A stretch of 64,000 nt of DNA from a virus (lineage: Duplodnaviria > Caudoviricetes). Positions within the stretch are counted from its first letter, which is position 1. Every line of letters begins with the position of its first letter. Location of the stretch: IMG/VR virus record IMGVR_UViG_3300028833_000119, positions 21,214 to 85,213 of that record. One strand, 5' to 3'. The notes below the pieces were generated by a model that saw nothing but the letters and a program-made list of their open reading frames with translations, did not search any database and was not told the DNA's origin. The translations under genes were made by a program, and so were the position numbers. Positions 1 to 64,000 of this stretch are shown here, piece by piece.

Positions 1-2381
1 CGGATACCACGGACTTTTGCCATTGTACGTCCTGTGTTAATATCGTCATCATTGGCGGCGTTCTTCAGGTAAGCAGCGATGAACTGCTCAGGATGATGAT
101 GGCGTAGATAACCACACATATATGACAACAGGCTGTATCCTACTGCGTGGTTATAATTGAAGCTGTACTCACTGGAATCCTCGATGACTTTCAGGAATTC
201 TTTTGCTTCTTCCTCTGCTTCTTCTCGCGGCTTATCAGAATTTTTACAGTAACCGTCAAGAATCTCAGGCATTGCTTTGTCAATCTTGTCGCGCTTCTTC
301 TTAGATATCGCACGACGGATGGTGTCGGCGTATGAAGCAGACAGGCCGCAAACCTTTTGTAGAAATTCGATGACCTGTTCCTGATAGCAACAGAATCCAT
401 AGGAGTCCCAGAAGATTTCATCAATCTGTTTTGTTGGATTCTTGTGCCGTTTCCTCGCAAATAACTGATCACGATAAGACGCACTGCCAGGGCGGAGAGC
501 AGCGTTCACAACAGTAATCTCTTCGATACTGCGAGGTTTAAACTTTTTAATAGAGTCAGAAGCAAAGTCAGATTCAAACTGGAATACGCCGCTTGTGTCA
601 TTACAGATATCGTCCCATACATCCTTGTCACAGAAGTCTATTTCATTCATACGAGGGTAGGGAAGACCAAGCAGTTTATATGTGTCGCTGATAACCTGAA
701 CCGTCTTCAAGATTAACAGATCGTATTTCACAAGATTGACTGTGCTGGCTTCATTCATATCAATGAGCAAGCAACGTTCGCCATCCTTGTTAAACACTCC
801 CCAGTTTTCTTCGAGCGGTTCGCAACAGATGACCATGCCAGCTGGGTGAACTGACTGTGAAACACGAGTACCAACCATTGCATTCTCATAATAAAAAAGA
901 TCCGGGTATTTTTTACGGGTAGTATCCTGGTCTGTTTTATATTCTTTTTTGATTGCCTGCAGTTTCAGAGGATTATATGGATTCTTATGGTCGAACTTAT
1001 ATTTTACTTTATCCATTCGACCATTCTCTTTAAACTTCTCAGGAAAGTGTTCTCGTTCCCACATAATCCCAAGACCGCCACCACAGTCATCAATAAACGA
1101 GAGGTCGGCAATCGTACCATATGCAGCGACCCTGGCACATTTATCGGCACCAAACTTTGAGATGATATATTCGAAGATTGCAGGACGATCGCTTTCAATA
1201 CAGTCCTCGTCAACGTCTGCCAGACTGACGCGTTCACTGTTACAGAACCGGCTGAAGTTCGTATGCCACTGAACAGGATTCAAGTCTGTAATACCAGTAA
1301 CATACGCGACACGGGAACCGCTGACAGATCCACGGCTTGGACCAATTGGCTTACCGGTATCACGGCACCAGTTAATGATCTCGTGCATGGAAAGCATGAA
1401 CCCACCCATATTTGTCTGATGGAACGCATCAAACTCTTCTGTGATATCACGGCGAAATTCTTCTTCCTGCTCCTTTGGAATCACGCCGGATTCAATTTTC
1501 TCATCGAGCATCTTCCATGTAACTTCATGAAGTTTTTCTTCGTCAGCTTCAGGAGATCCGTACAGCACAGGATACTTTGGACGCTTATCCAGTGACCAGT
1601 CTTCAACAAGATCGGCCATTACATTTGTGTTTTCAATAGCATCCATGTAAACACCGCGAGGCAATGCATCCTGTTTTTCATATGCATCGATCAGTTCATC
1701 ATAATTCTTCCATGTCATATCCCAGCCATCTTCGTTGTATTTTTGTTCCTTATACTCTAGTAATACATCTCTTGCCTGGGCTTTTATTATAGAAGATGAA
1801 TGAGTATCTGTACCGGCAATCAGCGGTATACCTGTCTGCTGAGACAGCTTTAATAACCAGCGGTTATAATCTTTCTGATCCTGCACATTATGGTGCTGGA
1901 TCTCAAGATAATCAAACGCACGAACAATCTCCATATATCTCGGATCTGTATGTTCGATACGGTTGAGAGGCGAGGCAAGACATGCACTCGTCTTAATAAC
2001 ATTACTGGAAATATTCAGGAGCTGGTCTATACTTATTCTCGGCGAATAATAGAATTGTTCAGGCTGAGTCGCGAGATTCATCAGGCGATTAATCTCATGA
2101 AACCCTTCTTTATTACGGGCGAGGAGACACACATGCATATTATCTCTGACCTTTGGATCGAGAGAATATGTGACATATGCTTCTACACCAAAGATAAATT
2201 TTATACCTTTGCTGTCGCAATAATCTTTCTTCTCAACCCAGGAACGCGGAAGGCCGTGCTCTGTTGACCCAATGGCTTTCATGCCCTGTGCAACAGCAAG
2301 ATCTACATATTCAGAATATTTTGAACAGCTATCAAGAAGCGAAGAATCAGAATGAAGATGGTAACATACAAAATTACCCAC
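1..2381 (-). CDS. dnaE: DNA polymerase III alpha subunit (C-terminus runs off window)
   Basis: Hand translation: GTG start at 2381 with AGGAGG RBS; PHP motif 'YHLHSDSSLLDS..STEHG..FGVEAY'; near the window start 'YSFNYNHAVGYSLLSYMCGYLR'; both ends in the same frame. Confidence 0.93.
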   Translation of the reverse strand, partial: MGNFVCYHLHSDSSLLDSCSKYSEYVDLAVAQGMKAIGSTEHGLPRSWVEKKDYCDSKGIKFIFGVEAYVTYSLDPKVRDNMHVCLLARNKEGFHEINRLMNLATQPEQFYYSPRISIDQLLNISSNVIKTSACLASPLNRIEHTDPRYMEIVRAFDYLEIQHHNVQDQKDYNRWLLKLSQQTGIPLIAGTDTHSSSIIKAQARDVLLEYKEQKYNEDGWDMTWKNYDELIDAYEKQDALPRGVYMDAIENTNVMADLVEDWSLDKRPKYPVLYGSPEADEEKLHEVTWKMLDEKIESGVIPKEQEEEFRRDITEEFDAFHQTNMGGFMLSMHEIINWCRDTGKPIGPSRGSVSGSRVAYVTGITDLNPVQWHTNFSRFCNSERVSLADVDEDCIESDRPAIFEYIISKFGADKCARVAAYGTIADLSFIDDCGGGLGIMWEREHFPEKFKENGRMDKVKYKFDHKNPYNPLKLQAIKKEYKTDQDTTRKKYPDLFYYENAMVGTRVSQSVHPAGMVICCEPLEENWGVFNKDGERCLLIDMNEASTVNLVKYDLLILKTVQVISDTYKLLGLPYPRMNEIDFCDKDVWDDICNDTSGVFQFESDFASDSIKKFKPRSIEEITVVNAALRPGSASYRDQLFARKRHKNPTKQIDEIFWDSYGFCCYQEQVIEFLQKVCGLSASYADTIRRAISKKKRDKIDKAMPEILDGYCKNSDKPREEAEEEAKEFLKVIEDSSEYSFNYNHAVGYSLLSYMCGYLRHHHPEQFIAAYLKNAANDDDINTGRTMAKVRGI

Positions 2382-3024
2382 AGTATTTCCTCCTGTGTTT
2401 ATGCGTTTGTTCTGATAATGCACGTTCGACTGACCAGCCATATATAACTATCCGTCTTCTGATTGTATCTTTACGGATGCCAGTAATTTCAGACCATTCC
2501 TGGATAGTATGTGTTTCACCATTATAGGTTAATAGGTGATTAGACCTCATATTGTTACATTGCTGCTTTTGTGTATGCCATGCACAATTTTCGGGAGAAT
2601 AATTACCATTTGTATCGATGCGATCAATAGTACACTGATACTTTGGAGCGGAATCATCATATCCATGTGAATATGCCCATTCTTTGAACAGTAAATAATT
2701 GTCCCATTCTTTACATACTTTTATTCCCCTTGCACCATACCATTTGTATTGCGGAGAGTTTACATTATTGCATCTGTCTTTAATTCCATGCCAAACACCA
2801 TATAATCTATCATCGTGTCTTGCATTACGGACATGATCTGGTCTTACACACCCACAACATTTACTGGTTCCGGTTCTGACACTTCTTCCTTCAACAATCT
2901 TTTCTTTTCCACAAAGCAAACAACGACACAAAAAAGTGGCAGATCCCGATTTGCTTCTGCCAACTTCTTTAATTACATACCAATTGTTAATTGTTTGCCC
3001 AGTAATGTCTTTTACATTACCCAA
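2374..3024 (-). CDS. HNH homing-endonuclease-like protein
   Basis: 'RLYGVWHGIKDRC..YGARGIKVC..TIDRIDTNGNYSPENCAW..QCNN' motif; likely TTG start at 3024 with RBS; stop overlaps the dnaE start. Confidence 0.85.
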   Translation of the reverse strand: MGNVKDITGQTINNWYVIKEVGRSKSGSATFLCRCLLCGKEKIVEGRSVRTGTSKCCGCVRPDHVRNARHDDRLYGVWHGIKDRCNNVNSPQYKWYGARGIKVCKEWDNYLLFKEWAYSHGYDDSAPKYQCTIDRIDTNGNYSPENCAWHTQKQQCNNMRSNHLLTYNGETHTIQEWSEITGIRKDTIRRRIVIYGWSVERALSEQTHKHRRKYCG

Positions 3025-3031
3025 TGTTATA

Positions 3032-4997
3032 TTATCCTTTCTTCGCCCACTGCACCTGCACATGCTTTTCAAGAACGTCTTCATAGATCTCAGGATATTC
3101 CATTTCAACTGCCTTATCCATCACCAACTCGGTTCCATAACCGAACGCCTTGTCACATTTCGGACACAAGAATTTTGCAAGCGAAACCTGATAACCATAT
3201 GCCAGTCGGTCATCCGTTATATCGTAACCACGATACCAACTATGGCAGTACGGGCACTGCACAGCAATATGACGAATTGGAGCCAACTCGTATTCGACAC
3301 GGACATTAAATTTATTCATCTTTTTTCTCCTGTTCACTGATCATATCATCAATCGCCCAGCAGGCATCGCGAACGCCTTTGCAATAATACAGATACTGAA
3401 TTGATTCTCGACCATATAAGGATTTGTTCGGTAGATACTCAACCTTCAGCCGCGCATTCTTCAGCGTGTTTGTCACGATCTCGTTCTTGCCGAGACTCGC
3501 CTGAATACCGTTGGCCACAAGCGATGCATTGTGCCGGCGAAGCTTGTCAATCTCCTTGGCGTCCTCATCAAGCAGCGCAACCGCACTATCAAGCGCATTG
3601 ATAACAGAATCCGATAAAACCGCATTCGATGCAATCAATGCAAGTTTTTGTTTCAGAAGATTACGATCCTTCATATTACTCAACCCTCAACTCACACAAC
3701 GTTTTACTGTTCTTCCTTACAACCGGCATAAACGAAACACCGACATTCATATCCCATGATTGTGTAAAATGAGCAAGCGGATACGGACTGTTACCACCAT
3801 ACATATCGACTGTATTCGCGGTCATCGATATCTCCTCAAGTTTTGGAACGGCAAGCATTGACATAATCACGCGCCCATCTGAATTACCAAGCCGGACATT
3901 GCTCGGAAGAACAAACTGGCACACCACCGGATCATCAGATGCAAAGTCAATCGCCGTCAGATCAAGATAAGTCGTGCCGCAGAAAGGACACTTGATCTCA
4001 GACGTATCCTTCGCGGCACCACAGTTAATGCAATTTGTTTTACTCATCTTTCACCACAGCAATAATAAAAGCCACAGCAATAATCAGCGCAGCCAAACAA
4101 AGCGTAATCCATGTCGGTGCCAGTACCCACCACCAGCTCCAGTCAATCACCTTGCACAGCTTCAGAACGATGAACGCAACCTGCAGGACACCGGTAGACC
4201 CGATGCCGCCTTTGGACGATTGGTTCTCATGGTAAACTCTTACTCGGCTCATCAATAATCAATCCTTTCAATTATATGTATTACAGTATTCGCAGAAACC
4301 GCTGCGGGAAACCGGAGCCCCGCAGTTCCTGCAGTTTGTTTTCTTGGGACGCGAAAGCGAACCGTCATCGCAACAGCATTCAGGAATATTCGGATAATAA
4401 TACGGATGTGCGATCAACGCCCATGCCGGCGATTGCAACGGACGTTGGCTAACAGCCTGAGTCGAACTCAGAATCGCCTGGGTCTGTAGCGTACAACAAA
4501 TGTTCGCTTGCTGTTCCTCCAGCAGTGAACGCAAATCACAAATATCATGCATTATTCATCATGGCACTCAATGAGTGCTTCTCCTTCGCCAAGATGAAAC
4601 ACATGGCGGATGTTTTCATGTTTAAACATGAATGTTTCATCACCGTTTTGATCTTTGCCAAGCGGCTGCATAAACTCAACCTCAACCTTGTCATCCAGAT
4701 CGCAGTTCAGGACAAGCGCCTGGATCAGCTCGCGGACTGTTGTCATCATCATTGTTTCCTTTCTTCAAACTCAACCCTGCCGGATTTATACAAAACCAAA
4801 TTCATATTGCGGGGGCCTACGGTGCAAAGCTTATCACGATGCCTCAGCATCGCATCCAGGATTGCGAGGATCATGCGGATATCCTTGCGGCGAATACCAC
4901 GCTTATACAGCGCATTAGAACGCGACTCAATAATATCGTACATCAGGACAATAGCGGCAGCGAACCCGGCGGCATATTCTTTGCTGTTAGTATCCAA
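3032..4997 (-). CDS. Seven small hypothetical ORFs (3032-3319, 3312-3683, 3676-4047, 4040-4255, 4268-4552, 4552-4752, 4749-4997)
   Basis: Tightly packed or overlapping ORFs; 3676-4047 and 4268-4552 share an NCxNCGA..CxxC zinc ribbon; 4040-4255 is hydrophobic (membrane). Confidence 0.7.
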
Positions 4998-5844
4998 AGG
5001 CAGCAGCCTCCTCGGCTTCACGTTTTGCTTTCCATGCTTCGATCGCGGCCAGATGAACACGCTGATAATCATCACAGGACGGATTCACGCCGCAGATCCA
5101 TTTGCAAAAATATGGCTCTTTTGTTTCTTCGGCGCCGATACAGGAATGCCAGTCTTCAAACAGGTCGCATGCTTCAATCTCCCGGATGCCATCCATGAAC
5201 CATTTCTTTGTGACGTCAACCATCGCTTCATCAAACGGCTCATCAATGTTCACCATGTCTTTGACCATATTAAAACGCAGTGTCTTCGGATATACGCCGT
5301 ACTCTTGCTTACACCAGATCGCATAGAGATATAACTGCATCCTGTAAATCTGGTATTCTTTTTTCATTGAGGCCATGGACTTTGTCTTATGATCAACAAT
5401 GATGATATCCGGTTGCAAGGCCGTGTCGCAAAGCACCAGATCGGCAATTCCCGAAACAGGATAACCGCCGATATCAAGCACAAACTTCTTTTCAACAGAA
5501 AGGACTTTGTAACCATCCGGGATGCCTTCAAAATTTTCAAGATACTGAATCGCAGCGTTGTAATTCTTCTCACCGAAACCCTTTGGAAACGGCGGAGGAG
5601 CAACAATTACTTCAGACTCATAACGGGACCGCCATTCATCTGCGAGACAGAATACAGGAAGATTGCCCTTGTAATACTGCTCCAGAATCGAATGCATCAG
5701 CGAACCGTACTCGGAAAAGTACCCCGGCAGTTCATCGTCGCTGCCGGGGTTTTCAACGTATGTCAAATAGAATGACATGGGACATTGTTTGAAAGCTGCG
5801 ATCTTGCTGAAACTGTACCGGAAGTTATTCGGCAGGTGTTTCAT
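4987..5844 (-). CDS. PD-(D/E)XK nuclease, Cas4/AddB-like exonuclease
   Basis: 'SFSKIAAFKQCP..GSLMHSILE..GIADLV..IVDHKT..QLYLY' plus C-terminal Cys cluster. Confidence 0.85.
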   Translation of the reverse strand: MKHLPNNFRYSFSKIAAFKQCPMSFYLTYVENPGSDDELPGYFSEYGSLMHSILEQYYKGNLPVFCLADEWRSRYESEVIVAPPPFPKGFGEKNYNAAIQYLENFEGIPDGYKVLSVEKKFVLDIGGYPVSGIADLVLCDTALQPDIIIVDHKTKSMASMKKEYQIYRMQLYLYAIWCKQEYGVYPKTLRFNMVKDMVNIDEPFDEAMVDVTKKWFMDGIREIEACDLFEDWHSCIGAEETKEPYFCKWICGVNPSCDDYQRVHLAAIEAWKAKREAEEAAAFGY

Positions 5845-6433
5845 CCTTCTTCTCCTTTGATGCTTCGCCGGTAATTGCTTTGGCAAGATTGTTGATCGCA
5901 TCGCAGATAAATTTAGTAGGCTGCGGATTGGAATCGTATTCTTTTGGCTTTTGCTCGGTTTTCTTTGGTTCAGGCTTTGGTTCGGCCACAGGTTTCAGGT
6001 TATCCATGTCGCACTCTTGCATGATCGCCTTGGCCCGGGAGGTAGAACCGAACATCTTCTTCATGCAGGCCATGGCAAACCCGGCGTATTTCTCGTAGGG
6101 CTGGTCTTCCATGCATTTGACTACGGTTTTTGTTCCGTCGTCCCAGAAGACGATCGTTGCCGGAGGATTGAAGATAATACGATCGACGTCAGGGATACCC
6201 CACATCATCGGATCTTCTTCCTCGAGCTCAAGTTCGCAGTCGAAACATTCTTCCTGGCAGAGATCGCACTCAGAACAGTCAAGATCACAGAATGGGATTT
6301 CTTCGTCAGGAATATCTTTGGTTACAGTTTCTTTGGTTTCACTTACAGGTATCAAACGGCAATCATGCCAGTAATAACTACCATCACCAGTATGTATTGC
6401 CTGAAGCAACAAGGAATCAAAATCATCAACCAT
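5825..6433 (-). CDS. Conserved phage hypothetical protein
   Basis: ORF with RBS; 'IFNPPATIVFWDDGTKTVVKC' block; Cys/acid-rich stretch. Confidence 0.7.
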   Translation of the reverse strand: MVDDFDSLLLQAIHTGDGSYYWHDCRLIPVSETKETVTKDIPDEEIPFCDLDCSECDLCQEECFDCELELEEEDPMMWGIPDVDRIIFNPPATIVFWDDGTKTVVKCMEDQPYEKYAGFAMACMKKMFGSTSRAKAIMQECDMDNLKPVAEPKPEPKKTEQKPKEYDSNPQPTKFICDAINNLAKAITGEASKEKKDETPAE

Positions 6434-6553
6434 ATTATTTCCTTCCTGCCGGTTGTTCCGGCGGTTGTTTATTTGTTTTAGTTAAAATGGAATGAATAAT
6501 ATATTATCTAAACAAGGATAAAATTGGCATTATAGATAATATATGCGCTGTAA

Positions 6554-8413
6554 TCAGAACGGCTGGCGATCGAGCTGGGAAAGCTGAATACCATACTCGG
6601 GCATGGAGTCAGCGCGTGGCTTCGGTTTGGTTAATCCGGTATGATCCCACGAGAAATGGTTCAGGTCACCCTTGTCAGCCTGGAAGATCCTGCGTGAATC
6701 ACCAGCATAACAACAAGGAATATTGACTTGCTTGCCATCAAGACGTGACTTGATAATCTCAAGGTCAGGACGCTTGATAACAATCGCGTTATCGCACAGG
6801 TTCATAATGGAAGATGTGCCGGAGATATCGTCACGCGTGATCTCGGCACCTACTTTTGTCTTCCTTGGGTGTGCGACAAGCATGACATGCGCCTGATAAT
6901 GGGTTGCGAACTTTTTAATTGCGTTAATGAAGATTGCCTGCGCTCGCCATTCATCATCAGAGTCTGCAACGGAAGTCATCATGTTATCAATCAGGAAGAG
7001 CTTTGCATTGTACTTGCGAGCAGCCTGTGTGAAGACATTGATGATTGCGTCCGTCTGCTTCAGGTCAACGAACTGTTCGTTGTTGTCATAAAGCAGAAGC
7101 CTGTCGCCAAGCCAGTCAAGAATACGATGCTGGATTTCCGGGGAAACATACGGAATATTTCGTCCACGGATCGGGTCCCATTTCAGGCCGATCCAGTCAC
7201 TTCCTGCAGCCTGTGCCAAGATCCATTCCTGAAACAATCCTGCGGAGAGTTCACCGGAATACGCAACACATGTATATCCCTGTTCGATTGCATTCAACAG
7301 GATCAGGCCGGACAGCGTTGATTTACCGTTGCCGGACTTGCCGGTGAACACAGTGACACAACCCTCGGCAAGACCGCCGATTGCATCGTCCAGCGCAGGA
7401 ATATTGGTTTTGATCCGGGGAATCTTGGTTGGATCAACAGGAATAATATCAGCGACCCGGATGAGCCCTTTTGTTTTTACATCGTCGGCGGACTCAACCA
7501 TTTCGATCAGCGCGGACTCGCCGAAACGATACAGGATTTCGTTGGCATCCTTGCAATACTGCACAGGATTTGTACCCGGAATCTCCGGGTAATCCTTAAC
7601 AATCAGGACCCTGTATTCACCAAGCTTTTTTGTCCAGTTCTCAACGCCACGATGACCAGGCGCGTCGTTATCACCGAACAGGATAATGGTCTGGAACTTT
7701 TCAAGCCAGTCATAGCAATATGTGATCCAGTCGTTGTTGTCCACACCGCATGGGACAGACACAACATTGGTCAGACCGGCTTCATACAGAGACAACGCAT
7801 CAATCTCGCCCTCAGTAATAATAAGCGGCTGATTAAAAACAACCCCGTCCATGTTGTACAGGATTGCCTTGGTGCCGGACTCCTGCCATTCCTTGCGGCC
7901 TTTATCTTCAGGCAACGGTTTTCTTGGCTTGCGGAACTTATGATATACATCCTCGCCGTTCCAGAAGAACCGAAAAACAATGTTGCCTTCCTTATCGGAT
8001 CCAATCCTCAGCGCATCCACAGTCGAACGCGAGATTTTACGCGACTCAAAATACCTGTATATTTCTTCGGTCGGATCAAAGACAGAAATACTCGGAAGAA
8101 CAAACTGTTTGTCGGATTTCTTTGAAAAAACAGAACGATTCAGTTTTACGTCCTGACCTGACAATTCCTTGACAAGCTCTTCAAACCTGCCGTGGCGCCC
8201 ACAGGAACCGCGCTTGCAGACGAATGTACCGTTGTTTAAAAACAGCGCAAAGGTATGTTTATCTTTTCCGTGAGAACCGCCGTGACACAAAGGACAAAGG
8301 TCAGGAATGATTTTCTCATCCTGGCCCGAAGTCTTAATGGAATATGGCGCGAGATACTTGTCAGCGAAATCTACGATCCGTTGCCTTTGCTCTTGGTCAA
8401 GCAAACCACTCAC
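6554..8413 (-). CDS. Bifunctional primase-helicase (Zn finger + TOPRIM + DnaB-like), T7 gp4/Twinkle-like
   Basis: 'CPLCHGG..CKRGSC', 'ITEGEIDALS', 'FGDNDAPG', Walker A 'GKSGNGKST', 'LVAHPRK'. Confidence 0.92.
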   Translation of the reverse strand: MSGLLDQEQRQRIVDFADKYLAPYSIKTSGQDEKIIPDLCPLCHGGSHGKDKHTFALFLNNGTFVCKRGSCGRHGRFEELVKELSGQDVKLNRSVFSKKSDKQFVLPSISVFDPTEEIYRYFESRKISRSTVDALRIGSDKEGNIVFRFFWNGEDVYHKFRKPRKPLPEDKGRKEWQESGTKAILYNMDGVVFNQPLIITEGEIDALSLYEAGLTNVVSVPCGVDNNDWITYCYDWLEKFQTIILFGDNDAPGHRGVENWTKKLGEYRVLIVKDYPEIPGTNPVQYCKDANEILYRFGESALIEMVESADDVKTKGLIRVADIIPVDPTKIPRIKTNIPALDDAIGGLAEGCVTVFTGKSGNGKSTLSGLILLNAIEQGYTCVAYSGELSAGLFQEWILAQAAGSDWIGLKWDPIRGRNIPYVSPEIQHRILDWLGDRLLLYDNNEQFVDLKQTDAIINVFTQAARKYNAKLFLIDNMMTSVADSDDEWRAQAIFINAIKKFATHYQAHVMLVAHPRKTKVGAEITRDDISGTSSIMNLCDNAIVIKRPDLEIIKSRLDGKQVNIPCCYAGDSRRIFQADKGDLNHFSWDHTGLTKPKPRADSMPEYGIQLSQLDRQPF

Positions 8414-9954
8414 TCCTTCAACGCTTCTTCAACCTGCTTATACCGACCTGACATCAGTTTATCCACCAGACACTTGTACGGATCCAGTTCGCCGGACATA
8501 ACCATGTCGGCAATGTTTGGCGAGAAACCGGATACCAGCGCAACGCCAAGTTCATTTGTAGTTACCGGAATAGTTCCTGTGCGTGAGCAGACGTTCCAGA
8601 AGATCAGGCGGGGGAGCTTATAGCCGGCGGATTCCCAGCGGTTACGAATCGTATCGAAGAGCGTCTGATCGACCTTGGAACAGTAATACAAATAACTGCA
8701 ACAAGCTGTTGCCTGGTCGAACTCCATGTCACTGACGATCAGCACATTCGCCGGGAGCTCCTCCTGTTTCAGATGGTTCCTCACGGCGGTATCAAGGATC
8801 AGATCGAACGTCTTTTCGATGTTCGTGTTCGAGCACTCGTCATGATGACGCATGATCTGAAGTTTTGCCGCCAGTGTCAGGCCATCGTGGAAATGCACAT
8901 ACTTCGGATTTGCAGAGAAGGTTATGAACGAATCCTTGTACGGACCCGTCAGTTTCTCTGAGAAGTAAATGCCAAGCGAACGCGCCACATCATGGCAGGA
9001 AACGCCTGTATTACCAACAGGTGAACCCATTGAACCGGAACCGTCAACGACAACCAGTGTGGAGCCGTTCTCAGGCACTTTGTTCGGCAGTGCTTTCCAC
9101 TGTTCCTCAAGCGTCGGATCGGCATCACACTTGTTTCGATACGCATGAACGATATCATACGGGAAAAGTACACCGGAATGGATCTTCGCTTTGCCTTCCT
9201 TGACATTTGTCAAGTACTCTTCATATCGATCGCCGTCATGGCGGAGGAAAGCGTCGCGATAATTCATGGCTGCGCGGGAAGGGACTCCTTCGTAGTCAAT
9301 CTCGCTCCACTGATTCGCAGACATCTGCTGTTCGACAACCTTGATGCGCCTGCGTAGACCTGAAAGATTCATGCGATACTGTGCCGGCGCCCATCCGAAC
9401 GCGTTTCGCAGGAATTCAGCCCTGCGGCGAGTTTCTTTGGAGGAAGTGTTGAGTGACGGTAACCACTTGGCAAGCAAAGAAACAGGCTGTTTGGTATTTG
9501 CCATCCGGATGTCCGACTGAATCTGCATACGGAGTAATTCGATCGCTTCGTCACGCACCTTGCACGGCACATGACCGAACACAACTTCGACCACATCATC
9601 CCAGCGGCCATAAAACGGAATCAGATGAAGCAGTTTGATCGCTGCGTCCTGGTTTTCATTGCAAAAACGCTCAAAAATCACGCGGAACGTACGTCTTTCA
9701 CCGCAACCTTCTCTCGCATCCCTGGCGAAGAACAGCCAAAGGATCGCAAGCGTCGGATTTTCATTGTACGCCGGCAAAAACTTGTTCCAGATCTCATCCG
9801 GAGACATATTTCGCATGGACGAAAGCGCAAAATTGCAGTCCAGCAGGGCTTTGCCGGTTGTGCGGAGTCCAACAGCGCCGTTTTCGGTTACGGAAACGTT
9901 CGGCTGAAGCCAGTAAGCTCTTTCGGCGAGCGCAGACATAAAATCACTCATCAT
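8410..9954 (-). CDS. DUF2828-family protein (TROVE/Ro60-like domain + vWA)
   Basis: 'TENGA..ARDAREGCGERRTFR..YGRWDD..SLLAKWLPS' and MIDAS motif 'VVDGSGSM'. Confidence 0.85.
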   Translation of the reverse strand: MMSDFMSALAERAYWLQPNVSVTENGAVGLRTTGKALLDCNFALSSMRNMSPDEIWNKFLPAYNENPTLAILWLFFARDAREGCGERRTFRVIFERFCNENQDAAIKLLHLIPFYGRWDDVVEVVFGHVPCKVRDEAIELLRMQIQSDIRMANTKQPVSLLAKWLPSLNTSSKETRRRAEFLRNAFGWAPAQYRMNLSGLRRRIKVVEQQMSANQWSEIDYEGVPSRAAMNYRDAFLRHDGDRYEEYLTNVKEGKAKIHSGVLFPYDIVHAYRNKCDADPTLEEQWKALPNKVPENGSTLVVVDGSGSMGSPVGNTGVSCHDVARSLGIYFSEKLTGPYKDSFITFSANPKYVHFHDGLTLAAKLQIMRHHDECSNTNIEKTFDLILDTAVRNHLKQEELPANVLIVSDMEFDQATACCSYLYYCSKVDQTLFDTIRNRWESAGYKLPRLIFWNVCSRTGTIPVTTNELGVALVSGFSPNIADMVMSGELDPYKCLVDKLMSGRYKQVEEALKE

Positions 9955-10540
9955 CTTCATCTCCTTTATCAAATTCGTCGTACTCTTCCTTGAGTTTTTT
10001 TATTTTTTTATCAATTGCCTGAAAACATACCCCAAACTGACCTGCTATTTCACGTATATTCATGCCATACAAACGCATTGATGCAATCCGTTGTGTGCTT
10101 TCATTCTGTGTAGACATAAAAAGATTGAAATCTATTTCTGTCTCTTTGTCCGGGACCCAATGTTTTGACATACCATCAATTTCAATCCCGCTCGACACGA
10201 GAACGTCATAAGAAACTGTTGCAGGAATTGAATTGGTTATCTTGGTAAAACTGGACGTTCTTAACGGGACGGAAACAGACTGGTTTTGCAATACCAGTCT
10301 GCTCATTGCGTTTGTCGCATCGTACCATGGGAACTTGTTTATCTTTTCTTCTGTGTCGCAGTTGCGGATATATTTCAAGAACGCAATGGCAACTTCCTGG
10401 ACACAGTCATCATAAGATGCCTGACGTGCACTTTTGCCTGTATACCTTGCCATAAAATTATCGACAGACCGATAAATTTTCGGCATGTTCTGCTCGATTA
10501 ATTCGGCTTCGCGTTCCCTGGACAATTGCATAAGAAACAC
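9944..10540 (-). CDS. Sigma70/ECF-like sigma factor
   Basis: Region-2-like 'YDDCVQEVAIAFLKYI' and C-terminal HTH 'YGMNIREIAGQFGVCFQAIDKKIKK'. Confidence 0.75.
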   Translation of the reverse strand: MFLMQLSREREAELIEQNMPKIYRSVDNFMARYTGKSARQASYDDCVQEVAIAFLKYIRNCDTEEKINKFPWYDATNAMSRLVLQNQSVSVPLRTSSFTKITNSIPATVSYDVLVSSGIEIDGMSKHWVPDKETEIDFNLFMSTQNESTQRIASMRLYGMNIREIAGQFGVCFQAIDKKIKKLKEEYDEFDKGDEDDE

Positions 10541-10635
10541 TCCCTCCCATTCACGTATTCATGTGATGGTGAGGGAGTGAATGTGTAAAACGTGCGATCC
10601 CTCACACTATTTGGTTTTGTGAGAATATTTAATCT

Positions 10636-11085
10636 TTAGAAAGGAAGTCCATTATCGAATTCTACAGGCGTAAACCCTGGATTCTGCGTATAAGTCTGTG
10701 CGGGCGCCTGCTGATAAACAGGAGCCTGTGCGGCGGGAGCGGACGCCTGTGCCTTTGCTTCGGATTCAGCCCTGGTTTCAATCAGGTCAATTTCCGCGTT
10801 ATTGATCTCAACGGCGGTGTGCTTGACATTATCGCTTCCAACATAATCGCGGATCACAAGATCTCCGGACACTCCTACACGGTGACCTTTCCGCAGAAAT
10901 TTCGTCGCGATATCCGCAGTCGCTCCCCATGCGGACACGCGGTAGAAGTTGGTGCCGTACTGATTTGTCTGCTTATCCTTGTTCTTGTTCTGCGCGGCAA
11001 CGCTGAAGTTCGCCACATTGCGACCGTTGAAGTCCTTTACCTCAACATCGCTTGCCATACGACCGATTACAGTAATTCTGTTCAT
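10636..11085 (-). CDS. ssb: Single-stranded DNA-binding protein
   Basis: 'MNRITVIGRMASD..ANFSVA..FYRVSAWG..KGHRVGVSG', C-terminal 'DNGLPF'. Confidence 0.95.
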   Translation of the reverse strand: MNRITVIGRMASDVEVKDFNGRNVANFSVAAQNKNKDKQTNQYGTNFYRVSAWGATADIATKFLRKGHRVGVSGDLVIRDYVGSDNVKHTAVEINNAEIDLIETRAESEAKAQASAPAAQAPVYQQAPAQTYTQNPGFTPVEFDNGLPF

Positions 11086-11097
11086 AAAATTTCTCCT

Positions 11098-12072
11098 TTA
11101 CACATTGAATGCATGATACAGTTTGGTTAATACATCGATATCAGTGACCTGTTTATAATTTGCAGTGCCGCAAATCTCGATCACCTTTGCCTTGGTTCCT
11201 TCCTTGTCCGCAGCTGCAGCGGCAACGATCAGCGGGTCAACCACGGCGAGCGCCTTTGCAACGCGGTCGGAAAGATCGGAAGGAGCGGGGGAGGGAGCGG
11301 GAACTTCCGCAGTCTTTGGCGCAGGGACAGCGCCGGACGAAAGCCATGCATACATCTGTTTGCCGGTATTCTCGTCAATCACAAAATATTTTCCATCAAA
11401 CATTCCGGTACGGTCTTTGGTGGCATTGGCAACATGGTCATAATCCAGCATAAAAGACACAGTAAACTCGTACTCAATGCCTTCTTTCATAACAACGCCC
11501 ATACCGAGAGCTTTGATCTGCTTTTTCCCACTTTCGTTCGTCGTCTGCTGGTATTCCATCTTGGCTCTCATATTTGCTATAATATGAGCGGGAGACTGCA
11601 GCATCGCATCAACAAGCTTGTTGTGCTTCGGGGTGATAGTCCTCCACGCCGTCCACGAATTACCGGAACGCTCGGCGATTTTGCCCTGCTGGTCCAGAGC
11701 GCCGCCGGCTCCTGCCCATGCGTGGGAAAGACTGTCAATGATAATTACATTCATTCCATAGTTTTCCGCCATATGAATAGCATCCACAAAAACATCTGGT
11801 TCAAAAGGCGGAGGAAGCGGAATTGTGTTATACTCGCCAATTACTGTAGCACCAACCTGTTTGCCGACATACAGAGAACCGGAGCCGGATTCCGTATCAA
11901 TAATACAGATCTTGCTCCATATTTCCGCTTCGGAAAGATTCGGATATTCCGCTCTGGTAATACCATAAGCCATCAGAAGCGAGCTCATGGTTTTCCCGGC
12001 TCCTGCGGGGCCTGCGATAGAAACTTTGATACGAACCTGTTCTCTTTGAGCTTTCTTAAACTGAAGCGCCAT
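11098..12072 (-). CDS. AAA-family ATPase (Sak4-like recombination/annealing ATPase)
   Basis: Walker A 'GPAGAGKT', 'IIIDSLSHAW', adjacent to ssb. Confidence 0.8.
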   Translation of the reverse strand: MALQFKKAQREQVRIKVSIAGPAGAGKTMSSLLMAYGITRAEYPNLSEAEIWSKICIIDTESGSGSLYVGKQVGATVIGEYNTIPLPPPFEPDVFVDAIHMAENYGMNVIIIDSLSHAWAGAGGALDQQGKIAERSGNSWTAWRTITPKHNKLVDAMLQSPAHIIANMRAKMEYQQTTNESGKKQIKALGMGVVMKEGIEYEFTVSFMLDYDHVANATKDRTGMFDGKYFVIDENTGKQMYAWLSSGAVPAPKTAEVPAPSPAPSDLSDRVAKALAVVDPLIVAAAAADKEGTKAKVIEICGTANYKQVTDIDVLTKLYHAFNV

Positions 12073-12171
12073 AACTTATTTCTCCTTTTTCGTATTTATT
12101 CGGTTTCCTGTCACTATTTATGGGAACATTTTTGCCTTGTTTGTCTACCAGTTTGAAAAATATTTTTTTTA

Positions 12172-12666
12172 TTAAGCTGCGATAAACTTCAGATAGAACC
12201 CGCGAAGCTTAATCTGCTTTTCTTTGCTCTCATTCTCAACATATTTGGCCATAGGAACATTGCCCCAACCAAATGCTTTTGCTGCCTGTGTAATAGACGG
12301 GTACTCGCCAATCTTTTTGCCGTTCGGAGCATATTTGCCGATCTTCCTGGGCTTCCGACTGTGAGATTTTTCCGCAGGGACAGTATCCTTGGCTTTTTCA
12401 GCTTCCTGTTTCAGCCTGATAAATTCCGGAACTGGCCTTTCCGCAGGTTCTTCGGTGATTGCAGGGTTGCTGTCATCTTTTACAAGCTCAAGGGACTCAA
12501 CAGCCATTTTGATTGCGGCATGTTTATCGTTCAGCTTGTTAATTTCCGCTTCCAGAACACCAAGCCGGAAACGAACAGCGTTTGCCTCTTCATTTCTTTC
12601 TTTCAGCGTTTTCGCGATCGAGGCCTCTTCTTCTTTTAACTGAGCAACCATTAAAGAAAGTTCCAT
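12172..12666 (-). CDS. Coiled-coil protein with C-terminal NUMOD1-like HTH
   Basis: ATG at 12666 with RBS; 'GKKIGEYPSITQAAKAFG'. Confidence 0.6.
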   Translation of the reverse strand: MELSLMVAQLKEEEASIAKTLKERNEEANAVRFRLGVLEAEINKLNDKHAAIKMAVESLELVKDDSNPAITEEPAERPVPEFIRLKQEAEKAKDTVPAEKSHSRKPRKIGKYAPNGKKIGEYPSITQAAKAFGWGNVPMAKYVENESKEKQIKLRGFYLKFIAA

Positions 12667-12820
12667 ATTGTTTTTCTCCTTTCTAATCGTACAATAATAC
12701 AAACTGTTCCGTTGCGTCCGTACACAACCGTCACATTCGTTACAATTTTTATAAAAATTTCCGGCGGAAAAAAAACACGGCCCACGTTTTTGTGAGTCGT
12801 GTGAGTTTCTTCCTATTATA

Positions 12821-13735
12821 TTATCTGCCCCAGGCAAGGGAGTTGACAGCATCATGCCGCTGCTCCGCAGTGGAGTGGTCGTACCGGTTGGTGATGGCCA
12901 GGGACTTGTGGTTCGCAAGGTCCCTGGCAACCGCTCCGCCGCCGATCTTCTCGACCGCAGATACGAACGAGTGCCTGAATACGTGCAAGCCACCTTGATA
13001 TCCCTTATCCAGAATTCCGGCCTTCTTCTGCTTGTTCGTCATAGCGTACCAGAGCTGGTTTGGGCTGCATGGCATACCATGCGTGGTTATGAAAAGCGGA
13101 TCGCTGTCCTTGATGTCCTTCCGCGTCTTCAGGTACGTCTCCACATACTTGTACGCAAATTCCGCCACATCCACATCCTTGATGGCGCCGCCCTTACGGC
13201 GAACACGCACATATCCGTGCTTGTAATTCCGCAGATGCCCCACCGTCAGCTGGCAAAGCTCTGATGCGCGGAGGCCTGTGCCGATAAACATGGCGATGAT
13301 CGCCCTGTCACGCTTCTTCAGGTCGGAGTCGCGCTTTGGAATTGCCAGCAGCTTTGAGATGTCCTCATCGGAGTAGTACTTATCCTTCGGCTTCTCCTCA
13401 TCCGGGATCTGATCATAAGAGGGGAGCCGCATCGTCTTCAGCACGTTCGACACATCCGGAATGTCCGGATAGATCGTATGTGCCCAGCGAAGGAACGGAT
13501 TAATTGTTACCACATAGTTATTGATTGTGGACGGCTTCTTGTCCTTCTTGAACGCATTGAACCAGCGCTGCAGTGAAGCGCCGGTCAACCCGTCGATGGA
13601 TTCCTCGTTCATCTTAACACCGAAGTCCTCCATCTGGCGGAAGACCCGCTGAAGAACGTCGATATGGTGTGCCACAGAGGTTTCTGCGATACTGCAGGAC
13701 TCGACATAGAAATCGATCATCGGATACATACACAT
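12821..13735 (-). CDS. Tyrosine recombinase/integrase
   Basis: Catalytic residues 'GLRASE', 'HVFRH', 'ANH', 'RYDH'. Confidence 0.92.
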   Translation of the reverse strand: MCMYPMIDFYVESCSIAETSVAHHIDVLQRVFRQMEDFGVKMNEESIDGLTGASLQRWFNAFKKDKKPSTINNYVVTINPFLRWAHTIYPDIPDVSNVLKTMRLPSYDQIPDEEKPKDKYYSDEDISKLLAIPKRDSDLKKRDRAIIAMFIGTGLRASELCQLTVGHLRNYKHGYVRVRRKGGAIKDVDVAEFAYKYVETYLKTRKDIKDSDPLFITTHGMPCSPNQLWYAMTNKQKKAGILDKGYQGGLHVFRHSFVSAVEKIGGGAVARDLANHKSLAITNRYDHSTAEQRHDAVNSLAWGR

Positions 13736-13783
13736 AAAAATACTCCTTTCTCAGTCGGTGGTGTGGTGGTTCATGGTTTGCAT

Positions 13784-13812
13784 ATTATACCATATTTTAC
13801 ATCGTTTGTCAA
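13784..13812 (-). promoter_or_regulatory. Consensus sigmaA promoter for the recombinase
   Basis: TTGACA-N17-TATAAT with extended TG on the minus strand. Confidence 0.85.
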
Positions 13813-16800
13813 TTCAGATAAACCTGACTTACACTTTCCAACTGAATGCAGAACTTTTCGCCGTTGGAAATGAAATATACATTTCCATTCCTCACACAAA
13901 ACTCCATATTATCGATTTCCTTCCGCACAAACTCATCATTGTTGTTCCTGTAGTCGATCATCATTACTTTTTCCATATTAATTTCTCCTTACGCAATTTC
14001 AACACGTTTCGCATTACTGTTTATCAGGTCGGTCAGTTTGGTTACAAGATTAGTCCTCGTCTCAATGGCAAGGTAACCAAGATTCTTGACAACGTCGCTG
14101 TCTGTTTCTTCAATTTCAATTCTGTATGTAACAATTTCATGATTCAATGCCTGTACGATCCATCCAAGCTCTGTTGGACTCAGCGTTTGGGAAGGACATG
14201 ATTTTACTTTCGGCATACTCAACACTCCCTTGCAGATTCAAGGCATTCGATCGTATCCTCAACAGAAGCCAGCGCATCATCCAGATTCTCGACAGCTTCT
14301 TCCATCATCTCATACCGGTCAGATCCTTCCAGGGACTCCGGCAGGTTGTCAAATGCTTCCTCTTCCTGATCATGTATGTTTTCAATCTGGTCGCGGATAT
14401 CAGCCAGCGCTACAAGCAGAGCATCAATCACTTTCCGTCTCGCTTTATTCATCTTACTTGTCCTCCTCAAAAATCACATGTCCTGTATATTCCTGTGTGT
14501 CACCATTCTTCCAGCAAACAAACCGGTCAGGCGTCATCTCATACTCGTAACGATAAACAACATCGACATAATGGATACTTGAGGTCTGATTAAGTATTGT
14601 GCGAACGCGGTTCATGACTTCAATTGGTTTCATGTCGCTTGCAAAAAAGAAAACAGCGTGATGATCTTCACGCTCATCAATATCACGATCACTGATTCCA
14701 AGGAAGTCCTCAAACAGAACCAGAATTCCGGTCGTAACTTTCTTGTTGCCTTCCATCTGGATTTCTACATTATAATAAGCATTCATATCACATCACCCTT
14801 TCAATTTCTTCTTCGGTATCCCAGCGCACAATCTTTGCGGTGGCAAACTTCCCGGCGCGGAACTCCGCGTAGACGAAATCCCGCATGTCTCCCAGGCTGT
14901 CCGACCTGTATCCGCAACGGTAATATTTCCTGCTTCCTTTCTGCCGGTACAGCGCAGTATAATAGGTAGGTTCTGTTGCCCATACAGCTTTCTGGCTCAT
15001 AACCATTCCTCCGTTTCATCATCGTATACTTCGATGCCGTCATAGTCCGGCCACTCTTCAATGTCGTCTTCCGAGAAATAATCCCGGAAATCTGACTTCG
15101 CTTCCTGAAGGCTGTTTGCACGGGTGTACTTATACCCCCATGTCCTGCCTTCCTCGCAACAGAGATAACAAACCGGAATCCGATACTGGTTTTTCATTGC
15201 GCTTTCCTCCTTATTGTGATAAAATTTCCATGACCCCTTTCTTGCGTGGTGGCTTGAAAGGTTGGTGTTCATGGTTGGGAGTCGGAGTGGTGTCCGGCTC
15301 CCTTTTTATTTCTTTCTTTCGCCGGCACGAACCATAATGGTTCCGCGCTTTCCTTCGTGGAGCAGACGGTCAAGTGTATTCATATGCGGAAGCATCCGCG
15401 CTCTCGGAGCCCTGGGTCGGAGCGTCGGCGGAATATACGGTTTCGGATCTCCGGCATGATGACGTCCGGCAAGCCTGTAGTATTCCTCTGCCTGTCTCTG
15501 CCTGCGCGCCTCATCCAGCGCGTCCATCATCAGGTGTCTGGCAAAAATTCCTCCGATAATGAACGCGCACACGAACATGGCGCCGAGGATAATGATTGCA
15601 AACACGATGTACATCAGCGACTCCTCCTTTTTCTGTACGGAAATACGTTCAGATGCGTCTGGTCAACCTTGAAGCTGTAGTCCATCAGGTCGCCGGCATA
15701 ATTAAAAGCGAGAACCGTGCTGTAATTCTCGCCTTCAATTTCTGTTCCGTGCTTCTTCGCGAACTTTTCGAGCTTTGCCCAGTCCGAACACTCCTTAAAG
15801 AAGTGATACACGAGCTTGATAAACTCGCTAACATCGTCCGACAGCAGATGTTCCTGCAGTTCGTGGTCAAACTTGGTATTTGCCCAGCCATTATCCGTCA
15901 TTTCTGCGCTGAAACACCCAATGGGTGTTCGCTCATACTGTTTATACTCTACAGGATCATATTTCATTCAGATCAAACTCCTTTCCGGGAGCAAGTTCCC
16001 AATTCCACACTTCCTCATCGGAAAGTTTTCGCATATAGATCAGCTTTCCCCATGCTTCACGGTCAATCTCGCGCACATACATCCGCTCACCGAAGTCATT
16101 GAGATCCGTAAGGCCGTCGATCGGCATCGCGCCGGGAGTCGGAGGCCTCATCAACATGTAATACACATAACGTTTACTCATCTTCCTCATCCTCCACCCA
16201 TATATCATTCAGTTCCGCCTGACTGAACACAATTTCCTCGGCCTGCGTGTCATAATCGTCCGCGTAATACTCCTCATCAACCTCATCCATGCATTCGCTG
16301 ACAAAATCTTCCTCATCAAAGTCTTCCGTGAAACGCAAGTTCTCGGAATTTATCTCGATCTGATGCCGGATGCAGGATTCCCATGTGTCTCTGCGGATTT
16401 CCTCGTATGCGAGGCTCATTTCTGCCGGCGTCAGAACAATTTCGAGCTTTACGCCGTTGATTTCTCTTGTGATCTTCATACTTACCACCCTGCCTTTCTC
16501 TTATTGTCGTCCGCCTCACGGAACCACTCCATGATCTGCCGGACTTTCTCCGTGTTCGGATAAACCCACACTGTCATTCCGTCCTCGTTCTTCTCCCAAG
16601 AGAGATGATGTACGCCAAGGCTCCATAAGGTCTGCTCCAGTTTCCGGTTCATCGTGCGAAGTGTTGCCATATCATTTTCCCTCCTCATACATTTTGTCGA
16701 TCTGTTTTGCTGTCAACCACTGGTCAAACACCGGATCTTCATGACCCGGCGCCCAGACATGAACCTTCACAACAGGTTCCTCATCCGGATCGCTCTCGTC

Positions 16801-17617
16801 CACCTCAAGCAGGGCGATATCCACACATTTTCCTTTGTGGTTGATTGAGAAAACAAAGCCCGGATAACCTTCAGCGGTAAATCCGGACTTCTTGATCTGA
16901 ATGGTTCCGAGTGTGGTTTCAATTTCAAGCGCAGGTTTCTTACTCATCCTTGTCATCCTCCTTCACAAAGATCACATGGTCCAAATCCAAACCGGTTGAC
17001 TCGCTGATTGCCTGTGCAATAGCATCTGCAGGTTCACTTGTGTCCGTATTCTCTTCATCCACATAAGCGAAGGTACAATTTCCGCCACCCCAATAGCCGA
17101 CCGCAACAATCAGCTCACGAGGGGAGTTGTCGAAGAATCCATCGATACGCTTTACGCCGTACCAGGCATCATCCTCATCGCAGAGCGCAAACCGTTTGCA
17201 CTTGCCGGACAGCATCCGGGTTGCAATGATCTTTCCGGCGTCGGTGATCGTTGCGTTCCATTCTTTCTGATCAGGTTTGTAATCTCCGGCAAGTTCATTC
17301 AGCGCCTTTTCGATCGCGTACAGCGTGGAGTTGCTGAAGACTCCATATTGTTCTGCGTATGGCGCACCACTTTTGCGGTATGTTCCATCCTCAGTCGCAT
17401 CCATATATGCTGCAATCTCCTGCGCCATCTCGTAAGCCATCTGCTCACGGGGCTTCGGAGGATTTGACGGAACAGAATGGAGCGTTTCTGTTCCATAATC
17501 CTCATCTTCGCTGGTGAATGAACAGTTCAGCATGGAATACATTCCGGTATTCACATACTCGATTGCGGTATCGAAATCATAATCATGGGCAAAGAACTCA
17601 ACAGACCTCTTCATCAT
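13809..17617 (-). CDS. Thirteen small early hypothetical ORFs (13809-13976, 13989-14216, 14219-14452, 14454-14786, 14788-15000, 14997-15197, 15306-15614, 15614-15967, 15957-16208, 16174-16479, 16482-16670, 16672-16956, 16940-17617)
   Basis: Co-oriented, abutting ORFs with GGAG RBSs and TAA/TGA stops; many are acidic. Confidence 0.75.
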
Positions 17618-17627
17618 TCATTCCTCC

Positions 17628-18710
17628 TTACGCTACATTCAGTGTGCTGACAGCATTCAGACGATTCCACTTGGTCGGTGACATTCCGAGGATGTCATAC
17701 CCAACAGACTCCAATTCAGTACTGCGGTCGTAGGATTCCACATCCTGCGCAAACCTTGTGACCGCATTCGCCATACCGTACAGACTCAGATCCCCACCAC
17801 GGATCAGGTGATCGAGGATACCCTGGCTTTCCGCCTTGTTGAAACCGAAGTCTGTTCCGGCAAGCTCCACCATCGCAGGGATATTTGCCGTCACGATCTT
17901 CGCATCCTTCGCCTGACGCATCATATCAACCACACGGTCGAACCGCGTCTGGTCCGCAATTGCCTTAACAGTGTCACGCACCTTCGCAAGGAACGCATTG
18001 TCGTCCAACTTCAGCGTTTCGTCACTGTACAGCGTGAAGTCCTCGCTCGCCACATTTCCGCGCCCAACATGACGGCGCTTCGTGGACGCATCGTTGACCA
18101 CCATACCGTTGGAGCAAACCAGCCGGTATACAAGGGGCTGAATTTCCACACTGCCGGCGCCGACTTCGCTGTTGCTGATGATTATTCCGCTCTGGACGAT
18201 GTCGCCAGGGACAACCTCTGCTGTCAGTCGAGGATTCACAACCTTGATATACATCTTCCGGTCGGTCAGTTCGCAGGATTCGATCTTCGCATCCTGCATA
18301 TCAGCAATGATCGGCAAAACGGTCATCGCGATAGGGTAGTTATCGATCCGGCGGTACTGCTTGGAGAGGAACGCACGGACATCGTTATCGAGCGTCCGGA
18401 TCATCCGTTCCTTGGGATCTTTCTGGAACCAACTGTTCACGTTCTGGGACAGCAGCTCCGGATTTTCCCGGCGCATCTTGTCATAGTAGGCTTTCGGAAT
18501 TCCGAGCGCCGTACCGATCTGCGAATGGGCGATGTCATTCACGCCGAGGATCGTGGTGGTGTTGGTCTGGTCATTGGTCAGTGACAGCATTCCGCCATCC
18601 GTGCCGTAGTCAAAGGTTATCTTGCGAGTATCAACGAGGTAGTCCTTCTTAGCGTTCATCTGCCGGGTCAGTTCCTGGGCAAAATCCATCAGCGTCTTAC
18701 CAAACTTCAT
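17628..18710 (-). CDS. DUF932-family protein
   Basis: 'RTLDNDVRAFLSKQYRRIDN..GIIISNSEVGAGS..RLVCSNGM' pattern recalled for DUF932-like mobile-element proteins. Confidence 0.7.
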   Translation of the reverse strand: MKFGKTLMDFAQELTRQMNAKKDYLVDTRKITFDYGTDGGMLSLTNDQTNTTTILGVNDIAHSQIGTALGIPKAYYDKMRRENPELLSQNVNSWFQKDPKERMIRTLDNDVRAFLSKQYRRIDNYPIAMTVLPIIADMQDAKIESCELTDRKMYIKVVNPRLTAEVVPGDIVQSGIIISNSEVGAGSVEIQPLVYRLVCSNGMVVNDASTKRRHVGRGNVASEDFTLYSDETLKLDDNAFLAKVRDTVKAIADQTRFDRVVDMMRQAKDAKIVTANIPAMVELAGTDFGFNKAESQGILDHLIRGGDLSLYGMANAVTRFAQDVESYDRSTELESVGYDILGMSPTKWNRLNAVSTLNVA

Positions 18711-18730
18711 AATTTTTCTCCTCCTCTTTC

Positions 18731-21700
18731 TCAATACCACAGGTCAACAACAGTGTCAGTGACAGCGAACTTTATCAGATCAGTGTGCGCATTCAGAAAG
18801 TCCAACATGCTCCGCTCACAGGCTCTCTTGAAGCTCTCCACTGTTCTGCGCTTCGGGATAAACATCTCATCGTCGAGCAATTTGTACGGATTGTCCTTTA
18901 CCCAAAGGTCTAACACCTCATCCGATTCACCGAATACATACACATCATTCGTACATTCATGGTATTCCGGATCAAATCCACCACCATTGCACCGGAATTC
19001 CACCAGAATCTTTCCAACATGCATTGCACCGAACACATCGGTGTCCTGTTTGTCGAACCGGATCTTCTCAAAACCGTCTTCAGTCAGCTTCCAGACAAAG
19101 TTCAGATCGTACTCATCACGTTCATACTCGTAACGTTCTCCTCCACGATATTCCTGGTGCTGGTTGATCCAGTCCATCGCTTTCTGGTAACCAGTGCCGT
19201 CCTCGTCCGTGCTGATTCCGAAGTATCTGGGTTTGTGTTCCAACTGATCTGTGACAACGTGCGTGTAAACTTTCATCGTGATTCCTCCTCATCCGGCAAA
19301 TTCTTGTCGTGAATATACTGATCAAGCACAGCGTCCAACACGGTCTTTTTCTCAATTCCTCTCTCGCTCACTTCGTACAATCCGGAGTCTGCCATGTCAT
19401 ATTCAAGCCAATTTTCCGGTATATAACCGCCCTCGTCCCAATCACACGGCTCAAATTGCTTTGTTTCAAGTTTGACCTGCACGGATCGTGGCAACTCCGC
19501 GTATTCCACATCACATCCACGACCAAACTCCGCCAACTGCCTGTCTACAATCTCCTGGAGCTGTTTGTCTGTTACTTCAATCTCAACGCTTAATCTCATG
19601 TGCAGTTTTGCCATCGCTCATGCCGCCTTTCTCAACTGTGCATGAATTCCGAACTGGTTCCAACAAACATCCTCGACCTCGTCATCGGTCAGCACCTTAA
19701 CCACCTTGATCCGGTCGGTGATCAGCCAGTTGCCGTATGCATTTGGATTTGTCGTGAACCAGTAGTACCCATGATCCGGCAAGTGCTTCAAACAAGCACG
19801 TTGCGCACTGAATTTTCCATTCAAGATTCCGTTTTTATGAGCCTCCGGCGTGTAATCCTTGCTATCACACACTTCGCACAGCGCCCATACCGTATCCGGT
19901 CGCTGATACTTGACTTTGCCGTTCTCTTTAATGCCGATATGCGGAGCGAACGGCGCCTCCGACAGATGCCATCCGGGACGGTAGGCAAGGGGGCCAAGCC
20001 TGCTCCTTACCTTGCCGTTCATATCCCGGATTCCTTCCTTTGCCTTGAGCCATTCTCCAACCGGGATTGTTTCGTTGGCAAAAACAAAGAGCGGATGTAA
20101 CTTTCCGCTCTTATCCATACGAAACTGCTTGTATGCGATCATCGTTTCATCATCCTTTCTGCGTTTGTGGTGGTGGTGTTCGTTGGCTAATATCGAAGTC
20201 ATTCCTCCTTCTTTTTCTTCGACTCTTGTAACTTCTCTACAAATCGCTTCGCTTCATATCCTTCAGAAAATCCTATGCTCCATGCACCTCCATCATGCAA
20301 ATACATAATCAGAAAAATAGTTCCCATCACAAGGACTCCAAGAACAACCCCGACGATCAACGCAAGGAGATCAAACGTCCATGTAACCATCTCACCAAAC
20401 CTCCTCTGCACTCTGCGGATTCTCGTAATGCCGTCCGTATTCTACCTGCGCCGACACGCTGACCCGGTAGCCTTCATTCTCCGGGAATTTTTGCTTGATA
20501 ATAGGGAACACTCGCTCCAGATCCCACTTGTTTGCGATACTCCGCTTTGCCGTTGCGAATAAGTGTATCCCGTTCTGGGAAACGTTGATCTCGTACCAAC
20601 TTGCGATATCCATACTAATCACTCCTTTGCATATTTCGCATAGTCATCGTTGCTCTTCTGAAGCGTCTTCTGCATTTTCTCCATGCGTTCCGCCAGAACG
20701 TGCTTTATATAACCTGCAATCGCTTTCTCGATATCGCGCTCAAGTTCCGGATTCCACGCATCAACAATCGCCCTCATTGACTTGCTGAATCCGCCGGTGC
20801 GACAGGCACTCTCGAACGATTCCTGCTTATCGCAATCCATCGTTCCAATGTAGTAACCGCCGGAGTAAATCTTATCCGTATAGAATGTGATGCCGGCTGT
20901 CCGCCTGTATCCGTCATCTTCGCTGTAGATGACCCTGTTCAGCACCACGAACGTCGGCTTATTGTTCGGCGTCCGCATAGCATCCGCCTCGATCAGCACT
21001 TTCAGCATCTCATCCAGAAAGATTCCGATCAACTGTAACTTGTTCTTGCGTTCCTGCTGTACCTGCGCTTCCTGCCGTTCAACCGTCCGCTCAACCTCGA
21101 CTTCCAGTGCGTTGATCCGCTGCGCTTCCGCAATAAGTTCATCCATCAGTTTGCTCATTTCTCATTCTCCTTTCAGATACTCGTTGGTGTACATCGGCAG
21201 GAGTCTCAGATCGTCCTCGCTAATCTTCTCAGAAACTTTCGTTTCGGATCCATCGAAACCATCCAGAAGCTCGTCGTTCACATCACGCTCCATCTCCATG
21301 TCCGTGTCCTTCTTCTCCCAGAACAACCGCCGTGCTTCTTCGGCGGTTTCCGCTTCCACAATGAAGCTCGCCTTGTAGGTTTCGGTGATCGTGACCTTGA
21401 AATTCTTCATATCAAATATCCTCCTCGCTGATCTCGGCATTATCCGGATCGCACACAGAAGCGTCCTCTTCATACGCACGTCCATAGTCCCAATCGCCGT
21501 GATACTGCACATCTTCAGTAAGATCGCACATCATCTGATTTATGCCGTGCCTGCTTTCCGACCACGCATCAAAGATACGATCGGCGTCTTCCTTGTTCTT
21601 CGCCTTGATGGTATACTCATGGGTCATCGTCAGCGTAACTTCCTTGCTGAACACCTTGTACGGCTCTTCCTTCTTCAGTTCGTCCTTATGCTTTTCGATC

Positions 21701-22579
21701 ACGGCATTCATAGCCGGGAAGATGTTGCTTCCCATGTTTTCGTCCATCGCATCCTTTTCCTGCATAACTTCGTCAACCATCTTGCCAAAGAGTTCTGCAG
21801 GGATCTCGTCGATGATGTTCTCTTCCTGCATCAGACGCTCGTTCAGCATTTCCCGTGTGTTGTACCGCTCCGCTTCGTAATGCGCATCCAGAATCTCGCC
21901 ATCGGTCAGGTCGATTACAACGTCCGTGCCCAGAATATTCCGCTTAATCTGCATAATCATTTCTTATTCCTCCTCTTCTCCGTCCAGTTCTTCTGCGATC
22001 ACATACTCAGCAGTCAGCCAGAAGGATTCCATAAAGCTATCGTTATCGTTCAGCGCATCGTCGAACCGTTCTGCCGTGTTCCGCACCCATTCTTCGTCGT
22101 TTAGCACACGACGCAATGTCTTCCGCGATACCTCGATTCCGTGGTCGATATATACCGGCTCGTCTTCCGGTTCATCCTCGCCGATGAAATCTTCCAGTTT
22201 TGACTTGATATCTTCCATGTTGTAGTACAGGCGTCTTGCCCGGTAGACCTGTTCAATTTCCTCATCCGTCAGCTTAATTACCTGCCACTGTGTGCATTGC
22301 GTTCCTTCTGCAATCTTCCGCTTCAGTTCCATTTCCATCTCAATGCTCCTCCTTCTCAATCAGTCCGTATGCGATACACAGTTCCTCAAACTCTCCGGCA
22401 AGGTGATCGTAATCTTCGCCATAGATGATTGCGCAATCTTCCGGCGCTTCGCCATCTGCAATCGCCTGATCACGATCATCGCAAGGGATATCATCCGCAG
22501 TAATTCCTTTGCTCTCCAACCAATCTTCCACAATGTCCACCATAGTTCCGAAAAATTCCATCCGTTCGCTGTGATCCAT
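18731..22579 (-). CDS. Ten early hypothetical ORFs (18731-19276, 19273-19614, 19618-20142, 20199-20411, 20392-20622, 20619-21158, 21162-21410, 21412-21960, 21964-22338, 22340-22579)
   Basis: Abutting ORFs with RBSs; several strongly acidic. Confidence 0.75.
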
Positions 22580-22633
22580 AAAAATCCCTCCTCACTTCTT
22601 ATGGGAACATTTTCTGTTACGAATTAATTACGA

Positions 22634-23443
22634 TTATTTTAATTCTTCATAAATATCGAACACATCGTTCTTCTTGTAGCACACCAGACAGGATTTGCAG
22701 CTCCGTCCACCGCAGTTAATCACGATTTCCGGATGATCTGCCAGATATTCCTTGCTGAACACTGTAAACCGATGATCAACCCACTCGCGGATACATTCCG
22801 GCACAGGATCGATCACATTGATTCGCAGACTGCTCCACACAAACATGACATTCTTCGGTTTGCCTTCCAGCCGGAACGCTTCTGCCCAGATTCCGGCATT
22901 CTTACTCCAGATTGCGCATGGAAGATAACCAGGGCAACTCCGCAGAAGATTCCGTGCTTCCGTCACGTTTTCAACATCGCCGAAACTCTGTACCCGATAA
23001 AAAAGAGCGTTGCCGAGATTCAGCTTCGCCCATATCTTTTTCGGAATCAGTACGTTCCGCAGTATGTATCCGTTTAATTTGTTCCGGTTGCTCAATCCTG
23101 CATACTGTCGTTGCATCGCTTCGGCATAACAGCTTGCGCAGATGATATCTGTCCAACCTTGCTTCGCAATTTCCTCCATAGCCATCTTCATCCGGGCGAT
23201 GCAGTACACATTATCGTGTACTTCCGTGCTGACGGATGCTCCGCCGTCAAGTTTGCTGTTGTTTTCATCACTCTTGTGAAACACAATCCAGATTGCGGTC
23301 ACAAGCACGATATATTCCGCAACATTCAGCTTGCCTTTCCTGAGATATTTCTCCACAAGCGGATTTACCATTTCCGCAACCTTGCTAACCATCTTCCCGA
23401 ATGGTTTACCCTTGTACGTGGTGGCTTTCTTGAGATCGTTCAT
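22634..23443 (-). CDS. GP88-like phage protein
   Basis: 'ICASCYA' CxxC and 'FYRVQSFGD' resembling the GP88 family motif. Confidence 0.55.
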   Translation of the reverse strand: MNDLKKATTYKGKPFGKMVSKVAEMVNPLVEKYLRKGKLNVAEYIVLVTAIWIVFHKSDENNSKLDGGASVSTEVHDNVYCIARMKMAMEEIAKQGWTDIICASCYAEAMQRQYAGLSNRNKLNGYILRNVLIPKKIWAKLNLGNALFYRVQSFGDVENVTEARNLLRSCPGYLPCAIWSKNAGIWAEAFRLEGKPKNVMFVWSSLRINVIDPVPECIREWVDHRFTVFSKEYLADHPEIVINCGGRSCKSCLVCYKKNDVFDIYEELK

Positions 23444-23549
23444 GGTGTAATTCCTCCTTTGTGTAGTGTGAAATAATCTCTGACACAATATCCTCGTATC
23501 AAATATATCGTGTCACAAAAAATGTACCGGATTCGTTACATCCGGCACA

Positions 23550-26500
23550 TCATTTCCTCACTTTCCATCCATATATATTCGCGACCTTGTCGCCGATTCT
23601 CTGTGTGTATCTCGTGATGTCTTTTCGAGTTGCTTTCCCGATCGCAACTTTCTGCATAAAGTACGATCTCTGCGCATGACTGATTTCAGGTTTCCATGCC
23701 CTGTATGTATACAGGTTCGTTCCGTCATGGTGGATATCACGGCACATCAGATCTCCGCGATCATCCACGAACCATGTGACGTAATCGCCACATGTTCCGG
23801 TCAGGCAATCTGCAATATTCGTGCTATGCAGAAGTTTGTATGCCTGATGCCGTCCGTCCCACAAACCGAGATCCGCAATGATGATGATTTCCTCGCCGAC
23901 TTCGATATTCAGATTTGCCCGTTCATCTTCCAGACCGTCCAGTTCGTCACCGTAGAGATCATTGCTCCAGATAACATTCATCTGCATACCCATCACTCAT
24001 TCCTCCTCATTCGTTAAAAATACCGTCATGGTCTATTCCACAGACGGTAATATCGTGCTCTTCGATTTCCATATCGGGGTCTTCCGCTCCGTCAAGCTCG
24101 CTGTTATCCGCTACGATCATCTGTTTTGTCAACTTCTCAATCTCCTCATCCGTAGGGTCTGCATCAAGCGGAATCCGCAGGTACACATGGTAGAATTTGC
24201 GAACACAGACATTTACAGGAACAATCTGCCATACATACTCGTCACTCATGCGAAACACTCCTTTCTACTATAAGCACTGGAATTACTTTCCAAATACCAG
24301 TGGCAACGGCGGAACACGTCCGCATATTCTGCCGGCATCTCAAGCAACCTATACCATGTTCCGTCAATCTCAATGATCTGAATACAGGCATCCCAGTATT
24401 CCGCACGTTCTTCCGGCGTAGGATTCTGTATTGCCATCTTTCCCCAGATTTTCCCTTTCGCTCCAAGGGAAAAGTGTTCGTATGTCGCCCATATATTTTT
24501 GTCATCGCTGACGAAAACGATTTCTCTGCCCTTGATCTTGTTTCCGACTTCAAGCTTCATCTCGATCACTCCTTCGCACACAGGTCGTAGATGTCTGTAT
24601 CACAGATAACTTCGTTGCAGTCGTTACATTCCAACGTGTAGCAACCCTGTCCAATTCCGTATTTGACAATGGCAACGTCGTGTCCGCAATGTTCCGACAA
24701 CCTGCGGTACAGCAGGGTCAGATCGAAGTTGGGACTCTTGTCTGTCTTTGCGTTCGTGCTTGTAATCGTGATTTTCGCCATTGTAATTCCTCCTCATCCA
24801 ATGTTGTAGTTATACAGTGTTCCGCCATGCTCCGATATAAGAAACGCTGGTATCGGTCGGCGATCTCTCTGCAAATCCCACGGGATAAATCCGTCACGAT
24901 ATTCCATACCGTCTTGCACGTTGTATTGAATAAAGCGGAAGCCTTCGCCCGGAAAATAGCTCCAGTATTCCATCCAATCCCCATTTAGTTTGTATTCATA
25001 CACTCCAATTTTTTCCGCATGAAACAACGCAAGCCTTTCGTTTTCACTCATGCTCTCCCCACCTTTCTGATTGTTCCGTCCTTCCGCAGTTGAAATCCCT
25101 GCATTTCGCCATAAGCATAAGCGTTGTCGTACATTCCGACATCGTATACAAACCACGTCTGTTCCGGCGTGATTCCGTATTCCGCACGGTTCAGCGCATC
25201 AGCAATCTTCTGCGCTTTCTTCTCCGCAACTCTATGCGCACTCGCTGCGCTGTACAGGAATTCATGTCCTTTGATTGCTCTCGCAACAACTATCATCACT
25301 CATCCCTCCTCTCCGCATCTCTTCATTCCGGGATAGTACGCTTTTGTGCCCCAACGATTTGCTTCCGAATCAAGGCACAAACCATCTTTCATGTACCGCC
25401 TCATCACGGACAGGAATTCCAACACACATTCCTCAAATTGCTCCTCATCCTCTGCAATATCTGCATAATCATCCTCGCTTGCTCCGTCCGGGAAAATGCA
25501 GATCCACGCCATGAATCCTTCTTCATTGTTCATACTCCGCATCAGACGATCCATGGCTTTTAGATCGTCAATTCTGCTCCGCTTCATCTGTTCCGTCATT
25601 ACGCACACTCCCTTTCTTTTTCGTACATGAATGTAATCTTCCGGCAGGATACGCAGATATACTGGAATCCCTCGTAATCTTCCGCAATGGATTCCAACTG
25701 TTCCTTCAGCGTCATCCGGTAGTCACGCTCGATGTGTCCGATCTTCATATATTCACATCCTCTCCGTAATTCTTCCGCACATATTCCCGGGCAGATTCCT
25801 TGCTCGTCAGACTCGCTTCCACCCAATCGCCATTCACCCATACGCTCCAGTATCCGCTCGGCAGTTTCCGAATCTCGATATTCACGTTTATTCTCCTCTC
25901 TGATAGGCGTTCCTCACTTCTTCTTCCGTCATGGTCGGCGGATACGTGCATCTTCCACGTTCTCCGTCTACCACCCATTCTGCACCGCCCCAGTTGGCAG
26001 TGCGGGTTTCTTTGCGGATGTCCCAGATTGTGTAATTCATCAATCATCCCTCCAATTCACATATGCTCTGCGGTTCCTGTCCTCGTATTTTTCCGACATC
26101 TTCGCACTCACAAGCAATCCAAACAGAATTCCTGCACACTCCGCAACCTGCTCGTCTGTGCAATCCGTCCGGAGTAGGGGATTCAGCATCCATCGCCGGG
26201 ACAACCCTTCGTAGTACACGTTCCGGTTATACTGATTTCCGACAAGTTGCATTTTTCCGTACAGGTGATCGAAGAACATATTGTCGTTCACGCTGAAGTC
26301 GTACACAATTCCGTCAAGCAGGAATTTGATGTATCCTCTGCCCCAGATCGGCTTCGGCTCATCATTCTCAATGCAGTAATAACTCGCCATAACCTTGATA
26401 GACGGCTTCACTTCTCCGCCTTTGCTTTCCACAATTTCCGCAAGCTTTCCAAGCATTCTCGCCGTGTTGTACTCCCACGCTGTCAGATATACACGTTCGC

Positions 26501-28293
26501 CTTCTTTGAAGATAAACATTATTTCCGCACTCCTTCCTTAATCACACATCATGTTGTAAACATCCCAACTCTCGAACCGGATACGATCTCCATCCCACAT
26601 AGACGTATAGCCTTCAACTTCCGGCACGTTGTCCAGAACTGCATGATGAACGCATCCGCCACGGTTCCGTGTTTCGCTCTCGTCCGGGCTATGCCGACCA
26701 TTACACATGGTAGTTTCCACATAGTATTCCGACACGACCGCGCCGTTATATTTCCCGCCCACGAATTCGCACAGGGTCAGACGCTGCTTCTTCTCGTGCG
26801 AAATCTTGTCGATCGCTTCCAGTTCCTTCCGCGCCTTGTCCTGCAACGCTCTGCGAATCTCCCAATTTTCCATGAATCACACCTCCTCAAGCATCCACGC
26901 AAGATTCTCGATCTCCGCATTAAGTTCAGCTTTCTTTACCGGGTCGCTCGTCTTGACGAATTTCCGGCACAGTTTTTCGATTTCTTCCACGATCATTTCA
27001 GCACTCATGGTTCAATCCTCCTCATTCATTTTCTCGATGTCATACCATCTTGCCATATCATCTTCCGTCATGCGCTCCATATGCATCCGGATAATTTTCG
27101 CTTTTAATTTCCGGATTTCCGCTTCAGCTTCACTGATAATTTCCGCATTTCCGTTGACGCAATCCGACATTGCATCACGTTCGTCCGTAATCTTGATGAT
27201 CTGCTTGCACAATTTGTCGTTTTCGTCTATTGCTTCTTTCAGATTCTTCTGCGCATCAGCAAGCTGATGCTTCGTTTCGTCATGCATACGGCGCTCCGCA
27301 CTGAAGCGCTCACGTTCCAGTTCCAAATCATTTACCGGCGAATCTCCGAAATCGTCCGTAATGTTTCTCCGGCATACATCGCAGATTCCGGCAAAGGTCA
27401 TGGCAATATAGCTGTCCTTCCCGGCACTCTTAATAAGCGCGTCGATCTTCTCCAACAGCTTCAGTTCTTCCGCTTTAGTCATAACAAGTCACTCCTCTCA
27501 TAGGTTTCACGAATGATCACGTCATCCGCAATTTCCTCAGTTCCGCAATCGAACATCACAAGGTTGCACTCATCACCAACCTGCCAATCTTCCGCGCCAG
27601 AAAATTCCCACAGGTTGCCGTTACAATCTTCACAGACCACAACATCTGTATTGCGGTCAATCTCCACAATTTTTGTCAGATTCGCGTATATATTTCCGGA
27701 CAGCATCATTGCCAGAATTCCGCAGATAATTTTCCGCATATGATCACCACCTTATGCATATTTCAGCCATTCATTCAGCGCAATCAATTCCGCATCCGGC
27801 TTGACTTCCGTAATAATCCGAAGATATGTTTTGCTGCGGAGTTTGTCCTGCTTTGCACGTTCACGCCGATTCCGTACACGGTTCTTCCGATCTCCGAAGA
27901 AATCGTCCCACATTTTGTCGTACAAGGATTCCGCTTCCGTCAGCATGGCATGTTTTCCGACATAGATTTCCATAGTTAGTTACCTCGCTTTCGCATATTT
28001 TTCCGCCATTTGGCGAATTATGCCGGGGAACTCGCCCCGGCAACACTCGACAAATCACAGATATTCACGGATAATATCGTTTCCGCATACAATCACGATG
28101 ATTCCGAACGCAATCCAGTACAGCATCAGTTCCGCTCCTTTCCGATTAGCTCCGCAGTATACTTCCCGGCAGGAAGCGCACCAATTCGGATATATTCGCC
28201 GATACACTTTTCCGCCATGTCCTTGCGCTTGCACTGAAGCACCTTCACGCAGTCACCATTTTCCGCATAGATTCCGTACAGTTTGATAGCCAT
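23550..28293 (-). CDS. Run of small early hypothetical ORFs (23550-23996, 24007-24249, 24246-24560, 24566-24781, 24794-25051, 25048-25299, 25300-25599, 25599-25748, 25745-25885, 25888-26040, 26040-26519, 26538-26873, 27012-27482, 27479-27739, 27752-27973, 28126-28293)
   Basis: Co-oriented abutting ORFs with RBSs. Confidence 0.72.
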
Positions 28294-28409
28294 AGTCTTG
28301 ACCTTCCTTTCGTGTTTGTTGTATAGTGTAAGGTGGTAGGGAAGTAGAATTTCCAGCATGAAACAACGTTGCTACGCAGTCGGCATTTCATGGTACTTTT
28401 CTGCATTCA

Positions 28410-28446
28410 AAAAGCACCATCGCATTTTCCGCAATGGTGCTTTGGG
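28410..28446 (-). terminator. Intrinsic terminator after the RHH genes
   Basis: AAAGCACCAT...ATGGTGCTTT inverted repeat followed by a T run on the minus strand. Confidence 0.7.
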
Positions 28447-28458
28447 TCATGGTTTATA

Positions 28459-28710
28459 TCACAGTCTTTGCATTGCTATTTTCCGCAATGAATTCCGCAA
28501 CTGTTCTGTATCACTCAACTCCTTTTCTTTCTTCTGATGTTCCTTAACTCCGCCTTGTAAATATCCCTCCCTTATCAATTTTTCCGCAATGGCTTGTATG
28601 ATAAACGAGTTGCTTGAAATTCCACGTTCAAGTCGTAATATGTCAAGTTTTTCGATAATTTCCGCATCCTTCACATCGACTCGAACCTCTATGTAATCTT
28701 TACCACTCAC
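28459..28710 (-). CDS. Ribbon-helix-helix-like DNA-binding protein
   Basis: 'IEVRVDV..IIEKLDILRLERGISSNSFIIQAIAEKL' (beta strand + two helices); GTG start. Confidence 0.6.
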   Translation of the reverse strand: MSGKDYIEVRVDVKDAEIIEKLDILRLERGISSNSFIIQAIAEKLIREGYLQGGVKEHQKKEKELSDTEQLRNSLRKIAMQRL

Positions 28711-28891
28711 CCCTTTCAACCTCCTCAATTTCTGCAATAGTCATACTATGCACGTTCATACGTTCAAGTTTTTCTGCAATTGCCTTATTCACAAAGGCAT
28801 TAACAGACTCGTTATGCTCTTTGCAATATCGCTTTAATTCATCCGGAATTCCGCAATCATCCCAGATTTTAACCCTAAAACTCTTTGGCAA
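28700..28891 (-). CDS. Ribbon-helix-helix-like DNA-binding protein (Arc/CopG-like)
   Basis: 'SFRVKI..PDELKRYCKEHNESVNAFVNKAIAEKL'; TTG start with GGAGG RBS. Confidence 0.65.
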   Translation of the reverse strand: MPKSFRVKIWDDCGIPDELKRYCKEHNESVNAFVNKAIAEKLERMNVHSMTIAEIEEVERGEW

Positions 28892-29070
28892 ATTTCACAC
28901 CTCCTTATGCCAAAGCATAACAAATTCTGCAAAATTCCGCAATGGATTTTCCGCTCCACGCAGGGGAATTCCGCATTAGTGTAGAATTCCCCTATGGGGA
29001 ACGGGCGTGGAATTCTCCACGCTCCAAATTCCGCTATTCAATTTTCCAAGATAGGCTCCAGATTCTGTTA

Positions 29071-29601
29071 TCAAGCAGCCATTTCCTTCATGGCGATGGC
29101 GACCTTCAGCTCGTCCACCTGATCGTCCGTCAGTCCCTTAATCCACTGGTCAACGCTCACGTTCTTGACCTTCTTAACCTCGGACTTCTTCCCCTTCGGG
29201 GAAGCCTTCTTCGCCTTCGGAGCGGTCGGAGCCTTCGGCTCTTTGTAGTAAACCGGACGGCTCGCCTTTTCTTCCCAACCGCCGTTGAACCAGCTCCGCA
29301 GGGTGGCGATGCTCTTGATCTTGTTGACCTTCATATGGTCAACGGTGGAGTAGGTGTCCATGCTGACGATCAGGTTCAGGAACAGACCCCAGCGATCTTC
29401 GGGAGTCTTGGCGCCACAGCACTTCTCCATGAGGGTCTTGACGGTCGGATGGTTCACAAACTGCGGAGCGAGAATCTCACCCTTGACAAGTTTGATCAGA
29501 CCGTTGTACACCCTGAAGGTGTCGTTGTCCCACATAGCCTTGGTGAATCCGGCGGGACGGGTTGCTTTCTTCGTGGCGTTCGTGTTGGTGTTGGTATTCA
29601 T
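29071..29601 (-). CDS. First early gene; hypothetical protein with Lys/Pro/Ala-rich linker
   Basis: RBS AGAAAGGGG; 'KEPKAPTAPKAKKASPKGKK'. Confidence 0.8.
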   Translation of the reverse strand: MNTNTNTNATKKATRPAGFTKAMWDNDTFRVYNGLIKLVKGEILAPQFVNHPTVKTLMEKCCGAKTPEDRWGLFLNLIVSMDTYSTVDHMKVNKIKSIATLRSWFNGGWEEKASRPVYYKEPKAPTAPKAKKASPKGKKSEVKKVKNVSVDQWIKGLTDDQVDELKVAIAMKEMAA

Positions 29602-30467
29602 GGTATACCCCTTTCTCTGGCATAGTGCCAGCTCTGATTATTATGGGCAATATCGCCCTATCGAACGTCCCCGGCGGGGGCGCTCAAGAGGACGGACGGT
29701 CGCTGTGCAAGGCGACAACGAGCAAACGCAGGTTGTCAGCACGTTGACCGTCAGTTGATCTCTGTGGTTCATGCAAGGGTAGTCACCGTCACGTCCTTCG
29801 GACGGCGGACGGCTTGCCTTCTTCGATGCAGCGATTTGGGCAGACTATCCCCCTCATGGTTCACGGTCGTGGTGGCTTGTCCGGACGGACTCCATGCTTT
29901 TACCTCCTTCTCGTCCTCCATCCCGGTGTCATCCCCACCTTCAGCCTGTACCGCCCTGCATGGCAGTAACTCTCAGATCCCGATCTCACCATGCCCTGTC
30001 ACGGGGAAAGAAGGGCGCAGCAAACACACCTTCCCTCCGGAGCATGGTTACTCCTCGGTGCTGATTCTCGGTCGGTCTATAGTACTCCCATACTCACATC
30101 CAGTTGCAAGCTGAAGGGCGACCGCCCTACACCGAAACCCTGTGCCATTCGTACACTGTCCTACTCTACTTTCGGACTGCCTACTCTACTTTCGGCATGG
30201 TACTACTCCGGTACATTCCTCCGATGCAGTCATCCTGCTTTCTGGGGCTACTCAACCTCATCCCGAAGGCTATGGTACTGCTGTGCTGTGAGCAAACAAC
30301 GAACACACAGTCAGTTGTCAAGGTACAGTCGTTGAGTAAACGGTGACGCTAGGTGGTAGGGAGTATCTGCAACCCTACTCTTGATCCAACCTAGCAGATC
30401 TTGACGGTCTTACACTGAGAGTGGCTTAGAATCACGGTTTCTCTCAGAACCCTTGTGCTCTCGATCC
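29602..30467 (-). ncRNA. Candidate large structured RNA or 5' leader (~860 nt)
   Basis: Lies between a promoter and the first early gene; no convincing minus-strand ORF; many short GC-rich hairpins. Confidence 0.45.
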
Positions 30468-30473
30468 GCCGTC

Positions 30474-30503
30474 ACTATGCAATGTTCGTATCCGGTTTGT
30501 CAA
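30474..30503 (-). promoter_or_regulatory. sigmaA-type early promoter
   Basis: TTGACA-N18-CATAGT on the minus strand. Confidence 0.6.
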
Positions 30504-30776
30504 TAGGGAATTTTACAGTTAGGTAAAACTAACTTGATATAAAAAGGCTAAAACATATTGAAAAATCTACAGAAAAAAACTTAAAATTTTTTTGAAATTT
30601 TTTGAAAGTTAGCCGGTTTTTGGCTTGTGAACAAAAACAGACCAAAGTCTAAAAAAAGGCGAACGTTCGGGTCTAGAGGCGAACATTCGATCAAAAAACA
30701 GGCTAAAAAACAGGTGAATGTTCGTGTTTTTTGTACGTACAACTTGATTCGGTACCTAACAATCGAAAAATTAGCC

Positions 30777-30925
30777 TGTGGAAAAGTTATCCACAGGGAA
30801 GAATGACGTAAAATAAGGCGTTTCGTTCATATTGAAACAGTAGTTATCCACAGGAAAAAGGGATCAAAAAAAGTTATCCACACATTTTCCACAGGTGGTT
30901 GTGGATAATATAAAAGTTATCCACA
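30777..30925. promoter_or_regulatory. DnaA-box cluster (putative origin or DnaA sink)
   Basis: TTATCCACA at 30787, 30844, 30874, 30917; reverse copy at 30900; one-mismatch boxes at 30777 and 30885. Confidence 0.85.
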
Positions 30926-31533
30926 ACACCACAAGATATAGTGGTTCTTTAGCTAACTAAAGCAAAGAAGCAAAAACCCGGAACACAAGGAAATACAAGC
31001 TTTGCAGGGTTTTGACGATACAGAATACACAACTAAATATTGTATTTTATTGTATTTTACGTTTGAACCATACGAAAACACACCCAAACCCCCATGCCTA
31101 TCTTTTCTACAACTCGATTTTAAAACGAGATCACAGCACAGTAGCCGGGATCCTCCGCGAGAAACCATAAACATTTTCGGCAAAAATAAAAACAAACCAA
31201 TGAAAACCTTGCGAGATATGAGTGCTTATCATAAAAGTTTGATACTATTTTGATACCTTCTTGCGGGGCGAGGAAAATAAATTTCCACTACAGGTAGACA
31301 AACAACCTCGAAATGTTCCCATATATAGTGAGGGGCAGTTCAGCCAGCAACTCGCCCGGTTCGCCAGCGAGGTCCGGCTAACGACACTGACGATGTCCGG
31401 CCATCTTGGATTTCTCCCTGTGTGGCGAGATGTCCGGTTCGGCTGCGGGGCTATCTAATGATATCTAAACATATATATACATATACCTATTTATTTATCA
31501 TTAATACATCGTATCTAAAAGTGAGGTTTTTCA

Positions 31534-32889
31534 ATGGATGAATACGTTGTAATTCAACAAATTATGAACCTTTACTGTTTCGATATGACGAGGTATCGGT
31601 ACATGACTCCTGATGGCGAGTACCACACCGTAAAACTTCCGTATGACGAGACGCTGATCTATGAGCACCTCGAGGGGAAAAAGACAGTGTGCGTGTATGC
31701 GCGTGAACGGAACACTATCTTCCACACGTTCGATGTAGACGAGTCGGATCCTATTAAGGTTCATCTAGTCATAGACAAGCTTGTTGGGATTGGAATACCT
31801 CGCGACAAGGTCTACGTTTCGACTTCCGGAAACAAGGGATATCACATCGACCTGTTTTTTGATGCGCCGGTGTGGAAGTCTGACGTAGAGGGAGTGTTCA
31901 ACTATGTTGTGCGTGATCCTGTGATTGCGGCTATCAGGATGGAGTGCAAACCCGGACGGAAAGGCGCGATCAAAATCCCGCTTGGAATCAATTTCAAAAC
32001 AGGGCGCCGCTGCTGGTATGTAGACCGGGAGACACTGGAACCGATCGAGCGGAATGATTATGTATTTGAAATTCAGAAGATGAGCGCGGCGGACTTTGCG
32101 CAGATTGCGTATATCTGCAATAAAGAAAAGAAAAAGGAAGATATTCTGCTTGCGAAAGCAAATCAAAGGAAGCCGCAAAAGCCCAGGAAGTTTGTTGCGC
32201 GAAACGAGCCGACGATCACCGCGCCCGGGCAGCGGCACGACAAGATGCTTCAGAAAGCGGTGTGGCTGCGAGCGGTCGGCGGGGATGCTGATGATATTTA
32301 TGAAGAGTTGATCAAATGGATTAATCGTCAGGACACATCGCTGATAGGAAGTTCGTGGAAAGAAATTGATGATGATGCGAGCCGGATTGCGCGTGACGTG
32401 GCAAGACGGTACGAGGTGAAGGTAAAGCAAAAGAATAATATTGTTCGTCGTACTGATGAGATTGGCAGAAATGATATGGAGGTTATTCTCGCGGCGCCGA
32501 CAAAGACAGCTCGTAAGGCTGCTTTTTTAATTTGTGCATATTGCAGGGCGTTTGGTGTATGCAGTATGGGATATGATCGGATGGCGCAAATTCTTGGCGT
32601 TACATACCAGACTGCGTTCAATGCAGTAAAAGCGTTGATTGAATGCGGTGCAATTGAAAAGAAGAAAGTTGGCGGTGTTGCTTATTCTGATGGCAAGCCT
32701 GTATTGGTTGCGAATGAATATGCTTGGATAACAAAACAAAGCGATGGTGGCATAAGGTTTACGATCAGTGAAGTAAGCTCTGATTTTCCGAGGGTTTATT
32801 ATCGTGCGCTGTGCGATATATTTGATCAAGATATACTTGAGAAACGATTGACGAGATCTGAACTGGAGGAACTAAAAAAATGGAAATGA
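31534..32889 (+). CDS. AEP-type primase-polymerase / replication initiator with C-terminal HTH
   Basis: 'FDVDE' (DxD), 'STSGNKGYH' (motif II), 'IKIPLG', helical PriCT-like region, HTH 'GYDRMAQILGVTYQTAFNAVKAL'. Confidence 0.75.
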   Translation: MDEYVVIQQIMNLYCFDMTRYRYMTPDGEYHTVKLPYDETLIYEHLEGKKTVCVYARERNTIFHTFDVDESDPIKVHLVIDKLVGIGIPRDKVYVSTSGNKGYHIDLFFDAPVWKSDVEGVFNYVVRDPVIAAIRMECKPGRKGAIKIPLGINFKTGRRCWYVDRETLEPIERNDYVFEIQKMSAADFAQIAYICNKEKKKEDILLAKANQRKPQKPRKFVARNEPTITAPGQRHDKMLQKAVWLRAVGGDADDIYEELIKWINRQDTSLIGSSWKEIDDDASRIARDVARRYEVKVKQKNNIVRRTDEIGRNDMEVILAAPTKTARKAAFLICAYCRAFGVCSMGYDRMAQILGVTYQTAFNAVKALIECGAIEKKKVGGVAYSDGKPVLVANEYAWITKQSDGGIRFTISEVSSDFPRVYYRALCDIFDQDILEKRLTRSELEELKKWK

Positions 32890-34289
32890 ATTATATCGTT
32901 TATAACGGTAATCTATTGTGCGAGCGGGATTGTATAGAAGATGCGATAGGTTTAATGCGTTGTGCTATCAGAAGACTTATGGATTGTGGGGAAGAATTGC
33001 CGTCAAAGGAAGAACTTGAAACGGTTTTAAATTCTGCAATATTATATGAAACAAAGGTTAAAGAAGACAATTATGGCATGAATTATGAGGATACAACAGA
33101 CAGGCAGTTTGCATATAAAGCGACAAAAGAATATCTGGATGGCATGATGTGTATTTGGGATGGCGCCGGAGGGGGTTTATATCGTCATAATGGTGAATGT
33201 ACTGACATAAGAAATAAGATGATAGACATGTATGGTACTTTGCATAAATTATGTTGCGAAGAGGAGTTCTGAGGAGTGCATGAAGGATGCTGACGAAATG
33301 CGGGATTACGATACCTGACGAAAACGACAAGTATCATGGATATTCTGAAGCTATTGTTATGTTATACAAAGTATGCAGGCAGATTTGTGTTGTGCTTGAC
33401 AGGCAGCAGGACGAGATTGACCGGATGAAGAGGTGTTTGAATGGCGCAGAGGATAAGGGTGCTGATGCCAGAGGGGTTCAGGGAGTTTTACATATATGAT
33501 GACAACCGGGTGCTGGCGGCTGATTATATCGGCGGAATATTGGCGGCAGGTGAGGAAGTGATATACCGCAGTCTGGTTTGCGAGATCATGAACGATTTTG
33601 TGGACTGTGACGGCGATACATATCTGGCGTTGCTCATGAAGGGTGGTCTTGGCAACGTAATAGACTTTAATGTTTTATAAGGAGAAAAGTATGGAGAAAA
33701 AGAAATTTGTGGTGGTAACAGACAAGGGCGTTATGGGTTCAAAGGGAATGAGCGGACGTGACGTCATGGCAGAGCTGCTGTATGCGTTCCTGCATGTATG
33801 GTGTGAAGAGGTTTGCCCTGTCGAAATCGGTAAGGCCGGGAAAGCGGTTGTTGATTTGCTGGACTCGATGTGTGACGAAGACGAGGAAGAAGATAATGAT
33901 GAAGACGATCTGCTTGCTGATATCATGAAGATGCTGCTGGAGGATGATGACGAATGAATGCGAAGGAATTGAAAGAGAAGATCAGTGAACAGCAGTTCAA
34001 GCTGAAGAAAGCGACGACGAGCGGGATGATGGTTGCGCAGGAGACAGACCGTTTGCGGAATATCCTGGTAAACAGCCTGGACGACATTCTTGAGGCGCTT
34101 GATATGGCGATTTCTGCGGAGGACAGGATTGAATGCCTGACTGTGGAGATCGAATCTGCGGACGCGGAGCTGCAGGAGAAGGACGACGAGATCAAGGCGC
34201 TGAAGGAAGAACTGGAAAAACCGAACGGTAAGAAGGTTGCCGGGAAACGTGCGAAACTCCCGGTAGTTGACGAATCCAGTGTCGAATAA
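32880..34289 (+). CDS. Five hypothetical ORFs (32880-33272, 33287-33499, 33441-33680, 33691-33957, 33954-34289)
   Basis: Abutting ORFs with RBSs. Confidence 0.7.
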
Positions 34290-34695
34290 AGTTTACAGTG
34301 AACTTTCATACATGCCGCTGAGTGAGGAAAGAGTCGTCCAGAAACTCATTCGCGACAGGTCGGTATAGGACCAATCTTTCTGGCCCATGTTTGATCCGTC
34401 CGGTATATTGAGCACGGACGGCGTGTTTGCGCTGAACGAGGACGTACTGTGTATTTATGCGGACCTTGATTCGCTGATTGAGCGAGCGGGATTAAGTGAG
34501 CAGGAGCGCCTGACAGTGGACCTGCTGATGCAGGGATACACGCTTCCGGACATTGCTGACCATTACGGGAAGTCAAGGCAGAACTTCGAGCTTTTTCTGA
34601 AGAAGGCTTGCAAGAAGATTGTAAAGCGCAACAATGCCGACTGGGAAGAATGCACGGGTGCGCGGATCGACGACGGCGAGTGGGAGAGTGAATAA
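34279..34695 (+). CDS. Sigma70 region-4-like HTH regulator containing an in-frame TAG (34366-34368)
   Basis: Frame open from GTG 34279/ATG 34312 except for one TAG; C-terminus 'GLSEQERLTVDLLMQGYTLPDIADHYGKSRQ..KACKKI'. Confidence 0.65.
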
Positions 34696-34698
34696 TAT

Positions 34699-34860
34699 AT
34701 GTGGTTAACAATACTTGCGGCGAGCAGCTGGTGTCTGTTTGCGTATATGGTACCGGTTGTCTGTGCGATTGTGTGGATACGCAGGCGCCGTGACAAGACT
34801 GAAATAATCCAGGAAGGGGACTGGATGTCGGATGACGGCATGCCGGTGGATGAAGAATGA
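34699..34860 (+). CDS. Small membrane protein
   Basis: 53-aa ORF with hydrophobic N-half. Confidence 0.55.
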   Translation: MWLTILAASSWCLFAYMVPVVCAIVWIRRRRDKTEIIQEGDWMSDDGMPVDEE

Positions 34861-35126
34861 CGAGTTATGAGTTTGAAGTTGCGGCGAAGAATGCCGTGAT
34901 TGAAATGCTGGCGAAGCGCGGGATTGACGCGAAGATTGAAGACTTGCAGCTGACGTGGTTTACACATTTGCTTGGAAACAAGAAGTGTATGATCTGGGGA
35001 GAGCCGATGGCGAATCTATATGCGGAGATCACGTATGCGCGTGACAGCCAGATAACGTATTGTGATCTTTACCAGAAGCTGGATCATATGGATCTGCACG
35101 ATTGGGAACTGGATTTTGAAGCGTGA
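34857..35126 (+). CDS. Conserved phage protein (DUF6275-like)
   Basis: 'LTWFTHLLGNKKCMI..YAEITY..YCDLYQK' resembles that family as I recall it. Confidence 0.5.
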   Translation: MTSYEFEVAAKNAVIEMLAKRGIDAKIEDLQLTWFTHLLGNKKCMIWGEPMANLYAEITYARDSQITYCDLYQKLDHMDLHDWELDFEA

Positions 35127-35133
35127 TATATAT

Positions 35134-35439
35134 GGGGTAGGCAAGAACAGGGAGGTCTGGGCGTGTGTAGGCGAGCGCGTAGCTGAAGCGGCAGACTGAT
35201 AAATGCCAAGAAGAAAATACAGCCCGTACGTCAGAACACATCGGGGCCAACCCGACGGGATTCGGAGGACGCAAGTGCCGAAGATAAACCTGACACAAGG
35301 CGTTTTGACATCTGACAGGGATGCGTGTGATTAAGTGGCGGTGGAGAAAGATCGGTACGATAAAGCGCCGGCGCGACTGCACACCCCCATATCTTTCAAA
35401 AAACCTGACAAGCACGAGGAGGTTAAGGCTACTGCACCA
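35134..35439 (+). ncRNA. Divergent tmRNA-like RNA
   Basis: 5' GGGGUAG pairs with 3' CUACUGC-A-CCA (G3:U70 wobble, G2:G71 mismatch); helix-2-like pairings; UA at -5/-4 of a GCC resume codon; T-arm non-canonical. Confidence 0.4.
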
Positions 35440-35466
35440 GGCAGCTTTTTCAGTCGTGCGTATCGA

Positions 35467-35526
35467 AAGACGCTAACAGCAAAAATTATACAATAACAAT
35501 TGGAATGTTACTATGCATGCGTCTTG
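35467..35526 (+). ncRNA. AAGACGC-RCAGCAA stem element, copy A
   Basis: AAGACGC/GCGTCTT closing stem, TAACAGCAA, internal TAACA-ATTGGAA-TGTTA stem-loop. Confidence 0.55.
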
Positions 35527-35550
35527 TTATTTTATATCGGAGGTGCTTAT

Positions 35551-38370
35551 ATGCTTTGCTGGAACGTTTATGTAAGTGACTTTAATTCCGGCAGGATTAA
35601 ACCTTATAACATCTTTCAGCACTACGGGTTTTATAACGAGTGCGTGAAAGCGAAGAAAAAACACAAAGACGACAAAGAAGGTTTTGGAAAAGACGTGCAT
35701 GGCTGGCTGATGTATTACTTCTGGTCGAAATGTGAATGGGAAGTCATCCTGGACCACTGGCCGTCCGGCGAGTTTTATAACATGCGCAAAGTGCTGACGC
35801 TGGAGGAAATGTACCATGACCTGAAGTATCCGGAAGACAAACTGTTCAGCGCGCCTGATAGGCGGTTCGAGATCCGCGTATTTCCGGAACACAACCGGTT
35901 CAGGGAAGAAAAGATTGACGTTTTTGCCCAAGTGGAAAACAACTGGGATATTTTTATTGATTGGCTATGGGATCACCGCAGTGAGTTGAAAGCGAGAAAA
36001 TAATATGGCGAAGAAAGAAGTAATGCTTGGTGTGCCGGATAGTCCGGAAGTTGAAAATGAAATAAGTTTGTTGGAGCATCGTGCTATTTTGTTTGGGTTC
36101 CCGGAGCATGCTGTCGAGATTGAGATTCAGGCGAAGGTTTTCGAAAACGGAGAACTGCTGAACGTAACAAAAAAAATGGATATGGATGAGATCCGCGAAG
36201 CTTTCCGGAAAGCGGATGACGGTTATGTTGATGATGATGATAGATTTGTGATTACCGATAAAGGAATTGCATATCTGGAAGAACACAATCAGCCCACTTA
36301 AAATCAATACAATTTTATAAGTAATGATAAGTAGATGAGTATTTACCCATCTCGTTTACCGGAGGTTCACTGACCATACTATTATTAATGGGGTGATCAT
36401 ACAAAATGAAGGCGAATCGATATGCGCGGAAGCGCCGGCACAAACGTGAGCTTGAGAAGAAATATGCGAAGAAGTATGCGTATGGTTCCGGACAATATGA
36501 TGTTCAATGGTTGCGTGAAAAGTTGCGGCGTGAAGCCCAGGAAGACAACTGGTGGATTCGAAGGCATCCTCCAAAGAATAATGGTTGGGAGTACTGGAGG
36601 ACATATTCCCTGTCCGGCAGGCGCGGATATGCAAAGAAATATTCAGACAAATGTATCCGGCAGAAGTACAGGCAAATGATCAAGTGCATTGATCCGGAGG
36701 ATGTGATTGCGATGAGGGGCGCTGATTATGAAAAAGAGTATGACTATTCGTGGACGATTTGGTAAATGGCGTGAGAAGCGCATGATAATCCGGAAGAACA
36801 AGGAACTGTGTGAGCGGTTCCCTTTTTTGATACCATGGCACAGGTTTACTGGCGAACGTTTCGTACAGCTGGACAGGCACGGAAAAATGAAAGCTGTTCA
36901 TGACTATGACTGGTCGTATACAGAACTTGACAGTATGCCGGATGGGTGGCGCAAAGCATTCGGAATGAAGATGTGCGAAGAAATCCGCGAAGAACTGATC
37001 AAGTGGAATGATCTTGACCGCTGGCAGATTATTGAGATGAAAGAGAAATACGGGCAGCTGCGTATTTATGACAACGGCATAAAGATTGGATGTCGTATTC
37101 ATGATATCGAGAGAAAATACGAACAGATCAGCGAGCGCACATGCATCGTGTGCGGTGCGCCTGCAACAAAGATGACGCTTGGATGGATTTCGCCGTACTG
37201 CGACAAATGCTGTCCGGAAGAGTACAGCGAGCCGATCGGCAAATATTTAAAGGGGGAAGATACAATTGTCTAATGAAATACAGGTAACTGAAAAGATGGC
37301 AAAGTTTATTGACTGGGTGACCAGCCTTGGCGAAGATGAGGTGCGTAAACGCATCCGGGATAAAATTAATGAAATCAAAAACCTGCCGCCGAACGTGCGC
37401 GACCGGGACGGTTATTACTGGGATATCCGGCTTGAGCCGAACGATGGGAATGATCAGTACAAACACGGCGGCGACTGCAATCTGTGTAAACGGCTGAAGT
37501 ATTGCGGGACAAAGTGCGGAGCAAATAAGGTTTTGAAGAAAATTACAACGCCTTATCTGTACCAGATGTATATTGACGAAAACCCGGAAGTTGCCGCAGA
37601 AGAGGCAGCTGGTCGGATTACACCGGATGATATGTTGAAGATTGTGGGTGCGGACGATGGACAGCAGCCTGTTCTTTGATGATATTACATGGTGCATGAA
37701 AAGCGATTGTCCTATGAGGACATGCAGAAGGAACTCCGTGAACATGATCGATCGCACAGGACTTCATTCGTTCGCGATATTCAAAGGAACGGCAGACTGT
37801 CCGATCAGCCAGTCCCTGGACGAGTGCATGGACGGATGCCTTTACGCAAAAGAGTGCTTCGCAAAACACGACGATCCGGATGAGGCTTTGAGGGTGCTGG
37901 TGGAAGAATACTGTGACGACTGTATGTTTTCTTCTGCGGAGGAAGATTAATGAAAGAGATTATTACTGAAAAGCAAATGAAGGATGCGTTCAGGGTTGCG
38001 TATGATTTTATGAACAAACATAATTCAATCCTGCATGAAGCGGATGAGTATACCCGTACGGTTAACGAGATTTATGGGGTTGCAAAGACATACGGTGTTA
38101 ATCCTTTGATGATGCGCCTGGTTGTTGCATGCTACGAATTTATCTGCGACAAGTCATTTGCAATTCGTTCACAGGAGGGAAAAGATGACACCTGAAGAAC
38201 TTCTTGAAGATCTTGAGACATGCACAGGGCCTTGCGGACGGATGTGTATGTCATGTCCGGAAAGCAGGTATGTTGCAGAAATCCGCGAAGTGCTTGTAAC
38301 GCTTATGGATGAAAACAAGAAATTGCGCGAGGCGCTCAGAGGATATACAGGGGAGGTTGATTTTTTATGA
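35551..38370 (+). CDS. Eight middle-region hypothetical ORFs (35551-36003, 36005-36301, 36406-36765, 36782-37273, 37266-37679, 37657-37950, 37950-38195, 38185-38370)
   Basis: Abutting ORFs; 36782-37273 carries 'EMKEKYGQLRIY..CIVCG..YCDKC'. Confidence 0.72.
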
Positions 38371-38518
38371 TCAGTGCATGGTGGCTGCTGTTGATTGTTC
38401 CCGCGTCGGCGTTGTTGGGTATTTTTTGTATCGCTTTATGTTCGGCATCGAGGACAGATGACTGACATGCTTGCATATTTGCCGATTTATTTAATTATAT
38501 AAGAGGGAAGGGATTATA

Positions 38519-39202
38519 TTGGCGACAGGACATAAAATTATCGAACCTTCCGGCAGGACTTCTGTTGCGATGATCGATAACCATGAAAGTGCCGTTGCGT
38601 ATGTGAACGGCATATAGGAGAAGTGGTCCGGTTATTGCGATAAAAATTGGTTGAACGATTCCGGTGATGTGTATACGCCGGAATTGAAGATCAAGTATTT
38701 TCTTGACGGACTTGCTTATTTGCTGCTGATCGGAAACACGGATGGCATAGAAACGAACTATAAACGTGTGATGAATGCGAAGCGTGAGATTCCGGCGTCA
38801 AGCTGTCCGAGTGAAATCGAGAACCTGTTGTATGGAACCGGATGCTCGACGGATTACGCAGAGGAAGAGGAAGCCCAGTTCCGGGATATGCTGGACAGGC
38901 TTGACAGCAAAGCGGAGCCTTATGAATGCAGGAAAACAAAACGAGACAGGAAATGCAGCCTGTTTGCGAAGAAACTGCAGAAAGGCATACCGGACGGAGA
39001 CTGGTATCTTGTTGATACGGAAGGAAGATTCAGGGTCGGCGACCAATGCTATATTATCGAGGATAACGCTGTACAGTACCAGCCGGTCCAGACGGAGTAC
39101 GGCAATTATTACGCGATGGATAAAGTCCTGTATGCTGGCGGCAAATTCTACGATATGAATTATGACGAAGTGATTGTCCTTCAAGTCGGGACGGAGACGT
39201 AA
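38519..39202 (+). CDS. Hypothetical protein containing an in-frame TAG (38615-38617)
   Basis: TTG start after GAGGGAAGG RBS; 32 sense codons, TAG, then continuous frame into track ORF 38651-39202, which has no RBS of its own. Confidence 0.65.
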
Positions 39203-39215
39203 AACCCGTCTGCAT

Positions 39216-39322
39216 AAGACGCACACAGCAAACCATATACATATTAAAAACTTCTTAATAATAGTTTTCCGGCAACGCCTCCTGACAGTGCGGACCAGTG
39301 CCGGCCTTTTTATTGCGTCTTG
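39216..39322 (+). ncRNA. AAGACGC-RCAGCAA stem element, copy D
   Basis: AAGACGC-ACACAGCAA ... GCGTCTTG with two internal hairpins (including CCGGCA/TGCCGG). Confidence 0.55.
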
Positions 39323-39328
39323 TCTTAT

Positions 39329-39402
39329 TGCCTGTTAGCTCAGTCCGGAAGAGCGTCGCACTGTTAATGCGAATGTCACAGGATCGAAGCCTGTACAGGC
39401 AG
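39329..39402 (+). tRNA. tRNA-Asn (GTT)
   Basis: TGCCTGT/ACAGGCA acceptor, GCTC/GAGC D-arm, TCGCA-CTGTTAA-TGCGA, ACAGG-ATCGAAG-CCTGT; CCA not encoded. Confidence 0.9.
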
Positions 39403-39500
39403 CGAATTGCGGTATAAGTTTTCGGACTTATATCTGGGTGGCCGGATGCGTCCGGCTTCCTGCACCAAGCTGTGCGAAACATCCGCCGAACGGCGGACAT

Positions 39501-39580
39501 GGCCGTGTATGCAAAATGGAAAAGCAGTGGCTTCTAAACCCATGGAATTATTCTGGGTTCGACTCCCAGCTCGGCCACCA
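39501..39580 (+). tRNA. tRNA with CUA anticodon (amber suppressor candidate; Leu- or Tyr-like body)
   Basis: GGCCGTG/CTCGGCC, TGC/GCA D-arm, GTGG(C)-TTCTAAA-(C)CCAT, 9-nt variable region, CTGGG-TTCGACT-CCCAG, A-CCA encoded. Confidence 0.75.
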
Positions 39581-39643
39581 AAGACGCTTGCAGCAAACTT
39601 GAAGCATCAGACTGTTAATCTGAAGAAGCTAATCGGCGTCTTG
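39581..39643 (+). ncRNA. AAGACGC-RCAGCAA stem element, copy B, with Asn anticodon arm
   Basis: AAGACGC-TTGCAGCAA..TCAGA-CTGTTAA-TCTGA..GCGTCTTG. Confidence 0.6.
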
Positions 39644-39653
39644 CTACATTTTG

Positions 39654-39715
39654 AAGACCCATACAGCAAACAACTGATGAAGCTACAGAGGATGATGAGC
39701 AGAAAGCGGGTCTTG
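39654..39715 (+). ncRNA. AAGACCC-RCAGCAA stem element, copy C
   Basis: AAGACCC-ATACAGCAA ... GGGTCTTG (compensatory change in the stem). Confidence 0.6.
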
Positions 39716-39735
39716 GATATTTCAGCCAAGAGGAA

Positions 39736-40956
39736 GTGAAGGGATTGAGCAGGTCTATTGAATCGCTCAATGTAAAGGAAAAAGCGAGCCTTGTCCAGGA
39801 GATGCTGGACAAGAAAACCGGGGTTTTGGATAAAGACTGGTGCGACATGGTCATGGATTACGATCTGGATTGTAATCCGGAAACCCTGCGGAAAGCCGGG
39901 GTCGGCGTAAAGCTTGCAAGCGACGCAGGAATGTGTTTCCCGATTGACGGCGCTGTAACCCGCGACGTTATGGATGGTTATGTTGAGCGCCAGAAACTCT
40001 ATGACCTTCAACGCGGAATCAGGAAAGACCTGCGCGAACAATCCAGAAGCGAGCTGCTTCGGGAGATGATCTGCAACGCGATTAAAGCGCTGCCGAAGAT
40101 CAATGTGTCTGTATGCCAGGAGAGAGTTGAACATGAAGCCGACAGAAGCCGCGAGCTGGTTGTCGGGATCGGTGATTTCCATTACGGCGCCAGGTTTACG
40201 GTGGAAGGCCTGTACGGCGAGGTGCTGAATACGTATGATCCGTATGTGTTTGATGAACGGATGGGAATGCTGATTCACGAGGTTAAACAGATTGCGAAAA
40301 CACACAAACCGGAAATGATTACCGTGATGATTGTTGGCGATATGCTGGACGGAATGATTCATACATCGCAGCTGACGAGGCTTGAATACGGCGTTGTCGA
40401 GAGCGCGATGCGGCTCAGTGAATATCTTGCGCAGTGGCTTGCCGAACTGAATCGCGAGACAGGCGTCCCGGTTCGTGTGTACGCTGTCCGTGGAAACCAC
40501 GGCGAGATCAGGCCGCTCGGAACCAAGGCAGGACAGTTCCCGGAGGAAAACCTGGAGCGGGTTGTTATGCATTACCTGGCCATGCGTTTTGAGGACAACG
40601 ACGTTATCCTCGTAATGGACGATGACGCGCCGATGAGCCGCGTTGTTGATGTGCTGGACTACAACTTCCTGCTGCTCCATGGACAGGGAAACGACATTGA
40701 AACAATCGCCCGTGACTGCCAGACACTCTATAATAAGAAGATAGATGTGTTTATGGTCGGGCATTTACATAAAAACCAGACGTTCACCGCAGGAATGGGA
40801 CGGAACGGCAATGTGCTGATCGAGCGGATCCCGAGCCTGTGCGGAATGGATCCCTACGCGCAAAGCAAAGGATACGGGTCTCCGCCAGGTGCGACTGTGA
40901 TCGTGATGGAAAAAGGATACGGACGCAAGTGTGTGTATCCGATTGTATTAAGCTAA
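39736..40956 (+). CDS. Calcineurin-like metallophosphoesterase
   Basis: Motifs 'GDFHYG', 'VGDMLDG', 'RGNHGE', 'HG', 'GHLH'. Confidence 0.85.
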   Translation: MKGLSRSIESLNVKEKASLVQEMLDKKTGVLDKDWCDMVMDYDLDCNPETLRKAGVGVKLASDAGMCFPIDGAVTRDVMDGYVERQKLYDLQRGIRKDLREQSRSELLREMICNAIKALPKINVSVCQERVEHEADRSRELVVGIGDFHYGARFTVEGLYGEVLNTYDPYVFDERMGMLIHEVKQIAKTHKPEMITVMIVGDMLDGMIHTSQLTRLEYGVVESAMRLSEYLAQWLAELNRETGVPVRVYAVRGNHGEIRPLGTKAGQFPEENLERVVMHYLAMRFEDNDVILVMDDDAPMSRVVDVLDYNFLLLHGQGNDIETIARDCQTLYNKKIDVFMVGHLHKNQTFTAGMGRNGNVLIERIPSLCGMDPYAQSKGYGSPPGATVIVMEKGYGRKCVYPIVLS

Positions 40957-41048
40957 CGGTTGATATCAGAGCTGAATGAAGCTCGCCCGGGGAGATGCCT
41001 GCATCATCCCGGGTTTCTTTTTAATTACAGGAAACAGAGGTTTGAAGG

Positions 41049-41915
41049 ATGCCGAAAAAGAAAACGCCGGCAAAGCTGTGCGTCCGGTGCAACCGCATCC
41101 TGCCGCTGGAAAAGTTCAGCCCGAACAAACTCTGGGCTTCCCAGCAGTACAGGGATGCCTGGTGCACAGAATGCGCAAAAGAGTTTTGCAAAGATGAAGA
41201 AACAGTAAAGCGGTACTGCTTCGAGAACAACAGGAAATTTAAAGAAGTTGCATGGGAAGCCGCAAGGAAGAAAGCGGCATACGACCTGAACAACAACAAA
41301 GTATACCTTAATCCAATGACCACTCCGGAAAAGAAAAAAGAAGAGGAAGCCTTGGCACAAGCCAAGGCTTTTTTTAGTTTGAAGAACAGCAACTACGCTT
41401 ATGAGTACGAAGAGAACATCCATGTTGCGGACTCTACACAGGATGAAGTTGTGCATGAGTTTGTAGATGATAAGAACAAGCCTTATTATGACAAGATATG
41501 GCAGGGCTGGTTCACGCCGGAGCAGGTTGAGTGGATGAATGAAAAGTATGTACAGTATTCAGAAGACTTTGTCCTTGACAACATCAATATGCAGGACTAT
41601 ACGCGCAAGGTAATCAAGGCGTCACTGAATGCCGACCTTGCGGAGGACAGGATGCGTCGTGGGCAGGGGACTCCTGATGAGTACATGAAAGCGCAGAAAA
41701 TTTTTGATGACCTCAGCAAGAGTTCAAACTTTGCGGCTTGCCGGAGAAAACCCGGCGAGAGCACAGGTATGGGATCTCTTGGTGAAATTATCCTAAAGCT
41801 TGAGACACAGGGTTACCTTGATGAGAATCCTTATACGTTCCCTGATGATGATATCGACAAGGTGATTCAGGCTTATCAGTATACACTCGAATCAATCGGG
41901 ATGGATATCAGATAA
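41049..41915 (+). CDS. Probable terminase small subunit-like protein
   Basis: N-terminal CxxC..CxxC; directly upstream of and overlapping the large terminase. Confidence 0.5.
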   Translation: MPKKKTPAKLCVRCNRILPLEKFSPNKLWASQQYRDAWCTECAKEFCKDEETVKRYCFENNRKFKEVAWEAARKKAAYDLNNNKVYLNPMTTPEKKKEEEALAQAKAFFSLKNSNYAYEYEENIHVADSTQDEVVHEFVDDKNKPYYDKIWQGWFTPEQVEWMNEKYVQYSEDFVLDNINMQDYTRKVIKASLNADLAEDRMRRGQGTPDEYMKAQKIFDDLSKSSNFAACRRKPGESTGMGSLGEIILKLETQGYLDENPYTFPDDDIDKVIQAYQYTLESIGMDIR

Positions 41916-43594
41916 TGCCTTCGATCGACAAAGCGTCTCAGATCAGGGAACTCAAAAATTTTGTAGCGTGGCAAAAACAGATATGGTTCTGGCGTACACA
42001 CCTCGACCGGTTTATTGAAGATTATTTCAAGATTAAGCTGAAGCCGAGCCAGCGTGTGGATGCACGAATCCTCGGCAATTTCCAGAGCATTGACCTGGTG
42101 AAAAACCGTGGCGCAGGCAAAACGTGGCTGATTGCGATCTGTGCGATTGCGCTCGGTGTTTTGTATCCGAACAGCTCAATTGCCGTGATTTCAAGTACAG
42201 CTGAACAGGCAGTGCTTGTCGTAAAGAAAATCGAAGAAAAATTTTTACAGTATCCAGATGTGCTGCGCGAGATTAACGCAAGCCGACATAATAAGCCGGT
42301 ACAGGTAAATCCGCACAAGGGTGTATGCTGGCTGAAGAGCGGAAGCAAGATCGAGAGTTATTCGATGGGTACGCTGAGAGGTAACCGCGCAAAGATCCTG
42401 ATTTGTGACGAGGCGCCTGAGATCGCGAAGAACGACCTTGACGCCGTTGCAAAGCCGATTATGAACGAGACGCGTGATATCTGTATCCAGCGCGGCATTG
42501 AGGATTACGACAGCAAAATTATCAGTATTACTTCAGCATGCCTGAAAAACAATTATTTCTATACGTCTTTTGTAAACATCCTGAAGCGGATGTCCGCCGG
42601 TGAAAAAGGATGCTTTGCATGGGCGATGACATATCAGGAAGCAGTCCGCGAAGGGATTTCAAAACAGTCATATTTTGACGACCAGAGGAAAGATATGACG
42701 GAAGAGAAATTCATGATGGAATATGAAAGCAAATTCCTTGGCGCTGCAGAGGGCGCTGTGTTCCCGTTTGAACTGACGGATAAATGCAGGACGCTGAAGG
42801 ACGTGGAAATTGCACAACCGGCGAAGTCAACGGTTGAATACGTGATGTCGCTGGATATTGCGACGTCAAGCGCGAGCAATGCGGACAACGCTGCGCTGAC
42901 GACGTTTAAACTGGTGGAACTCGAAAACGGCGGGTACCTGAAACAGGTTGTGCGTATTCAGACATTCAAAGGGAAACGGCTTGACGCACTGGCAACTGAA
43001 GTGCGGAAAAACCTTGTGCTGTTTCCAAATACGATCAAGGTTGTGGTTGACGTACGCGGCCTTGGCGACGCATTCCCGCAGTTCATGTGCAAACCGTGGA
43101 CTGACCCAGGAACCGGAAAGGAATATCCTCCGCTGGTCCGTGATGACGAGCCGAGCATTATTGACAATGCGGTCCCGCTGATTCATCCGTTTATTGCGAC
43201 GAACCTGATGAACCAGCAGATGGTCAATATGACAACGATTGCGCTTGAACAGGAAAGCCTGCAGCTTCCGATCAATTCGCGGTATATCATCAACAACAAG
43301 ATTGCTGAAAGCGACGACGACGCGGAAGGGACCGGCAGAAAACTGTCGGTCGCGGAGAAAGCGATCTTTGTGGAAGCGGACGCATTGCAGATTGAAATGG
43401 GAAACATTATCGGGCGCCAGGGCGCAAATGGCAATGTGCTGTTCGACAGTGCGAAGTCAACGATGCACAAAGACCGGGTGAGTTCTCTGATGATGGGAAT
43501 TCATTATATTACAGGACTTGAAGAAATTCGCAAACGGAAATATATGCGCGGCAATACGCCGATGGTGGTTGGTATTGTCGGATCGATCAGATAA
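41915..43594 (+). CDS. terL: Terminase large subunit
   Basis: Walker A 'KNRGAGKT', Walker B 'ILICDEA', nuclease 'MSLDIA..HKDRVSS'. Confidence 0.9.
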   Translation: MPSIDKASQIRELKNFVAWQKQIWFWRTHLDRFIEDYFKIKLKPSQRVDARILGNFQSIDLVKNRGAGKTWLIAICAIALGVLYPNSSIAVISSTAEQAVLVVKKIEEKFLQYPDVLREINASRHNKPVQVNPHKGVCWLKSGSKIESYSMGTLRGNRAKILICDEAPEIAKNDLDAVAKPIMNETRDICIQRGIEDYDSKIISITSACLKNNYFYTSFVNILKRMSAGEKGCFAWAMTYQEAVREGISKQSYFDDQRKDMTEEKFMMEYESKFLGAAEGAVFPFELTDKCRTLKDVEIAQPAKSTVEYVMSLDIATSSASNADNAALTTFKLVELENGGYLKQVVRIQTFKGKRLDALATEVRKNLVLFPNTIKVVVDVRGLGDAFPQFMCKPWTDPGTGKEYPPLVRDDEPSIIDNAVPLIHPFIATNLMNQQMVNMTTIALEQESLQLPINSRYIINNKIAESDDDAEGTGRKLSVAEKAIFVEADALQIEMGNIIGRQGANGNVLFDSAKSTMHKDRVSSLMMGIHYITGLEEIRKRKYMRGNTPMVVGIVGSIR

Positions 43595-43612
43595 AACAGG
43601 AGGTGGAAATAA

Positions 43613-45166
43613 TTGGCAAATATAGTTGACGCTGCAAGTGCATATAATGATCAGAGGCCGAATGCTTCCGCCTTTGCTGTTGCTGAAACATTGAATGATG
43701 TATCAAGCACATACAATGAAAGATCGATCACTTTTAATGGGTCGCTGAATGATTATAATTATGAAGCACTGCTGAGACAGAAACAGCAGAATATCAATAA
43801 GTTCTATGAACTTGGAGATTACTTTGTTGACGCTGATGATCTTGTTGGCGGTGCTGTTCGTCATATCCTTGTGCCTTTCAGCCTGATTGACGGATATTAC
43901 CTGACGGGTGGGACACAACAGACACAGGATAAATATTATGAATGGTTTGAACGGATTTCGCTGAATGAAAAACTGCGGAGCTGGTTCTATCAGTATTATG
44001 TATTCTATAATGTTTATTTTTCCTTGATGGAAGACGGCGATCTTGTTACGCTTCCGCCGCATCTGATGCGGATTACAAACGTTGCTGTTAACGGTAATCC
44101 GCTGACGGAATTCAATGTTAAGTCATTGAAGCAGGACTTGCGCAAGAATGCACAAAAGTCATGGAAGAAATTCCTTGATGACGAAGAGATGAATATCCGG
44201 ATTGCAGGATATCCGAAAGAGATTACCGAAGCGCTCAAGAAAAATGTCGAGTGGGTACAGCTTGACCCAAAGAGTACGTGGGTATGGCAGGGTGACAAGC
44301 CGGAATGGAGCAGGTATGCAATTCCGTTAATTACAACCGCGCTGATTCCGCTTGGGCAGAAAGCATTGATCCGTGCGCAGGAAGACGCGTTGCTGAACCT
44401 TGCGGCGGCGAGTTTTGTTCATGGCGCGGTCGGTTCTCCGAAAGACAGTACGGTGGTTGTGGATACGCCGATTCTGGACGCTGTTCTTTCTATTACAAAG
44501 AAAGCCATGAAGGCTGGCGGCGGCATCGCTATCACGAATGACTGCGTGAAGTATTCCGTGATCCAGCCGGACCTTGACCATTTCTATGAAGCAAATAAAT
44601 ATAAAAACGTAAATGAATCGATCCTGAGCGCATACGGAATTAATGCGACAGTATCGTCCGGGGCTGATAATTCTGTATCGTTCGGCACAAGCCAGATCAG
44701 CACGAAACTTGTTTCCATGAGGATTAATGCTGCACGGCAAAGCATGTGCAAATTAATGAACAAAATTATGAGAGCGGTTAACGGTTCGCCTTATGGATTG
44801 CCGAGGTCCAATGATAAAAAGCTTCCTACATTTGTTATGCCTATCAGTGACCTGACGCAGGTTGAAGCATTCCAGGCTGAATGCATGAAACTGTATGAGA
44901 AGGGCGTATTGAGCACAAGGACGCTGCTTGATTCTTATAACGTTGATATTGAAACAGAATACCAGCGGAAGAAAGAAGAGATCAACAGCGGGAAAGCTGA
45001 AGTGTTCGTGGCACCCGGAAAAAACAATCAGGGCACTGATAATAATGAAGGAACGATTGGACGTCCTACATTGGATGACAGTGAACGCCAGAGTGATCCC
45101 GGCAACAGTGAAACGGGACGCAACCCCAAGCCTTCTGTACCTGAAGGTTCGGAAGCGCAAGAGTAA
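43613..45166 (+). CDS. Portal protein
   Basis: 517 aa, immediately after terL, acidic C-terminal tail. Confidence 0.75.
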   Translation: MANIVDAASAYNDQRPNASAFAVAETLNDVSSTYNERSITFNGSLNDYNYEALLRQKQQNINKFYELGDYFVDADDLVGGAVRHILVPFSLIDGYYLTGGTQQTQDKYYEWFERISLNEKLRSWFYQYYVFYNVYFSLMEDGDLVTLPPHLMRITNVAVNGNPLTEFNVKSLKQDLRKNAQKSWKKFLDDEEMNIRIAGYPKEITEALKKNVEWVQLDPKSTWVWQGDKPEWSRYAIPLITTALIPLGQKALIRAQEDALLNLAAASFVHGAVGSPKDSTVVVDTPILDAVLSITKKAMKAGGGIAITNDCVKYSVIQPDLDHFYEANKYKNVNESILSAYGINATVSSGADNSVSFGTSQISTKLVSMRINAARQSMCKLMNKIMRAVNGSPYGLPRSNDKKLPTFVMPISDLTQVEAFQAECMKLYEKGVLSTRTLLDSYNVDIETEYQRKKEEINSGKAEVFVAPGKNNQGTDNNEGTIGRPTLDDSERQSDPGNSETGRNPKPSVPEGSEAQE

Positions 45167-45182
45167 AGGCCGGTGATGCAGC

Positions 45183-46529
45183 ATGAGAGATAATACGATT
45201 ACAGTAACAGTCGGAGAGAAAACTTATGTGAAGACAGATCCGGCATTTCAGTATGACTACGGCCTGAAACTGATTATCGAGGGTGTTGAGCTTCCGGAAG
45301 AATATGAAGTACAGTTCGGCAACACGAAGAGCGCGGCGAACAAAACGGTAACCGGGGACGCTGAAGGCGTGATGATTCCTGATGAATATCTGCGGAACGG
45401 CGAAGATATCCACGCTTACCTGTATCTTCATACAAGCGAGGATGACGGGTTTAGCGTATATCATATTCATATCCCGGTCATCAGACGTGCAGCCATTGAC
45501 GATGAAGAGATCACGCCGATTGAACACAGGGCGATTGAGAAAGCTCTGGAAGCCCTGGCGATAGCAGTTGATGAAACAGAACAGAATGTGCTGAACTATC
45601 CGTACATTAATGATGACCATTACTGGATGGTGTATGACGCGGAGCAGGGCGGGTTTGTAAATACCGGCGTCAAGGCAGACGGCGAAAGTGCTTTCGACCT
45701 TGAAATCGGCACGGTTACCACACTGCCGCCCGGAGCGGATGCAACGGCGAGTGTGACATGGGAAGGGCAGACAGCCAAGCTGAATCTTGGACTTCCTGCA
45801 GGAGATACTTCCAACCTTGTTTCAATCCATGACGAGCGGACAAATACTGCACAGGTTACGGTTTACGACGGCGCTGACAACCTCGGCGTTGACGATATCC
45901 AAATCGGGATTGAACCGATCCAGGCAGGAAGCGGAGAACCCGGTCCACGGAACATCAGGCGTATCAGCGGCGTAACCGGCGTAACGCTTGTTCGTGAAGC
46001 AGGAGACGATACCGTAACATATGAAACATTGTTTGAAGATGAAGCAGGTACCGTATACAGCGGCGTGTTTAATCCTATGACAGGCAAACTTGCGGTTGAC
46101 AGGGTGCTGGTTACAAAACGGTGTGTCGATATGGACAACGTTGATATACAGCCGGGTTGGAACAACAGCGGGATCAGGGAAATCGTCGGGGATAATGTTT
46201 CCGGTGTTTTTACAAACCAGACGCTGAATGTCGGAACAAGTTACGGTGTTGATACAACGGGGGATAATGATCTTCTGTACCTTGACTACGACCATTACCA
46301 TATGCGGCAGTCTGAATGGAAAAACACAGAGATAACGGTTCAGGTATGTGTGATGCTGGCGGAACCTGTTGAGTATACGTTTGATTCGTATATCCCGACG
46401 GTTCAGCTTGGCGAAAACACGTTTACGGTAACCGGAGGAAAGATCGCTTACCTCAAGTACCCGTGTGACACAAAAGCATATGTAGACCATAAAATCGCCG
46501 AGGTTCAGGCCTTGGTGCTTGAGCATTAA
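45183..46529 (+). CDS. Virion accessory / fibre-like protein
   Basis: BppU-like N-terminus and 'GTVTTLPPGADATAS' linker typical of phage fibre proteins. Confidence 0.5.
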   Translation: MRDNTITVTVGEKTYVKTDPAFQYDYGLKLIIEGVELPEEYEVQFGNTKSAANKTVTGDAEGVMIPDEYLRNGEDIHAYLYLHTSEDDGFSVYHIHIPVIRRAAIDDEEITPIEHRAIEKALEALAIAVDETEQNVLNYPYINDDHYWMVYDAEQGGFVNTGVKADGESAFDLEIGTVTTLPPGADATASVTWEGQTAKLNLGLPAGDTSNLVSIHDERTNTAQVTVYDGADNLGVDDIQIGIEPIQAGSGEPGPRNIRRISGVTGVTLVREAGDDTVTYETLFEDEAGTVYSGVFNPMTGKLAVDRVLVTKRCVDMDNVDIQPGWNNSGIREIVGDNVSGVFTNQTLNVGTSYGVDTTGDNDLLYLDYDHYHMRQSEWKNTEITVQVCVMLAEPVEYTFDSYIPTVQLGENTFTVTGGKIAYLKYPCDTKAYVDHKIAEVQALVLEH

Positions 46530-46544
46530 AAGGGGTGATCCGAA

Positions 46545-46706
46545 TTGTCAAAAAGGGAACGCAGGGTAATTCAAGCTTTTATCAACTGCGTAAAAAGCGG
46601 GGAGTATACATTGAGCTATGCGATCCTGCTGCTGGAAGATGATGAACGCTACGGGTGGTTGAGCGAAGAAGCGAAAGAAGCGTTTTACGCGGAATTCGAA
46701 GAATAA
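46545..46706 (+). CDS. Small XkdX-like protein
   Basis: TTG-start 53-aa ORF with GGGGTG RBS after the fibre-like gene. Confidence 0.4.
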   Translation: MSKRERRVIQAFINCVKSGEYTLSYAILLLEDDERYGWLSEEAKEAFYAEFEE

Positions 46707-46737
46707 TTGCGTAGAGGAAGCCAACTCCTTGAACGCG

Positions 46738-46764
46738 GACCTGTCTGCATGACAGGTCTTTTTT
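46738..46764 (+). terminator. Intrinsic terminator
   Basis: GACCTGTC-TGCAT-GACAGGTC followed by a T run. Confidence 0.8.
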
Positions 46765-46864
46765 AGTTGGCAGAAACACTTCTGGTAACACGCCGAAAGG
46801 CTGTTATATATTACTTCAAGTTTTTAACACCTGTCCTCCTACTGGTGCTAGAGACGTGTAAGGA

Positions 46865-48181
46865 ATGATTAGCATGGAGAACGAACAGAAAAAGCTGGTA
46901 CTCCTTGCTTCAGAAGTAACGATTGCCGAGGAAGATGAAAAGCTTAATCCGGTATTCCTTTCGATTGAAATGAAACTGGCGGACTCTGCCGGTAACAGAA
47001 ACAATCAGGGAATTACAGCGGCGTTCATCAGCGACCTGATTAACCGTCAGGAAGAATTTGAATGCCTGCCGTTTTATGCGGATGTGAAAAATCTTCTGGC
47101 AAGGAATTACGACAACTTGGGGCATATGTACAACAAGGTGACGAAAAAGTTTTCGTCTACACAGATCGGAAGTCTAACAAATTTCTATTCAGAGACTGAT
47201 AACGACGGTGTAATCTCCTTGTACGCAACTGCTCGTGTGCCGAAGCGAGAAAAAGATATTTGTATCAGGCTGGCTGAGTTGTACGAGCTTGAGAAGTTAA
47301 ATGTGAGTTTCGAGGTTAGGTATAATCCGGAATATACCATCGAAAAAGATGGAGTTCTGTATATTGATGCCAATGAGGAAAATGCATTAACTGGAATTGC
47401 GCTCGTATCTGTGCCTGCATGTCCTGATGCAACTGCTCTCGATATGGTTGCTTCGGTTGCTGATGATTCCGAGGAAATCGTTGCTGAAAGCGAAGAGCAG
47501 GCAGAACGAGGTGAAATTGATCCGATGAAAGAAAACGAATTGATCACCGCTGAAGAGAAGGAAGTAACAACCCAGGAAGAGGTAGTTGCTGAAGCTGAAG
47601 CAGAACAGATTAGCGCTGAAGATGTACAGGCTGCTGTTGCGGAAAGCGAAGTTGCTGAAGCGAGTGACGAAGGAACCAGCGAATCCGGCGAAAACACCGT
47701 TGTTGCTGAACAGGAAGAAGCGAACGCTGAAGTCCTGGAGCATTCCGTTGACACTCACGAGAGTGTTGAAGACTGGGGCGGAGGACCCGTGCATGTGTTT
47801 GAATATCGCGAGCGTGTGATTGAAACCATGGACGATGCGGAGGCCCTGGTTGCCGAACTGGACGCGAAGATCACAGAGCTTGAAGAAATTAAGAGCAAGT
47901 ACGATGCGATCGTTGTTGCGGAACAGGAAAAAGTGCTGGCTGAAAAACGTGCAAATGCCAAGGCGTTTGCGGAAAAGCAGGGCCTGAATATTCGGGACGT
48001 TGCTGTAGCGGAGGCTATTGAAAAACTCGATTATGAGAAAATTGCTGAACTTTCCATGGCAGAAGAACAGGAACCAGAAGAAGTGAAACCTGAAAAGCAG
48101 GAAATCACGCTGGCAAGTTTTGTTGACATGGAAGTTAGTAATGATAAGTATGGCGGACTTTTGAGCCGCAAAAATAAGTAA
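46865..48181 (+). CDS. Prohead protease/scaffold protein
   Basis: N-terminal protease-like domain ('VSFEV..TGIALVSVPA') and long acidic scaffold region. Confidence 0.7.
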   Translation: MISMENEQKKLVLLASEVTIAEEDEKLNPVFLSIEMKLADSAGNRNNQGITAAFISDLINRQEEFECLPFYADVKNLLARNYDNLGHMYNKVTKKFSSTQIGSLTNFYSETDNDGVISLYATARVPKREKDICIRLAELYELEKLNVSFEVRYNPEYTIEKDGVLYIDANEENALTGIALVSVPACPDATALDMVASVADDSEEIVAESEEQAERGEIDPMKENELITAEEKEVTTQEEVVAEAEAEQISAEDVQAAVAESEVAEASDEGTSESGENTVVAEQEEANAEVLEHSVDTHESVEDWGGGPVHVFEYRERVIETMDDAEALVAELDAKITELEEIKSKYDAIVVAEQEKVLAEKRANAKAFAEKQGLNIRDVAVAEAIEKLDYEKIAELSMAEEQEPEEVKPEKQEITLASFVDMEVSNDKYGGLLSRKNK

Positions 48182-48199
48182 TACAGGAGGAAACTGAAT

Positions 48200-48631
48200 A
48201 TGGCTGGATATTTCCGTAGAGCTGAAGCTTTCAATTATCTTGGAAGCGAAAAGGCTGGAGAAGCCCTGGCTAACGGCGTGTTTGTTTCTATCACCTCTAA
48301 CGGCGTGAAGAAACTGACGGCTGCTGGCGATTCCGAATTCCGTGTAGCCGAGAAGACCACCCTGTGGGGACTCCCCGCGCTGGTGCTGATCTGTGTGGTT
48401 CCGGGTTCCGGAGAAACTTATGTTGTTGAAAACGAATTCGAGGACTATGGTGACAAGGATTTCAACTATGCTGCCTATGAAGTCCCGACCGGACACTATG
48501 TGAAAATGCGTCGGCCTAACATCAACGATGAGCTGATTATCAGCGTTGATAGTACCACTTATGCCGCGCTGTCTGTTGGCGATACCGTGAAGCCGGCTTC
48601 CGGCGGCGGCGTTGCCAAGAAGAGTACTTAA
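48200..48631 (+). CDS. Capsid decoration/minor head protein
   Basis: 143 aa between scaffold and major capsid; highly-expressed codon pattern. Confidence 0.55.
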   Translation: MAGYFRRAEAFNYLGSEKAGEALANGVFVSITSNGVKKLTAAGDSEFRVAEKTTLWGLPALVLICVVPGSGETYVVENEFEDYGDKDFNYAAYEVPTGHYVKMRRPNINDELIISVDSTTYAALSVGDTVKPASGGGVAKKST

Positions 48632-48651
48632 TTGAGAAGAGGTGAAACGTA

Positions 48652-49659
48652 ATGGCTATCGAAATCTATAAGGATTCTAATGTGATTGACGTGGTCGTAG
48701 CCTCTGCTCGGAAGGAAAACCTTGACAGTGAAGTTCGCGAGAACGCTAATAAGCTGATCAAGGATCTGGCTGCTGACCCCACTCCCAATAACCGGTATCA
48801 GATCGCTCAGATCGTCCGCTTTGCTGCGAATGAAATCGTGAAGCGTGATACCAACTGGCTGGACTTGATTGCTGACACCAAGCGTGTTGGCTATGGTGAT
48901 AAGGCTTCCTTCGATGTGAAACTGAGCGGCGTTCGTGCTTTCATTCAGGCGAAGGGCGCTACCACTCCCCGGACCAAGAATGGCCGGAAGAGCATGTCCA
49001 TGGACACCATTGCCGTGTCTGCCCGTCCTGTTGTGAATATCGTTGAAATGCAGAACGGTCTGGCGAACATGGCCGACCTGGTGAATGATGCTTCCTACCA
49101 GATGGAATGCCAGATCAACAAGTATGTGCAGGGCGTCCTGAACACTGCGGCTCCGAACTGGGCTGCTCCTTACTACGGCTCTGGCTCCACCGGCCTGGTA
49201 AAGGCTACGATTGACCCCATGATCCTGCATTGGCTGCGGATCGGCGGCGGTGCTACCATCCTGGGCGATGTTGGCGAGCTGAATAAGCTGGCTGCTCTGA
49301 CCGGATTTACCTCCACCACCAATACCCAGCAGTATGCCGACCAGATCATCGTTGAGCAGAACGCTGCTGCCTTCATCGGCACCTATCTGGGCGCGAAAGC
49401 GATCCAGCTGGTGAACCCGCTGATGGAAGACGGTACGGATAACTTCGTCTTCGATACCAAGAAGCTGTACATCCTGCCTAACGCTGTGGATCCCGGCATG
49501 CGGCCTCTGAAGGTCGTGTTCGAGGGAGATATCTTCTCCATCGATAATACCAATATCGACGACCTGAGCTACGAAGTGCGGCTCGATCAGTACTTCAATG
49601 CTGCTGTCGCGTATGGCGATCGTCCTTACATGAGCGTTTACGCCGACCTCAGCACCTAA
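48652..49659 (+). CDS. Major capsid protein
   Basis: 335 aa, position, strong codon bias, followed by a hairpin and T run. Confidence 0.8.
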   Translation: MAIEIYKDSNVIDVVVASARKENLDSEVRENANKLIKDLAADPTPNNRYQIAQIVRFAANEIVKRDTNWLDLIADTKRVGYGDKASFDVKLSGVRAFIQAKGATTPRTKNGRKSMSMDTIAVSARPVVNIVEMQNGLANMADLVNDASYQMECQINKYVQGVLNTAAPNWAAPYYGSGSTGLVKATIDPMILHWLRIGGGATILGDVGELNKLAALTGFTSTTNTQQYADQIIVEQNAAAFIGTYLGAKAIQLVNPLMEDGTDNFVFDTKKLYILPNAVDPGMRPLKVVFEGDIFSIDNTNIDDLSYEVRLDQYFNAAVAYGDRPYMSVYADLST

Positions 49660-49739
49660 TCGACCTCGACATTGGGGCGGGTGTTGCCGTAACAGGCAGC
49701 ACCCTCCCCGTTTTTTAATTGAAAAGGAGCAAGGAAAAT

Positions 49740-52700
49740 ATGAGTGAAAGAATCAGACTGCGGAATCCGCAGACATTTAATGTAGGCATTGTAACGATTG
49801 ATAAACCGTATGGCCTGAATATTGCGCCGGGAAGTTTTACGATTGTGACAAAGGATGATATCGACTTTCTGATGGCGACAAGTACAATTCTCCAGAAGGG
49901 AGTTCTCCGGATTGAAGGGGAAGAAAAGAAAGAAGTTCTGGAGAGCATGGGTGTTAAAGAAGAAGATAACGCGAACTTTATGAGCGATGAAGATATTAAA
50001 AAGAAGCTGTCCATGAATGCGAACCAGCTGAAGAAATGGCTGAACTCCGACGAGATTGAGCCTTATGTGCTGGATAAGATCGCAAATATTGCAAAGGATT
50101 TGAACCTGAGTATGAACAAAATTCAGGTGATCCAGGACAGGATTCCGAGCTTCGAGTTTCTGGACAAATAAAATATGAAAGGGTGAGCGCATGTGACGGA
50201 CATTATGAATCTGGCACAACGACTGTACAGACGGATCAAATGGCAGGAGATTCCGGAGCAGATGGACAGCAATGATCTTGTCGATCTGCTTGAAGATGCT
50301 ATTCGGATGCTGTATGTGATCAGCGGTCGTACCTTTCAGTTTTCAGAAGACAAATTTAAAGACAAGAAGATTATTGAAATTCCACCGGAAGAAGAAGGCG
50401 GCGAGCCTCAGTACGAGGAAGTCGAGGGCGTGTTTTTTGAAGACGACCTGATGCTTGACGAACAGGAATGGGTGCTGCTGGAGGGTGAGATTGCGTTCTA
50501 TAATCTTGCGCTGTCAAATGTGGACGACCTGCAAAGCTATACAACTGACGCAATGTCGGTAACGCATGGCGACAAACCGTACAAGAATATCAAACAGACA
50601 ATTGACGACAGGAAAGCCAAGCAGGATGTGGTGTGGACCCGGATGGTTCGGTATAACCAACTGGGGGTGTCCGGATGAAAGATGTTAAAGAGATTGTTGT
50701 AAAGGTAACATACCGGGACAAAGATCTTCAGCCGACATACACAAGGACATATACACTACAGGAATATGTTGACGCAATCCGGTCGGATTTGCAGAGTCTG
50801 GTAGGCGAGGCGGAAACGCTTGGTTATATTGCGAACGACAATAAACCGAAGGAAGAGTGGAGCGACGAAAGCTTCGCGGTATTCAGCCGTGTTAAGCATA
50901 AATTGCTGGATAAGGCGGGGGAGATCGGAAGGCTTCCTTCAAATTTGCAACTGCGGACACGCGAGCCGCTTTCCGAATATATGGCTCGACTTCTGAACGG
51001 GGAGGATGAGGCATATGGCGAAAGTTGTGTGGGACAGGGAAGATGACATCAGGAATGCAAAGAGCACAATTAAGTTTAAACAGAAACCAAGCCGGGAAAA
51101 TTTTAAACCGCCAGCCAGGATTCTGACAGACTTCGAGCGGCTGCTCAAGCATGACGTACCGAATGTCAACTGGACTTTTGAACTTGTCCATAACTGGTAT
51201 TACGTCAGTACACAGACAGACGAAAGCCTTGAACACCTGACACAGAAACAGCTTGTGGATATGTATGACGGCGGTTGCCGGATCATCAGGATTCATCATG
51301 AACATATAAATGAAGATGATGACGAAGAGGAATCCGTCAATATTTACTATTCGCTGAACGCAGACGGGACATATGAACGGACAAATGATTATGAACCCGA
51401 ATATATCCGTGCACAGCAGACGTCGATTGACTGGAAGTCCAAGATCGGCAACTCTGATATGAGTACAAACTTCAAAACTGATTATACACACGAAGTACAA
51501 AAGGGTGATTATGTAATCCGCGAGGACGGCATGCTGTTTATGCTGAACTGGAATATCACGCTTCACGCAAACAACCAGGCGACGCAGAGCACAGAATGCA
51601 ATGCGGTTGTTGATGTTACCCGTGAATTTATGCCGGTTGTAGACAGCAAAGGTTATGTGATTACACAGGGAGGTCGCAGGCCGGTTGCAGCAAACCTTCC
51701 GATCAACCATACAGAATATGCCGGACGTCCTGATTACAGCGGCGCAAGCTTGCAGGCAGGTATGCATCCTGACCACCTGATTACAGTTACTTGCCAGTGG
51801 AATACAACGACAAGGAAAATCAGGCTGGATGACGAGATGGTTATCGGAGATTTTACTTACAGGGTTATCAATATATCGCTGGCGGAAGTCAATATTGATA
51901 AAGATTACGGCATTCTGGTCCTGAACGCGAAACGTGTTGCAGGCGGGAGCGTGAACGGCGATGAGTGATTTTAAGCCGAATAAACTTTCTTTTAATGTCG
52001 CAGCCTGCATGAACACAATCAAAGATTTACTTAATCTTCGCCTTGATACGTTATCCCATCAACTTGTCAATATTGTTTGTATGGAAATACAGACAAATGG
52101 CAACGGGTCAAGCGAGATGAGGGCGTTGGCAATTCGCAATGTAAAAGAAACAAAACGAGAGATTACAAACGACCGTGTGTTGCTTGAAGTTGGGATAGAC
52201 ACAGACAGTCTAAAAGATAATGAGGAAGTATTTGTTAACGTATCGGTTGTGTTACACGGGAATATGAAAGGCAATAGCTGGACGTGGCGTGACGCTGCGG
52301 TAATGTACACAAAACCAGGAGTCGTTACTTATGGCAAAGAAAACGGAATTGCTTCGGACAAAAGGGTACACGTTCCGAAATGGTATAAACCGAGAGCAAT
52401 GCCTGGTTTTGCACAGCAGGATGTAAGCAAATATATCTCTGAAAATACAGATGTGGAAATCAACCATCATGTTGAGGATTTTATGAATATCGTCAGCAGA
52501 GACATAGATAATTTCGACTGGTCACAATTTGTTATAGTGAGGTGATGCGGATGGCGGAAGCGGATCGCTATGTAGAGAAAACACGCACATGGCAGGACAA
52601 CTGGAATAATGTCGTCCGCAACGAAATCTATCCTGATGAGAAACTGAAGGAACTGATGCTTGTCCCGATCGAGACAGACATCGTCAAGTTTACTGATAAA

Positions 52701-53039
52701 TATTTTATCCGTGACGGTTCCACGGATGAATTGCTGACAAATGAGAAGGTTCGTATTGTACACCATGACGCGGAAGGGTTTGATACATTCAACCATAACG
52801 TAAAGGGTAAATACCGCCAGTTCGACATATTTGTCAGCGAGGACGTCGAGCACACGGCGTCCGAAGACTGGCTGCAAAGCAGGCAGGTCCTTATTGCCGA
52901 AAGGCTGAAATATCTCCTGCTTCGGAAGCGTAACTGCCAGAACCTGCGCTTCTACTATCAGGATGAATACGATATGTGGACAAAAACAGTGGGCTACAAA
53001 ATGTATCGGCTCACTGTTTTTTATAAAATTACAGTTTAA
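49740..53039 (+). CDS. Head-completion/neck/tail-terminator genes (49740-50171, 50193-50678, 50675-51046, 51006-51968, 51961-52545, 52542-53039)
   Basis: Synteny between capsid and tail tube genes; individual functions inferred from position only. Confidence 0.6.
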
Positions 53040-53108
53040 TCTTCGACCATTTTAGGAGGAGTGGAAGAAGAAATAAACAAGAAAGAAAAACAAGGAGGAA
53101 ATCGCGAT

Positions 53109-54907
53109 ATGCTTTATATTGACAAATATGATGGTTATATTGCGGACGTGCCGAACATTGAGTTTGTGCGTTGCGATGGTACGGTGTTTGCGTATGATGA
53201 ACTGACCAGTGCAAGTATGACTGCTGGACACAACATGATCACGATCACCGGTGGTCAGGGCAACTTCCCGCTGGCGTACATTGATACTGACTCCACGCTG
53301 GAACTGACCTTTGAAAGTGCGAAGTTCACCACTGAAATTTTTGAAATGGCGAACGGCGTCCAGGCTGTCCAGGGTGACTTTGGTATCCGTGAAAGCGCCC
53401 GTTATGAAGTTGTAACCGGCCTGAAGATTAACCTGCCCTTTGAAGTGCAGGAAGGCAGTGTTTACATCCGTGGTCTGGAAGAGGCTTCTACCGCTGGCTC
53501 CGGCAAGTATGTGGTTACGATTACCCAGTCTGCTGCCGCTGTTGACGGTGCGACCGAGATCGCTTTCTATGAGGGCGATGTGACGGTTGGTCAGACGGTC
53601 CGTGTTTCCTATAAGCGCCGGATTATCGACGCCAACAAGGTTCCGGTCAAGACCACGTCCACGACCGCGAAAGGCGAACTGTATGCACATTGGCCGCTCT
53701 ATTCGGACGGGACATCCTGCGCGGACGCGAGCGTCAAAGGCCTTCTGCACCTGCACATCTATCGTTGCCGTGTAACAGCGCTGCCCGGATTCAGCAACAG
53801 CTACAAATCTGCGGGTTAACCATATAGCCCCCTATAACAGCAATGTTATTTGAAAACTCGTCTAAACGGGGAAAGTCCTGTTGAAAAGCAGGATAACCTA
53901 CCGTGCTAAAAATTCAGCAAATTTCCAATTGTAATAAAGGAGTTTTATGGAAGCAAATTATACTGTGTATATGCACGAGAATAAAATCAACCATAAAAAA
54001 TATATAGGAATTACAAGTAAAGATCCTGAAGAAAGATGGAAGAAAGGGACAAATTACAGAACATGCCGTGCGATTCGGAGAGCATTTGAAAAGTACGGAT
54101 GGGACGGATTTGAACACAAAATCCTTTTCCAAGGATTGACACGGGATGAAGCCTGTGAAAAAGAAATCCAATTAATATCCGAATATGATACAAGAAATCC
54201 AGAACATGGATACAATATCTGTGTTGGTGGCGGCGGAACTGTCGGGTGTGTTTTTACTGAAGACAGCCGGAGAAGACAGAGCGAAAAACTAAAAGGACCA
54301 AATAATCCGAATTATGGAAAGCCAATGTCTCCGGAACGCAAAGCGCAATTGCTTGCGATTAATCTTGGCAGTAAACATTCTGAAGAACACAAAAGAAAAA
54401 TAAGCGAGAGTTGCAAAGGAAAGATTCATCATGATGAAGCTTTTAAACAAAGACTCTCGGAAAGAAACAAGCGACCCGTCATCAGAGATGACGGGATTTA
54501 TTTTGCCACGGTTGATGAGGCTGCGGCAAGTGTAGGAGTTACTCCTTCCGCGATTTCAAATGCAATGAGGCGCGGACAACGAAGCGGCGGATATTATTGG
54601 AAACATGCTGAATTAAAAGCCTAACGACTATCTCTTATGAGAGTAGGGCGCAAGCGATTGGCGCTCGAAATGGCGAGGCTCCCCCTGGGAGCGTGATATA
54701 GTCTGCTCCCCATGGTAACATGGGGCTGTCGAAAGACGGCAATGAAGTAGCGATTCATTGTGAACACGAAGGACCAACGGTTTGACCTTTGCTGCTATGA
54801 ACCCGAAGCGTGGTAATAACGAGATGTACGATCTCGTGTACGAGCCGATGGATGCGAACGGCAACATCAAGACCAAGTCCAGCGCTGCGAGCGTTGACTG
54901 GGACTAA
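53109..54907 (+). CDS. Major tail tube protein, two exons (53109-53816 and 54773-54907)
   Basis: Splicing restores the frame: ..NSYKSAG|TNGLTFAAMNPKRG..VDWD*; about 280 aa. Confidence 0.8.
53817..54772 (+). mobile_element. Group I self-splicing intron
   Basis: P1 GGGU/GCCC with U:G at the 5' splice site; core 'AAACGGGGAAAG', 'AACGACTA' (54623) and 'GATATAGTCT' (54695); terminal omega-G at 54772. Confidence 0.9.
53947..54624 (+). CDS. Intron-encoded GIY-YIG homing endonuclease with NUMOD3 repeats
   Basis: 'YTVYMH..KYIGIT', 'NPNYGKPMSPERK', 'KHSEEHKRKISES'. Confidence 0.9.
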   Translation: MEANYTVYMHENKINHKKYIGITSKDPEERWKKGTNYRTCRAIRRAFEKYGWDGFEHKILFQGLTRDEACEKEIQLISEYDTRNPEHGYNICVGGGGTVGCVFTEDSRRRQSEKLKGPNNPNYGKPMSPERKAQLLAINLGSKHSEEHKRKISESCKGKIHHDEAFKQRLSERNKRPVIRDDGIYFATVDEAAASVGVTPSAISNAMRRGQRSGGYYWKHAELKA

Positions 54908-55034
54908 TTGACAACTGAATAATTATACTCCGGCCCTCAGAGGGCGGATAAAGGAAATTTAGAGGAAAGGACGGGGATACTGTTTCGAGAGATCAGTATC
55001 CCCTCTTTCTTTTTATCTGTAAAGGAGAAAGGAT

Positions 55035-55505
55035 ATGGCAAGAACGAAAGCAATGCCTGCAGAGAAGCAGGAAGTAAAAATGAAACCGGAAGCCGGACAG
55101 GAAAGCATGCCGACACCGGAAAAGACGGAAGCCGTAAAAGAACTGCCGAAGGTGGGGGTTCCTGAGAACACGGTTGTGATCGGCGGCAAACTGATTGAGA
55201 TTAAACCTACGAAATTGAAATATCAGCGGAACAGGACCGCTGTTTTTTACCATATATTAGAAATGTACCCGTTGGCGGATGTGCTTGCGATGGGCGCCAA
55301 TTCTTTCGGCGACGGACTGGACGGCGACAAGAAGCTGTATGACTGGCTTGTTGCCGTGACGGACGATGAGGAATTGATCCGTGAACATTATGACGAGATT
55401 GATTCTGACATGGTCTACAGGATGCTTGAAATCTTCAGGCGTGTCAACAAGATTTCGGAGCTGGAGGAAAAACTAAAAAACGCAAAGACTCCGGGGGAGG
55501 CCTGA
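55035..55505 (+). CDS. Tail assembly chaperone (gpG-like)
   Basis: Follows the tail tube gene; slippery A-AAA-AAC at 55475. Confidence 0.65.
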   Translation: MARTKAMPAEKQEVKMKPEAGQESMPTPEKTEAVKELPKVGVPENTVVIGGKLIEIKPTKLKYQRNRTAVFYHILEMYPLADVLAMGANSFGDGLDGDKKLYDWLVAVTDDEELIREHYDEIDSDMVYRMLEIFRRVNKISELEEKLKNAKTPGEA

Positions 55506-55822
55506 CGCTTGACCGTGCGGTGGCACTGATTGCAACTCACCTCGGAGTGGTTGATGAAGAACAGATTAACGAAATGAGTTATGTATTTTTCAGCGACGTG
55601 CTGGAAGAACTCGGACACAAACTGAATTACGATGCGATTATTAACTATGCAGGCAACAGTTTTGTTGAAAAGAGCTGGGACATGATTATGGACAGCAACC
55701 CGATGACAATGGGTGACGGCGAACACATGTCCAGAAGGAATGCACAGACGTTTGCGGACTTCTTCGGGAAAGCGAGAACGATTGCGCCTGGTAGTTACCA
55801 GGGAGCAGCAGGAAAGGAATAA
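55475..55822 (+). CDS. Tail assembly chaperone extension (gpT-like, -1 frameshift product)
   Basis: ORF 55520-55822 is in the -1 frame, lacks an RBS and is open from the slippery site. Confidence 0.6.
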   Translation, partial: KKRKDSGGGLTLDRAVALIATHLGVVDEEQINEMSYVFFSDVLEELGHKLNYDAIINYAGNSFVEKSWDMIMDSNPMTMGDGEHMSRRNAQTFADFFGKARTIAPGSYQGAAGKE

Positions 55823-55827
55823 AGGAT

Positions 55828-56436
55828 ATGAAAAGTAAGAAAATTAACTTTAAAAAATATGCGGACATGCATGACGAAAAAGAAATAACAGGGAAAGACG
55901 GAACGGTTATTCTTGTGAAAAACCATATTTCTTACGCAGATAAAGTCCAGATGGCGAGGGATGTTATTGAGAACTGCGTGATGATCCATGACGATTCATG
56001 TTGCTATGAAAGCCATGATATCAACGCGGAGAGAATTAAGGCGATGGTTCGGTATTATACGAACGTGCAGGTGGATGATGCAACGGCTGACGAGGTTGCC
56101 GACTTTATGATCAATAACGAGTTGCTTGGACAGGTTCGTGAATATATCCATGACGATTATTTTGAAGCCGAAGATATTTATATTACCTTGATGAACATGG
56201 TCATGGAAGTTTATACGGATGATATGTCGCTGAAGAAAGCGATCAAGACAAGCTTTGGATTCTTGTTCAACGGCGAGGATATTACCGAATCACTGGCAAA
56301 AGCTGAGATGACGAAAGATACAATGTTCAAGGCGCTGGATGCGATCAATAAAAAAGAACAGGAAGAAAAAGAAAAGATTGATGACGGACGGCTGAAAGTC
56401 GGAAACAATATCCTGAACTTTGCAAGAAAAGAATAA
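55828..56436 (+). CDS. Hypothetical tail-region protein
   Basis: 202-aa ORF before the tape measure. Confidence 0.7.
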   Translation: MKSKKINFKKYADMHDEKEITGKDGTVILVKNHISYADKVQMARDVIENCVMIHDDSCCYESHDINAERIKAMVRYYTNVQVDDATADEVADFMINNELLGQVREYIHDDYFEAEDIYITLMNMVMEVYTDDMSLKKAIKTSFGFLFNGEDITESLAKAEMTKDTMFKALDAINKKEQEEKEKIDDGRLKVGNNILNFARKE

Positions 56437-56482
56437 CAGAACCCGCCATGGCTGGCGGACTTTTTTATAAGGGAGTGATGGC

Positions 56483-59400
56483 ATGGCGGATAAATGTATT
56501 GGTAAGCTTTATCTTGATATCAGTCAGGTAAAGAAAGATATAGACGAGGTTAATGAGTTTCTATCAAAGATTGGCGCTAACATTAATCTCGAAGATAAGC
56601 TAAGTAAGAGTATCGGTAAGGCACTTAATAATCTGGTTGCAGAAGCGAAGAAAGCCGGAAGCGAAGCAGAAAAAGCTCTGAAGAATGCTGTGAACCTTGA
56701 TACCAAAGGCGGCATTGAGAGTACAATGCAAAGAGTCACGACAACCGTAAACACATATGTTCGTGAGGTAGACAAGGCCGGAAATGCTACCGGGAAACTG
56801 GTTGGCACAGTACAAACAGGGTTCGACGCAGCCGGAAACAAGATTAAAGAATTTGCAGACTCAACCGGAGCAATCACGAAACGAACAGAAGAAGTAAAGA
56901 ATTCTGTTGAAGAGCAGATTGATGCTATGTGGAAGCTCCATGATGCTGAAGAACAGGCATATAGCAAACAGGGAGAGGCTGCTGTTCAAGCAGGATTAAA
57001 GCGAGAGGAAGCCGCAAGAAAAGCAGCCCAAGCTGAACAGGAACGGTCTGCAAGAGAAGTTGCGACGATGGAGAATGATCTCGCAAGGAAAGAAGCTGCA
57101 GAGGATGCTGCTCTTGAAAGAAAGATAAGCGCGGATGCAGCTGCACAGGAGAAATTAAGACAGCAATCTATTGAAACAGAATTTGCCCGTGAGGAGGCAA
57201 GAAAAAAGGAAGCTGCCGCAGAAGAAGACCTGATTCATAAAGAAGTTGCCGCTATGGAAGAGGCTATTGAACAGGAGAAGGCAGTACTTGATAAACAGGT
57301 CCAGGCTTACGAAGAGGCTGAAGAGAAGAAACGTCAGGCAAGTATTAATGCCGAATTTGCCCGTGAAGAAGCAAGGCAACGCGCTGCGCAGGAAGAAGAG
57401 GATTTGATCCAAAGAGAAATTGCTGCCATGGAAGAATCTATCCAGAAGCAACAGGAAGCAGCGCAAAAGCAATTTGAAACTGACCAGATCAACAGGGCAA
57501 AACAGGCGTATTTTGAATTAACAGACGCAATCAAAAATTATAACACTGCTAAAAATGACAAAGATTCTGACGGCATGGCGACCGCACAGAAAAGAATCGA
57601 TGCGGCGATGCAGGAAGTTAATGCGATTCGTGAAGTTGTTAACGCAAGTGACATGGAAGCGAATGCAAAGCAGCAGGTTCTTAATTATCTTCAACAATGC
57701 GTGACAGCCGAACATCAGCATGGCGTAGAAGTAAAAAATACTGCCAAATCAACCGGCGAACTTGAATCCCAGGTTACCGGGTTGTTGACGCGGTACATTA
57801 GTCTGACAGCGGCAATCAGGGCAATAAACGGGTTAATTCAAAATACCGTTGAATATGTATCTGAATATTCTGATAAGATGAATGAAATTCAGATGATTAC
57901 CATGAAGACCGATGATGAGATTTCACAGCTTGCCAGTACGTACAGGAATATTGCCGCTGACATGAGCGTCAGTTCACTTGATATGGCTGATGCTGCGATT
58001 TACTTTACACGCCAAGGTCTGGCAGCGGAAGAAATTGAAAAACGTCTGAAAAATGTTACGATGTACGCGAAAGCAGCGAACGTTGAATTTAAAGACGCTT
58101 CTGAAATCATTACTTCAGTCGTTAACTCTATGGGCCTTGTTGCACAGCAAGCAGAAGACGGCAGGAATGCAACACAGCGTGTTGCTGACGTATTCCTGAA
58201 TATCGGCGATAACGCGGCTACAAGCGGTCAGGAAATTGGTGAAGCCATGCAGAAAGCTGCTGCATCTGCCGGTGCTTTCGGCGTATCTATGGAATGGCTT
58301 GCCGCGTATATTGCAACTGTATCTGAAACAACCCGTCAGGAAGCGAGAACAATTGGTACCGCATTTAACACCATTATTGCCCGTCTGCACCAGATTAAAC
58401 AAACCGGTTATAATCAGGAAGACGAAACAAGGGTTAACGATATCGCGAAAGCATTGTCAAAGATTGATGTTGTCCTGATGGACCAGGAAGGTAACTGGCG
58501 CGATATGGAAACGATCCTGGAAGAGGTTGCTGATAAATGGGGCGGTCTTGACGGCAAAACAAGGTCCTATATCGCGACCACGATGGCAGGCGTTAAACAG
58601 CAGAACGTGTTCCTTGCCCTGATGAATGATATGTCAAAGGGTGTTGAAAACGGGAGCCGTGCTTTTGAACTGCACGAAAAAGCTATAAACTCGGACGGTG
58701 TTGCTGCAGAAAAATACGCTGTTTATCTTGATAGCGTAACTGCGTCTCAGGAACGGCTCACGGTTGCACAAGAGAATTTCTATTCTTTGTTGGATGACGA
58801 TGTAATAAAGACTTGGAATAATACACTTGCTGACGTTGTTAATTCTATTTCAGAAGCAGCGGAACAAACTGATGGATTAACTTTGATTCTGCCTGTTGCG
58901 ATTGGACTGATTTCAGCGTTTGCGATTGCGATAACACATGCCGGTGGTGCATCCGCATTGTTTGCGAGTATATGGGAAAAACACCCGGTATTACTTGCAA
59001 TATCTGCTGCAGTTGCAGCTGTTGCTGGATTAACACTTATTGTAAGCGAAATTATCAGCGCAGCAGAAACGGCTGAAGAAAAGATGAGCCGCCTGAATAA
59101 AACAATTGAGGAATCCAGTTCAAATGTAAAGTCGTTACAATCAACAAGGGACGAATTCAATCAATTGTTTGAAAAAATACAGAGTGGCGCCGAGTTAACA
59201 TCTTCTGAATTAGCCAGGTATAATTCTCTTCTGGATGAAATAGCAGAATTATCTCCCGGCGCGAAAGCAGGAGTTGATCATTTAAGAGACAGCCTATATG
59301 ACCAGAAGACTGCCGCGCAGGAGACAAATGATGAACTTGAGCGGATGATTAAAAACCAGCAGACAATCACTGCTCATGCTCTTGCGGAAAAATATTCAAA

Positions 59401-62400
59401 TATGAATCCTTCCTCAAAGAGCAAAGCAAATGATCTTGCAGTTGCTATGTCTAACTGGGACGAAGATTGGGCAAACGGCGGGACATCTGAATCTGGCAGG
59501 TTTGCCAGTTCCCTTTACAATGCGTTTGCATCTGCGTCCGGTGTGTCAACACGTAAAATGCAAAGCATGATCGACAGTTATAATTACGGTGATTTCAGGC
59601 GGGTAAACCACAAGGTTCTCTCACAGGAAATCTATGATGAAATCAAGAATAAGCTTGAGGAGTATAAAAATCTTGATATAGATACCGCTGAATTATGGAG
59701 ATCAATTGGTAATTATATCTGGGGCAAATATGCCGATACGGCAGACATGAAGGAATCAACAGAGCTGATGATGGATGTTATCAATGGTTCTGTTGACGAA
59801 GTTCTTGCTGGCGTGGGGCAGCACCTTGATGCTGTTCAAACGCAGGCTTTCAGGAATCAGATCATGAAGGCTATTCTCGGCGACGATAACCAGTTGAGCG
59901 AGGAAGAATATGCAAGCTACGGTGACCGTATCGCAGAAATTGTTCTGAAGGCAGCTGCAAATGGTTTCGATCCGGAAAAGATTATTTCAGACGGAGAATT
60001 GCAAGCTGCACGAAAAGAACTTACAGACGGACTTATTGACAGCATCATGGATTTCTCCGGCGTTGAGGCCCTTACGGGCGGCATGTGGATGAAGCTTGAT
60101 CTTTCAACACTTGAACAAATTGATACCATGTTGAAAACAACTGGTGTTACAATTCAGGATATTGAAAAGATTATGGCAGAGTCGAGTTCAGTTGACGAGT
60201 TTACTAACAAACTGAAAGAACTGGGTAAAACACTTGAGGAAAGCGGCGGAGAAGAGGGAAAACCAAAGTCACTGAAGGAATTAACAAAGGAAGTAAATGA
60301 TTCAGTAAAAGACATAAAAGCCCTTGACGCCGCGATTAAGAGTATCCAGAAAGACCCTCAAAATATTAATTACAGCGACATCCTTGGACTTGCGGAAGCT
60401 CATCCGGAATTATTGACAGTTATCGGTGATACGGATGCATTGCTGAAAAAACTGAAAGAGGTAAAAGCAGAATCCAAAAATCAACAGCGTGATTCTTTGA
60501 GAAATATGATTCTTAGCAATGAGAAAACTATGGCTGGCAGCAAATATGCTGACAGCGGATTTGCAACGCTGAAGGATTACAGAGACTCTTTAACGGATGA
60601 AGCAGCAATTGCAGAGTTTGATGCCGAGATCGAAAAAATGATCGATGGATGGCAGAAGGCTAATGAAGACGCGAAGAAAGCAGCCAAAGAATCCAAGGAA
60701 GAAGCGAAGGATGCGAAAAAAGCCTTTAGCGATACAGTTAAAGAAGTTGAATCACTTGACAAAACGATTGAGAAGCTTCAATCGAAGAAGAAAGTTGATT
60801 TCTCCGATCTTGTTGATCTGTCAACAGCACATCCTGAAATTATGGCATTTGCAGGCGACGCGGATAAATTGATTGAAATCCTGCAACGTCTTAAAGCACA
60901 GGCTGAAACAAATGTAAAGAATAATCTAAAAGATTATATGCTTGATAGCGAGGATTATTTCAAAGAAAGCGAACATTACGATCCTCGATTTAAAAACATG
61001 CGCGAATACATTACAGACCTGCGTGATTCAAGGGATGCAAAAGAGAATTGGAAAGATGTTGCAGATGAGGTGGATAATGCTGCTCAGAATATTGTTGACG
61101 CAGCAAAAGAAACTAAAGACGCTGCCGAGTCCTGGCTGGAAGCACAGGCGAAGATCGCTGAGATCAACGAGGAAGTCAACTGGGCGAAGAGCAATAACTT
61201 TGAGGACCAGATCAATGCGCTCCAGGGTGCTATAGAAAGCGGCGGCATTGAATCCGCGATTGAATTGTTTGAGAGCTGGACTGATGAGATGCAGAAAGCT
61301 GTTGCTTCTGAATATCCTGCGCTTATCAAGATAATGGGTAATACCAAGAAAGCCATGAAGGAGCAGGGCGACCAGACAGAAGTACTTACGAAACAAACAA
61401 AAGAAATGAAGGCTACTCTCGCCAGTACAGAAAAGTTAAACAATGTAAAATATTTTACGGATACTGCGGAGGCAATCAAAAAACTTTCCAACGGGACGAT
61501 CAGCGCAACAGATGCAATCGAAGTGTATCACAAGGAAGTCAACAAGGTAACCAAGGCGTATGAAGATATTCTGGATGTCCAGAATAAGATGGAATATAAC
61601 GACAAAGAGGCTAACAAGGACAATCCACAGAAGATTGATGCTGCGGATGTTAGCAACCTTGCAAACCTGTTGAATATGACAACAGAACAGGTTCTTGCAG
61701 ATTTCCCGGCGGCTGTGGACATGTTCGACCAGTTGACAAGCAGTACAGGCGAATTGACAGATATGCTGAATCAGCTGTCTGCAGCTTCGTTTATCAAGAT
61801 TACCGGTACGTCCGAGGCTGATTTTACCAATTTGCAAAACGGATTGATTTCCATTCAGGGAATGGCGAAAGAAACTATTGAGCAGCTGGAAAAAACAGGT
61901 CTGTGGACAGTTGAAACCATAAAGCTAGATACAGAAGCATGGGTACAAAATGCAGACGGCACATGGACATCAAAGTATTTGCAAGGTTATCAGGAAATCC
62001 TGAAGCCAACTAGTAATAACCCATTAAGTGGAAGAACGGGTGGTACGGGTGTAAAAGATAACTCGACAAATAACAGGCGAAGCGGCGGCGGAGGAAGCAG
62101 CAAAGACAAGAACAAGAATAGTATGACCGAAGTGGAACGTGCGCTGGACGTGATGAGCCAGGTAAACACGATCCAGGAAGGCCAGCAGGGCTACTACCAA
62201 AGCCAGCAGAAATACTACCAGCAGACCGGACAGCTTCAGGGCGTTATTGCTTATATGCAGCGTGAAAACGATGTGCTGAAGAACCAGAACGTTACGCTCG
62301 AGGGCAACATCCAGCGTATCGAAGCATACATGGAAAAGAAACGTGCGGAACTCGCCACACTGTCCATTACAGACGAAGCGTATGAAGAGGTTGCGGACGA

Positions 62401-63988
62401 TCTGGATAAACTACAGAAAGCGCACCAGACATATACGAAGCAACTGGTTGACAACAGGACGGCGATGGATGCGCTGACCAAATCGATCAAAGAGCAGAAC
62501 GATAAAATCAGGCAAATGGAAATTGACCTGCGCAACACAATCCTGAAGGCAATTGAGGATCGTGAACGGCGGACAGAAGATATGATGAACGCCGAGATCG
62601 AGATGGAAAACAAAATCCTCGACCTGATTACGCGCCGCTATGAAAGGGAACGCGACGAAATCATCGAGACAACCAACAAGCGGATCGACTTGCTGAACGA
62701 GGAAAAGAACCTGCTTTCAGAACAGCTTCAGATGCGAAAGGAACAGGCGGACGAGGAAGACAAGCTGACAAAGCTGAAGGAACTCGAAGTCAAATACCAG
62801 CGGATTGTGGCTGACCCGACGCGGAGAAAAGAAGCACTGAGTATCCGGAAGGATATCGACGATCTCCGCAAGGAGATGGCCTGGGATGCCGCAGAAAAGG
62901 AAGTCAAAGCGCAGCAGGATGCACTGGACAAACAGATCACAAACCTTGAGGATTACATTACGTATGTCGAGGAGTATTACGAAGATCTGTTTGAACACCC
63001 GGTAAAGCTGATCGAGGAAATGAAATCCATCCTTGAAAAGAGCGACGCGGAGATCATCGAATGGCTGAAAACAAACGAAGAAGAATATGCCAGGTCCACG
63101 GAGAACACACAGGCGAAGATGGTCAGCGGATGGCAGGATACGCTGGATGCGATGCGCGGACTCATCAAGACATACTGGGATGAGGTCGAGCAGATTGTCT
63201 CGCAGGGCGATGAGTATATCATTGAATTCCTGAAGGCAAACAGCAAGGATTACCGTGAAGCCGGAAAATTGCAGGCCGAAGCGTATGTGGACCAATGGAA
63301 GGAACAGCTGGAGAACCTGAAGAAAGCGCACCAGCAGGTGGCAGCTGATATTGCCGCGTCGTACGACGTTATCCAGAAATCCGAAACCTCTGCGTCAAGC
63401 AAGAGCAGCGGCGGCGGAGGAGGCGGAGGCGGCAGCAAGAAATCCAGTCAGACAGAAGACCACGGATACAGTTTTGTATATGGCGGAAAAACATATGCAC
63501 AAAACGGTTTTTCAACCAAGGACGTTGCTGATGCTGCTATGAAAGACGCTGTGTCAAACATTGTTCGTATGAGCGCCAGCGCGGGTGGAATGTCAAGCTC
63601 GTCAATGATTGGTCAGGGCATCAAACTTATACAGAGTCAGGCAACGGTATATAAAGACGGCGGTCTTGCTGACTTTACCGGCCCTGCATGGTTAGATGGT
63701 ACAAAACAGGACCCCGAACGCATCCTGAATCCTTACCAGACAAAACTATTTGAATCGATGGTACAGGCGCTTGAACGCATGAGCACGATCAGTATCCCCG
63801 GGATGCCGGACTTTGGCGGAATGGCTGCAGGCGGCAACCCGGTATCGGTTGGCGACATTGTTGTGAACGTTGAGAACCTCGATACTGACGACGACTATGA
63901 GGAACTGGCACAGAAAGTCAGCGAGATCCTGATGGATCGGATCGGACGGACTGCTGTTGTAGGCGGAATGAGAATCAGTTCATTTTAA
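56483..63988 (+). CDS. Tail tape measure protein (2501 aa)
   Basis: Long helical coiled-coil; TP901-like core ('VFLNIGDNAATSGQEIGEAMQKAAASA..EARTIGTAFNTIIARL'). Confidence 0.92.
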   Translation: MADKCIGKLYLDISQVKKDIDEVNEFLSKIGANINLEDKLSKSIGKALNNLVAEAKKAGSEAEKALKNAVNLDTKGGIESTMQRVTTTVNTYVREVDKAGNATGKLVGTVQTGFDAAGNKIKEFADSTGAITKRTEEVKNSVEEQIDAMWKLHDAEEQAYSKQGEAAVQAGLKREEAARKAAQAEQERSAREVATMENDLARKEAAEDAALERKISADAAAQEKLRQQSIETEFAREEARKKEAAAEEDLIHKEVAAMEEAIEQEKAVLDKQVQAYEEAEEKKRQASINAEFAREEARQRAAQEEEDLIQREIAAMEESIQKQQEAAQKQFETDQINRAKQAYFELTDAIKNYNTAKNDKDSDGMATAQKRIDAAMQEVNAIREVVNASDMEANAKQQVLNYLQQCVTAEHQHGVEVKNTAKSTGELESQVTGLLTRYISLTAAIRAINGLIQNTVEYVSEYSDKMNEIQMITMKTDDEISQLASTYRNIAADMSVSSLDMADAAIYFTRQGLAAEEIEKRLKNVTMYAKAANVEFKDASEIITSVVNSMGLVAQQAEDGRNATQRVADVFLNIGDNAATSGQEIGEAMQKAAASAGAFGVSMEWLAAYIATVSETTRQEARTIGTAFNTIIARLHQIKQTGYNQEDETRVNDIAKALSKIDVVLMDQEGNWRDMETILEEVADKWGGLDGKTRSYIATTMAGVKQQNVFLALMNDMSKGVENGSRAFELHEKAINSDGVAAEKYAVYLDSVTASQERLTVAQENFYSLLDDDVIKTWNNTLADVVNSISEAAEQTDGLTLILPVAIGLISAFAIAITHAGGASALFASIWEKHPVLLAISAAVAAVAGLTLIVSEIISAAETAEEKMSRLNKTIEESSSNVKSLQSTRDEFNQLFEKIQSGAELTSSELARYNSLLDEIAELSPGAKAGVDHLRDSLYDQKTAAQETNDELERMIKNQQTITAHALAEKYSNMNPSSKSKANDLAVAMSNWDEDWANGGTSESGRFASSLYNAFASASGVSTRKMQSMIDSYNYGDFRRVNHKVLSQEIYDEIKNKLEEYKNLDIDTAELWRSIGNYIWGKYADTADMKESTELMMDVINGSVDEVLAGVGQHLDAVQTQAFRNQIMKAILGDDNQLSEEEYASYGDRIAEIVLKAAANGFDPEKIISDGELQAARKELTDGLIDSIMDFSGVEALTGGMWMKLDLSTLEQIDTMLKTTGVTIQDIEKIMAESSSVDEFTNKLKELGKTLEESGGEEGKPKSLKELTKEVNDSVKDIKALDAAIKSIQKDPQNINYSDILGLAEAHPELLTVIGDTDALLKKLKEVKAESKNQQRDSLRNMILSNEKTMAGSKYADSGFATLKDYRDSLTDEAAIAEFDAEIEKMIDGWQKANEDAKKAAKESKEEAKDAKKAFSDTVKEVESLDKTIEKLQSKKKVDFSDLVDLSTAHPEIMAFAGDADKLIEILQRLKAQAETNVKNNLKDYMLDSEDYFKESEHYDPRFKNMREYITDLRDSRDAKENWKDVADEVDNAAQNIVDAAKETKDAAESWLEAQAKIAEINEEVNWAKSNNFEDQINALQGAIESGGIESAIELFESWTDEMQKAVASEYPALIKIMGNTKKAMKEQGDQTEVLTKQTKEMKATLASTEKLNNVKYFTDTAEAIKKLSNGTISATDAIEVYHKEVNKVTKAYEDILDVQNKMEYNDKEANKDNPQKIDAADVSNLANLLNMTTEQVLADFPAAVDMFDQLTSSTGELTDMLNQLSAASFIKITGTSEADFTNLQNGLISIQGMAKETIEQLEKTGLWTVETIKLDTEAWVQNADGTWTSKYLQGYQEILKPTSNNPLSGRTGGTGVKDNSTNNRRSGGGGSSKDKNKNSMTEVERALDVMSQVNTIQEGQQGYYQSQQKYYQQTGQLQGVIAYMQRENDVLKNQNVTLEGNIQRIEAYMEKKRAELATLSITDEAYEEVADDLDKLQKAHQTYTKQLVDNRTAMDALTKSIKEQNDKIRQMEIDLRNTILKAIEDRERRTEDMMNAEIEMENKILDLITRRYERERDEIIETTNKRIDLLNEEKNLLSEQLQMRKEQADEEDKLTKLKELEVKYQRIVADPTRRKEALSIRKDIDDLRKEMAWDAAEKEVKAQQDALDKQITNLEDYITYVEEYYEDLFEHPVKLIEEMKSILEKSDAEIIEWLKTNEEEYARSTENTQAKMVSGWQDTLDAMRGLIKTYWDEVEQIVSQGDEYIIEFLKANSKDYREAGKLQAEAYVDQWKEQLENLKKAHQQVAADIAASYDVIQKSETSASSKSSGGGGGGGGSKKSSQTEDHGYSFVYGGKTYAQNGFSTKDVADAAMKDAVSNIVRMSASAGGMSSSSMIGQGIKLIQSQATVYKDGGLADFTGPAWLDGTKQDPERILNPYQTKLFESMVQALERMSTISIPGMPDFGGMAAGGNPVSVGDIVVNVENLDTDDDYEELAQKVSEILMDRIGRTAVVGGMRISSF

Positions 63989-64000
63989 AGGTTATGTAAT

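Follow-up and report, generated by a model that had tools for sequence, protein, structure and literature searches.

An 85,213-bp phage record encodes its own tRNA with anticodon CUA, ends none of its genes with TAG and holds in-frame TAG codons at three places, close to the amino termini of an HTH regulator, a RuvC-like resolvase and a conserved protein encoded beside the tRNA. We think it probable that the tRNA reads these codons, most plausibly as Leu, and that selection has kept them near the protein starts as a translational gate. The window is the whole 64,000-nucleotide stretch that was analysed (positions 21,214–85,213 of the record); the features below are numbered within it unless marked otherwise.

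34279–34695, plus strand: 138-aa protein gene, C-terminal HTH of sigma-region-4/LuxR type (translation, profiles, AF2)
34366–34368, plus strand: in-frame TAG no. 1, context GTA TAG GAC, codon 30 of 138 (long ORF)
38519–39202, plus strand: gene for a conserved 227-aa protein, always immediately 5′ of tRNAs (translation)
38615–38617, plus strand: in-frame TAG no. 2, context ATA TAG GAG, codon 33 (long ORF)
39329–39403, plus strand: tRNA-Asn (GUU) (ARAGORN; Rfam tRNA, 60.9 bits)
39501–39580, plus strand: amber suppressor tRNA, anticodon CUA (ARAGORN; Rfam tRNA)
39581–39642, plus strand: structured RNA-like element, immediately following the CCA of the suppressor tRNA
Record 10107–10652, minus strand: RuvC-like resolvase gene (L006), in-frame TAG at codon 34 (translation, profiles)

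Early TAG codons in a genome without TAG stops

Our codon-usage gene model places ~130 genes on the record, none with a credible TAG end. Table 11 ORFs that finish with TAG are either antisense to better-scoring genes, as with ORF 28942–29625 (+) and its much better-scoring minus-strand counterpart, or 5′ pieces of interrupted genes; among relatives, 6 of 382 pooled code-11 calls end in TAG, probably at internal TAGs. In-frame TAGs number two in the window and three in the whole 85-kb record, although a TAG in the first ~10 codons of a gene escapes exclusion by the model. The terminase, portal and capsid-region genes contain none, and nor does the tape measure, whose 2501-aa ORF runs uninterrupted under table 11. 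The record is ~74% complete, ending where the tape-measure gene ends and missing the lysis genes, so further TAGs could sit in the absent tail and lysis genes. A sister record, G001, has the same two TAGs only in 60 kb, with none in the tail/lysis region that it covers (~22 kb past the tape measure). A further candidate at record 2382–3269 (−) was rejected, there being no coding signal upstream of its TAG and an HNH-type endonuclease beginning after it; those at record 18645–19151, 20460–23735 (DnaE-like), 49339–49647 and 4296–4859 fell in the same way.

The first-pass annotation had placed both window TAGs (34366 and 38615) in frame with long ORFs, and had reported a tape measure free of internal TAG and no TAG among the gene ends it checked; all of this holds, the last across the whole record. 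Its count of exactly two interrupted genes is right for the window and wrong for the record, where the RuvC-like gene makes a third. That gene lies outside the window, 10.6 kb upstream, in the opposite-strand replication arm, so the proposed gating of two middle genes would not be only a middle-gene device.

The regulator starts at GTG 34279, as had been proposed: full-length homologues begin MSNKV..., in agreement with this start, which therefore puts the TAG at codon 30 of 138. The protein matches phrog_3512 ‘sigma factor’ (E=7e-9) and, in region 4 only, TIGR02937 (positions 111–163 of 165; 18 bits, cut-off 42.9). AF2 models the C-terminal helices with pLDDT above 90 and places only one N-terminal helix (17–32) and a disordered linker before the HTH. 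Fold matches are a mixture of sigma region 4 and LuxR-type HTHs with probability 0.9–1.0 but E≥0.06, and no profile in Pfam, PHROG or NCBIfam matches the N-terminal part. We keep the earlier sigma-region-4-like assignment as a candidate one; sigma-70 region 2 was not found in the protein, which we accordingly name a sigma-r4-like HTH regulator and not a sigma factor.

The second gene encodes a 227-aa protein with 71 close homologues and 251 representatives (profile search, 1.8 billion proteins), without a match in Pfam, PHROG or NCBIfam. Longer relatives add homing-endonuclease domains only. Its AF2 model (pLDDT 72) sets TAG no. 2 within helix 22–43 and gave no significant Foldseek match in the PDB or BFVD.

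The third protein matches phrog_159 (E=7.6e-15) and PF02075 (residues 9–164; 21.9 bits, cut-off 22.2). Both matches span the TAG, the DxS catalytic strand lies upstream of it, and the motifs ACDFS and CDDESDAV are conserved. Its sequence predicts an RNase-H-like fold in which the catalytic Asp strand comes first and the DDxSD motif lies near the C-terminus, consistent with a RuvC-like enzyme. No RuvC was found in five related partial records.

The sites have a common placing and context. Each TAG is 30–34 codons into its gene, and the chance of all three falling in the first 35 codons is ~0.008 (own arithmetic, assuming uniform positions); all are followed by GA, giving TAG-GA(N), which contains AGGA. 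Most database homologues of the three proteins are of the truncated form. Full-length homologues without TAG were found for every one, and at each site the stretch before the TAG is read in frame with the rest of the protein.

The CUA tRNA and its probable residue

The CUA tRNA at 39501–39580, recognized already in the first pass, is called by ARAGORN and scores 39.0 bits against the Rfam tRNA model (gathering score 29). It has the anticodon loop UU-CUA-AA, discriminator A73 and an encoded CCA, together with a 3-bp D stem, an 11-nt D loop and a 9-nt unpaired variable region; the cloverleaf contains mismatches at C31–C39 and U6–U67. ARAGORN labels any CUA tRNA tRNA-Pyl, a species marked by a very short D loop, a 3-nt variable loop, a long anticodon stem and pylS/pylBCD genes. 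We rejected that identity on the D loop, the variable region and an anticodon stem of 4–5 bp. Bacterial-type tRNA-Leu is distinguished by A73, a 3-bp D stem, the A14/G18G19 D-loop layout and a long variable arm. Here A14, A15, G18 and G19 are present as well as A73 and the short D stem, and the variable region, which is enlarged, measures 9 nt versus 11–15 nt in most relatives. BLAST returned weak matches, mostly annotated phage tRNA-Leu genes (E 0.05–0.8). The C31–C39 mismatch and the variable region of only 9 nt make both efficiency and Leu identity uncertain.

At the three sites themselves, homologues without TAG show Gln about as often as Leu, a mixture that does not decide the residue because both are one mutation from TAG. 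A TAG-rich sister, G002, has ~21 in-frame TAGs along its late genes. Of the 16 that are informative, 11 fall opposite a Leu in the proteins of this phage and none opposite a Gln (P about 9e-9). By alignment, Leu is thereby shown as the meaning of TAG in G002; the same alignments do not fit code 15 (TAG = Gln), a test less direct for this phage's own sites. A purine follows 17 of 19 G002 TAGs, which is not significant against a background of ~70%. Two further observations point to Leu: sporadic TAGs at conserved Leu columns of the regulator, and CTT in the relatives whose second gene no longer has TAG. Sequence comparison thus makes Leu the probable reading in this phage too, rather than the published Gln that the first-pass annotation had given as usual. 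We found no TAG-to-Leu in the two phage-recoding papers searched for it, from which the word ‘leucine’ is absent; relative to them, such a reading would be new.

With TAG stops purged and ~21 TAGs in a sister, TAG appears to be reassigned clade-wide, this phage standing at the sparse end. The suggestion that there is no global recoding therefore survives for the few TAG genes here and fails for the clade. Judging by G001 with its same two sites, sparse TAG use is stable in the clade.

Conservation of the codons and competing explanations

In the gate explanation, the CUA tRNA would most likely be charged with Leu by host LeuRS, and TAG would have been removed as a stop from all genes and kept as a sense codon at three sites. 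Without the tRNA, host RF1 would end each product after ~30 residues; the RuvC fragment would be inactive, since termination comes after the first catalytic Asp only. With the tRNA, full-length proteins would be made, and accumulation of this phage-encoded tRNA would set how much of a late-acting regulator and of a DNA-branch nuclease is produced, or when. We infer expression and charging of the tRNA, its suppression efficiency and an effect on timing or feedback; the outcome could be a delay, positive feedback or silencing in the prophage. Regulator and tRNA stand in one rightward gene block and may be co-transcribed, in which case a delay would be limited to the tRNA maturation time. Two tyrosine recombinase genes make a temperate lifestyle possible; neither a serine recombinase nor a release-factor gene was found in the record, and a regulator profile search of 185,579 species genomes gave no prophage copy. 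No GenBank phage resembles the region, where only tRNA-Asn gave a match.

Conservation at the regulator site is of the codon. TAG is present in 33 of 34 distinct relatives (TGT in the other) at a mean nucleotide identity of 68%, a retention otherwise seen only for single-codon Met and Trp. In the same gene, where CTG is the preferred Leu codon, seven conserved Leu columns use 4–8 codons each, the commonest codon occurring in 12–26 of the 34; the 29 N-terminal residues are conserved through synonymous change, with an invariant Arg in six different codons. The nine homologues without TAG accept M, Y, L, Q and C at the site, so the residue there is not what is constrained. For the second gene, 11 of 13 distinct relatives have TAG and two have CTT (Leu); one Leu column of this gene is almost as uniform (CTG in 12/13). 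Retention in the regulator speaks for selection on the TAG itself, as a gate predicts; since the codon and not just the residue is conserved, dependence on TAG is most likely what selection has favoured.

These patterns bear on a plainer account, which we regard as unlikely: that the clade reads TAG as Leu at very low usage and that the three TAGs are ordinary rare codons without regulatory meaning, kept by their few synonymous escapes. TAG is never a stop in the clade, it is clearly readable in the sister that carries it along its late genes, and it appears sporadically at conserved Leu columns of the regulator, all as this account expects. With TTG as its single synonymous neighbour, a TAG meaning Leu would also be expected to have some extra stability without selection. 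The plainer account sits poorly with a regulator TAG held in nearly every relative while Leu codons turn over freely, at a position open to other residues. A second phage with TAG at the same two sites only, and the N-terminus-proximal placing of all three, speak against it too.

The tRNA behaves differently from the codons. A CUA tRNA or tRNA-like gene lies directly 3′ of the second gene in 13/13 distinct relatives' loci, these being the loci with enough sequence to judge tRNA presence; TAG and CUA tRNA therefore co-occur as had been supposed. A tRNA-Asn (GUU) holds the equivalent position in several relatives. The CUA tRNA bodies vary widely, from 76 to 88 nt and with different stems, and two loci (L036 and L039) have near-identical flanks around different tRNAs. 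That near-identical phages swap the cassette yet keep the TAG sites could mean that the tRNA serves mainly another purpose, either taking over the host by reading through its TAG stops or countering a host defence that targets translation, the TAGs in important phage genes locking it into the genome or making those genes useless to competitors without it. Suppression strong enough to harm termination would also be expected to purge all TAG stops. We consider this explanation improbable, as lock-in does not account for a clade that keeps TAG at three fixed N-proximal positions, with a regulator and a nuclease among the genes concerned; it is nevertheless compatible with a gate, and the two may coexist.

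We give very little credence to schemes without tRNA-borne suppression, in which the TAG closes a short leading peptide and translation of the main protein restarts downstream, or context alone drives read-through. Homologues do not start downstream of the TAGs, and the upstream peptides are conserved and in frame with the body. The TAG-GA context at all three sites, through its AGGA, does resemble a Shine–Dalgarno core, and this phage has an ATG 6 codons past the regulator TAG and a TTG (38651, a table 11 start) 11 codons past that of the second gene. These starts are not conserved, however: the TTG is CTG in 12/13 relatives, and the Met is missing in most. A RuvC restarted past its TAG would be without the first catalytic Asp, and the CUA tRNA is always there in relatives with enough sequence. 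The TAGs are programmed. Their presence at identical codons in dozens of independently assembled sequences, drawn from several metagenomes, refutes sequencing or assembly error, minor alleles and pseudogenizing mutation.

Relation to known systems

Recoded gut phages with a suppressor tRNA include crAss-like, Lak, Jade, Agate and other phages, using code 15 with TAG to Gln (bioRxiv 10.1101/2021.08.26.457843; PMC9523058; PMC10607447). They carry TAG in many genes with a structural/lysis bias and were found via coding-density gain (bioRxiv 10.1101/2021.08.26.457843; PMC9523058); in phAss-1, TAG occurs in 41 ORFs (PMC10607447). Isotypes predicted for suppressor tRNAs are Gln, Trp, Ile and Tyr (PMC10879173). 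Recoding has been proposed to hold back late functions (bioRxiv 10.1101/2021.08.26.457843; PMC9523058), a regulatory idea hard to test in those phages because TAG is spread over dozens of genes.

The present phage shares with them a phage tRNA whose CUA anticodon is complementary to a stop codon, in-frame TAG inside conserved genes, the absence of TAG as a gene end and a host whose code is presumed to be the standard one. It differs in that its 85 kb contain just three TAGs, all outside the structural genes, with neither many recoded genes nor structural/lysis enrichment nor a clear gain in coding density, which the alternative code leaves almost unchanged (0.909 vs 0.911). It differs too in keeping the codon itself conserved at its sites, which belong to a regulator, a nuclease and the 227-aa protein, and in a residue that is probably Leu. 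Recoding this sparse is invisible to coding-density detection, and the genes concerned come out of gene callers split or truncated. Here the system comes down to a single tRNA and three codons, every one of them conserved in a large clade.

Two other systems offer parallels. The Streptomyces bldA gene encodes a tRNA-Leu(UAA) that serves the rare TTA codons of regulatory genes, adpA among them. Both cases have a very rare codon in few genes, a regulator included, and translation that depends, in our phage probably, on one dedicated Leu tRNA (developmentally controlled in bldA). Whereas bldA is cellular and reads a normal sense codon, here a viral tRNA would read a host stop codon, and failure would bring termination, not stalling. 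In phage T4, synthesis of endonuclease VII (gene 49) is delayed by translational control, through a hairpin in the early transcript mRNA. This is a precedent for a junction-resolving nuclease held back at the translation level till late infection; the T4 device is an mRNA hairpin, and ours would be a private codon.

A fuller version of the gate is one we advance tentatively, with less confidence than the gate itself. The clade's TAG would be a private codon meaning Leu, used at three selected N-proximal sites (late regulator, junction resolvase and tRNA-linked protein), and the exchangeable suppressor tRNA, possibly matured via the adjacent structured RNA, would be the timer or commitment signal for late development. 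If true, phages would have a TAG-to-Leu code not reported before, and this natural minimal switch would stand as the viral equivalent of bldA.

Theta (minimal HDV-like) ribozymes adjoin phage suppressor tRNAs, and CCA is encoded in only 4.5% of the tRNAs associated with them (PMC10879173). The element at 39581–39642 is likewise a structured RNA-like one, of a kind that starts at or a few bases after a phage tRNA 3′ end, the suppressor tRNA's included. Unlike theta ribozymes, it starts with A (HDV-like: G1) and the tRNAs here encode CCA; we rejected an HDV-like or theta identity on the lack of any Rfam match. The element, AAGACSC-NNN-CAGCAA ... GSGTCTT, occurs in four copies in the window versus 0.24 expected by chance, and in relatives it begins 0–8 nt after the 3′ ends of tRNA-Met or tRNA-CUA. 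A role in tRNA 3′ processing is possible. The closing stem exists in three versions in relatives, mutually compensating.

Three interrupted genes and a CUA tRNA

The window makes up the right-hand 64 kb of one IMG/VR record of 85,213 bp (~74% complete). Gene calling with a codon-usage score trained on long ORFs gave ~130 genes in the record, all ending in TAA or TGA, as did every gene end checked in the first-pass annotation. Table-11 ORFs that end in TAG are antisense to better genes or are 5' stubs of interrupted ones. Scanning every TAG in the record with 25 open codons on either side, we found only three flanked on each side by coding signal in the gene's own frame. Two of these lie at the positions first proposed (34366 and 38615); the accompanying count of exactly two interrupted genes holds for the window and fails for the record, where a third in-frame TAG (record position 10551) raises it to three.

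In-frame TAG codons, tRNAs and associated genes
34366-34368: TAG 1, codon 30 of the regulator ORF (GTG 34279 to TAA 34695)
38615-38617: TAG 2, codon 33 of the second ORF (TTG 38519 to TAA 39202)
Record 10551, minus strand: TAG 3, codon 34 of the RuvC-like resolvase gene, outside the window
L006:10107-10652 (record coordinates), minus strand: RuvC-like resolvase gene, outside the window in the leftward replication arm
39329-39403: tRNA Asn(GUU), ARAGORN, confirmed by the Rfam tRNA model
39501-39580: tRNA with CUA anticodon, ARAGORN, Rfam tRNA model 39.0 bits (gathering score 29)
Window 12821-13735, minus strand: tyrosine recombinase (Phage_integrase, 87.8 bits)
Record 1364-2389, minus strand: tyrosine recombinase (Phage_integrase, 84.8 bits)

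All three TAGs share the context R-T-R TAG GA-N, as GTA TAG GAC at 34366, ATA TAG GAG at 38615 and GTG TAG GAA in the RuvC-like gene, and lie 30-34 codons into their genes (chance ~0.008 if positions were random). The GTG start at 34279 is backed by full-length homologues beginning MSNKV(Y/F)SEL.Y, and the TTG at 38519 is preceded by a good ribosome-binding site. A fourth candidate amber gene, at record 2382-2966 (minus strand), proved false: it is an HNH/AP2-type homing-endonuclease-like gene, and reading TAG as sense there apparently fuses on an upstream ORF devoid of coding signal. Coding density is hardly altered by the choice of code (0.909 versus 0.911), and a three-TAG system would escape detection by this measure.

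The two tRNAs listed are the ARAGORN total for the window, and the CUA cloverleaf noticed by eye at 39501-39580 is upheld by both ARAGORN and the Rfam score. Its anticodon loop is UU-CUA-AA, with discriminator A73, an encoded CCA, a D arm of 3-bp stem and 11-nt loop, a 9-nt variable region and two mismatches (C31-C39 and U6-U67). The 'Pyl' label is uninformative because ARAGORN names any CUA anticodon so, and the architecture is not that of a pyrrolysine-type tRNA. Regulator and tRNA share one rightward block, in which a terminator-like hairpin (~39268-39306) separates the tRNAs from the second gene; 3' of the tRNAs are the genes for an exonuclease-like protein, large terminase and portal, and the structural genes. 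No ORF scores convincingly as coding in the ~1.9 kb (29602-31533) that separate the leftward from the rightward arm, a stretch that probably contains the divergent early control region. The presence of two tyrosine recombinases makes a temperate lifestyle possible; they could function in integration, in dimer resolution or in both.

The regulator is a 138-aa HTH protein that resembles sigma region 4 over its C-terminal 70 residues (phrog_3512, E=7e-9), with a below-cut-off match to TIGR02937 (positions 111-163 of 165, 18 bits). An AF2 model is confident in the C-terminal part, where Foldseek matches sigma region 4 and LuxR-type domains with high probability, at E values of at least 0.06; the modelled TAG position falls near the end of the sole N-terminal helix. 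Region 2 is absent, so we call the protein a sigma-region-4-like regulator, not a sigma factor, in keeping with the HTH assignment of the first-pass annotation. Family and fold searches returned no match for the second protein, whose fixed place beside the tRNAs is the sole clue to its role. Pfam RuvC (residues 9-164) and phrog_159 (residues 7-173, E=7.6e-15) both match the resolvase across its TAG, which lies downstream of the first catalytic strand (IIACDFS).

Conservation of the TAG sites and the tRNA

No phage in GenBank resembles the region, and IMG/VR and JGI metagenomes supplied ~50 regulator-encoding loci. In relatives, pooled table-11 calls end in TGA 203 times, TAA 173 and TAG 6. The regulator TAG is kept in 43 of the 44 loci covering the site (TGT in the other) and, after duplicate removal, in 33/34 distinct genes with a mean pairwise nucleotide identity of 0.68. 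Seven conserved Leu columns of the same alignment use 4-8 codons each, the commonest codon occurring in only 12-26 of the 34 genes; the only columns as uniform as that of the TAG are Met and Trp, residues with a single codon. Upstream of the TAG, residues are held while their codons change synonymously (six codons spell one invariant Arg), which shows the segment to be translated in this frame. The Met six codons 3' of the TAG in this phage is absent from most relatives. At the second-gene site, TAG is present in 11 of 13 distinct copies and CTT in two; the internal TTG at 38651, usable as a start under table 11, is CTG in 12/13 copies. The RuvC TAG is kept at the same site in one IMG/VR relative, and in more distant relatives single TAGs occur at other places in the RuvC gene. 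Close database homologues of all three families are mostly N-terminally truncated gene calls; the full-length minority has L or Q at the site, less often M, Y, C, I or V.

In ten distinct loci, ARAGORN places a CUA tRNA directly 3' of the second gene. In three more (L001, L002 and L039), neither ARAGORN nor Rfam detected a tRNA after the second gene; unconstrained folding there gives a cloverleaf whose 7-nt loop has CUA at its centre. A73 and CCA are present, but so are C33 or unusual T loops (GGCAGAA, UGCAAGU, UGCAAUU).

CUA tRNA-like genes recovered by folding
L001:1727-1812
L002:6883-6958
L039:14750-14835

Counting these three, a CUA tRNA or tRNA-like gene follows the second gene in 13/13 distinct loci with enough sequence, so that the pairing of TAG with tRNA suspected in the first-pass annotation recurs throughout them. 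The tRNA bodies are diverse (76 to 88 nt, varied acceptor stems, variable regions of 4 to 15 nt), and L036 and L039 carry different tRNA cassettes between near-identical flanks; the cassette is therefore exchanged and the TAG sites persist.

The residue probably read at TAG

Two sister phages with larger records differ in TAG content. In G001, analysed over 60 kb (~22 kb of it past the tape measure), the same two TAGs are the only ones, both across 8,674 aligned residues and in gene calls made on this record. G002 (loci L053 and L054; IMGVR_UViG_3300011005_000122; 40 kb) has ~21 in-frame TAGs across terminase, portal, capsid-region, tail and tape-measure genes. Of the 16 that align to residues of this phage, 11 face Leu and none Gln (P ~9e-9 at 9% Leu frequency), and these alignments identify TAG as Leu in G002 with high confidence.

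Elsewhere in the clade, TAG occurs sporadically at two regulator columns that are otherwise conserved Leu. The CUA tRNAs resemble phage tRNA-Leu in A73, the 3-bp D stem, A14/A15/G18/G19 and an enlarged variable region, which in the window's own tRNA is only 9 nt. Two of them have weak BLAST matches, mostly to annotated tRNA-Leu genes. Together with the G002 alignments and the CTT codons of the second gene, these features point to TAG being read as Leu in the clade; that the window's own tRNA also inserts Leu is, on sequence comparison, a reasonably likely extension. Gln at the sites of some TAG-less homologues is compatible with Leu, since a single mutation separates TAG from CAG just as from TTG, and many residues are tolerated at the sites. 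G002 itself is well suited to testing a phage code in which TAG is Leu.

A possible gate and an adjacent RNA-like element

Without competition from the phage tRNA, termination by host RF1 would cut off each of the three products at ~30 residues; as the tRNA accumulated, full-length regulator, second protein and resolvase would appear. For a late regulator as for a nuclease that cuts junctions, it makes sense for a phage to hold the product back early on. Judged from sequence patterns, a selected gate of this kind fits the codon-level conservation, the N-proximal sites, the stable sparse state and the constant presence of the tRNA, all of which are fitted less well if the three TAGs are simply leftover codons. 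In logic, the nearest system would be bldA/TTA control in Streptomyces.

Published recoded phages assign TAG to Gln or TGA to Trp, and the many genes involved are biased towards structure and lysis (10.1101/2021.08.26.457843; PMC10607447; PMC9523058), and predicted suppressor-tRNA isotypes are Gln, Trp, Ile and Tyr (PMC10879173). This phage has components in common with them, but differs in having three sites, in their location (a regulator, a nuclease and a second protein without family match, rather than virion or lysis genes), in the codon-level conservation of TAG and in the probable residue. 'Leucine' is absent from the text of 10.1101/2021.08.26.457843 and PMC10607447, and the literature searched, of limited coverage, yielded no report of phage TAG-to-Leu recoding.

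In many relatives a tRNA-Met (CAU) lies ~1.1 kb 3' of the regulator TAG (L003:11173-11245, L013:3559-3632, L024:1377-1450 and others). The matching place in this phage (window ~35127-35500) has no tRNA and is instead a 370-nt non-coding gap, ending in the first of four copies of a repeated RNA-like element.

Copies of the RNA-like element (window positions)
35467-35525: copy 1
39216-39321: copy 2
39581-39642: copy 3
39654-39714: copy 4

The motif, 5'-AAGAC(G/C)C-NNN-CAGCAA ... G(C/G)GTCTT-3', would be expected 0.24 times by chance in the window. Its closing 7-bp stem shows a compensating change in copy 4 (AAGACCC/GGGTCTT), and relatives add 42 motif matches and a third stem version (AAGACAC/GTGTCTT). 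A 7-nt loop resembling an anticodon loop caps some of the inner hairpins, as with CUGUUAA in copy 3. The element frequently begins 0-8 nt past the 3' end of tRNA-Met or tRNA-CUA, a position resembling that of theta ribozymes (PMC10879173). Rfam has no match for the element; in L002, positions 6766-6802, inside the element that separates the tRNA-like gene from the second gene, score just above threshold as 'abiF RNA' (40.2 versus gathering 37 bits) and look like a terminator hairpin.

What the first reader, a model, noticed from the sequence alone, without database searches (positions are those of the whole stretch)
35467..39715. Four-copy family of small RNA-like elements (AAGACSC-NN-RCAGCAA...GSGTCTTG), some displaying anticodon arms
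Seen: copies at 35467-35526, 39216-39322, 39581-39643 and 39654-39715. They share a 7-bp closing stem (with a compensatory G-C to C-G swap in copy C) and an unpaired RCAGCAA immediately 3' of the 5' strand; the interiors differ. Copy B holds a perfect tRNA-Asn anticodon arm (TCAGA-CTGTTAA-TCTGA), the same anticodon as the real tRNA-Asn nearby. Copy A holds a 5-bp/7-nt loop with U33 and a UGG triplet. All sit next to tRNA-like genes; copy B starts at the base after the amber tRNA's CCA. I do not recognise a named family. Inference: a modular scaffold with a fixed protein-binding handle and a swappable anticodon-loop cargo, such as a decoy for host anticodon nucleases or a substrate tether.
Basis: partly seen in the sequence, partly recalled or inferred. 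Interest (0 to 1): 0.82.

Follow-up and report, generated by a model that had tools for sequence, protein, structure and literature searches.

The report
Phage Y-RNA-like partner RNAs
The four repeats are genes for small RNAs that share one docking handle and most likely serve as the RNA partners of a Ro60-like ring protein encoded by the same phage, a pairing that recurs in hundreds of phages but whose RNA half I could not find described.

Summary
All four copies exist at the stated coordinates. Each has a 7-bp terminal stem, 2 nt, then RCAGCAA, and an unpaired 3' G.

The handle defines a large phage RNA family.
- It has more than 27 different covarying stem sequences.
- A covariance model found 94 members in 375 kb of phage tRNA arrays.

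The interiors are swappable cargo of three main kinds.
- Anticodon-arm mimics in tRNA register, as in window copies 1 and 3.
- Circularly permuted tRNA bodies, which match Rfam YrlA below threshold.
- Whole tRNAs, including suppressors.

No Rfam family covers the handle.

The same phage encodes a DUF2828+DUF7788 protein at window 8413-9972(-). Its predicted fold matches only Ro60/TROVE rings with a vWA/MIDAS domain.
- The gene is in 9 of 9 handle-bearing phage records that are at least 58% complete, and in 0 of 5 control phages.
- In 80 loci chosen by the protein alone, 65 carry handle RNAs. All 152 model hits lie on the gene's strand, mostly within 500 nt of the gene.

Best reading: these are Y-RNA-like subunits of a phage Ro60-like particle. 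Binding and function are inferred, not shown. The decoy role is untested.

This scan has met the same family before on other DNA. Published work notes the protein but not the RNAs.

The parts
35467..35526 (+). Handle RNA copy 1 (60 nt). Stem AAGACGC/GCGTCTT, then TA, ACAGCAA, and a 3' G. Cargo is a 5-bp/7-nt-loop hairpin, TAACA-ATTGGAA-TGTTA (UGG-type loop).
   Evidence: Model R1 scores 43.5 bits, E 2.3e-7. ATTGGAA-type loops recur in L071 and L078.
39216..39322 (+). Handle RNA copy 2 (107 nt). Same stem, then AC, ACAGCAA. Cargo is a small A/U hairpin plus a G+C-rich hairpin with the conserved blocks ACGCCUC and UGCGGACCA. It ends 6 nt before tRNA-Asn.
   Evidence: The cargo is conserved with a covarying stem in relatives L126 and L128. 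R1 misses this copy because of the long insert.
39581..39643 (+). Handle RNA copy 3 (63 nt). Stem AAGACGC/GCGTCTT, then TT, GCAGCAA. Cargo is an anticodon-arm mimic, TCAGA-CUGUUAA-UCUGA, occupying tRNA positions 27-43 and flanked by a 3-bp extension (AGC/GCU). It starts at the base after the CCA of the CUA tRNA.
   Evidence: R1 scores 63 bits, E 4.9e-12. The Rfam tRNA model gives only 12.2 bits, not significant, with no T arm.
39654..39715 (+). Handle RNA copy 4 (62 nt). Stem AAGACCC/GGGTCTT (compensated swap), then AT, ACAGCAA. The cargo has no anticodon-like arm. It ends 20 nt before the metallophosphatase ORF.
   Evidence: R1 scores 28.5 bits, E 1e-3. The syntenic elements in relatives L125 and L127-L129 have other stems and cargos.
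8410..9972 (-). Gene for the Ro60-like ring protein (DUF2828 + DUF7788/vWA with a DxSGS MIDAS motif). It is the proposed protein partner of the four RNAs. It lies 26 kb away on the other strand, inside the replication module.
   Evidence: Pfam gives 115 and 148 bits. PF11443 is found in the phage's own record. The MIDAS motif is invariant. The AF2 model has pLDDT 84.8, and the 12 best Foldseek PDB chains are all Ro60/TROVE.
39329..39403 (+). tRNA-Asn(GUU). This is context: the handle RNAs sit at tRNA-like spacing within this small array.
   Evidence: ARAGORN. Rfam tRNA 60.9 bits.
39501..39580 (+). Amber-suppressor tRNA (CUA) with an encoded CCA. This is context: copy 3 abuts it.
   Evidence: ARAGORN. 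Rfam tRNA 39 bits.

Best explanation
The four elements are genes for small non-coding RNAs, about 60 to 107 nt long. They belong to a very large phage RNA family defined by one handle. The handle is a 7-bp helix formed by the two ends of the RNA. It is followed on the 5' side by 2 nt and an unpaired ACAGCAA (R at the first position), and on the 3' side by one unpaired G.

I propose that this handle docks the RNA onto the phage's own Ro60-like ring protein (DUF2828 + vWA; window 8413-9972, minus strand). On this reading the RNAs are that protein's counterpart of Y RNAs.

The variable interior is the working end. In this window it is:
- an Asn-type anticodon-arm mimic (copy 3);
- a UGG-type anticodon-arm mimic (copy 1);
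- a conserved G+C-rich hairpin module (copy 2);
- an unclassified module (copy 4).

By analogy with Ro60-Y RNA-PNPase particles, the cargo would decide which tRNA-binding factor or RNA the particle engages or sequesters. The RNAs are probably released from the tRNA-array transcript by the tRNA-processing nucleases.

Shown here: the RNA family and its helix, the modular cargo, the Ro60-like fold of the protein, and the co-occurrence, adjacency and co-orientation of protein and RNA genes across phages.
Inferred: direct binding, the processing route and the biological role. The most likely role is counter-defence or control of RNA turnover during infection.
For: (1) The helix is real.
- Among 574 RCAGCAA sites whose preceding 7-mer is not the ascertained AAGACGC, 45 have a perfect Watson-Crick partner plus G 28-230 nt downstream. 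Control registers give 0 to 4. There are 27 distinct stems.
- On a model-based alignment of 93 distinct sequences, the stem is 98.7% paired and all 6 modelled pairs show changes on both sides. 0 of 500 shuffles reach the observed values.
- Pairing stops exactly at 7 bp.

(2) The cargo is modular.
- Anticodon-arm mimics, permuted tRNA bodies and whole tRNAs all sit in the same frame.
- Of 165 short elements, 55 carry a hairpin of at least 5 bp with a 7-nt loop and the U33/R37 signature, starting at nt 32-33. Shuffled interiors give a mean of 5.9 and a maximum of 11.

(3) Permuted-tRNA members align end to end with Rfam YrlA at 27.7, 33.5 and 43.4 bits. The gathering score is 69.

(4) The protein is Ro60-like.
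- Pfam finds DUF2828 + DUF7788, and the DxSGS motif is invariant.
- The 12 best Foldseek PDB chains are all Ro60, Rsr or Thermus phage phiLo Ro60, aligned over the full length, with E 1.8e-8 to 1.8e-5.

(5) Protein and RNA are linked.
- DUF2828 is in 9 of 9 handle-bearing records that are at least 58% complete, and in 0 of 5 complete control phages.
- In 80 loci picked by the protein alone, the model finds 152 hits, all on the gene's strand.
- The strict pattern gives 179 hits on the gene's strand against 5 on the other, in 65 of 80 loci, peaking within 500 nt upstream of the gene.
- 16 of those 65 loci have no tRNA at all.

(6) The pairing holds in cultured phages of Mycobacterium, Listeria, E. 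coli and Campylobacter, with entirely different stems.

(7) Literature.
- The Bas63 homologue gp130 is described as Ro60-like and as a counter to the Ppl defence system (PMC11482910). I confirmed that bas63_0130 is the DUF2828 match.
- The Ro60 of Thermus phage phiLo binds stem-plus-motif Y-like RNAs (PMC12135203).
Against: - No binding or expression data exist for these RNAs.
- In this window the protein gene is 26 kb away and on the opposite strand, unlike most relatives.
- The handle motif ACAGCAA differs from the known Ro60-binding motifs GGUCCGA, GNCGAA(N)G and CGAA (PMC4201824, PMC12135203).
- Pfam TROVE does not detect the protein.
- Bas63 gp130 alone, without the RNAs, rescued T7 on a Ppl host (PMC11482910). 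At least that activity may therefore not need the RNAs.
- 15 of 80 protein loci show no handle RNA within 6 kb.
- Co-location could partly reflect a shared preference for tRNA arrays: 49 of the 65 loci also hold tRNAs.
Confidence: 0.7

Rival explanations
1. These are processing or punctuation elements of the tRNA array. A leader-trailer stem imitates an acceptor stem (7 bp plus a discriminator-like G). It would serve only to direct RNase P, RNase Z or exonuclease cuts, or to protect the ends, with no dedicated protein partner.
For: - The elements sit in the arrays at tRNA-like spacing. The 3' end lies 4-11 nt before the next tRNA in many cases, and the 5' end 0-9 nt after the previous one.
- The helix is exactly 7 bp, followed by one unpaired G.
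- Some frames enclose complete tRNAs, including ochre and opal suppressors.
Against: - This does not explain the invariant ACAGCAA across phages of unrelated hosts.
- It does not explain the tight linkage to the DUF2828 gene: all 152 model hits on the gene's strand, and 9 of 9 records against 0 of 5 controls.
- 16 of 65 protein-linked loci have handle RNAs but no tRNA. Mycobacterium phage Netyap has three after the Ro-like gene with no tRNA annotated nearby.
Confidence: 0.1
2. These are free-standing decoys or sponges. The anticodon-arm mimics would on their own titrate host anticodon nucleases or tRNA-modifying enzymes. The handle would only stabilise the RNA.
For: - The anticodon-loop signature is strongly enriched and lies in tRNA register.
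- The commonest triplets are UUU, UGA, GUU, UGG and UUG. From my own knowledge, Lys and Asn tRNAs are known nuclease targets.
- Loop identity is swapped between near-identical loci, with compensating changes in the flanking stem (L054 versus L078).
Against: - About half of the short elements, and window copies 2 and 4, have no such arm.
- Other members carry tRNA bodies with no anticodon at all.
- The linkage to the Ro60-like gene is left unexplained.
- This reading is compatible with the best explanation as a downstream function rather than as a true alternative.
Confidence: 0.1
3. These are self-cleaving ribozymes that mature tRNA 3' ends, in the way HDV-like theta ribozymes sit next to suppressor tRNAs in recoded gut phages.
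For: Copy 3 begins at the base after the CCA of the suppressor tRNA. The phage uses in-frame TAG. That context matches PMC10879173.
Against: - The strand order does not fit the HDV double pseudoknot. The 3' partner of the first helix closes the whole element.
- The sequence 5' of that partner, where P3 and L3 would lie, is not conserved.
- Interiors are freely variable.
- There are no HDV, hammerhead, twister, pistol or hatchet hits, even at E up to 10.
Confidence: 0.03
4. These are DNA-level repeats, such as terminal inverted repeats of a miniature mobile element or recombination sites, and not RNAs.
For: They have short inverted termini, occur in multiple copies and have variable interiors.
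Against: - Strand bias relative to neighbouring genes is strict: 179 against 5.
- G-U pairs are tolerated in the stem.
- The asymmetric single-strand motif is conserved on one strand only.
- The interiors carry RNA-type covariation.
Confidence: 0.02

Closest known systems
YrlA-type Y RNAs bound by bacterial and phage Ro60 (Rsr). Sources: Rfam RF02553; Chen et al. 2014, PMC4201824.
   Same: - The 5' and 3' ends pair into a stem, with a short conserved single-stranded motif next to its 5' strand.
- The rest of the RNA is a module that imitates tRNA.
- Genes lie beside and co-oriented with a Ro60-type ring protein, often several per genome.
- Sister members with permuted tRNA bodies align end to end with the YrlA model.
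   Different: - The motif is ACAGCAA, not GNCGAA(N)G.
- All matches fall far below the family's gathering score, and the four window copies do not match at all.
- The protein is DUF2828/DUF7788, which Pfam TROVE does not detect.
- The cargo range is much wider: a bare anticodon arm, a whole tRNA, or non-tRNA modules.
- In this window the RNAs are 26 kb from the gene.
The Ro60 of Thermus phage phiLo with its Yrl1 and Yrl2 RNAs (PMC12135203; PDB 9KOP, 9L5Y).
   Same: - It is a phage-encoded Ro60-type ring with a vWA domain. It is the best structural match to the window protein.
- Its RNAs have a 5'-3' stem flanking a loop that carries the binding motif.
- It forms a particle with host PNPase.
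   Different: Sequence identity is about 15%. The binding motif is CGAA. The RNAs are not in a tRNA array and carry no tRNA-derived cargo.
Bas63 gp130 (Felixounavirus) and Listeria phage CKA15_055. These are phage Ro60-like proteins noted in the literature (PMC11482910, PMC12282133).
   Same: - They belong to the same protein family. bas63_0130 is the DUF2828 match, and the Listeria P100-like phages LP-048 and cka11 are hits. CKA15 itself was not checked; I assume it is the same from its matching gene layout.
- Both papers suspected that Y RNAs hide among or near the tRNA genes.
- I find four unannotated handle RNAs in Bas63 and three in each of the Listeria phages LP-048 and cka11.
   Different: Neither paper identifies the RNAs or the handle. 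The gp130 activity against the Ppl defence was obtained with protein alone.
Class I RNAs of dictyostelid social amoebae (PMC7919456; search pattern in PMC5054030).
   Same: - They are about 60 nt long, with a short stem joining the 5' and 3' ends.
- A conserved motif ending in ACAGCAA sits next to the 5' strand. In the published pattern GTTGRCCTTACAGCAA it occupies nt 10-16, the same offset as in the phage handle.
- The rest of the RNA is variable, and each genome has many copies.
   Different: - They are eukaryotic RNAs with their own upstream promoter element.
- The 5' G and the 3' CUGU tail are conserved, and the motif extends to CCUU.
- The known direct binder is an RRM protein, Rnp1A.
- No link to a DUF2828 or Ro60-like protein was tested here. 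The likeness may be convergent or chance.
T4 stable RNAs C and D, which are small RNAs of unknown function inside a phage tRNA cluster (from my own knowledge, not checked here).
   Same: They are non-tRNA small RNA genes embedded in a phage tRNA array and cut out with the tRNAs.
   Different: No shared handle is known. I made no sequence comparison.

Membership tests
YrlA / Y RNA (Rfam RF02553) | Reaches the Rfam gathering score (69 bits). | tested here: not met
   The window copies give no YrlA hit at E up to 10. Sister elements with permuted tRNA cargo reach 27.7, 33.5 and 43.4 bits.
YrlA / Y RNA (Rfam RF02553) | A stem formed by the 5' and 3' ends, with a conserved motif next to its 5' strand (GNCGAA(N)G, GGUCCGA or CGAA). 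| tested here: inconclusive
   The architecture is met: a covarying 7-bp terminal stem and an adjacent invariant motif. The motif itself is ACAGCAA, not the known Ro60-binding sequence (PMC4201824, PMC12135203).
YrlA / Y RNA (Rfam RF02553) | A tRNA-like domain with a T arm, a D arm and a closed acceptor stem. | tested here: not met
   None of the four window copies has it. Copies 1 and 3 carry only an anticodon-type arm. Other members of the handle family do have it.
YrlA / Y RNA (Rfam RF02553) | Encoded within a few kb of a Ro60 orthologue and on the same strand. | tested here: inconclusive
   Not met in this window, where the gene is 26 kb away on the opposite strand. Met across the family: 65 of 80 protein-ascertained loci, with all 152 model hits on the gene's strand.
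YrlA / Y RNA (Rfam RF02553) | Physically bound by the Ro60 protein. | not testable with these tools
   No RNA-protein prediction or experiment is available here.
Ro60 / TROVE ring proteins (for the partner protein) | Match to Pfam TROVE (PF05731). | tested here: not met
   No match in the phage's own record or in five other handle-bearing records. The protein matches DUF2828 + DUF7788 instead.
Ro60 / TROVE ring proteins (for the partner protein) | An alpha-helical (HEAT-repeat) ring followed by a vWA domain with a MIDAS motif. | tested here: met
   The AF2 model has pLDDT 84.8. The 12 best Foldseek PDB chains are all Ro60, Rsr or phiLo Ro60, aligned over about 520 columns, with TM 0.43-0.56. 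DxSGS is invariant in 18 sequences.
tRNA | A cloverleaf detected by ARAGORN or the Rfam tRNA model. | tested here: not met
   ARAGORN calls only the Asn and CUA tRNAs. Copy 3 scores 12.2 bits against a threshold of 29 and has no T arm.
HDV-like theta ribozymes | A nested double pseudoknot (P1, P1.1, P2, P3, P4) with conserved L3 and J4/2 nucleotides. | tested here: not met
   The strand order is incompatible, and the region 5' of the stem's 3' strand is not conserved. No HDV-family hits were found. Self-cleavage itself cannot be tested here.
Dictyostelid Class I RNAs | 42-65 nt long, a short 5'/3' stem, and the 11-nt motif CCUUACAGCAA beside the 5' strand. | tested here: inconclusive
   Length, stem and the ACAGCAA part at the same offset are met (pattern in PMC5054030). 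The CCUU part, the invariant 5' G and the 3' CUGU are not.
Dictyostelid Class I RNAs | Restricted to Dictyostelia, with an upstream DUSE promoter element. | tested here: not met
   This is a phage of bacteria (terminase, tRNAs and a Shine-Dalgarno site before the ORF). PMC7919456 reports no Class I RNAs outside Dictyostelia.

The most novel reading that the evidence does not exclude
The handle RNAs together with the DUF2828 ring form a programmable phage particle. Its exchangeable tRNA-part cargo (anticodon arm, tRNA body or whole tRNA) would aim it at particular tRNA-directed host factors, such as anticodon nucleases. Loop identity would be swapped between related phages as an arms race. In addition, the identical stem-plus-ACAGCAA signature of the orphan Class I RNAs of social amoebae would reflect the same ancient RNA-protein partnership rather than coincidence. 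That would give those RNAs a candidate partner.
Probability: 0.1. Interest if true: 0.92.

Novelty: new variant of a known kind. Interest (0 to 1): 0.74.

Why it matters
Ro60-like genes occur in at least 711 GenBank phages. These include Felix O1-type, P100-type Listeria, Campylobacter, staphylococcal and mycobacterial phages, some of which belong to groups used in biocontrol. One family member (Bas63 gp130) has been reported to defeat a bacterial defence system.

Two recent papers guessed that partner Y RNAs hide among the tRNA genes but did not find them. A simple, searchable handle now points to those RNAs in this window and in many other phages. This has three consequences:
- Binding, structure and knockout tests become straightforward.
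- Many unannotated gaps and doubtful small ORFs in phage tRNA arrays are explained.
- Y-type RNAs are shown to carry a far wider set of tRNA-derived modules than the known YrlA design.

The exact ACAGCAA match to the amoebal Class I RNAs is an unexplained lead.

Tried and rejected
- **Rfam.** I ran it at gathering and at permissive thresholds on the window and on small sub-regions. It found only the two tRNAs.
- **HDV/theta ribozyme reading.** I considered it because of the suppressor-tRNA context and rejected it on topology and lack of a conserved core.
- **Hammerhead.** Copy 4 contains CUGAUGA...GAAA, but stem II does not pair and the other copies lack the motif. I judged this by eye.
- **Pfam TROVE.** Negative in 6 phage records. 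This first argued against a Ro60 link, until DUF2828 was tried following earlier notes of this scan.
- **Extension of the stem beyond 7 bp, or pairing of nt 8-9 with the 3' side.** None was found.
- **Promoter and terminator scan of 35000-39900.** Nothing informative. There were fewer promoter-like sites than in shuffles.
- **Sequence search of the protein against the PDB.** No hits. Only the fold comparison showed the relationship.
- **Transcript evidence from Listeria phage CKA15.** I tried to map that phage's most highly transcribed region (26,236-26,727; PMC12282133) onto the handle RNAs of the sister phage cka11 (25,553-25,816). The coordinates do not coincide if the genomes are collinear, so I claim no transcript evidence.
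- **Avesson 2011, on proteins that bind Class I RNAs.** The paper is not held.
- **Protein Atlas look-up.** It only confirmed that the family is mostly viral.

Full report

The window holds exactly four perfect matches to AAGACSCNNRCAGCAA. All are on the + strand, at 35467, 39216, 39581 and 39654. With up to two mismatches there are six matches, against 1.44 expected, and 0 of 100 shuffles reach six.

Each copy is closed 60-107 nt downstream by the complement of its first seven bases plus a G. The fourth copy carries the compensated change AAGACCC/GGGTCTT. The minimum-energy folds all contain the closing stem, but single-sequence z-scores are weak, -0.7 to -2.1. The case therefore rests on comparison with other sequences.

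ARAGORN and Rfam find only tRNA-Asn(GUU) at 39329-39403 and a CUA suppressor tRNA at 39501-39580. The third copy starts at the base after that tRNA's CCA. The second copy ends 6 nt before tRNA-Asn. The phage reads through in-frame TAG, for example in ORF 38519-39202. No Rfam family matches the repeats, even at E up to 10 on a 151-nt slice.

**2. A large family with a covarying helix.**

A scan of viral contigs with the 5' motif alone returned 116 loci. Most are chance hits, but 30 carry GCGTCTT(G) 40-150 nt downstream. Those loci hold many further copies with other stems: AAGACAC, AAGGCAC, TAGACAC, GAGGCGC, TAAGCAC, ACGACAA and more. Each is matched by its own complement and followed by G.

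I ran a test that does not select on pairing. It used 574 RCAGCAA sites whose preceding 7-mer is not the ascertained AAGACGC.
- In the true register, 45 sites have a perfect Watson-Crick partner plus G.
- Four control registers give 0, 4, 0 and 3.
- The 45 sites use 27 distinct stems.

A 16-sequence alignment gave 95.6% paired cells. Shuffles gave 73%, and alignments with the partner columns slid gave 33-54%. Nine of 12 pairs showed changes on both sides.

A covariance model built from that alignment found 94 matches in 375 kb. In their alignment the terminal helix is 98.7% paired, and all six modelled pairs covary. 0 of 500 shuffles reach the observed values.

Pairing does not extend beyond seven base pairs. 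The consensus is W-A-G-R-C-N-N, then N-N, then A-C-A-G-C-A-A, with a 3' unpaired G. The phage's own 85-kb record has only these four copies.

**3. Context and cargo.**

The elements lie inside phage tRNA arrays and are co-oriented with the tRNAs. Their 3' end is often 4-11 nt before the next tRNA. Their 5' end is often 0-9 nt after the previous one. The same loci carry tmRNA and ROOL RNA.

Interiors fall into classes.
- **Short elements (48-75 nt)** usually display one hairpin with a 5-bp stem and a 7-nt loop, extended by a 3-7-bp helix across a 1 x 3 internal loop.
- **Elements of 110-140 nt** carry a small hairpin, a T arm, a closed acceptor stem and a D arm. This is a circularly permuted tRNA.
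- **Elements of about 115 nt** carry a small hairpin plus a complete tRNA, including Asn, ochre and opal suppressor types.

Of 165 short elements, 87 have a hairpin of at least 5 bp with a 7-nt loop, against a shuffled mean of 31. Of these, 55 show U at loop position 2 and a purine at position 6, against a shuffled mean of 5.9 and a maximum of 11. The loop starts at nt 32-33, as in tRNA. The commonest triplets are UUU, UGA, GUU, UGG and UUG.

Near-identical loci L054 and L078 differ in the loop (GAU versus UUU), with compensating changes in the flanking helix.

Relatives of this phage (61-70% identity in the neighbouring metallophosphatase) keep two to five handle RNAs at the same place. They use new stems: GAGACGC, GCGACAC, GCGGCTC and TCGACTC.

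The cargo of copy 2 is conserved in two of these relatives. It has invariant ACGCCUC and UGCGGACCA blocks and a covarying stem. I cannot say what this module is.

**4. Relation to Y RNAs.**

The permuted-tRNA class has the architecture of YrlA, the tRNA-like Y RNA bound by bacterial Ro60 (PMC4201824). Both have a motif near the 5' end, a V hairpin, a T arm, a closed acceptor stem, a D arm, and paired 5' and 3' ends.

The Rfam YrlA model aligns end to end with three such elements, at 27.7, 33.5 and 43.4 bits. This is well below the gathering score of 69. The window copies lack the tRNA body and do not match.

Pfam TROVE is absent from the phage's own record and from five other records.

**5. 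The protein partner.**

Earlier notes of this scan said that the same 'stem plus ACAGCAA' RNAs lie beside DUF2828 genes. I tested this.
- PF11443 is present in the window's own record, in the ORF at window 8413-9972(-).
- That ORF matches DUF2828 at 115 bits and DUF7788 at 148 bits.
- It has more than 7,900 metagenomic homologues and an invariant DxSGS MIDAS motif.
- The AlphaFold model has pLDDT 84.8 and pTM 0.76.
- The 12 best Foldseek PDB chains for that model are all Ro60 or TROVE: Thermus phage phiLo, Xenopus, human and Deinococcus Rsr. They align over the full length, with E 1.8e-8 to 1.8e-5. Only isolated vWA domains follow.

*Co-occurrence.* DUF2828 is in all 9 handle-bearing records that are at least 58% complete. 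It is missing from two fragments (28% and 51% complete). It is in none of 5 complete control phages of 113-372 kb.

*Adjacency.* I took 80 loci chosen by the protein alone, out of at least 558 viral contigs.
- The RNA model gives 152 hits, every one on the gene's strand.
- The strict pattern gives 179 hits on the gene's strand against 5 on the other.
- 65 of 80 loci have at least one hit.
- Hits peak in the 500 nt upstream of the start codon, with a second peak just downstream of the gene.
- 16 of the 65 loci have no tRNA at all. The link is therefore to the gene and not merely to tRNA arrays.

**6. Named phages and the literature.**

The protein has homologues in 711 of 50,697 GenBank phage records. 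Unannotated handle RNAs flank the gene in all of the following:
- Mycobacterium phage Netyap, where the gene is annotated 'Ro-like RNA binding protein';
- Listeria phages LP-048 and cka11;
- E. coli phages Alf5 and Bas63;
- Campylobacter phage NCTC12673.

Their stems are unrelated (UGGACGC, AGGAAUC, AGACCAA, AUGGUAC), but ACAGCAA and the 3' G are unchanged.

Three papers bear on this.
- A preprint reports that Bas63 gp130 looks like Ro60, may use Y RNAs hidden among the tRNAs, and counters the Ppl defence system, even when expressed alone for T7 (PMC11482910). I confirmed that bas63_0130 is the DUF2828 match and that four handle RNAs follow it.
- A Listeria phage study makes the same guess for CKA15_055 (PMC12282133). 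I could not map its abundant transcripts onto the handle RNAs.
- The Ro60 of Thermus phage phiLo binds stem-plus-CGAA RNAs and joins host PNPase (PMC12135203).

None of these papers defines the ACAGCAA RNAs. Searches for DUF2828 or DUF7788 found no functional study.

**7. The amoeba likeness.**

Class I RNAs of Dictyostelia are about 60 nt long. They have a short terminal stem, an 11-nt motif beside its 5' strand and a variable remainder (PMC7919456). A published search pattern is GTTGRCCTTACAGCAA ... GTCAACTG (PMC5054030). This puts ACAGCAA at nt 10-16, exactly as in the phage handle.

I could not test whether amoebae have a DUF2828 protein. This remains a lead, not a finding.

**8. Verdict.**

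The interpretation of a fixed handle with swappable cargo is supported. The decoy role is untested.

The most likely identity, at about 0.7, is Y-RNA-like subunits of a phage Ro60-like particle. This is a new variant of a known kind of system. The protein half is noticed in annotation and in two recent papers. The RNA half appears to be undescribed.

The main weaknesses are:
- There are no binding or expression data.
- The handle motif is unlike known Ro60 sites.
- In this window the RNA genes are unusually far from the protein gene.
- The protein alone suffices for the one reported phenotype.

This scan had already met the family on other DNA. I re-tested those leads independently here.

Noticed in passing
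window 35128-35396 (+): This is a ~265-nt gene-free, G+C-rich stretch just upstream of handle RNA copy 1. It is closed by AUAUGGGG/CCCCAUAU. ARAGORN and Rfam find no tRNA, tmRNA or other family. It is partly conserved in relatives: 77% over 174 nt in L128, with shorter matches in L127 and L129. The fold z-score is only -1.08.
   Followed up: partly
window 39404-39500 (+): A 97-nt unassigned spacer lies between tRNA-Asn and the CUA tRNA. It has G+C-rich hairpins such as GGCCGGAUGCGUCCGGC and CCGCCGAACGGCGG. No family was found and blastn found no match in the fetched relatives.
   Followed up: partly
window 38519-39202 (+), TAG near 38615: An ORF just upstream of the RNA cluster has an in-frame TAG. 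The phage carries a CUA tRNA with an encoded CCA, so it appears to use amber read-through or recoding.
   Followed up: no
window 39216-39322 (+); L126:2417-2518; L128:5253-5351: The cargo of copy 2 is a conserved hairpin module with invariant ACGCCUC and UGCGGACCA blocks and a covarying outer stem. In the window it is followed by a U run and looks like a terminator, but L128 has no U run. I do not know its identity.
   Followed up: partly
L220 (Escherichia phage Bas63, MZ501086) record 82072-82907: Four handle RNAs are unannotated in the GenBank record. The last two overlap small minus-strand 'hypothetical protein' CDSs (bas63_0137 and bas63_0138), which are therefore doubtful.
   Followed up: partly
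L013:2327-2377 (+): A sub-threshold match to the type-P1 twister ribozyme lies inside a phage tRNA array: 41.1 bits against a gathering score of 67.2, E 5.7e-6.
   Followed up: no
L078:8451-9079 (-), L054:39-667 (-), L019:1296-1636 (-), L025:3902-4222 (-): ROOL RNA (about 351 bits) and tmRNA genes sit in the same phage tRNA arrays as the handle RNAs.
   Followed up: no
L214 (Listeria phage LP-048) 5855-7066: An RtcB-like RNA ligase gene lies 1.3 kb downstream of the Ro60-like gene. This recalls the rsr-yrlBA-rtcBA operon of Salmonella, which I know from memory and from PMC4201824.
   Followed up: no
window 6557-12993 (-): The Ro60-like gene sits in the replication module of the phage. Its neighbours are a primase-helicase (Toprim plus a DnaB-like AAA domain), a sigma-70 region 2-like protein, an SSB and an AAA_24 ATPase.
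   Followed up: no

Follow-up and report, generated by a model that had tools for sequence, protein, structure and literature searches.

The tRNA gene with the anticodon CUA described here is, with a probability that we put at about 0.85, a functional amber suppressor derived from a bacterial-type tRNA-Leu, which the host leucyl-tRNA synthetase (LeuRS) would charge and through which TAG would be read as leucine. This reading is drawn from sequence comparison across a family of related phages. The gene lies in the window, by which we mean the whole stretch of 64,000 nucleotides that was analysed (bases 21214-85213 of a single virus contig of 85,213 bp, estimated to be 74% complete). The features that bear on the reading are collected in Table 1.

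Table 1. Genes, codons and elements associated with the tRNA(CUA). Positions are those of the window unless given as genome positions.
Feature	Position	Strand	Remarks
Sigma-factor-like regulator, 127 aa	34312..34695	+	phrog_3512 sigma factor, E 1e-8
In-frame TAG of the sigma-like gene, context GTA TAG GAC	34366..34368	+	predicted to be read as Leu (comparative)
A1, conserved gene, 227 aa, directly upstream of the tRNAs	38519..39202	+	one in-frame TAG
In-frame TAG of A1, context ATA TAG GAG	38615..38617	+	predicted to be read as Leu (comparative)
tRNA-Asn(GUU), neighbour in the small tRNA cluster	39329..39403	+	ARAGORN; Rfam 60.9 bits; also in L001
tRNA, anticodon CUA (amber suppressor)	39501..39580	+	ARAGORN; Rfam RF00005; parse; syntenic in relatives
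Hairpin-like element, AAGACGC...GCGTCTT	39581..39642	+	starts at the base after the CCA of tRNA(CUA)
RuvC-like resolvase (L017)	genome 10107-10652, outside the window	-	TAG at genome 10553

Genes in the window run leftward up to about 30 kb and rightward beyond, with a primase-helicase, an integrase-family recombinase and other genes in the leftward arm and an exonuclease, the terminase, the portal protein and other structural genes in the rightward arm. The switch in strand and GC skew falls at about 30-31 kb. The rightward arm is headed by a gene whose product has an AEP-TOTE primase domain (31534-32889, +), PF00589 marks a gene at 12821-13735 (-) as a tyrosine recombinase or a member of the integrase family, and the structural arm includes a very long ORF of 2501 amino acids (56483-63988, +), whose TAA stands 12 bases short of the end of both the window and the contig. 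A protein of 520 amino acids with DUF2828 and DUF7788 domains (8410-9972, -) matched phrog_850, which carries the PHROG label 'RNA-binding protein'; it is of possible interest, the phage being one that manipulates tRNA. Prophage relatives of the terminase were sought in GTDB species genomes and none were found. Weak matches to the phage tRNA-Asn (E up to 0.01, best 82% identity) occurred in 16 of 400 Clostridia and 5 of 401 Bacteroidia genomes, which may be taken as a faint lean to Clostridia and not as a host call.

Stop codon usage was assessed over the 135 ORFs chosen greedily from the contig. Of these, 71 end in TGA, 63 in TAA and a single one, itself doubtful, in TAG. Among all stop triplets of the contig, 10.8% are TAG, and the probability of such a deficit at ORF ends is 3.5e-6, indicating that TAG is purged from the gene ends of this phage. 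In-frame TAG was absent from the long structural ORFs as well. The contig has no gene for a class Ia aminoacyl-tRNA synthetase or for a release factor.

ARAGORN called two tRNAs in the window, both on the plus strand. The one with the anticodon CTA scored 39.0 bits against Rfam RF00005 (gathering score 29 bits; E 1e-4 for the window). Its acceptor stem, GGCCGUG/CUCGGCC with a U6.U67 mismatch, leads into A73 and a CCA that is encoded in the gene. The D stem consists of three Watson-Crick pairs (U10-A25, G11-C24 and C12-G23) and A13.A22, and the D loop of 9 nt contains A14, A15 and G18G19. An anticodon stem of four pairs and a C31.C39 mismatch closes the 7-nt loop UUCUAAA, which has U33, a purine at 37 and CUA at 34-36. 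The variable region comprises 9 unstructured nt (GGAAUUAUU) with U48 last, and the T arm (CUGGG/UUCGACU/CCCAG) is canonical. An earlier note on this DNA had described the A73-CCA end, the 3-bp D stem, the 9-nt variable region, A15, U48 and the two mismatches in the acceptor and anticodon stems; all were present on reading and in our parse, and the CUA register that it had proposed agrees with the ARAGORN call and with the loop sequence. The tRNA is nevertheless irregular, having the mismatches U6.U67, C31.C39 and A13.A22 and no clear nucleotide 26. Folding by free energy alone did not recover the cloverleaf (z -0.83), so that the case for tRNA function rests on comparison with relatives.

ARAGORN labelled the gene 'Pyl', a label that reflects the anticodon alone, and the CUA anticodon is all that it has in common with a pyrrolysine tRNA. 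In pylT the anticodon stem is 6 bp long, the variable loop has 3 nt and the D loop is small, whereas the window tRNA forms an ordinary cloverleaf with an anticodon stem of five positions, a 9-nt D loop with GG and a 9-nt variable region. In addition, the columns in which TAG occurs align with Leu and not with Lys (log-likelihood for Lys -80, see below). The chance that TAG encodes pyrrolysine in this phage is negligible.

Relatives were sought using the exonuclease, A1 and sigma-like proteins, which gave 14 IMG/VR contigs and 39 metagenome loci (referred to by L numbers), or 45 sources after removal of duplicates. Wherever a related contig extends over the interval between A1 and the exonuclease, a tRNA(CUA) was found there, in some contigs only with relaxed ARAGORN settings because of unusual T and D loops. 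The presence of a tRNA(CUA) at the same spot in relatives confirmed that the gene in the window is real, beyond chance. Among the 24 distinct syntenic sequences that make up the family set, A73, U8 and A14 are each found in all 24, A15 in 22, U48 in 23 and the encoded CCA in 20. The stems are about 97% paired, with 3-6 types of pair at most positions and with compensatory changes. Eight of the 24 sequences (from L033, L035, L003, L068, L058, L008, L031 and L040) have C33 in place of the near-universal U33, in loops reading CC-CUA-AA or CC-CUA-AC. In several others G18G19 is missing and the T loop reads, for instance, UGCAAGU or UGGAAGU, as would result from a swap of the elbow pair.

We compared the window tRNA with the identity elements of bacterial tRNA-Leu. 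The published set consists of A73, A14 (with U8), A15-U48 and the G18G19-U55C56 elbow; the geometry of position 47n counts and the anticodon has no role, some LeuRS enzymes accept a tRNA whose variable arm is shortened or absent, and the variable arm of Aquifex tRNA-Leu can be shortened (PMC6614811, PMC2377443). A natural tRNA-Leu of Streptomyces has a variable loop of 5 nt, and E. coli LeuRS is reported to charge type II tRNA-Leu only (PMC6614811). The window tRNA has the bases of U8-A14, A15-U48, G18G19 with U55C56, and U54-A58, as well as the discriminator A73. The suggestion in the earlier note that A15:U48 and A73 are tRNA-Leu features matches the published set, and these bases are near-invariant in the family. 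Two features of bacterial tRNA-Leu are absent from the window tRNA. Its variable region consists of 9 unstructured nt as against the type II stem-loop, usually of 13-17 nt and ending in GU, and in place of the Leu-type D arm (U8 G9 G10 Y G12 G13 A14 A15 ...) it has UA-UGCA-AAAUGGAAA-AGCA.

The Leu-type D-arm motif is present in L012, L039 and L046, with near-variants in L058 and L006. Long-armed members of the family have U8 G9, a GUG-GAA D arm and a variable arm that opens with one unpaired base, U in the Leu pattern, continues with a stem of 3-5 bp and ends in an unpaired GU or AU, and on these features they look like bacterial tRNA-Leu. The D-arm motif of the long-armed members (TGGTGGAAT..AKACAC) was scanned over the GTDB species genomes and gave at least 121 matches in at least 120 bacterial stretches. 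At least 105 matches lay in tRNAs called by ARAGORN, and among the matches listed all 105 of 105 were in tRNA-Leu. In the bacterial tRNA-Leu reference set obtained from the listed matches, A73 was present in 103 of 110, G13A14A15 in 102 of 110 and a variable arm ending in GU in 94 of 110; U8-G9 is shared.

Variable regions across the family range from 5 to 17 nt. On a tree of the A1 proteins, tRNAs with long and with short variable regions are mixed within groups of close relatives; for example, L003 and L044 have near-identical A1 and quite different tRNA(CUA) genes, with variable regions of 17 nt (6426-6513 of L003) and 5 nt (1288-1364 of L044). This suggests that the tRNA(CUA) evolves fast or is exchanged between phages, and the family tRNAs appear too diverged, and seemingly exchanged, for proof that all share a common descent. 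When the window tRNA and the tRNAs of two relatives were compared by BLAST with cultured phages and E. coli genomes, no usable match resulted, the only matches being those of the tRNA-Asn and 28-nt matches of the L003 tRNA to the tRNA-Leu of Vi01-like phages (E 0.8).

Supported in-frame TAGs occur in only three genes of the phage, namely those for the sigma-like regulator, A1 and RuvC. All relatives show conservation of the A1 protein to either side of its TAG, and the N-terminal part of the sigma-like protein is conserved across the TAG of that gene. Ahead of the TAG, both genes encode a peptide that relatives keep in frame at 50-68% identity, and we therefore consider that they are read through and not restarted. 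In RuvC the TAG follows the N-terminal strand, and the Pfam match (PF02075, residues 8-164 of the read-through ORF) spans it, with the matched N-terminal part preceding the TAG. The contexts RSV*DQ and VNGI*EKW, which the earlier note had picked out, proved to be real read-through sites, at which most relatives have TAG and several have CTT or CTG (Leu). A1 belongs to no Pfam or PHROG family, and its AlphaFold model (pLDDT 68, pTM 0.32) had no Foldseek match at E 0.001 or better. No PDB relative of the RuvC ORF was found by sequence; a peptide-pattern search of IMG/VR gave no close relatives of it, and another search then gave two. The RuvC relative in L072 has a TAG of its own at a Met position.

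Two further TAGs were considered and rejected as read-through sites. That at genome 19067 precedes a GTG start that is coupled to the gene before it, and that at genome 2969 lies upstream of the Met start of a putative gene, which by eye looks like a homing endonuclease. A score based on codon usage did not separate real from spurious in-frame TAGs.

The mismatches in two stems and the modest Rfam score may indicate that the tRNA(CUA) is decayed or non-functional, in which case the TAGs would be true stops followed by restart downstream. Table-11 ORFs with TTG or ATG starts do lie downstream of two of the TAGs. However, the upstream peptides have been kept in frame across relatives at about 50% identity, a part of RuvC that Pfam recognises precedes its TAG, TAG has been purged from gene ends, and the stems covary across 24 orthologous tRNA(CUA) sequences. 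Together these make a dead tRNA highly improbable, and they favour a functional suppressor.

To determine which amino acid TAG encodes, we chose coding frames by summed protein similarity between loci, aligned the genes of each family and assessed those columns that hold TAG and have conserved flanks. A naive six-frame tally of the residues aligned with TAG had been swamped by conserved non-coding frames and was replaced by this choice of frame. The first set, in which near-identical lineages were collapsed, contained 25 TAG columns. Leu was the majority residue in 15 of them, and where at least 90% of the other lineages shared one residue, this was Leu in seven columns, Met in one and Asp in one. 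Columns aligned with Leu include WRTH[L/TAG]DRF in the terminase, KAS[L/TAG]NAD and a column in the portal protein. BLOSUM log-likelihoods for TAG were +94.8 for Leu, +64.3 for Met, +54.4 for Ile, +27.8 for Val, -40.6 for Tyr, -68.4 for Gln and -80.2 for Lys. In a larger set, 54% of the residues aligned with TAG were Leu and 6% Tyr; the control codons gave the expected residues, TTG and CTG aligning with Leu at 61% and 73%, CAG with Gln at 57% and TAT with Tyr at 73%. The exceptions are one column each of Asp, Arg/His, Gln/Thr and Glu, mostly in L015 and L066.

Direct evidence for the window phage itself comes from three TAG codons and 11 aligned sense lineages, of which eight have Leu and one each Thr, Cys and Tyr. 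The A1 column has TAG in 33 sequences, Leu in five (L003, L044, L050, L066 and L069) and Thr in four sequences of one lineage. In the sigma-like column, TAG occurs in 15 sequences, Leu (CTT) in two lineages, and Cys and Tyr once each, and both relatives that carry the RuvC gene have Leu in the corresponding column. The Leu codon in the A1 column is always CTT or CTG, two steps from TAG, and Leu at the TAG columns is thus not explained by simple mutational neighbourhood. Judged by these alignments, TAG corresponds to Leu in the phage family. The earlier note had proposed that TAG is read as Leu or Tyr and not as Gln; the alignments support the Leu and the not-Gln parts of this proposal and speak against Tyr.

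Glutamine, inserted by GlnRS charging of the tRNA(CUA) as in the usual code 15, would be the conventional expectation, in that all phage TAG recodings in the recoded-phage literature searched were assigned Gln. The U35 of tRNA(CUA) is found in tRNA-Gln too, and in E. coli Gln is often attached in error to amber suppressors. However, Gln leads in only 1 of the 25 TAG columns, its log-likelihood (-68) contrasts with that of Leu (+95), and it is absent among the sense codons at the three TAG columns of the phage. E. coli tRNA-Gln has G73 and U1-A72, unlike the family tRNAs, all 24 of which have A73. We give this assignment almost no credence.

A tRNA-Tyr origin, as in supF, with TAG read as Tyr, would account for the A73 and the 3-bp D stem, which the window tRNA shares with bacterial tRNA-Tyr. 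Tyr is also the majority residue in 2 of the 25 TAG columns, and one lineage has TAC in the sigma-like column. Against this, the log-likelihood for Tyr is -41 as compared with +95 for Leu, true Tyr codons align with Tyr at 73-76% and TAG does so at 6%, and the called tRNAs among the listed matches to the D-arm motif of the long-armed relatives were tRNA-Leu only. A Tyr assignment is therefore very unlikely.

Another reading, which we regard as unlikely, is that TAG is Met or Ile, or is ambiguous, the irregular tRNA being charged by more than one synthetase. Met (+64) and Ile (+54) are the next best fits, one strongly conserved Met column holds TAG in one lineage, and some TAG columns align with unrelated residues. 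Suppressor tRNAs of Ile type have been predicted in gut phages (PMC10879173). Single-residue columns at the 90% level, however, number seven for Leu as against one for Met and one for Asp, and Leu lies 30 log units above Met. Both MetRS and IleRS are known to depend on the anticodon, which argues against their charging a tRNA(CUA). Leu and Ile are not separable by mass spectrometry.

A leucine-inserting suppressor would work in the following manner. LeuRS would recognise the tRNA through A73 and the tertiary core, bases that the window tRNA keeps, and would leave the anticodon unread. Since these identity bases are kept and the contig has no class Ia synthetase, we infer that the LeuRS of the host, as the most likely synthetase, charges the tRNA(CUA) with leucine, which the ribosome would then insert at UAG. 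TAG has been purged from the gene ends of the phage and serves as a sense codon at three sites only.

When sequences were clustered at 90% identity, TAG was kept in 26 of 30 clusters of A1 and in 11 of 13 clusters of the sigma-like protein. In conserved Leu columns elsewhere, 124 in number, the leading codon had a median share of 0.57. TAG accounts for 2.6% of the codons in Leu columns, and most of these instances come from the A1 and sigma-like columns. Such retention of TAG at the two columns points to selection on the codon itself, and its maintenance there across most of the family suggests that the codon acts as a gate, which would tie production of A1 and the sigma-like protein to expression of the suppressor tRNA. 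The use of TAG otherwise varies widely across the family. Terminase, portal and capsid genes hold many TAGs in L003, the L012 group and L015 and none in the window phage.

Taken as a whole, a wider proposal, towards which we incline only slightly, is that this phage family, known from metagenome and IMG/VR contigs only, reads TAG as Leu by means of suppressors derived from tRNA-Leu, whose variable arms would have become shorter several times, passing from type II to type I, or have been exchanged as cassettes. The two ancient TAGs would be selected gates and the window phage would operate a three-codon switch in place of a code change across the genome. This would constitute the first stop-to-Leu code in phages and a natural suppressor system based on LeuRS.

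The recoded phages described so far provide the closest comparison. TAG-to-Gln recoding has been validated by proteomics in crAss-like phages (PMC9523058), and TAG of phAss-1 is also assigned Gln. A survey of recoded phages reported only TAG-to-Gln and TGA-to-Trp, and special susceptibility of GlnRS and TrpRS has been argued (10.1101/2021.08.26.457843), while the isotypes predicted for phage suppressor tRNAs are Gln, Trp, Ile and Tyr (PMC10879173). In the literature searched, the coverage of which was incomplete, no phage lineage was described as reading TAG as Leu. In common with the code-15 gut phages (crAss-like, Lak, Garnet and others), the window phage has a tRNA(CUA) of its own, avoids TAG as a stop and would rely on a host synthetase, and in both cases the recoded codons may time gene expression (10.1101/2021.08.26.457843; PMC9523058; PMC10879173). 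The differences lie in the amino acid, which here would be Leu and not Gln, and in the tRNA-Leu-like body (A73 and A15-U48, with a type II arm in relatives). Moreover, code-15 phages recode many late genes, whereas the window phage has three TAG codons, none of them in structural genes, and neither a theta ribozyme nor any other Rfam family was detected beside the window tRNA.

A tRNA-Leu with a CUA anticodon is also found in E. coli supP/Su6, in which tRNA-Leu CAA has changed to CUA. These classical Leu-inserting amber suppressors are laboratory mutants of a cellular type II tRNA-Leu, and they work because LeuRS ignores the anticodon. In contrast, the gene described here occurs naturally in phages and is conserved among them; its variable region is shortened, and it is coupled to in-frame TAGs that are themselves conserved. 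TAG is read as Leu, through a CUA tRNA derived from tRNA-Leu, in chlorophycean mitochondria (NCBI tables 16 and 22) and in some ciliates, the phyllopharyngeans (PMC11687900). Those codes are organellar or nuclear codes of eukaryotes and are used genome-wide, whereas here a bacterial virus would impose the reassignment on a host that presumably uses the standard code. Streptomyces coelicolor, finally, has a type I tRNA-Leu, a bacterial Leu acceptor without a long variable arm, and its LeuRS accepts 5-nt loops (PMC6614811). That tRNA is a cellular sense tRNA (CAA) served by an adapted LeuRS of its own; in the phage family, variable regions anywhere from 5 to 17 nt long occur intermixed in closely related members.

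A phage lineage in which TAG is Leu would imply that a third synthetase can be co-opted, and annotation pipelines that assume table 15 would mistranslate the genomes of this family. A natural series of putatively Leu-accepting tRNAs with variable regions from 5 to 17 nt could be useful for studying LeuRS recognition and for building suppressor systems. The use of TAG in the window phage is near-minimal, and two of its three TAGs have been kept while the proteins diverged by about 50%, which gives a case, amenable to testing, of a stop codon that serves as a regulatory gate and not as part of a general change of code.

Four hairpin-like elements were seen near these genes (35467-35525, 39216-39321, 39581-39642 and 39654-39714), two of which bracket the tRNA pair. 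Their closing sequences are AAGACGC/GCGTCTT, except at 39654-39714, where they are AAGACCC/GGGTCTT. No Rfam match was obtained for the flanking elements, including to the theta ribozyme, at E up to 5 in 35300-39900. The theta (HDV-like) ribozyme has G1 and a nested pseudoknot (PMC10879173); the element that follows the CCA starts with A and closes end to end, and the theta-ribozyme reading of this element was set aside provisionally. The hairpin-like elements could be processing signals or cassette borders. The sequence AAGACGC-(T/A)(T/G/C)(G/A)CAGC(A/G)A also occurs 3' of the tRNA in L001, L002, L004 and L005. A different element, the abiF RNA motif (RF03085), gave no match at the corresponding place in the window. 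It was matched between A1 and the suppressor tRNA in L032 (3591-3627), L037 (2792-2828) and L002 (2466-2502), with scores of 39.9 and 37.7 bits (threshold 37) and, in L002, 27.7 bits.
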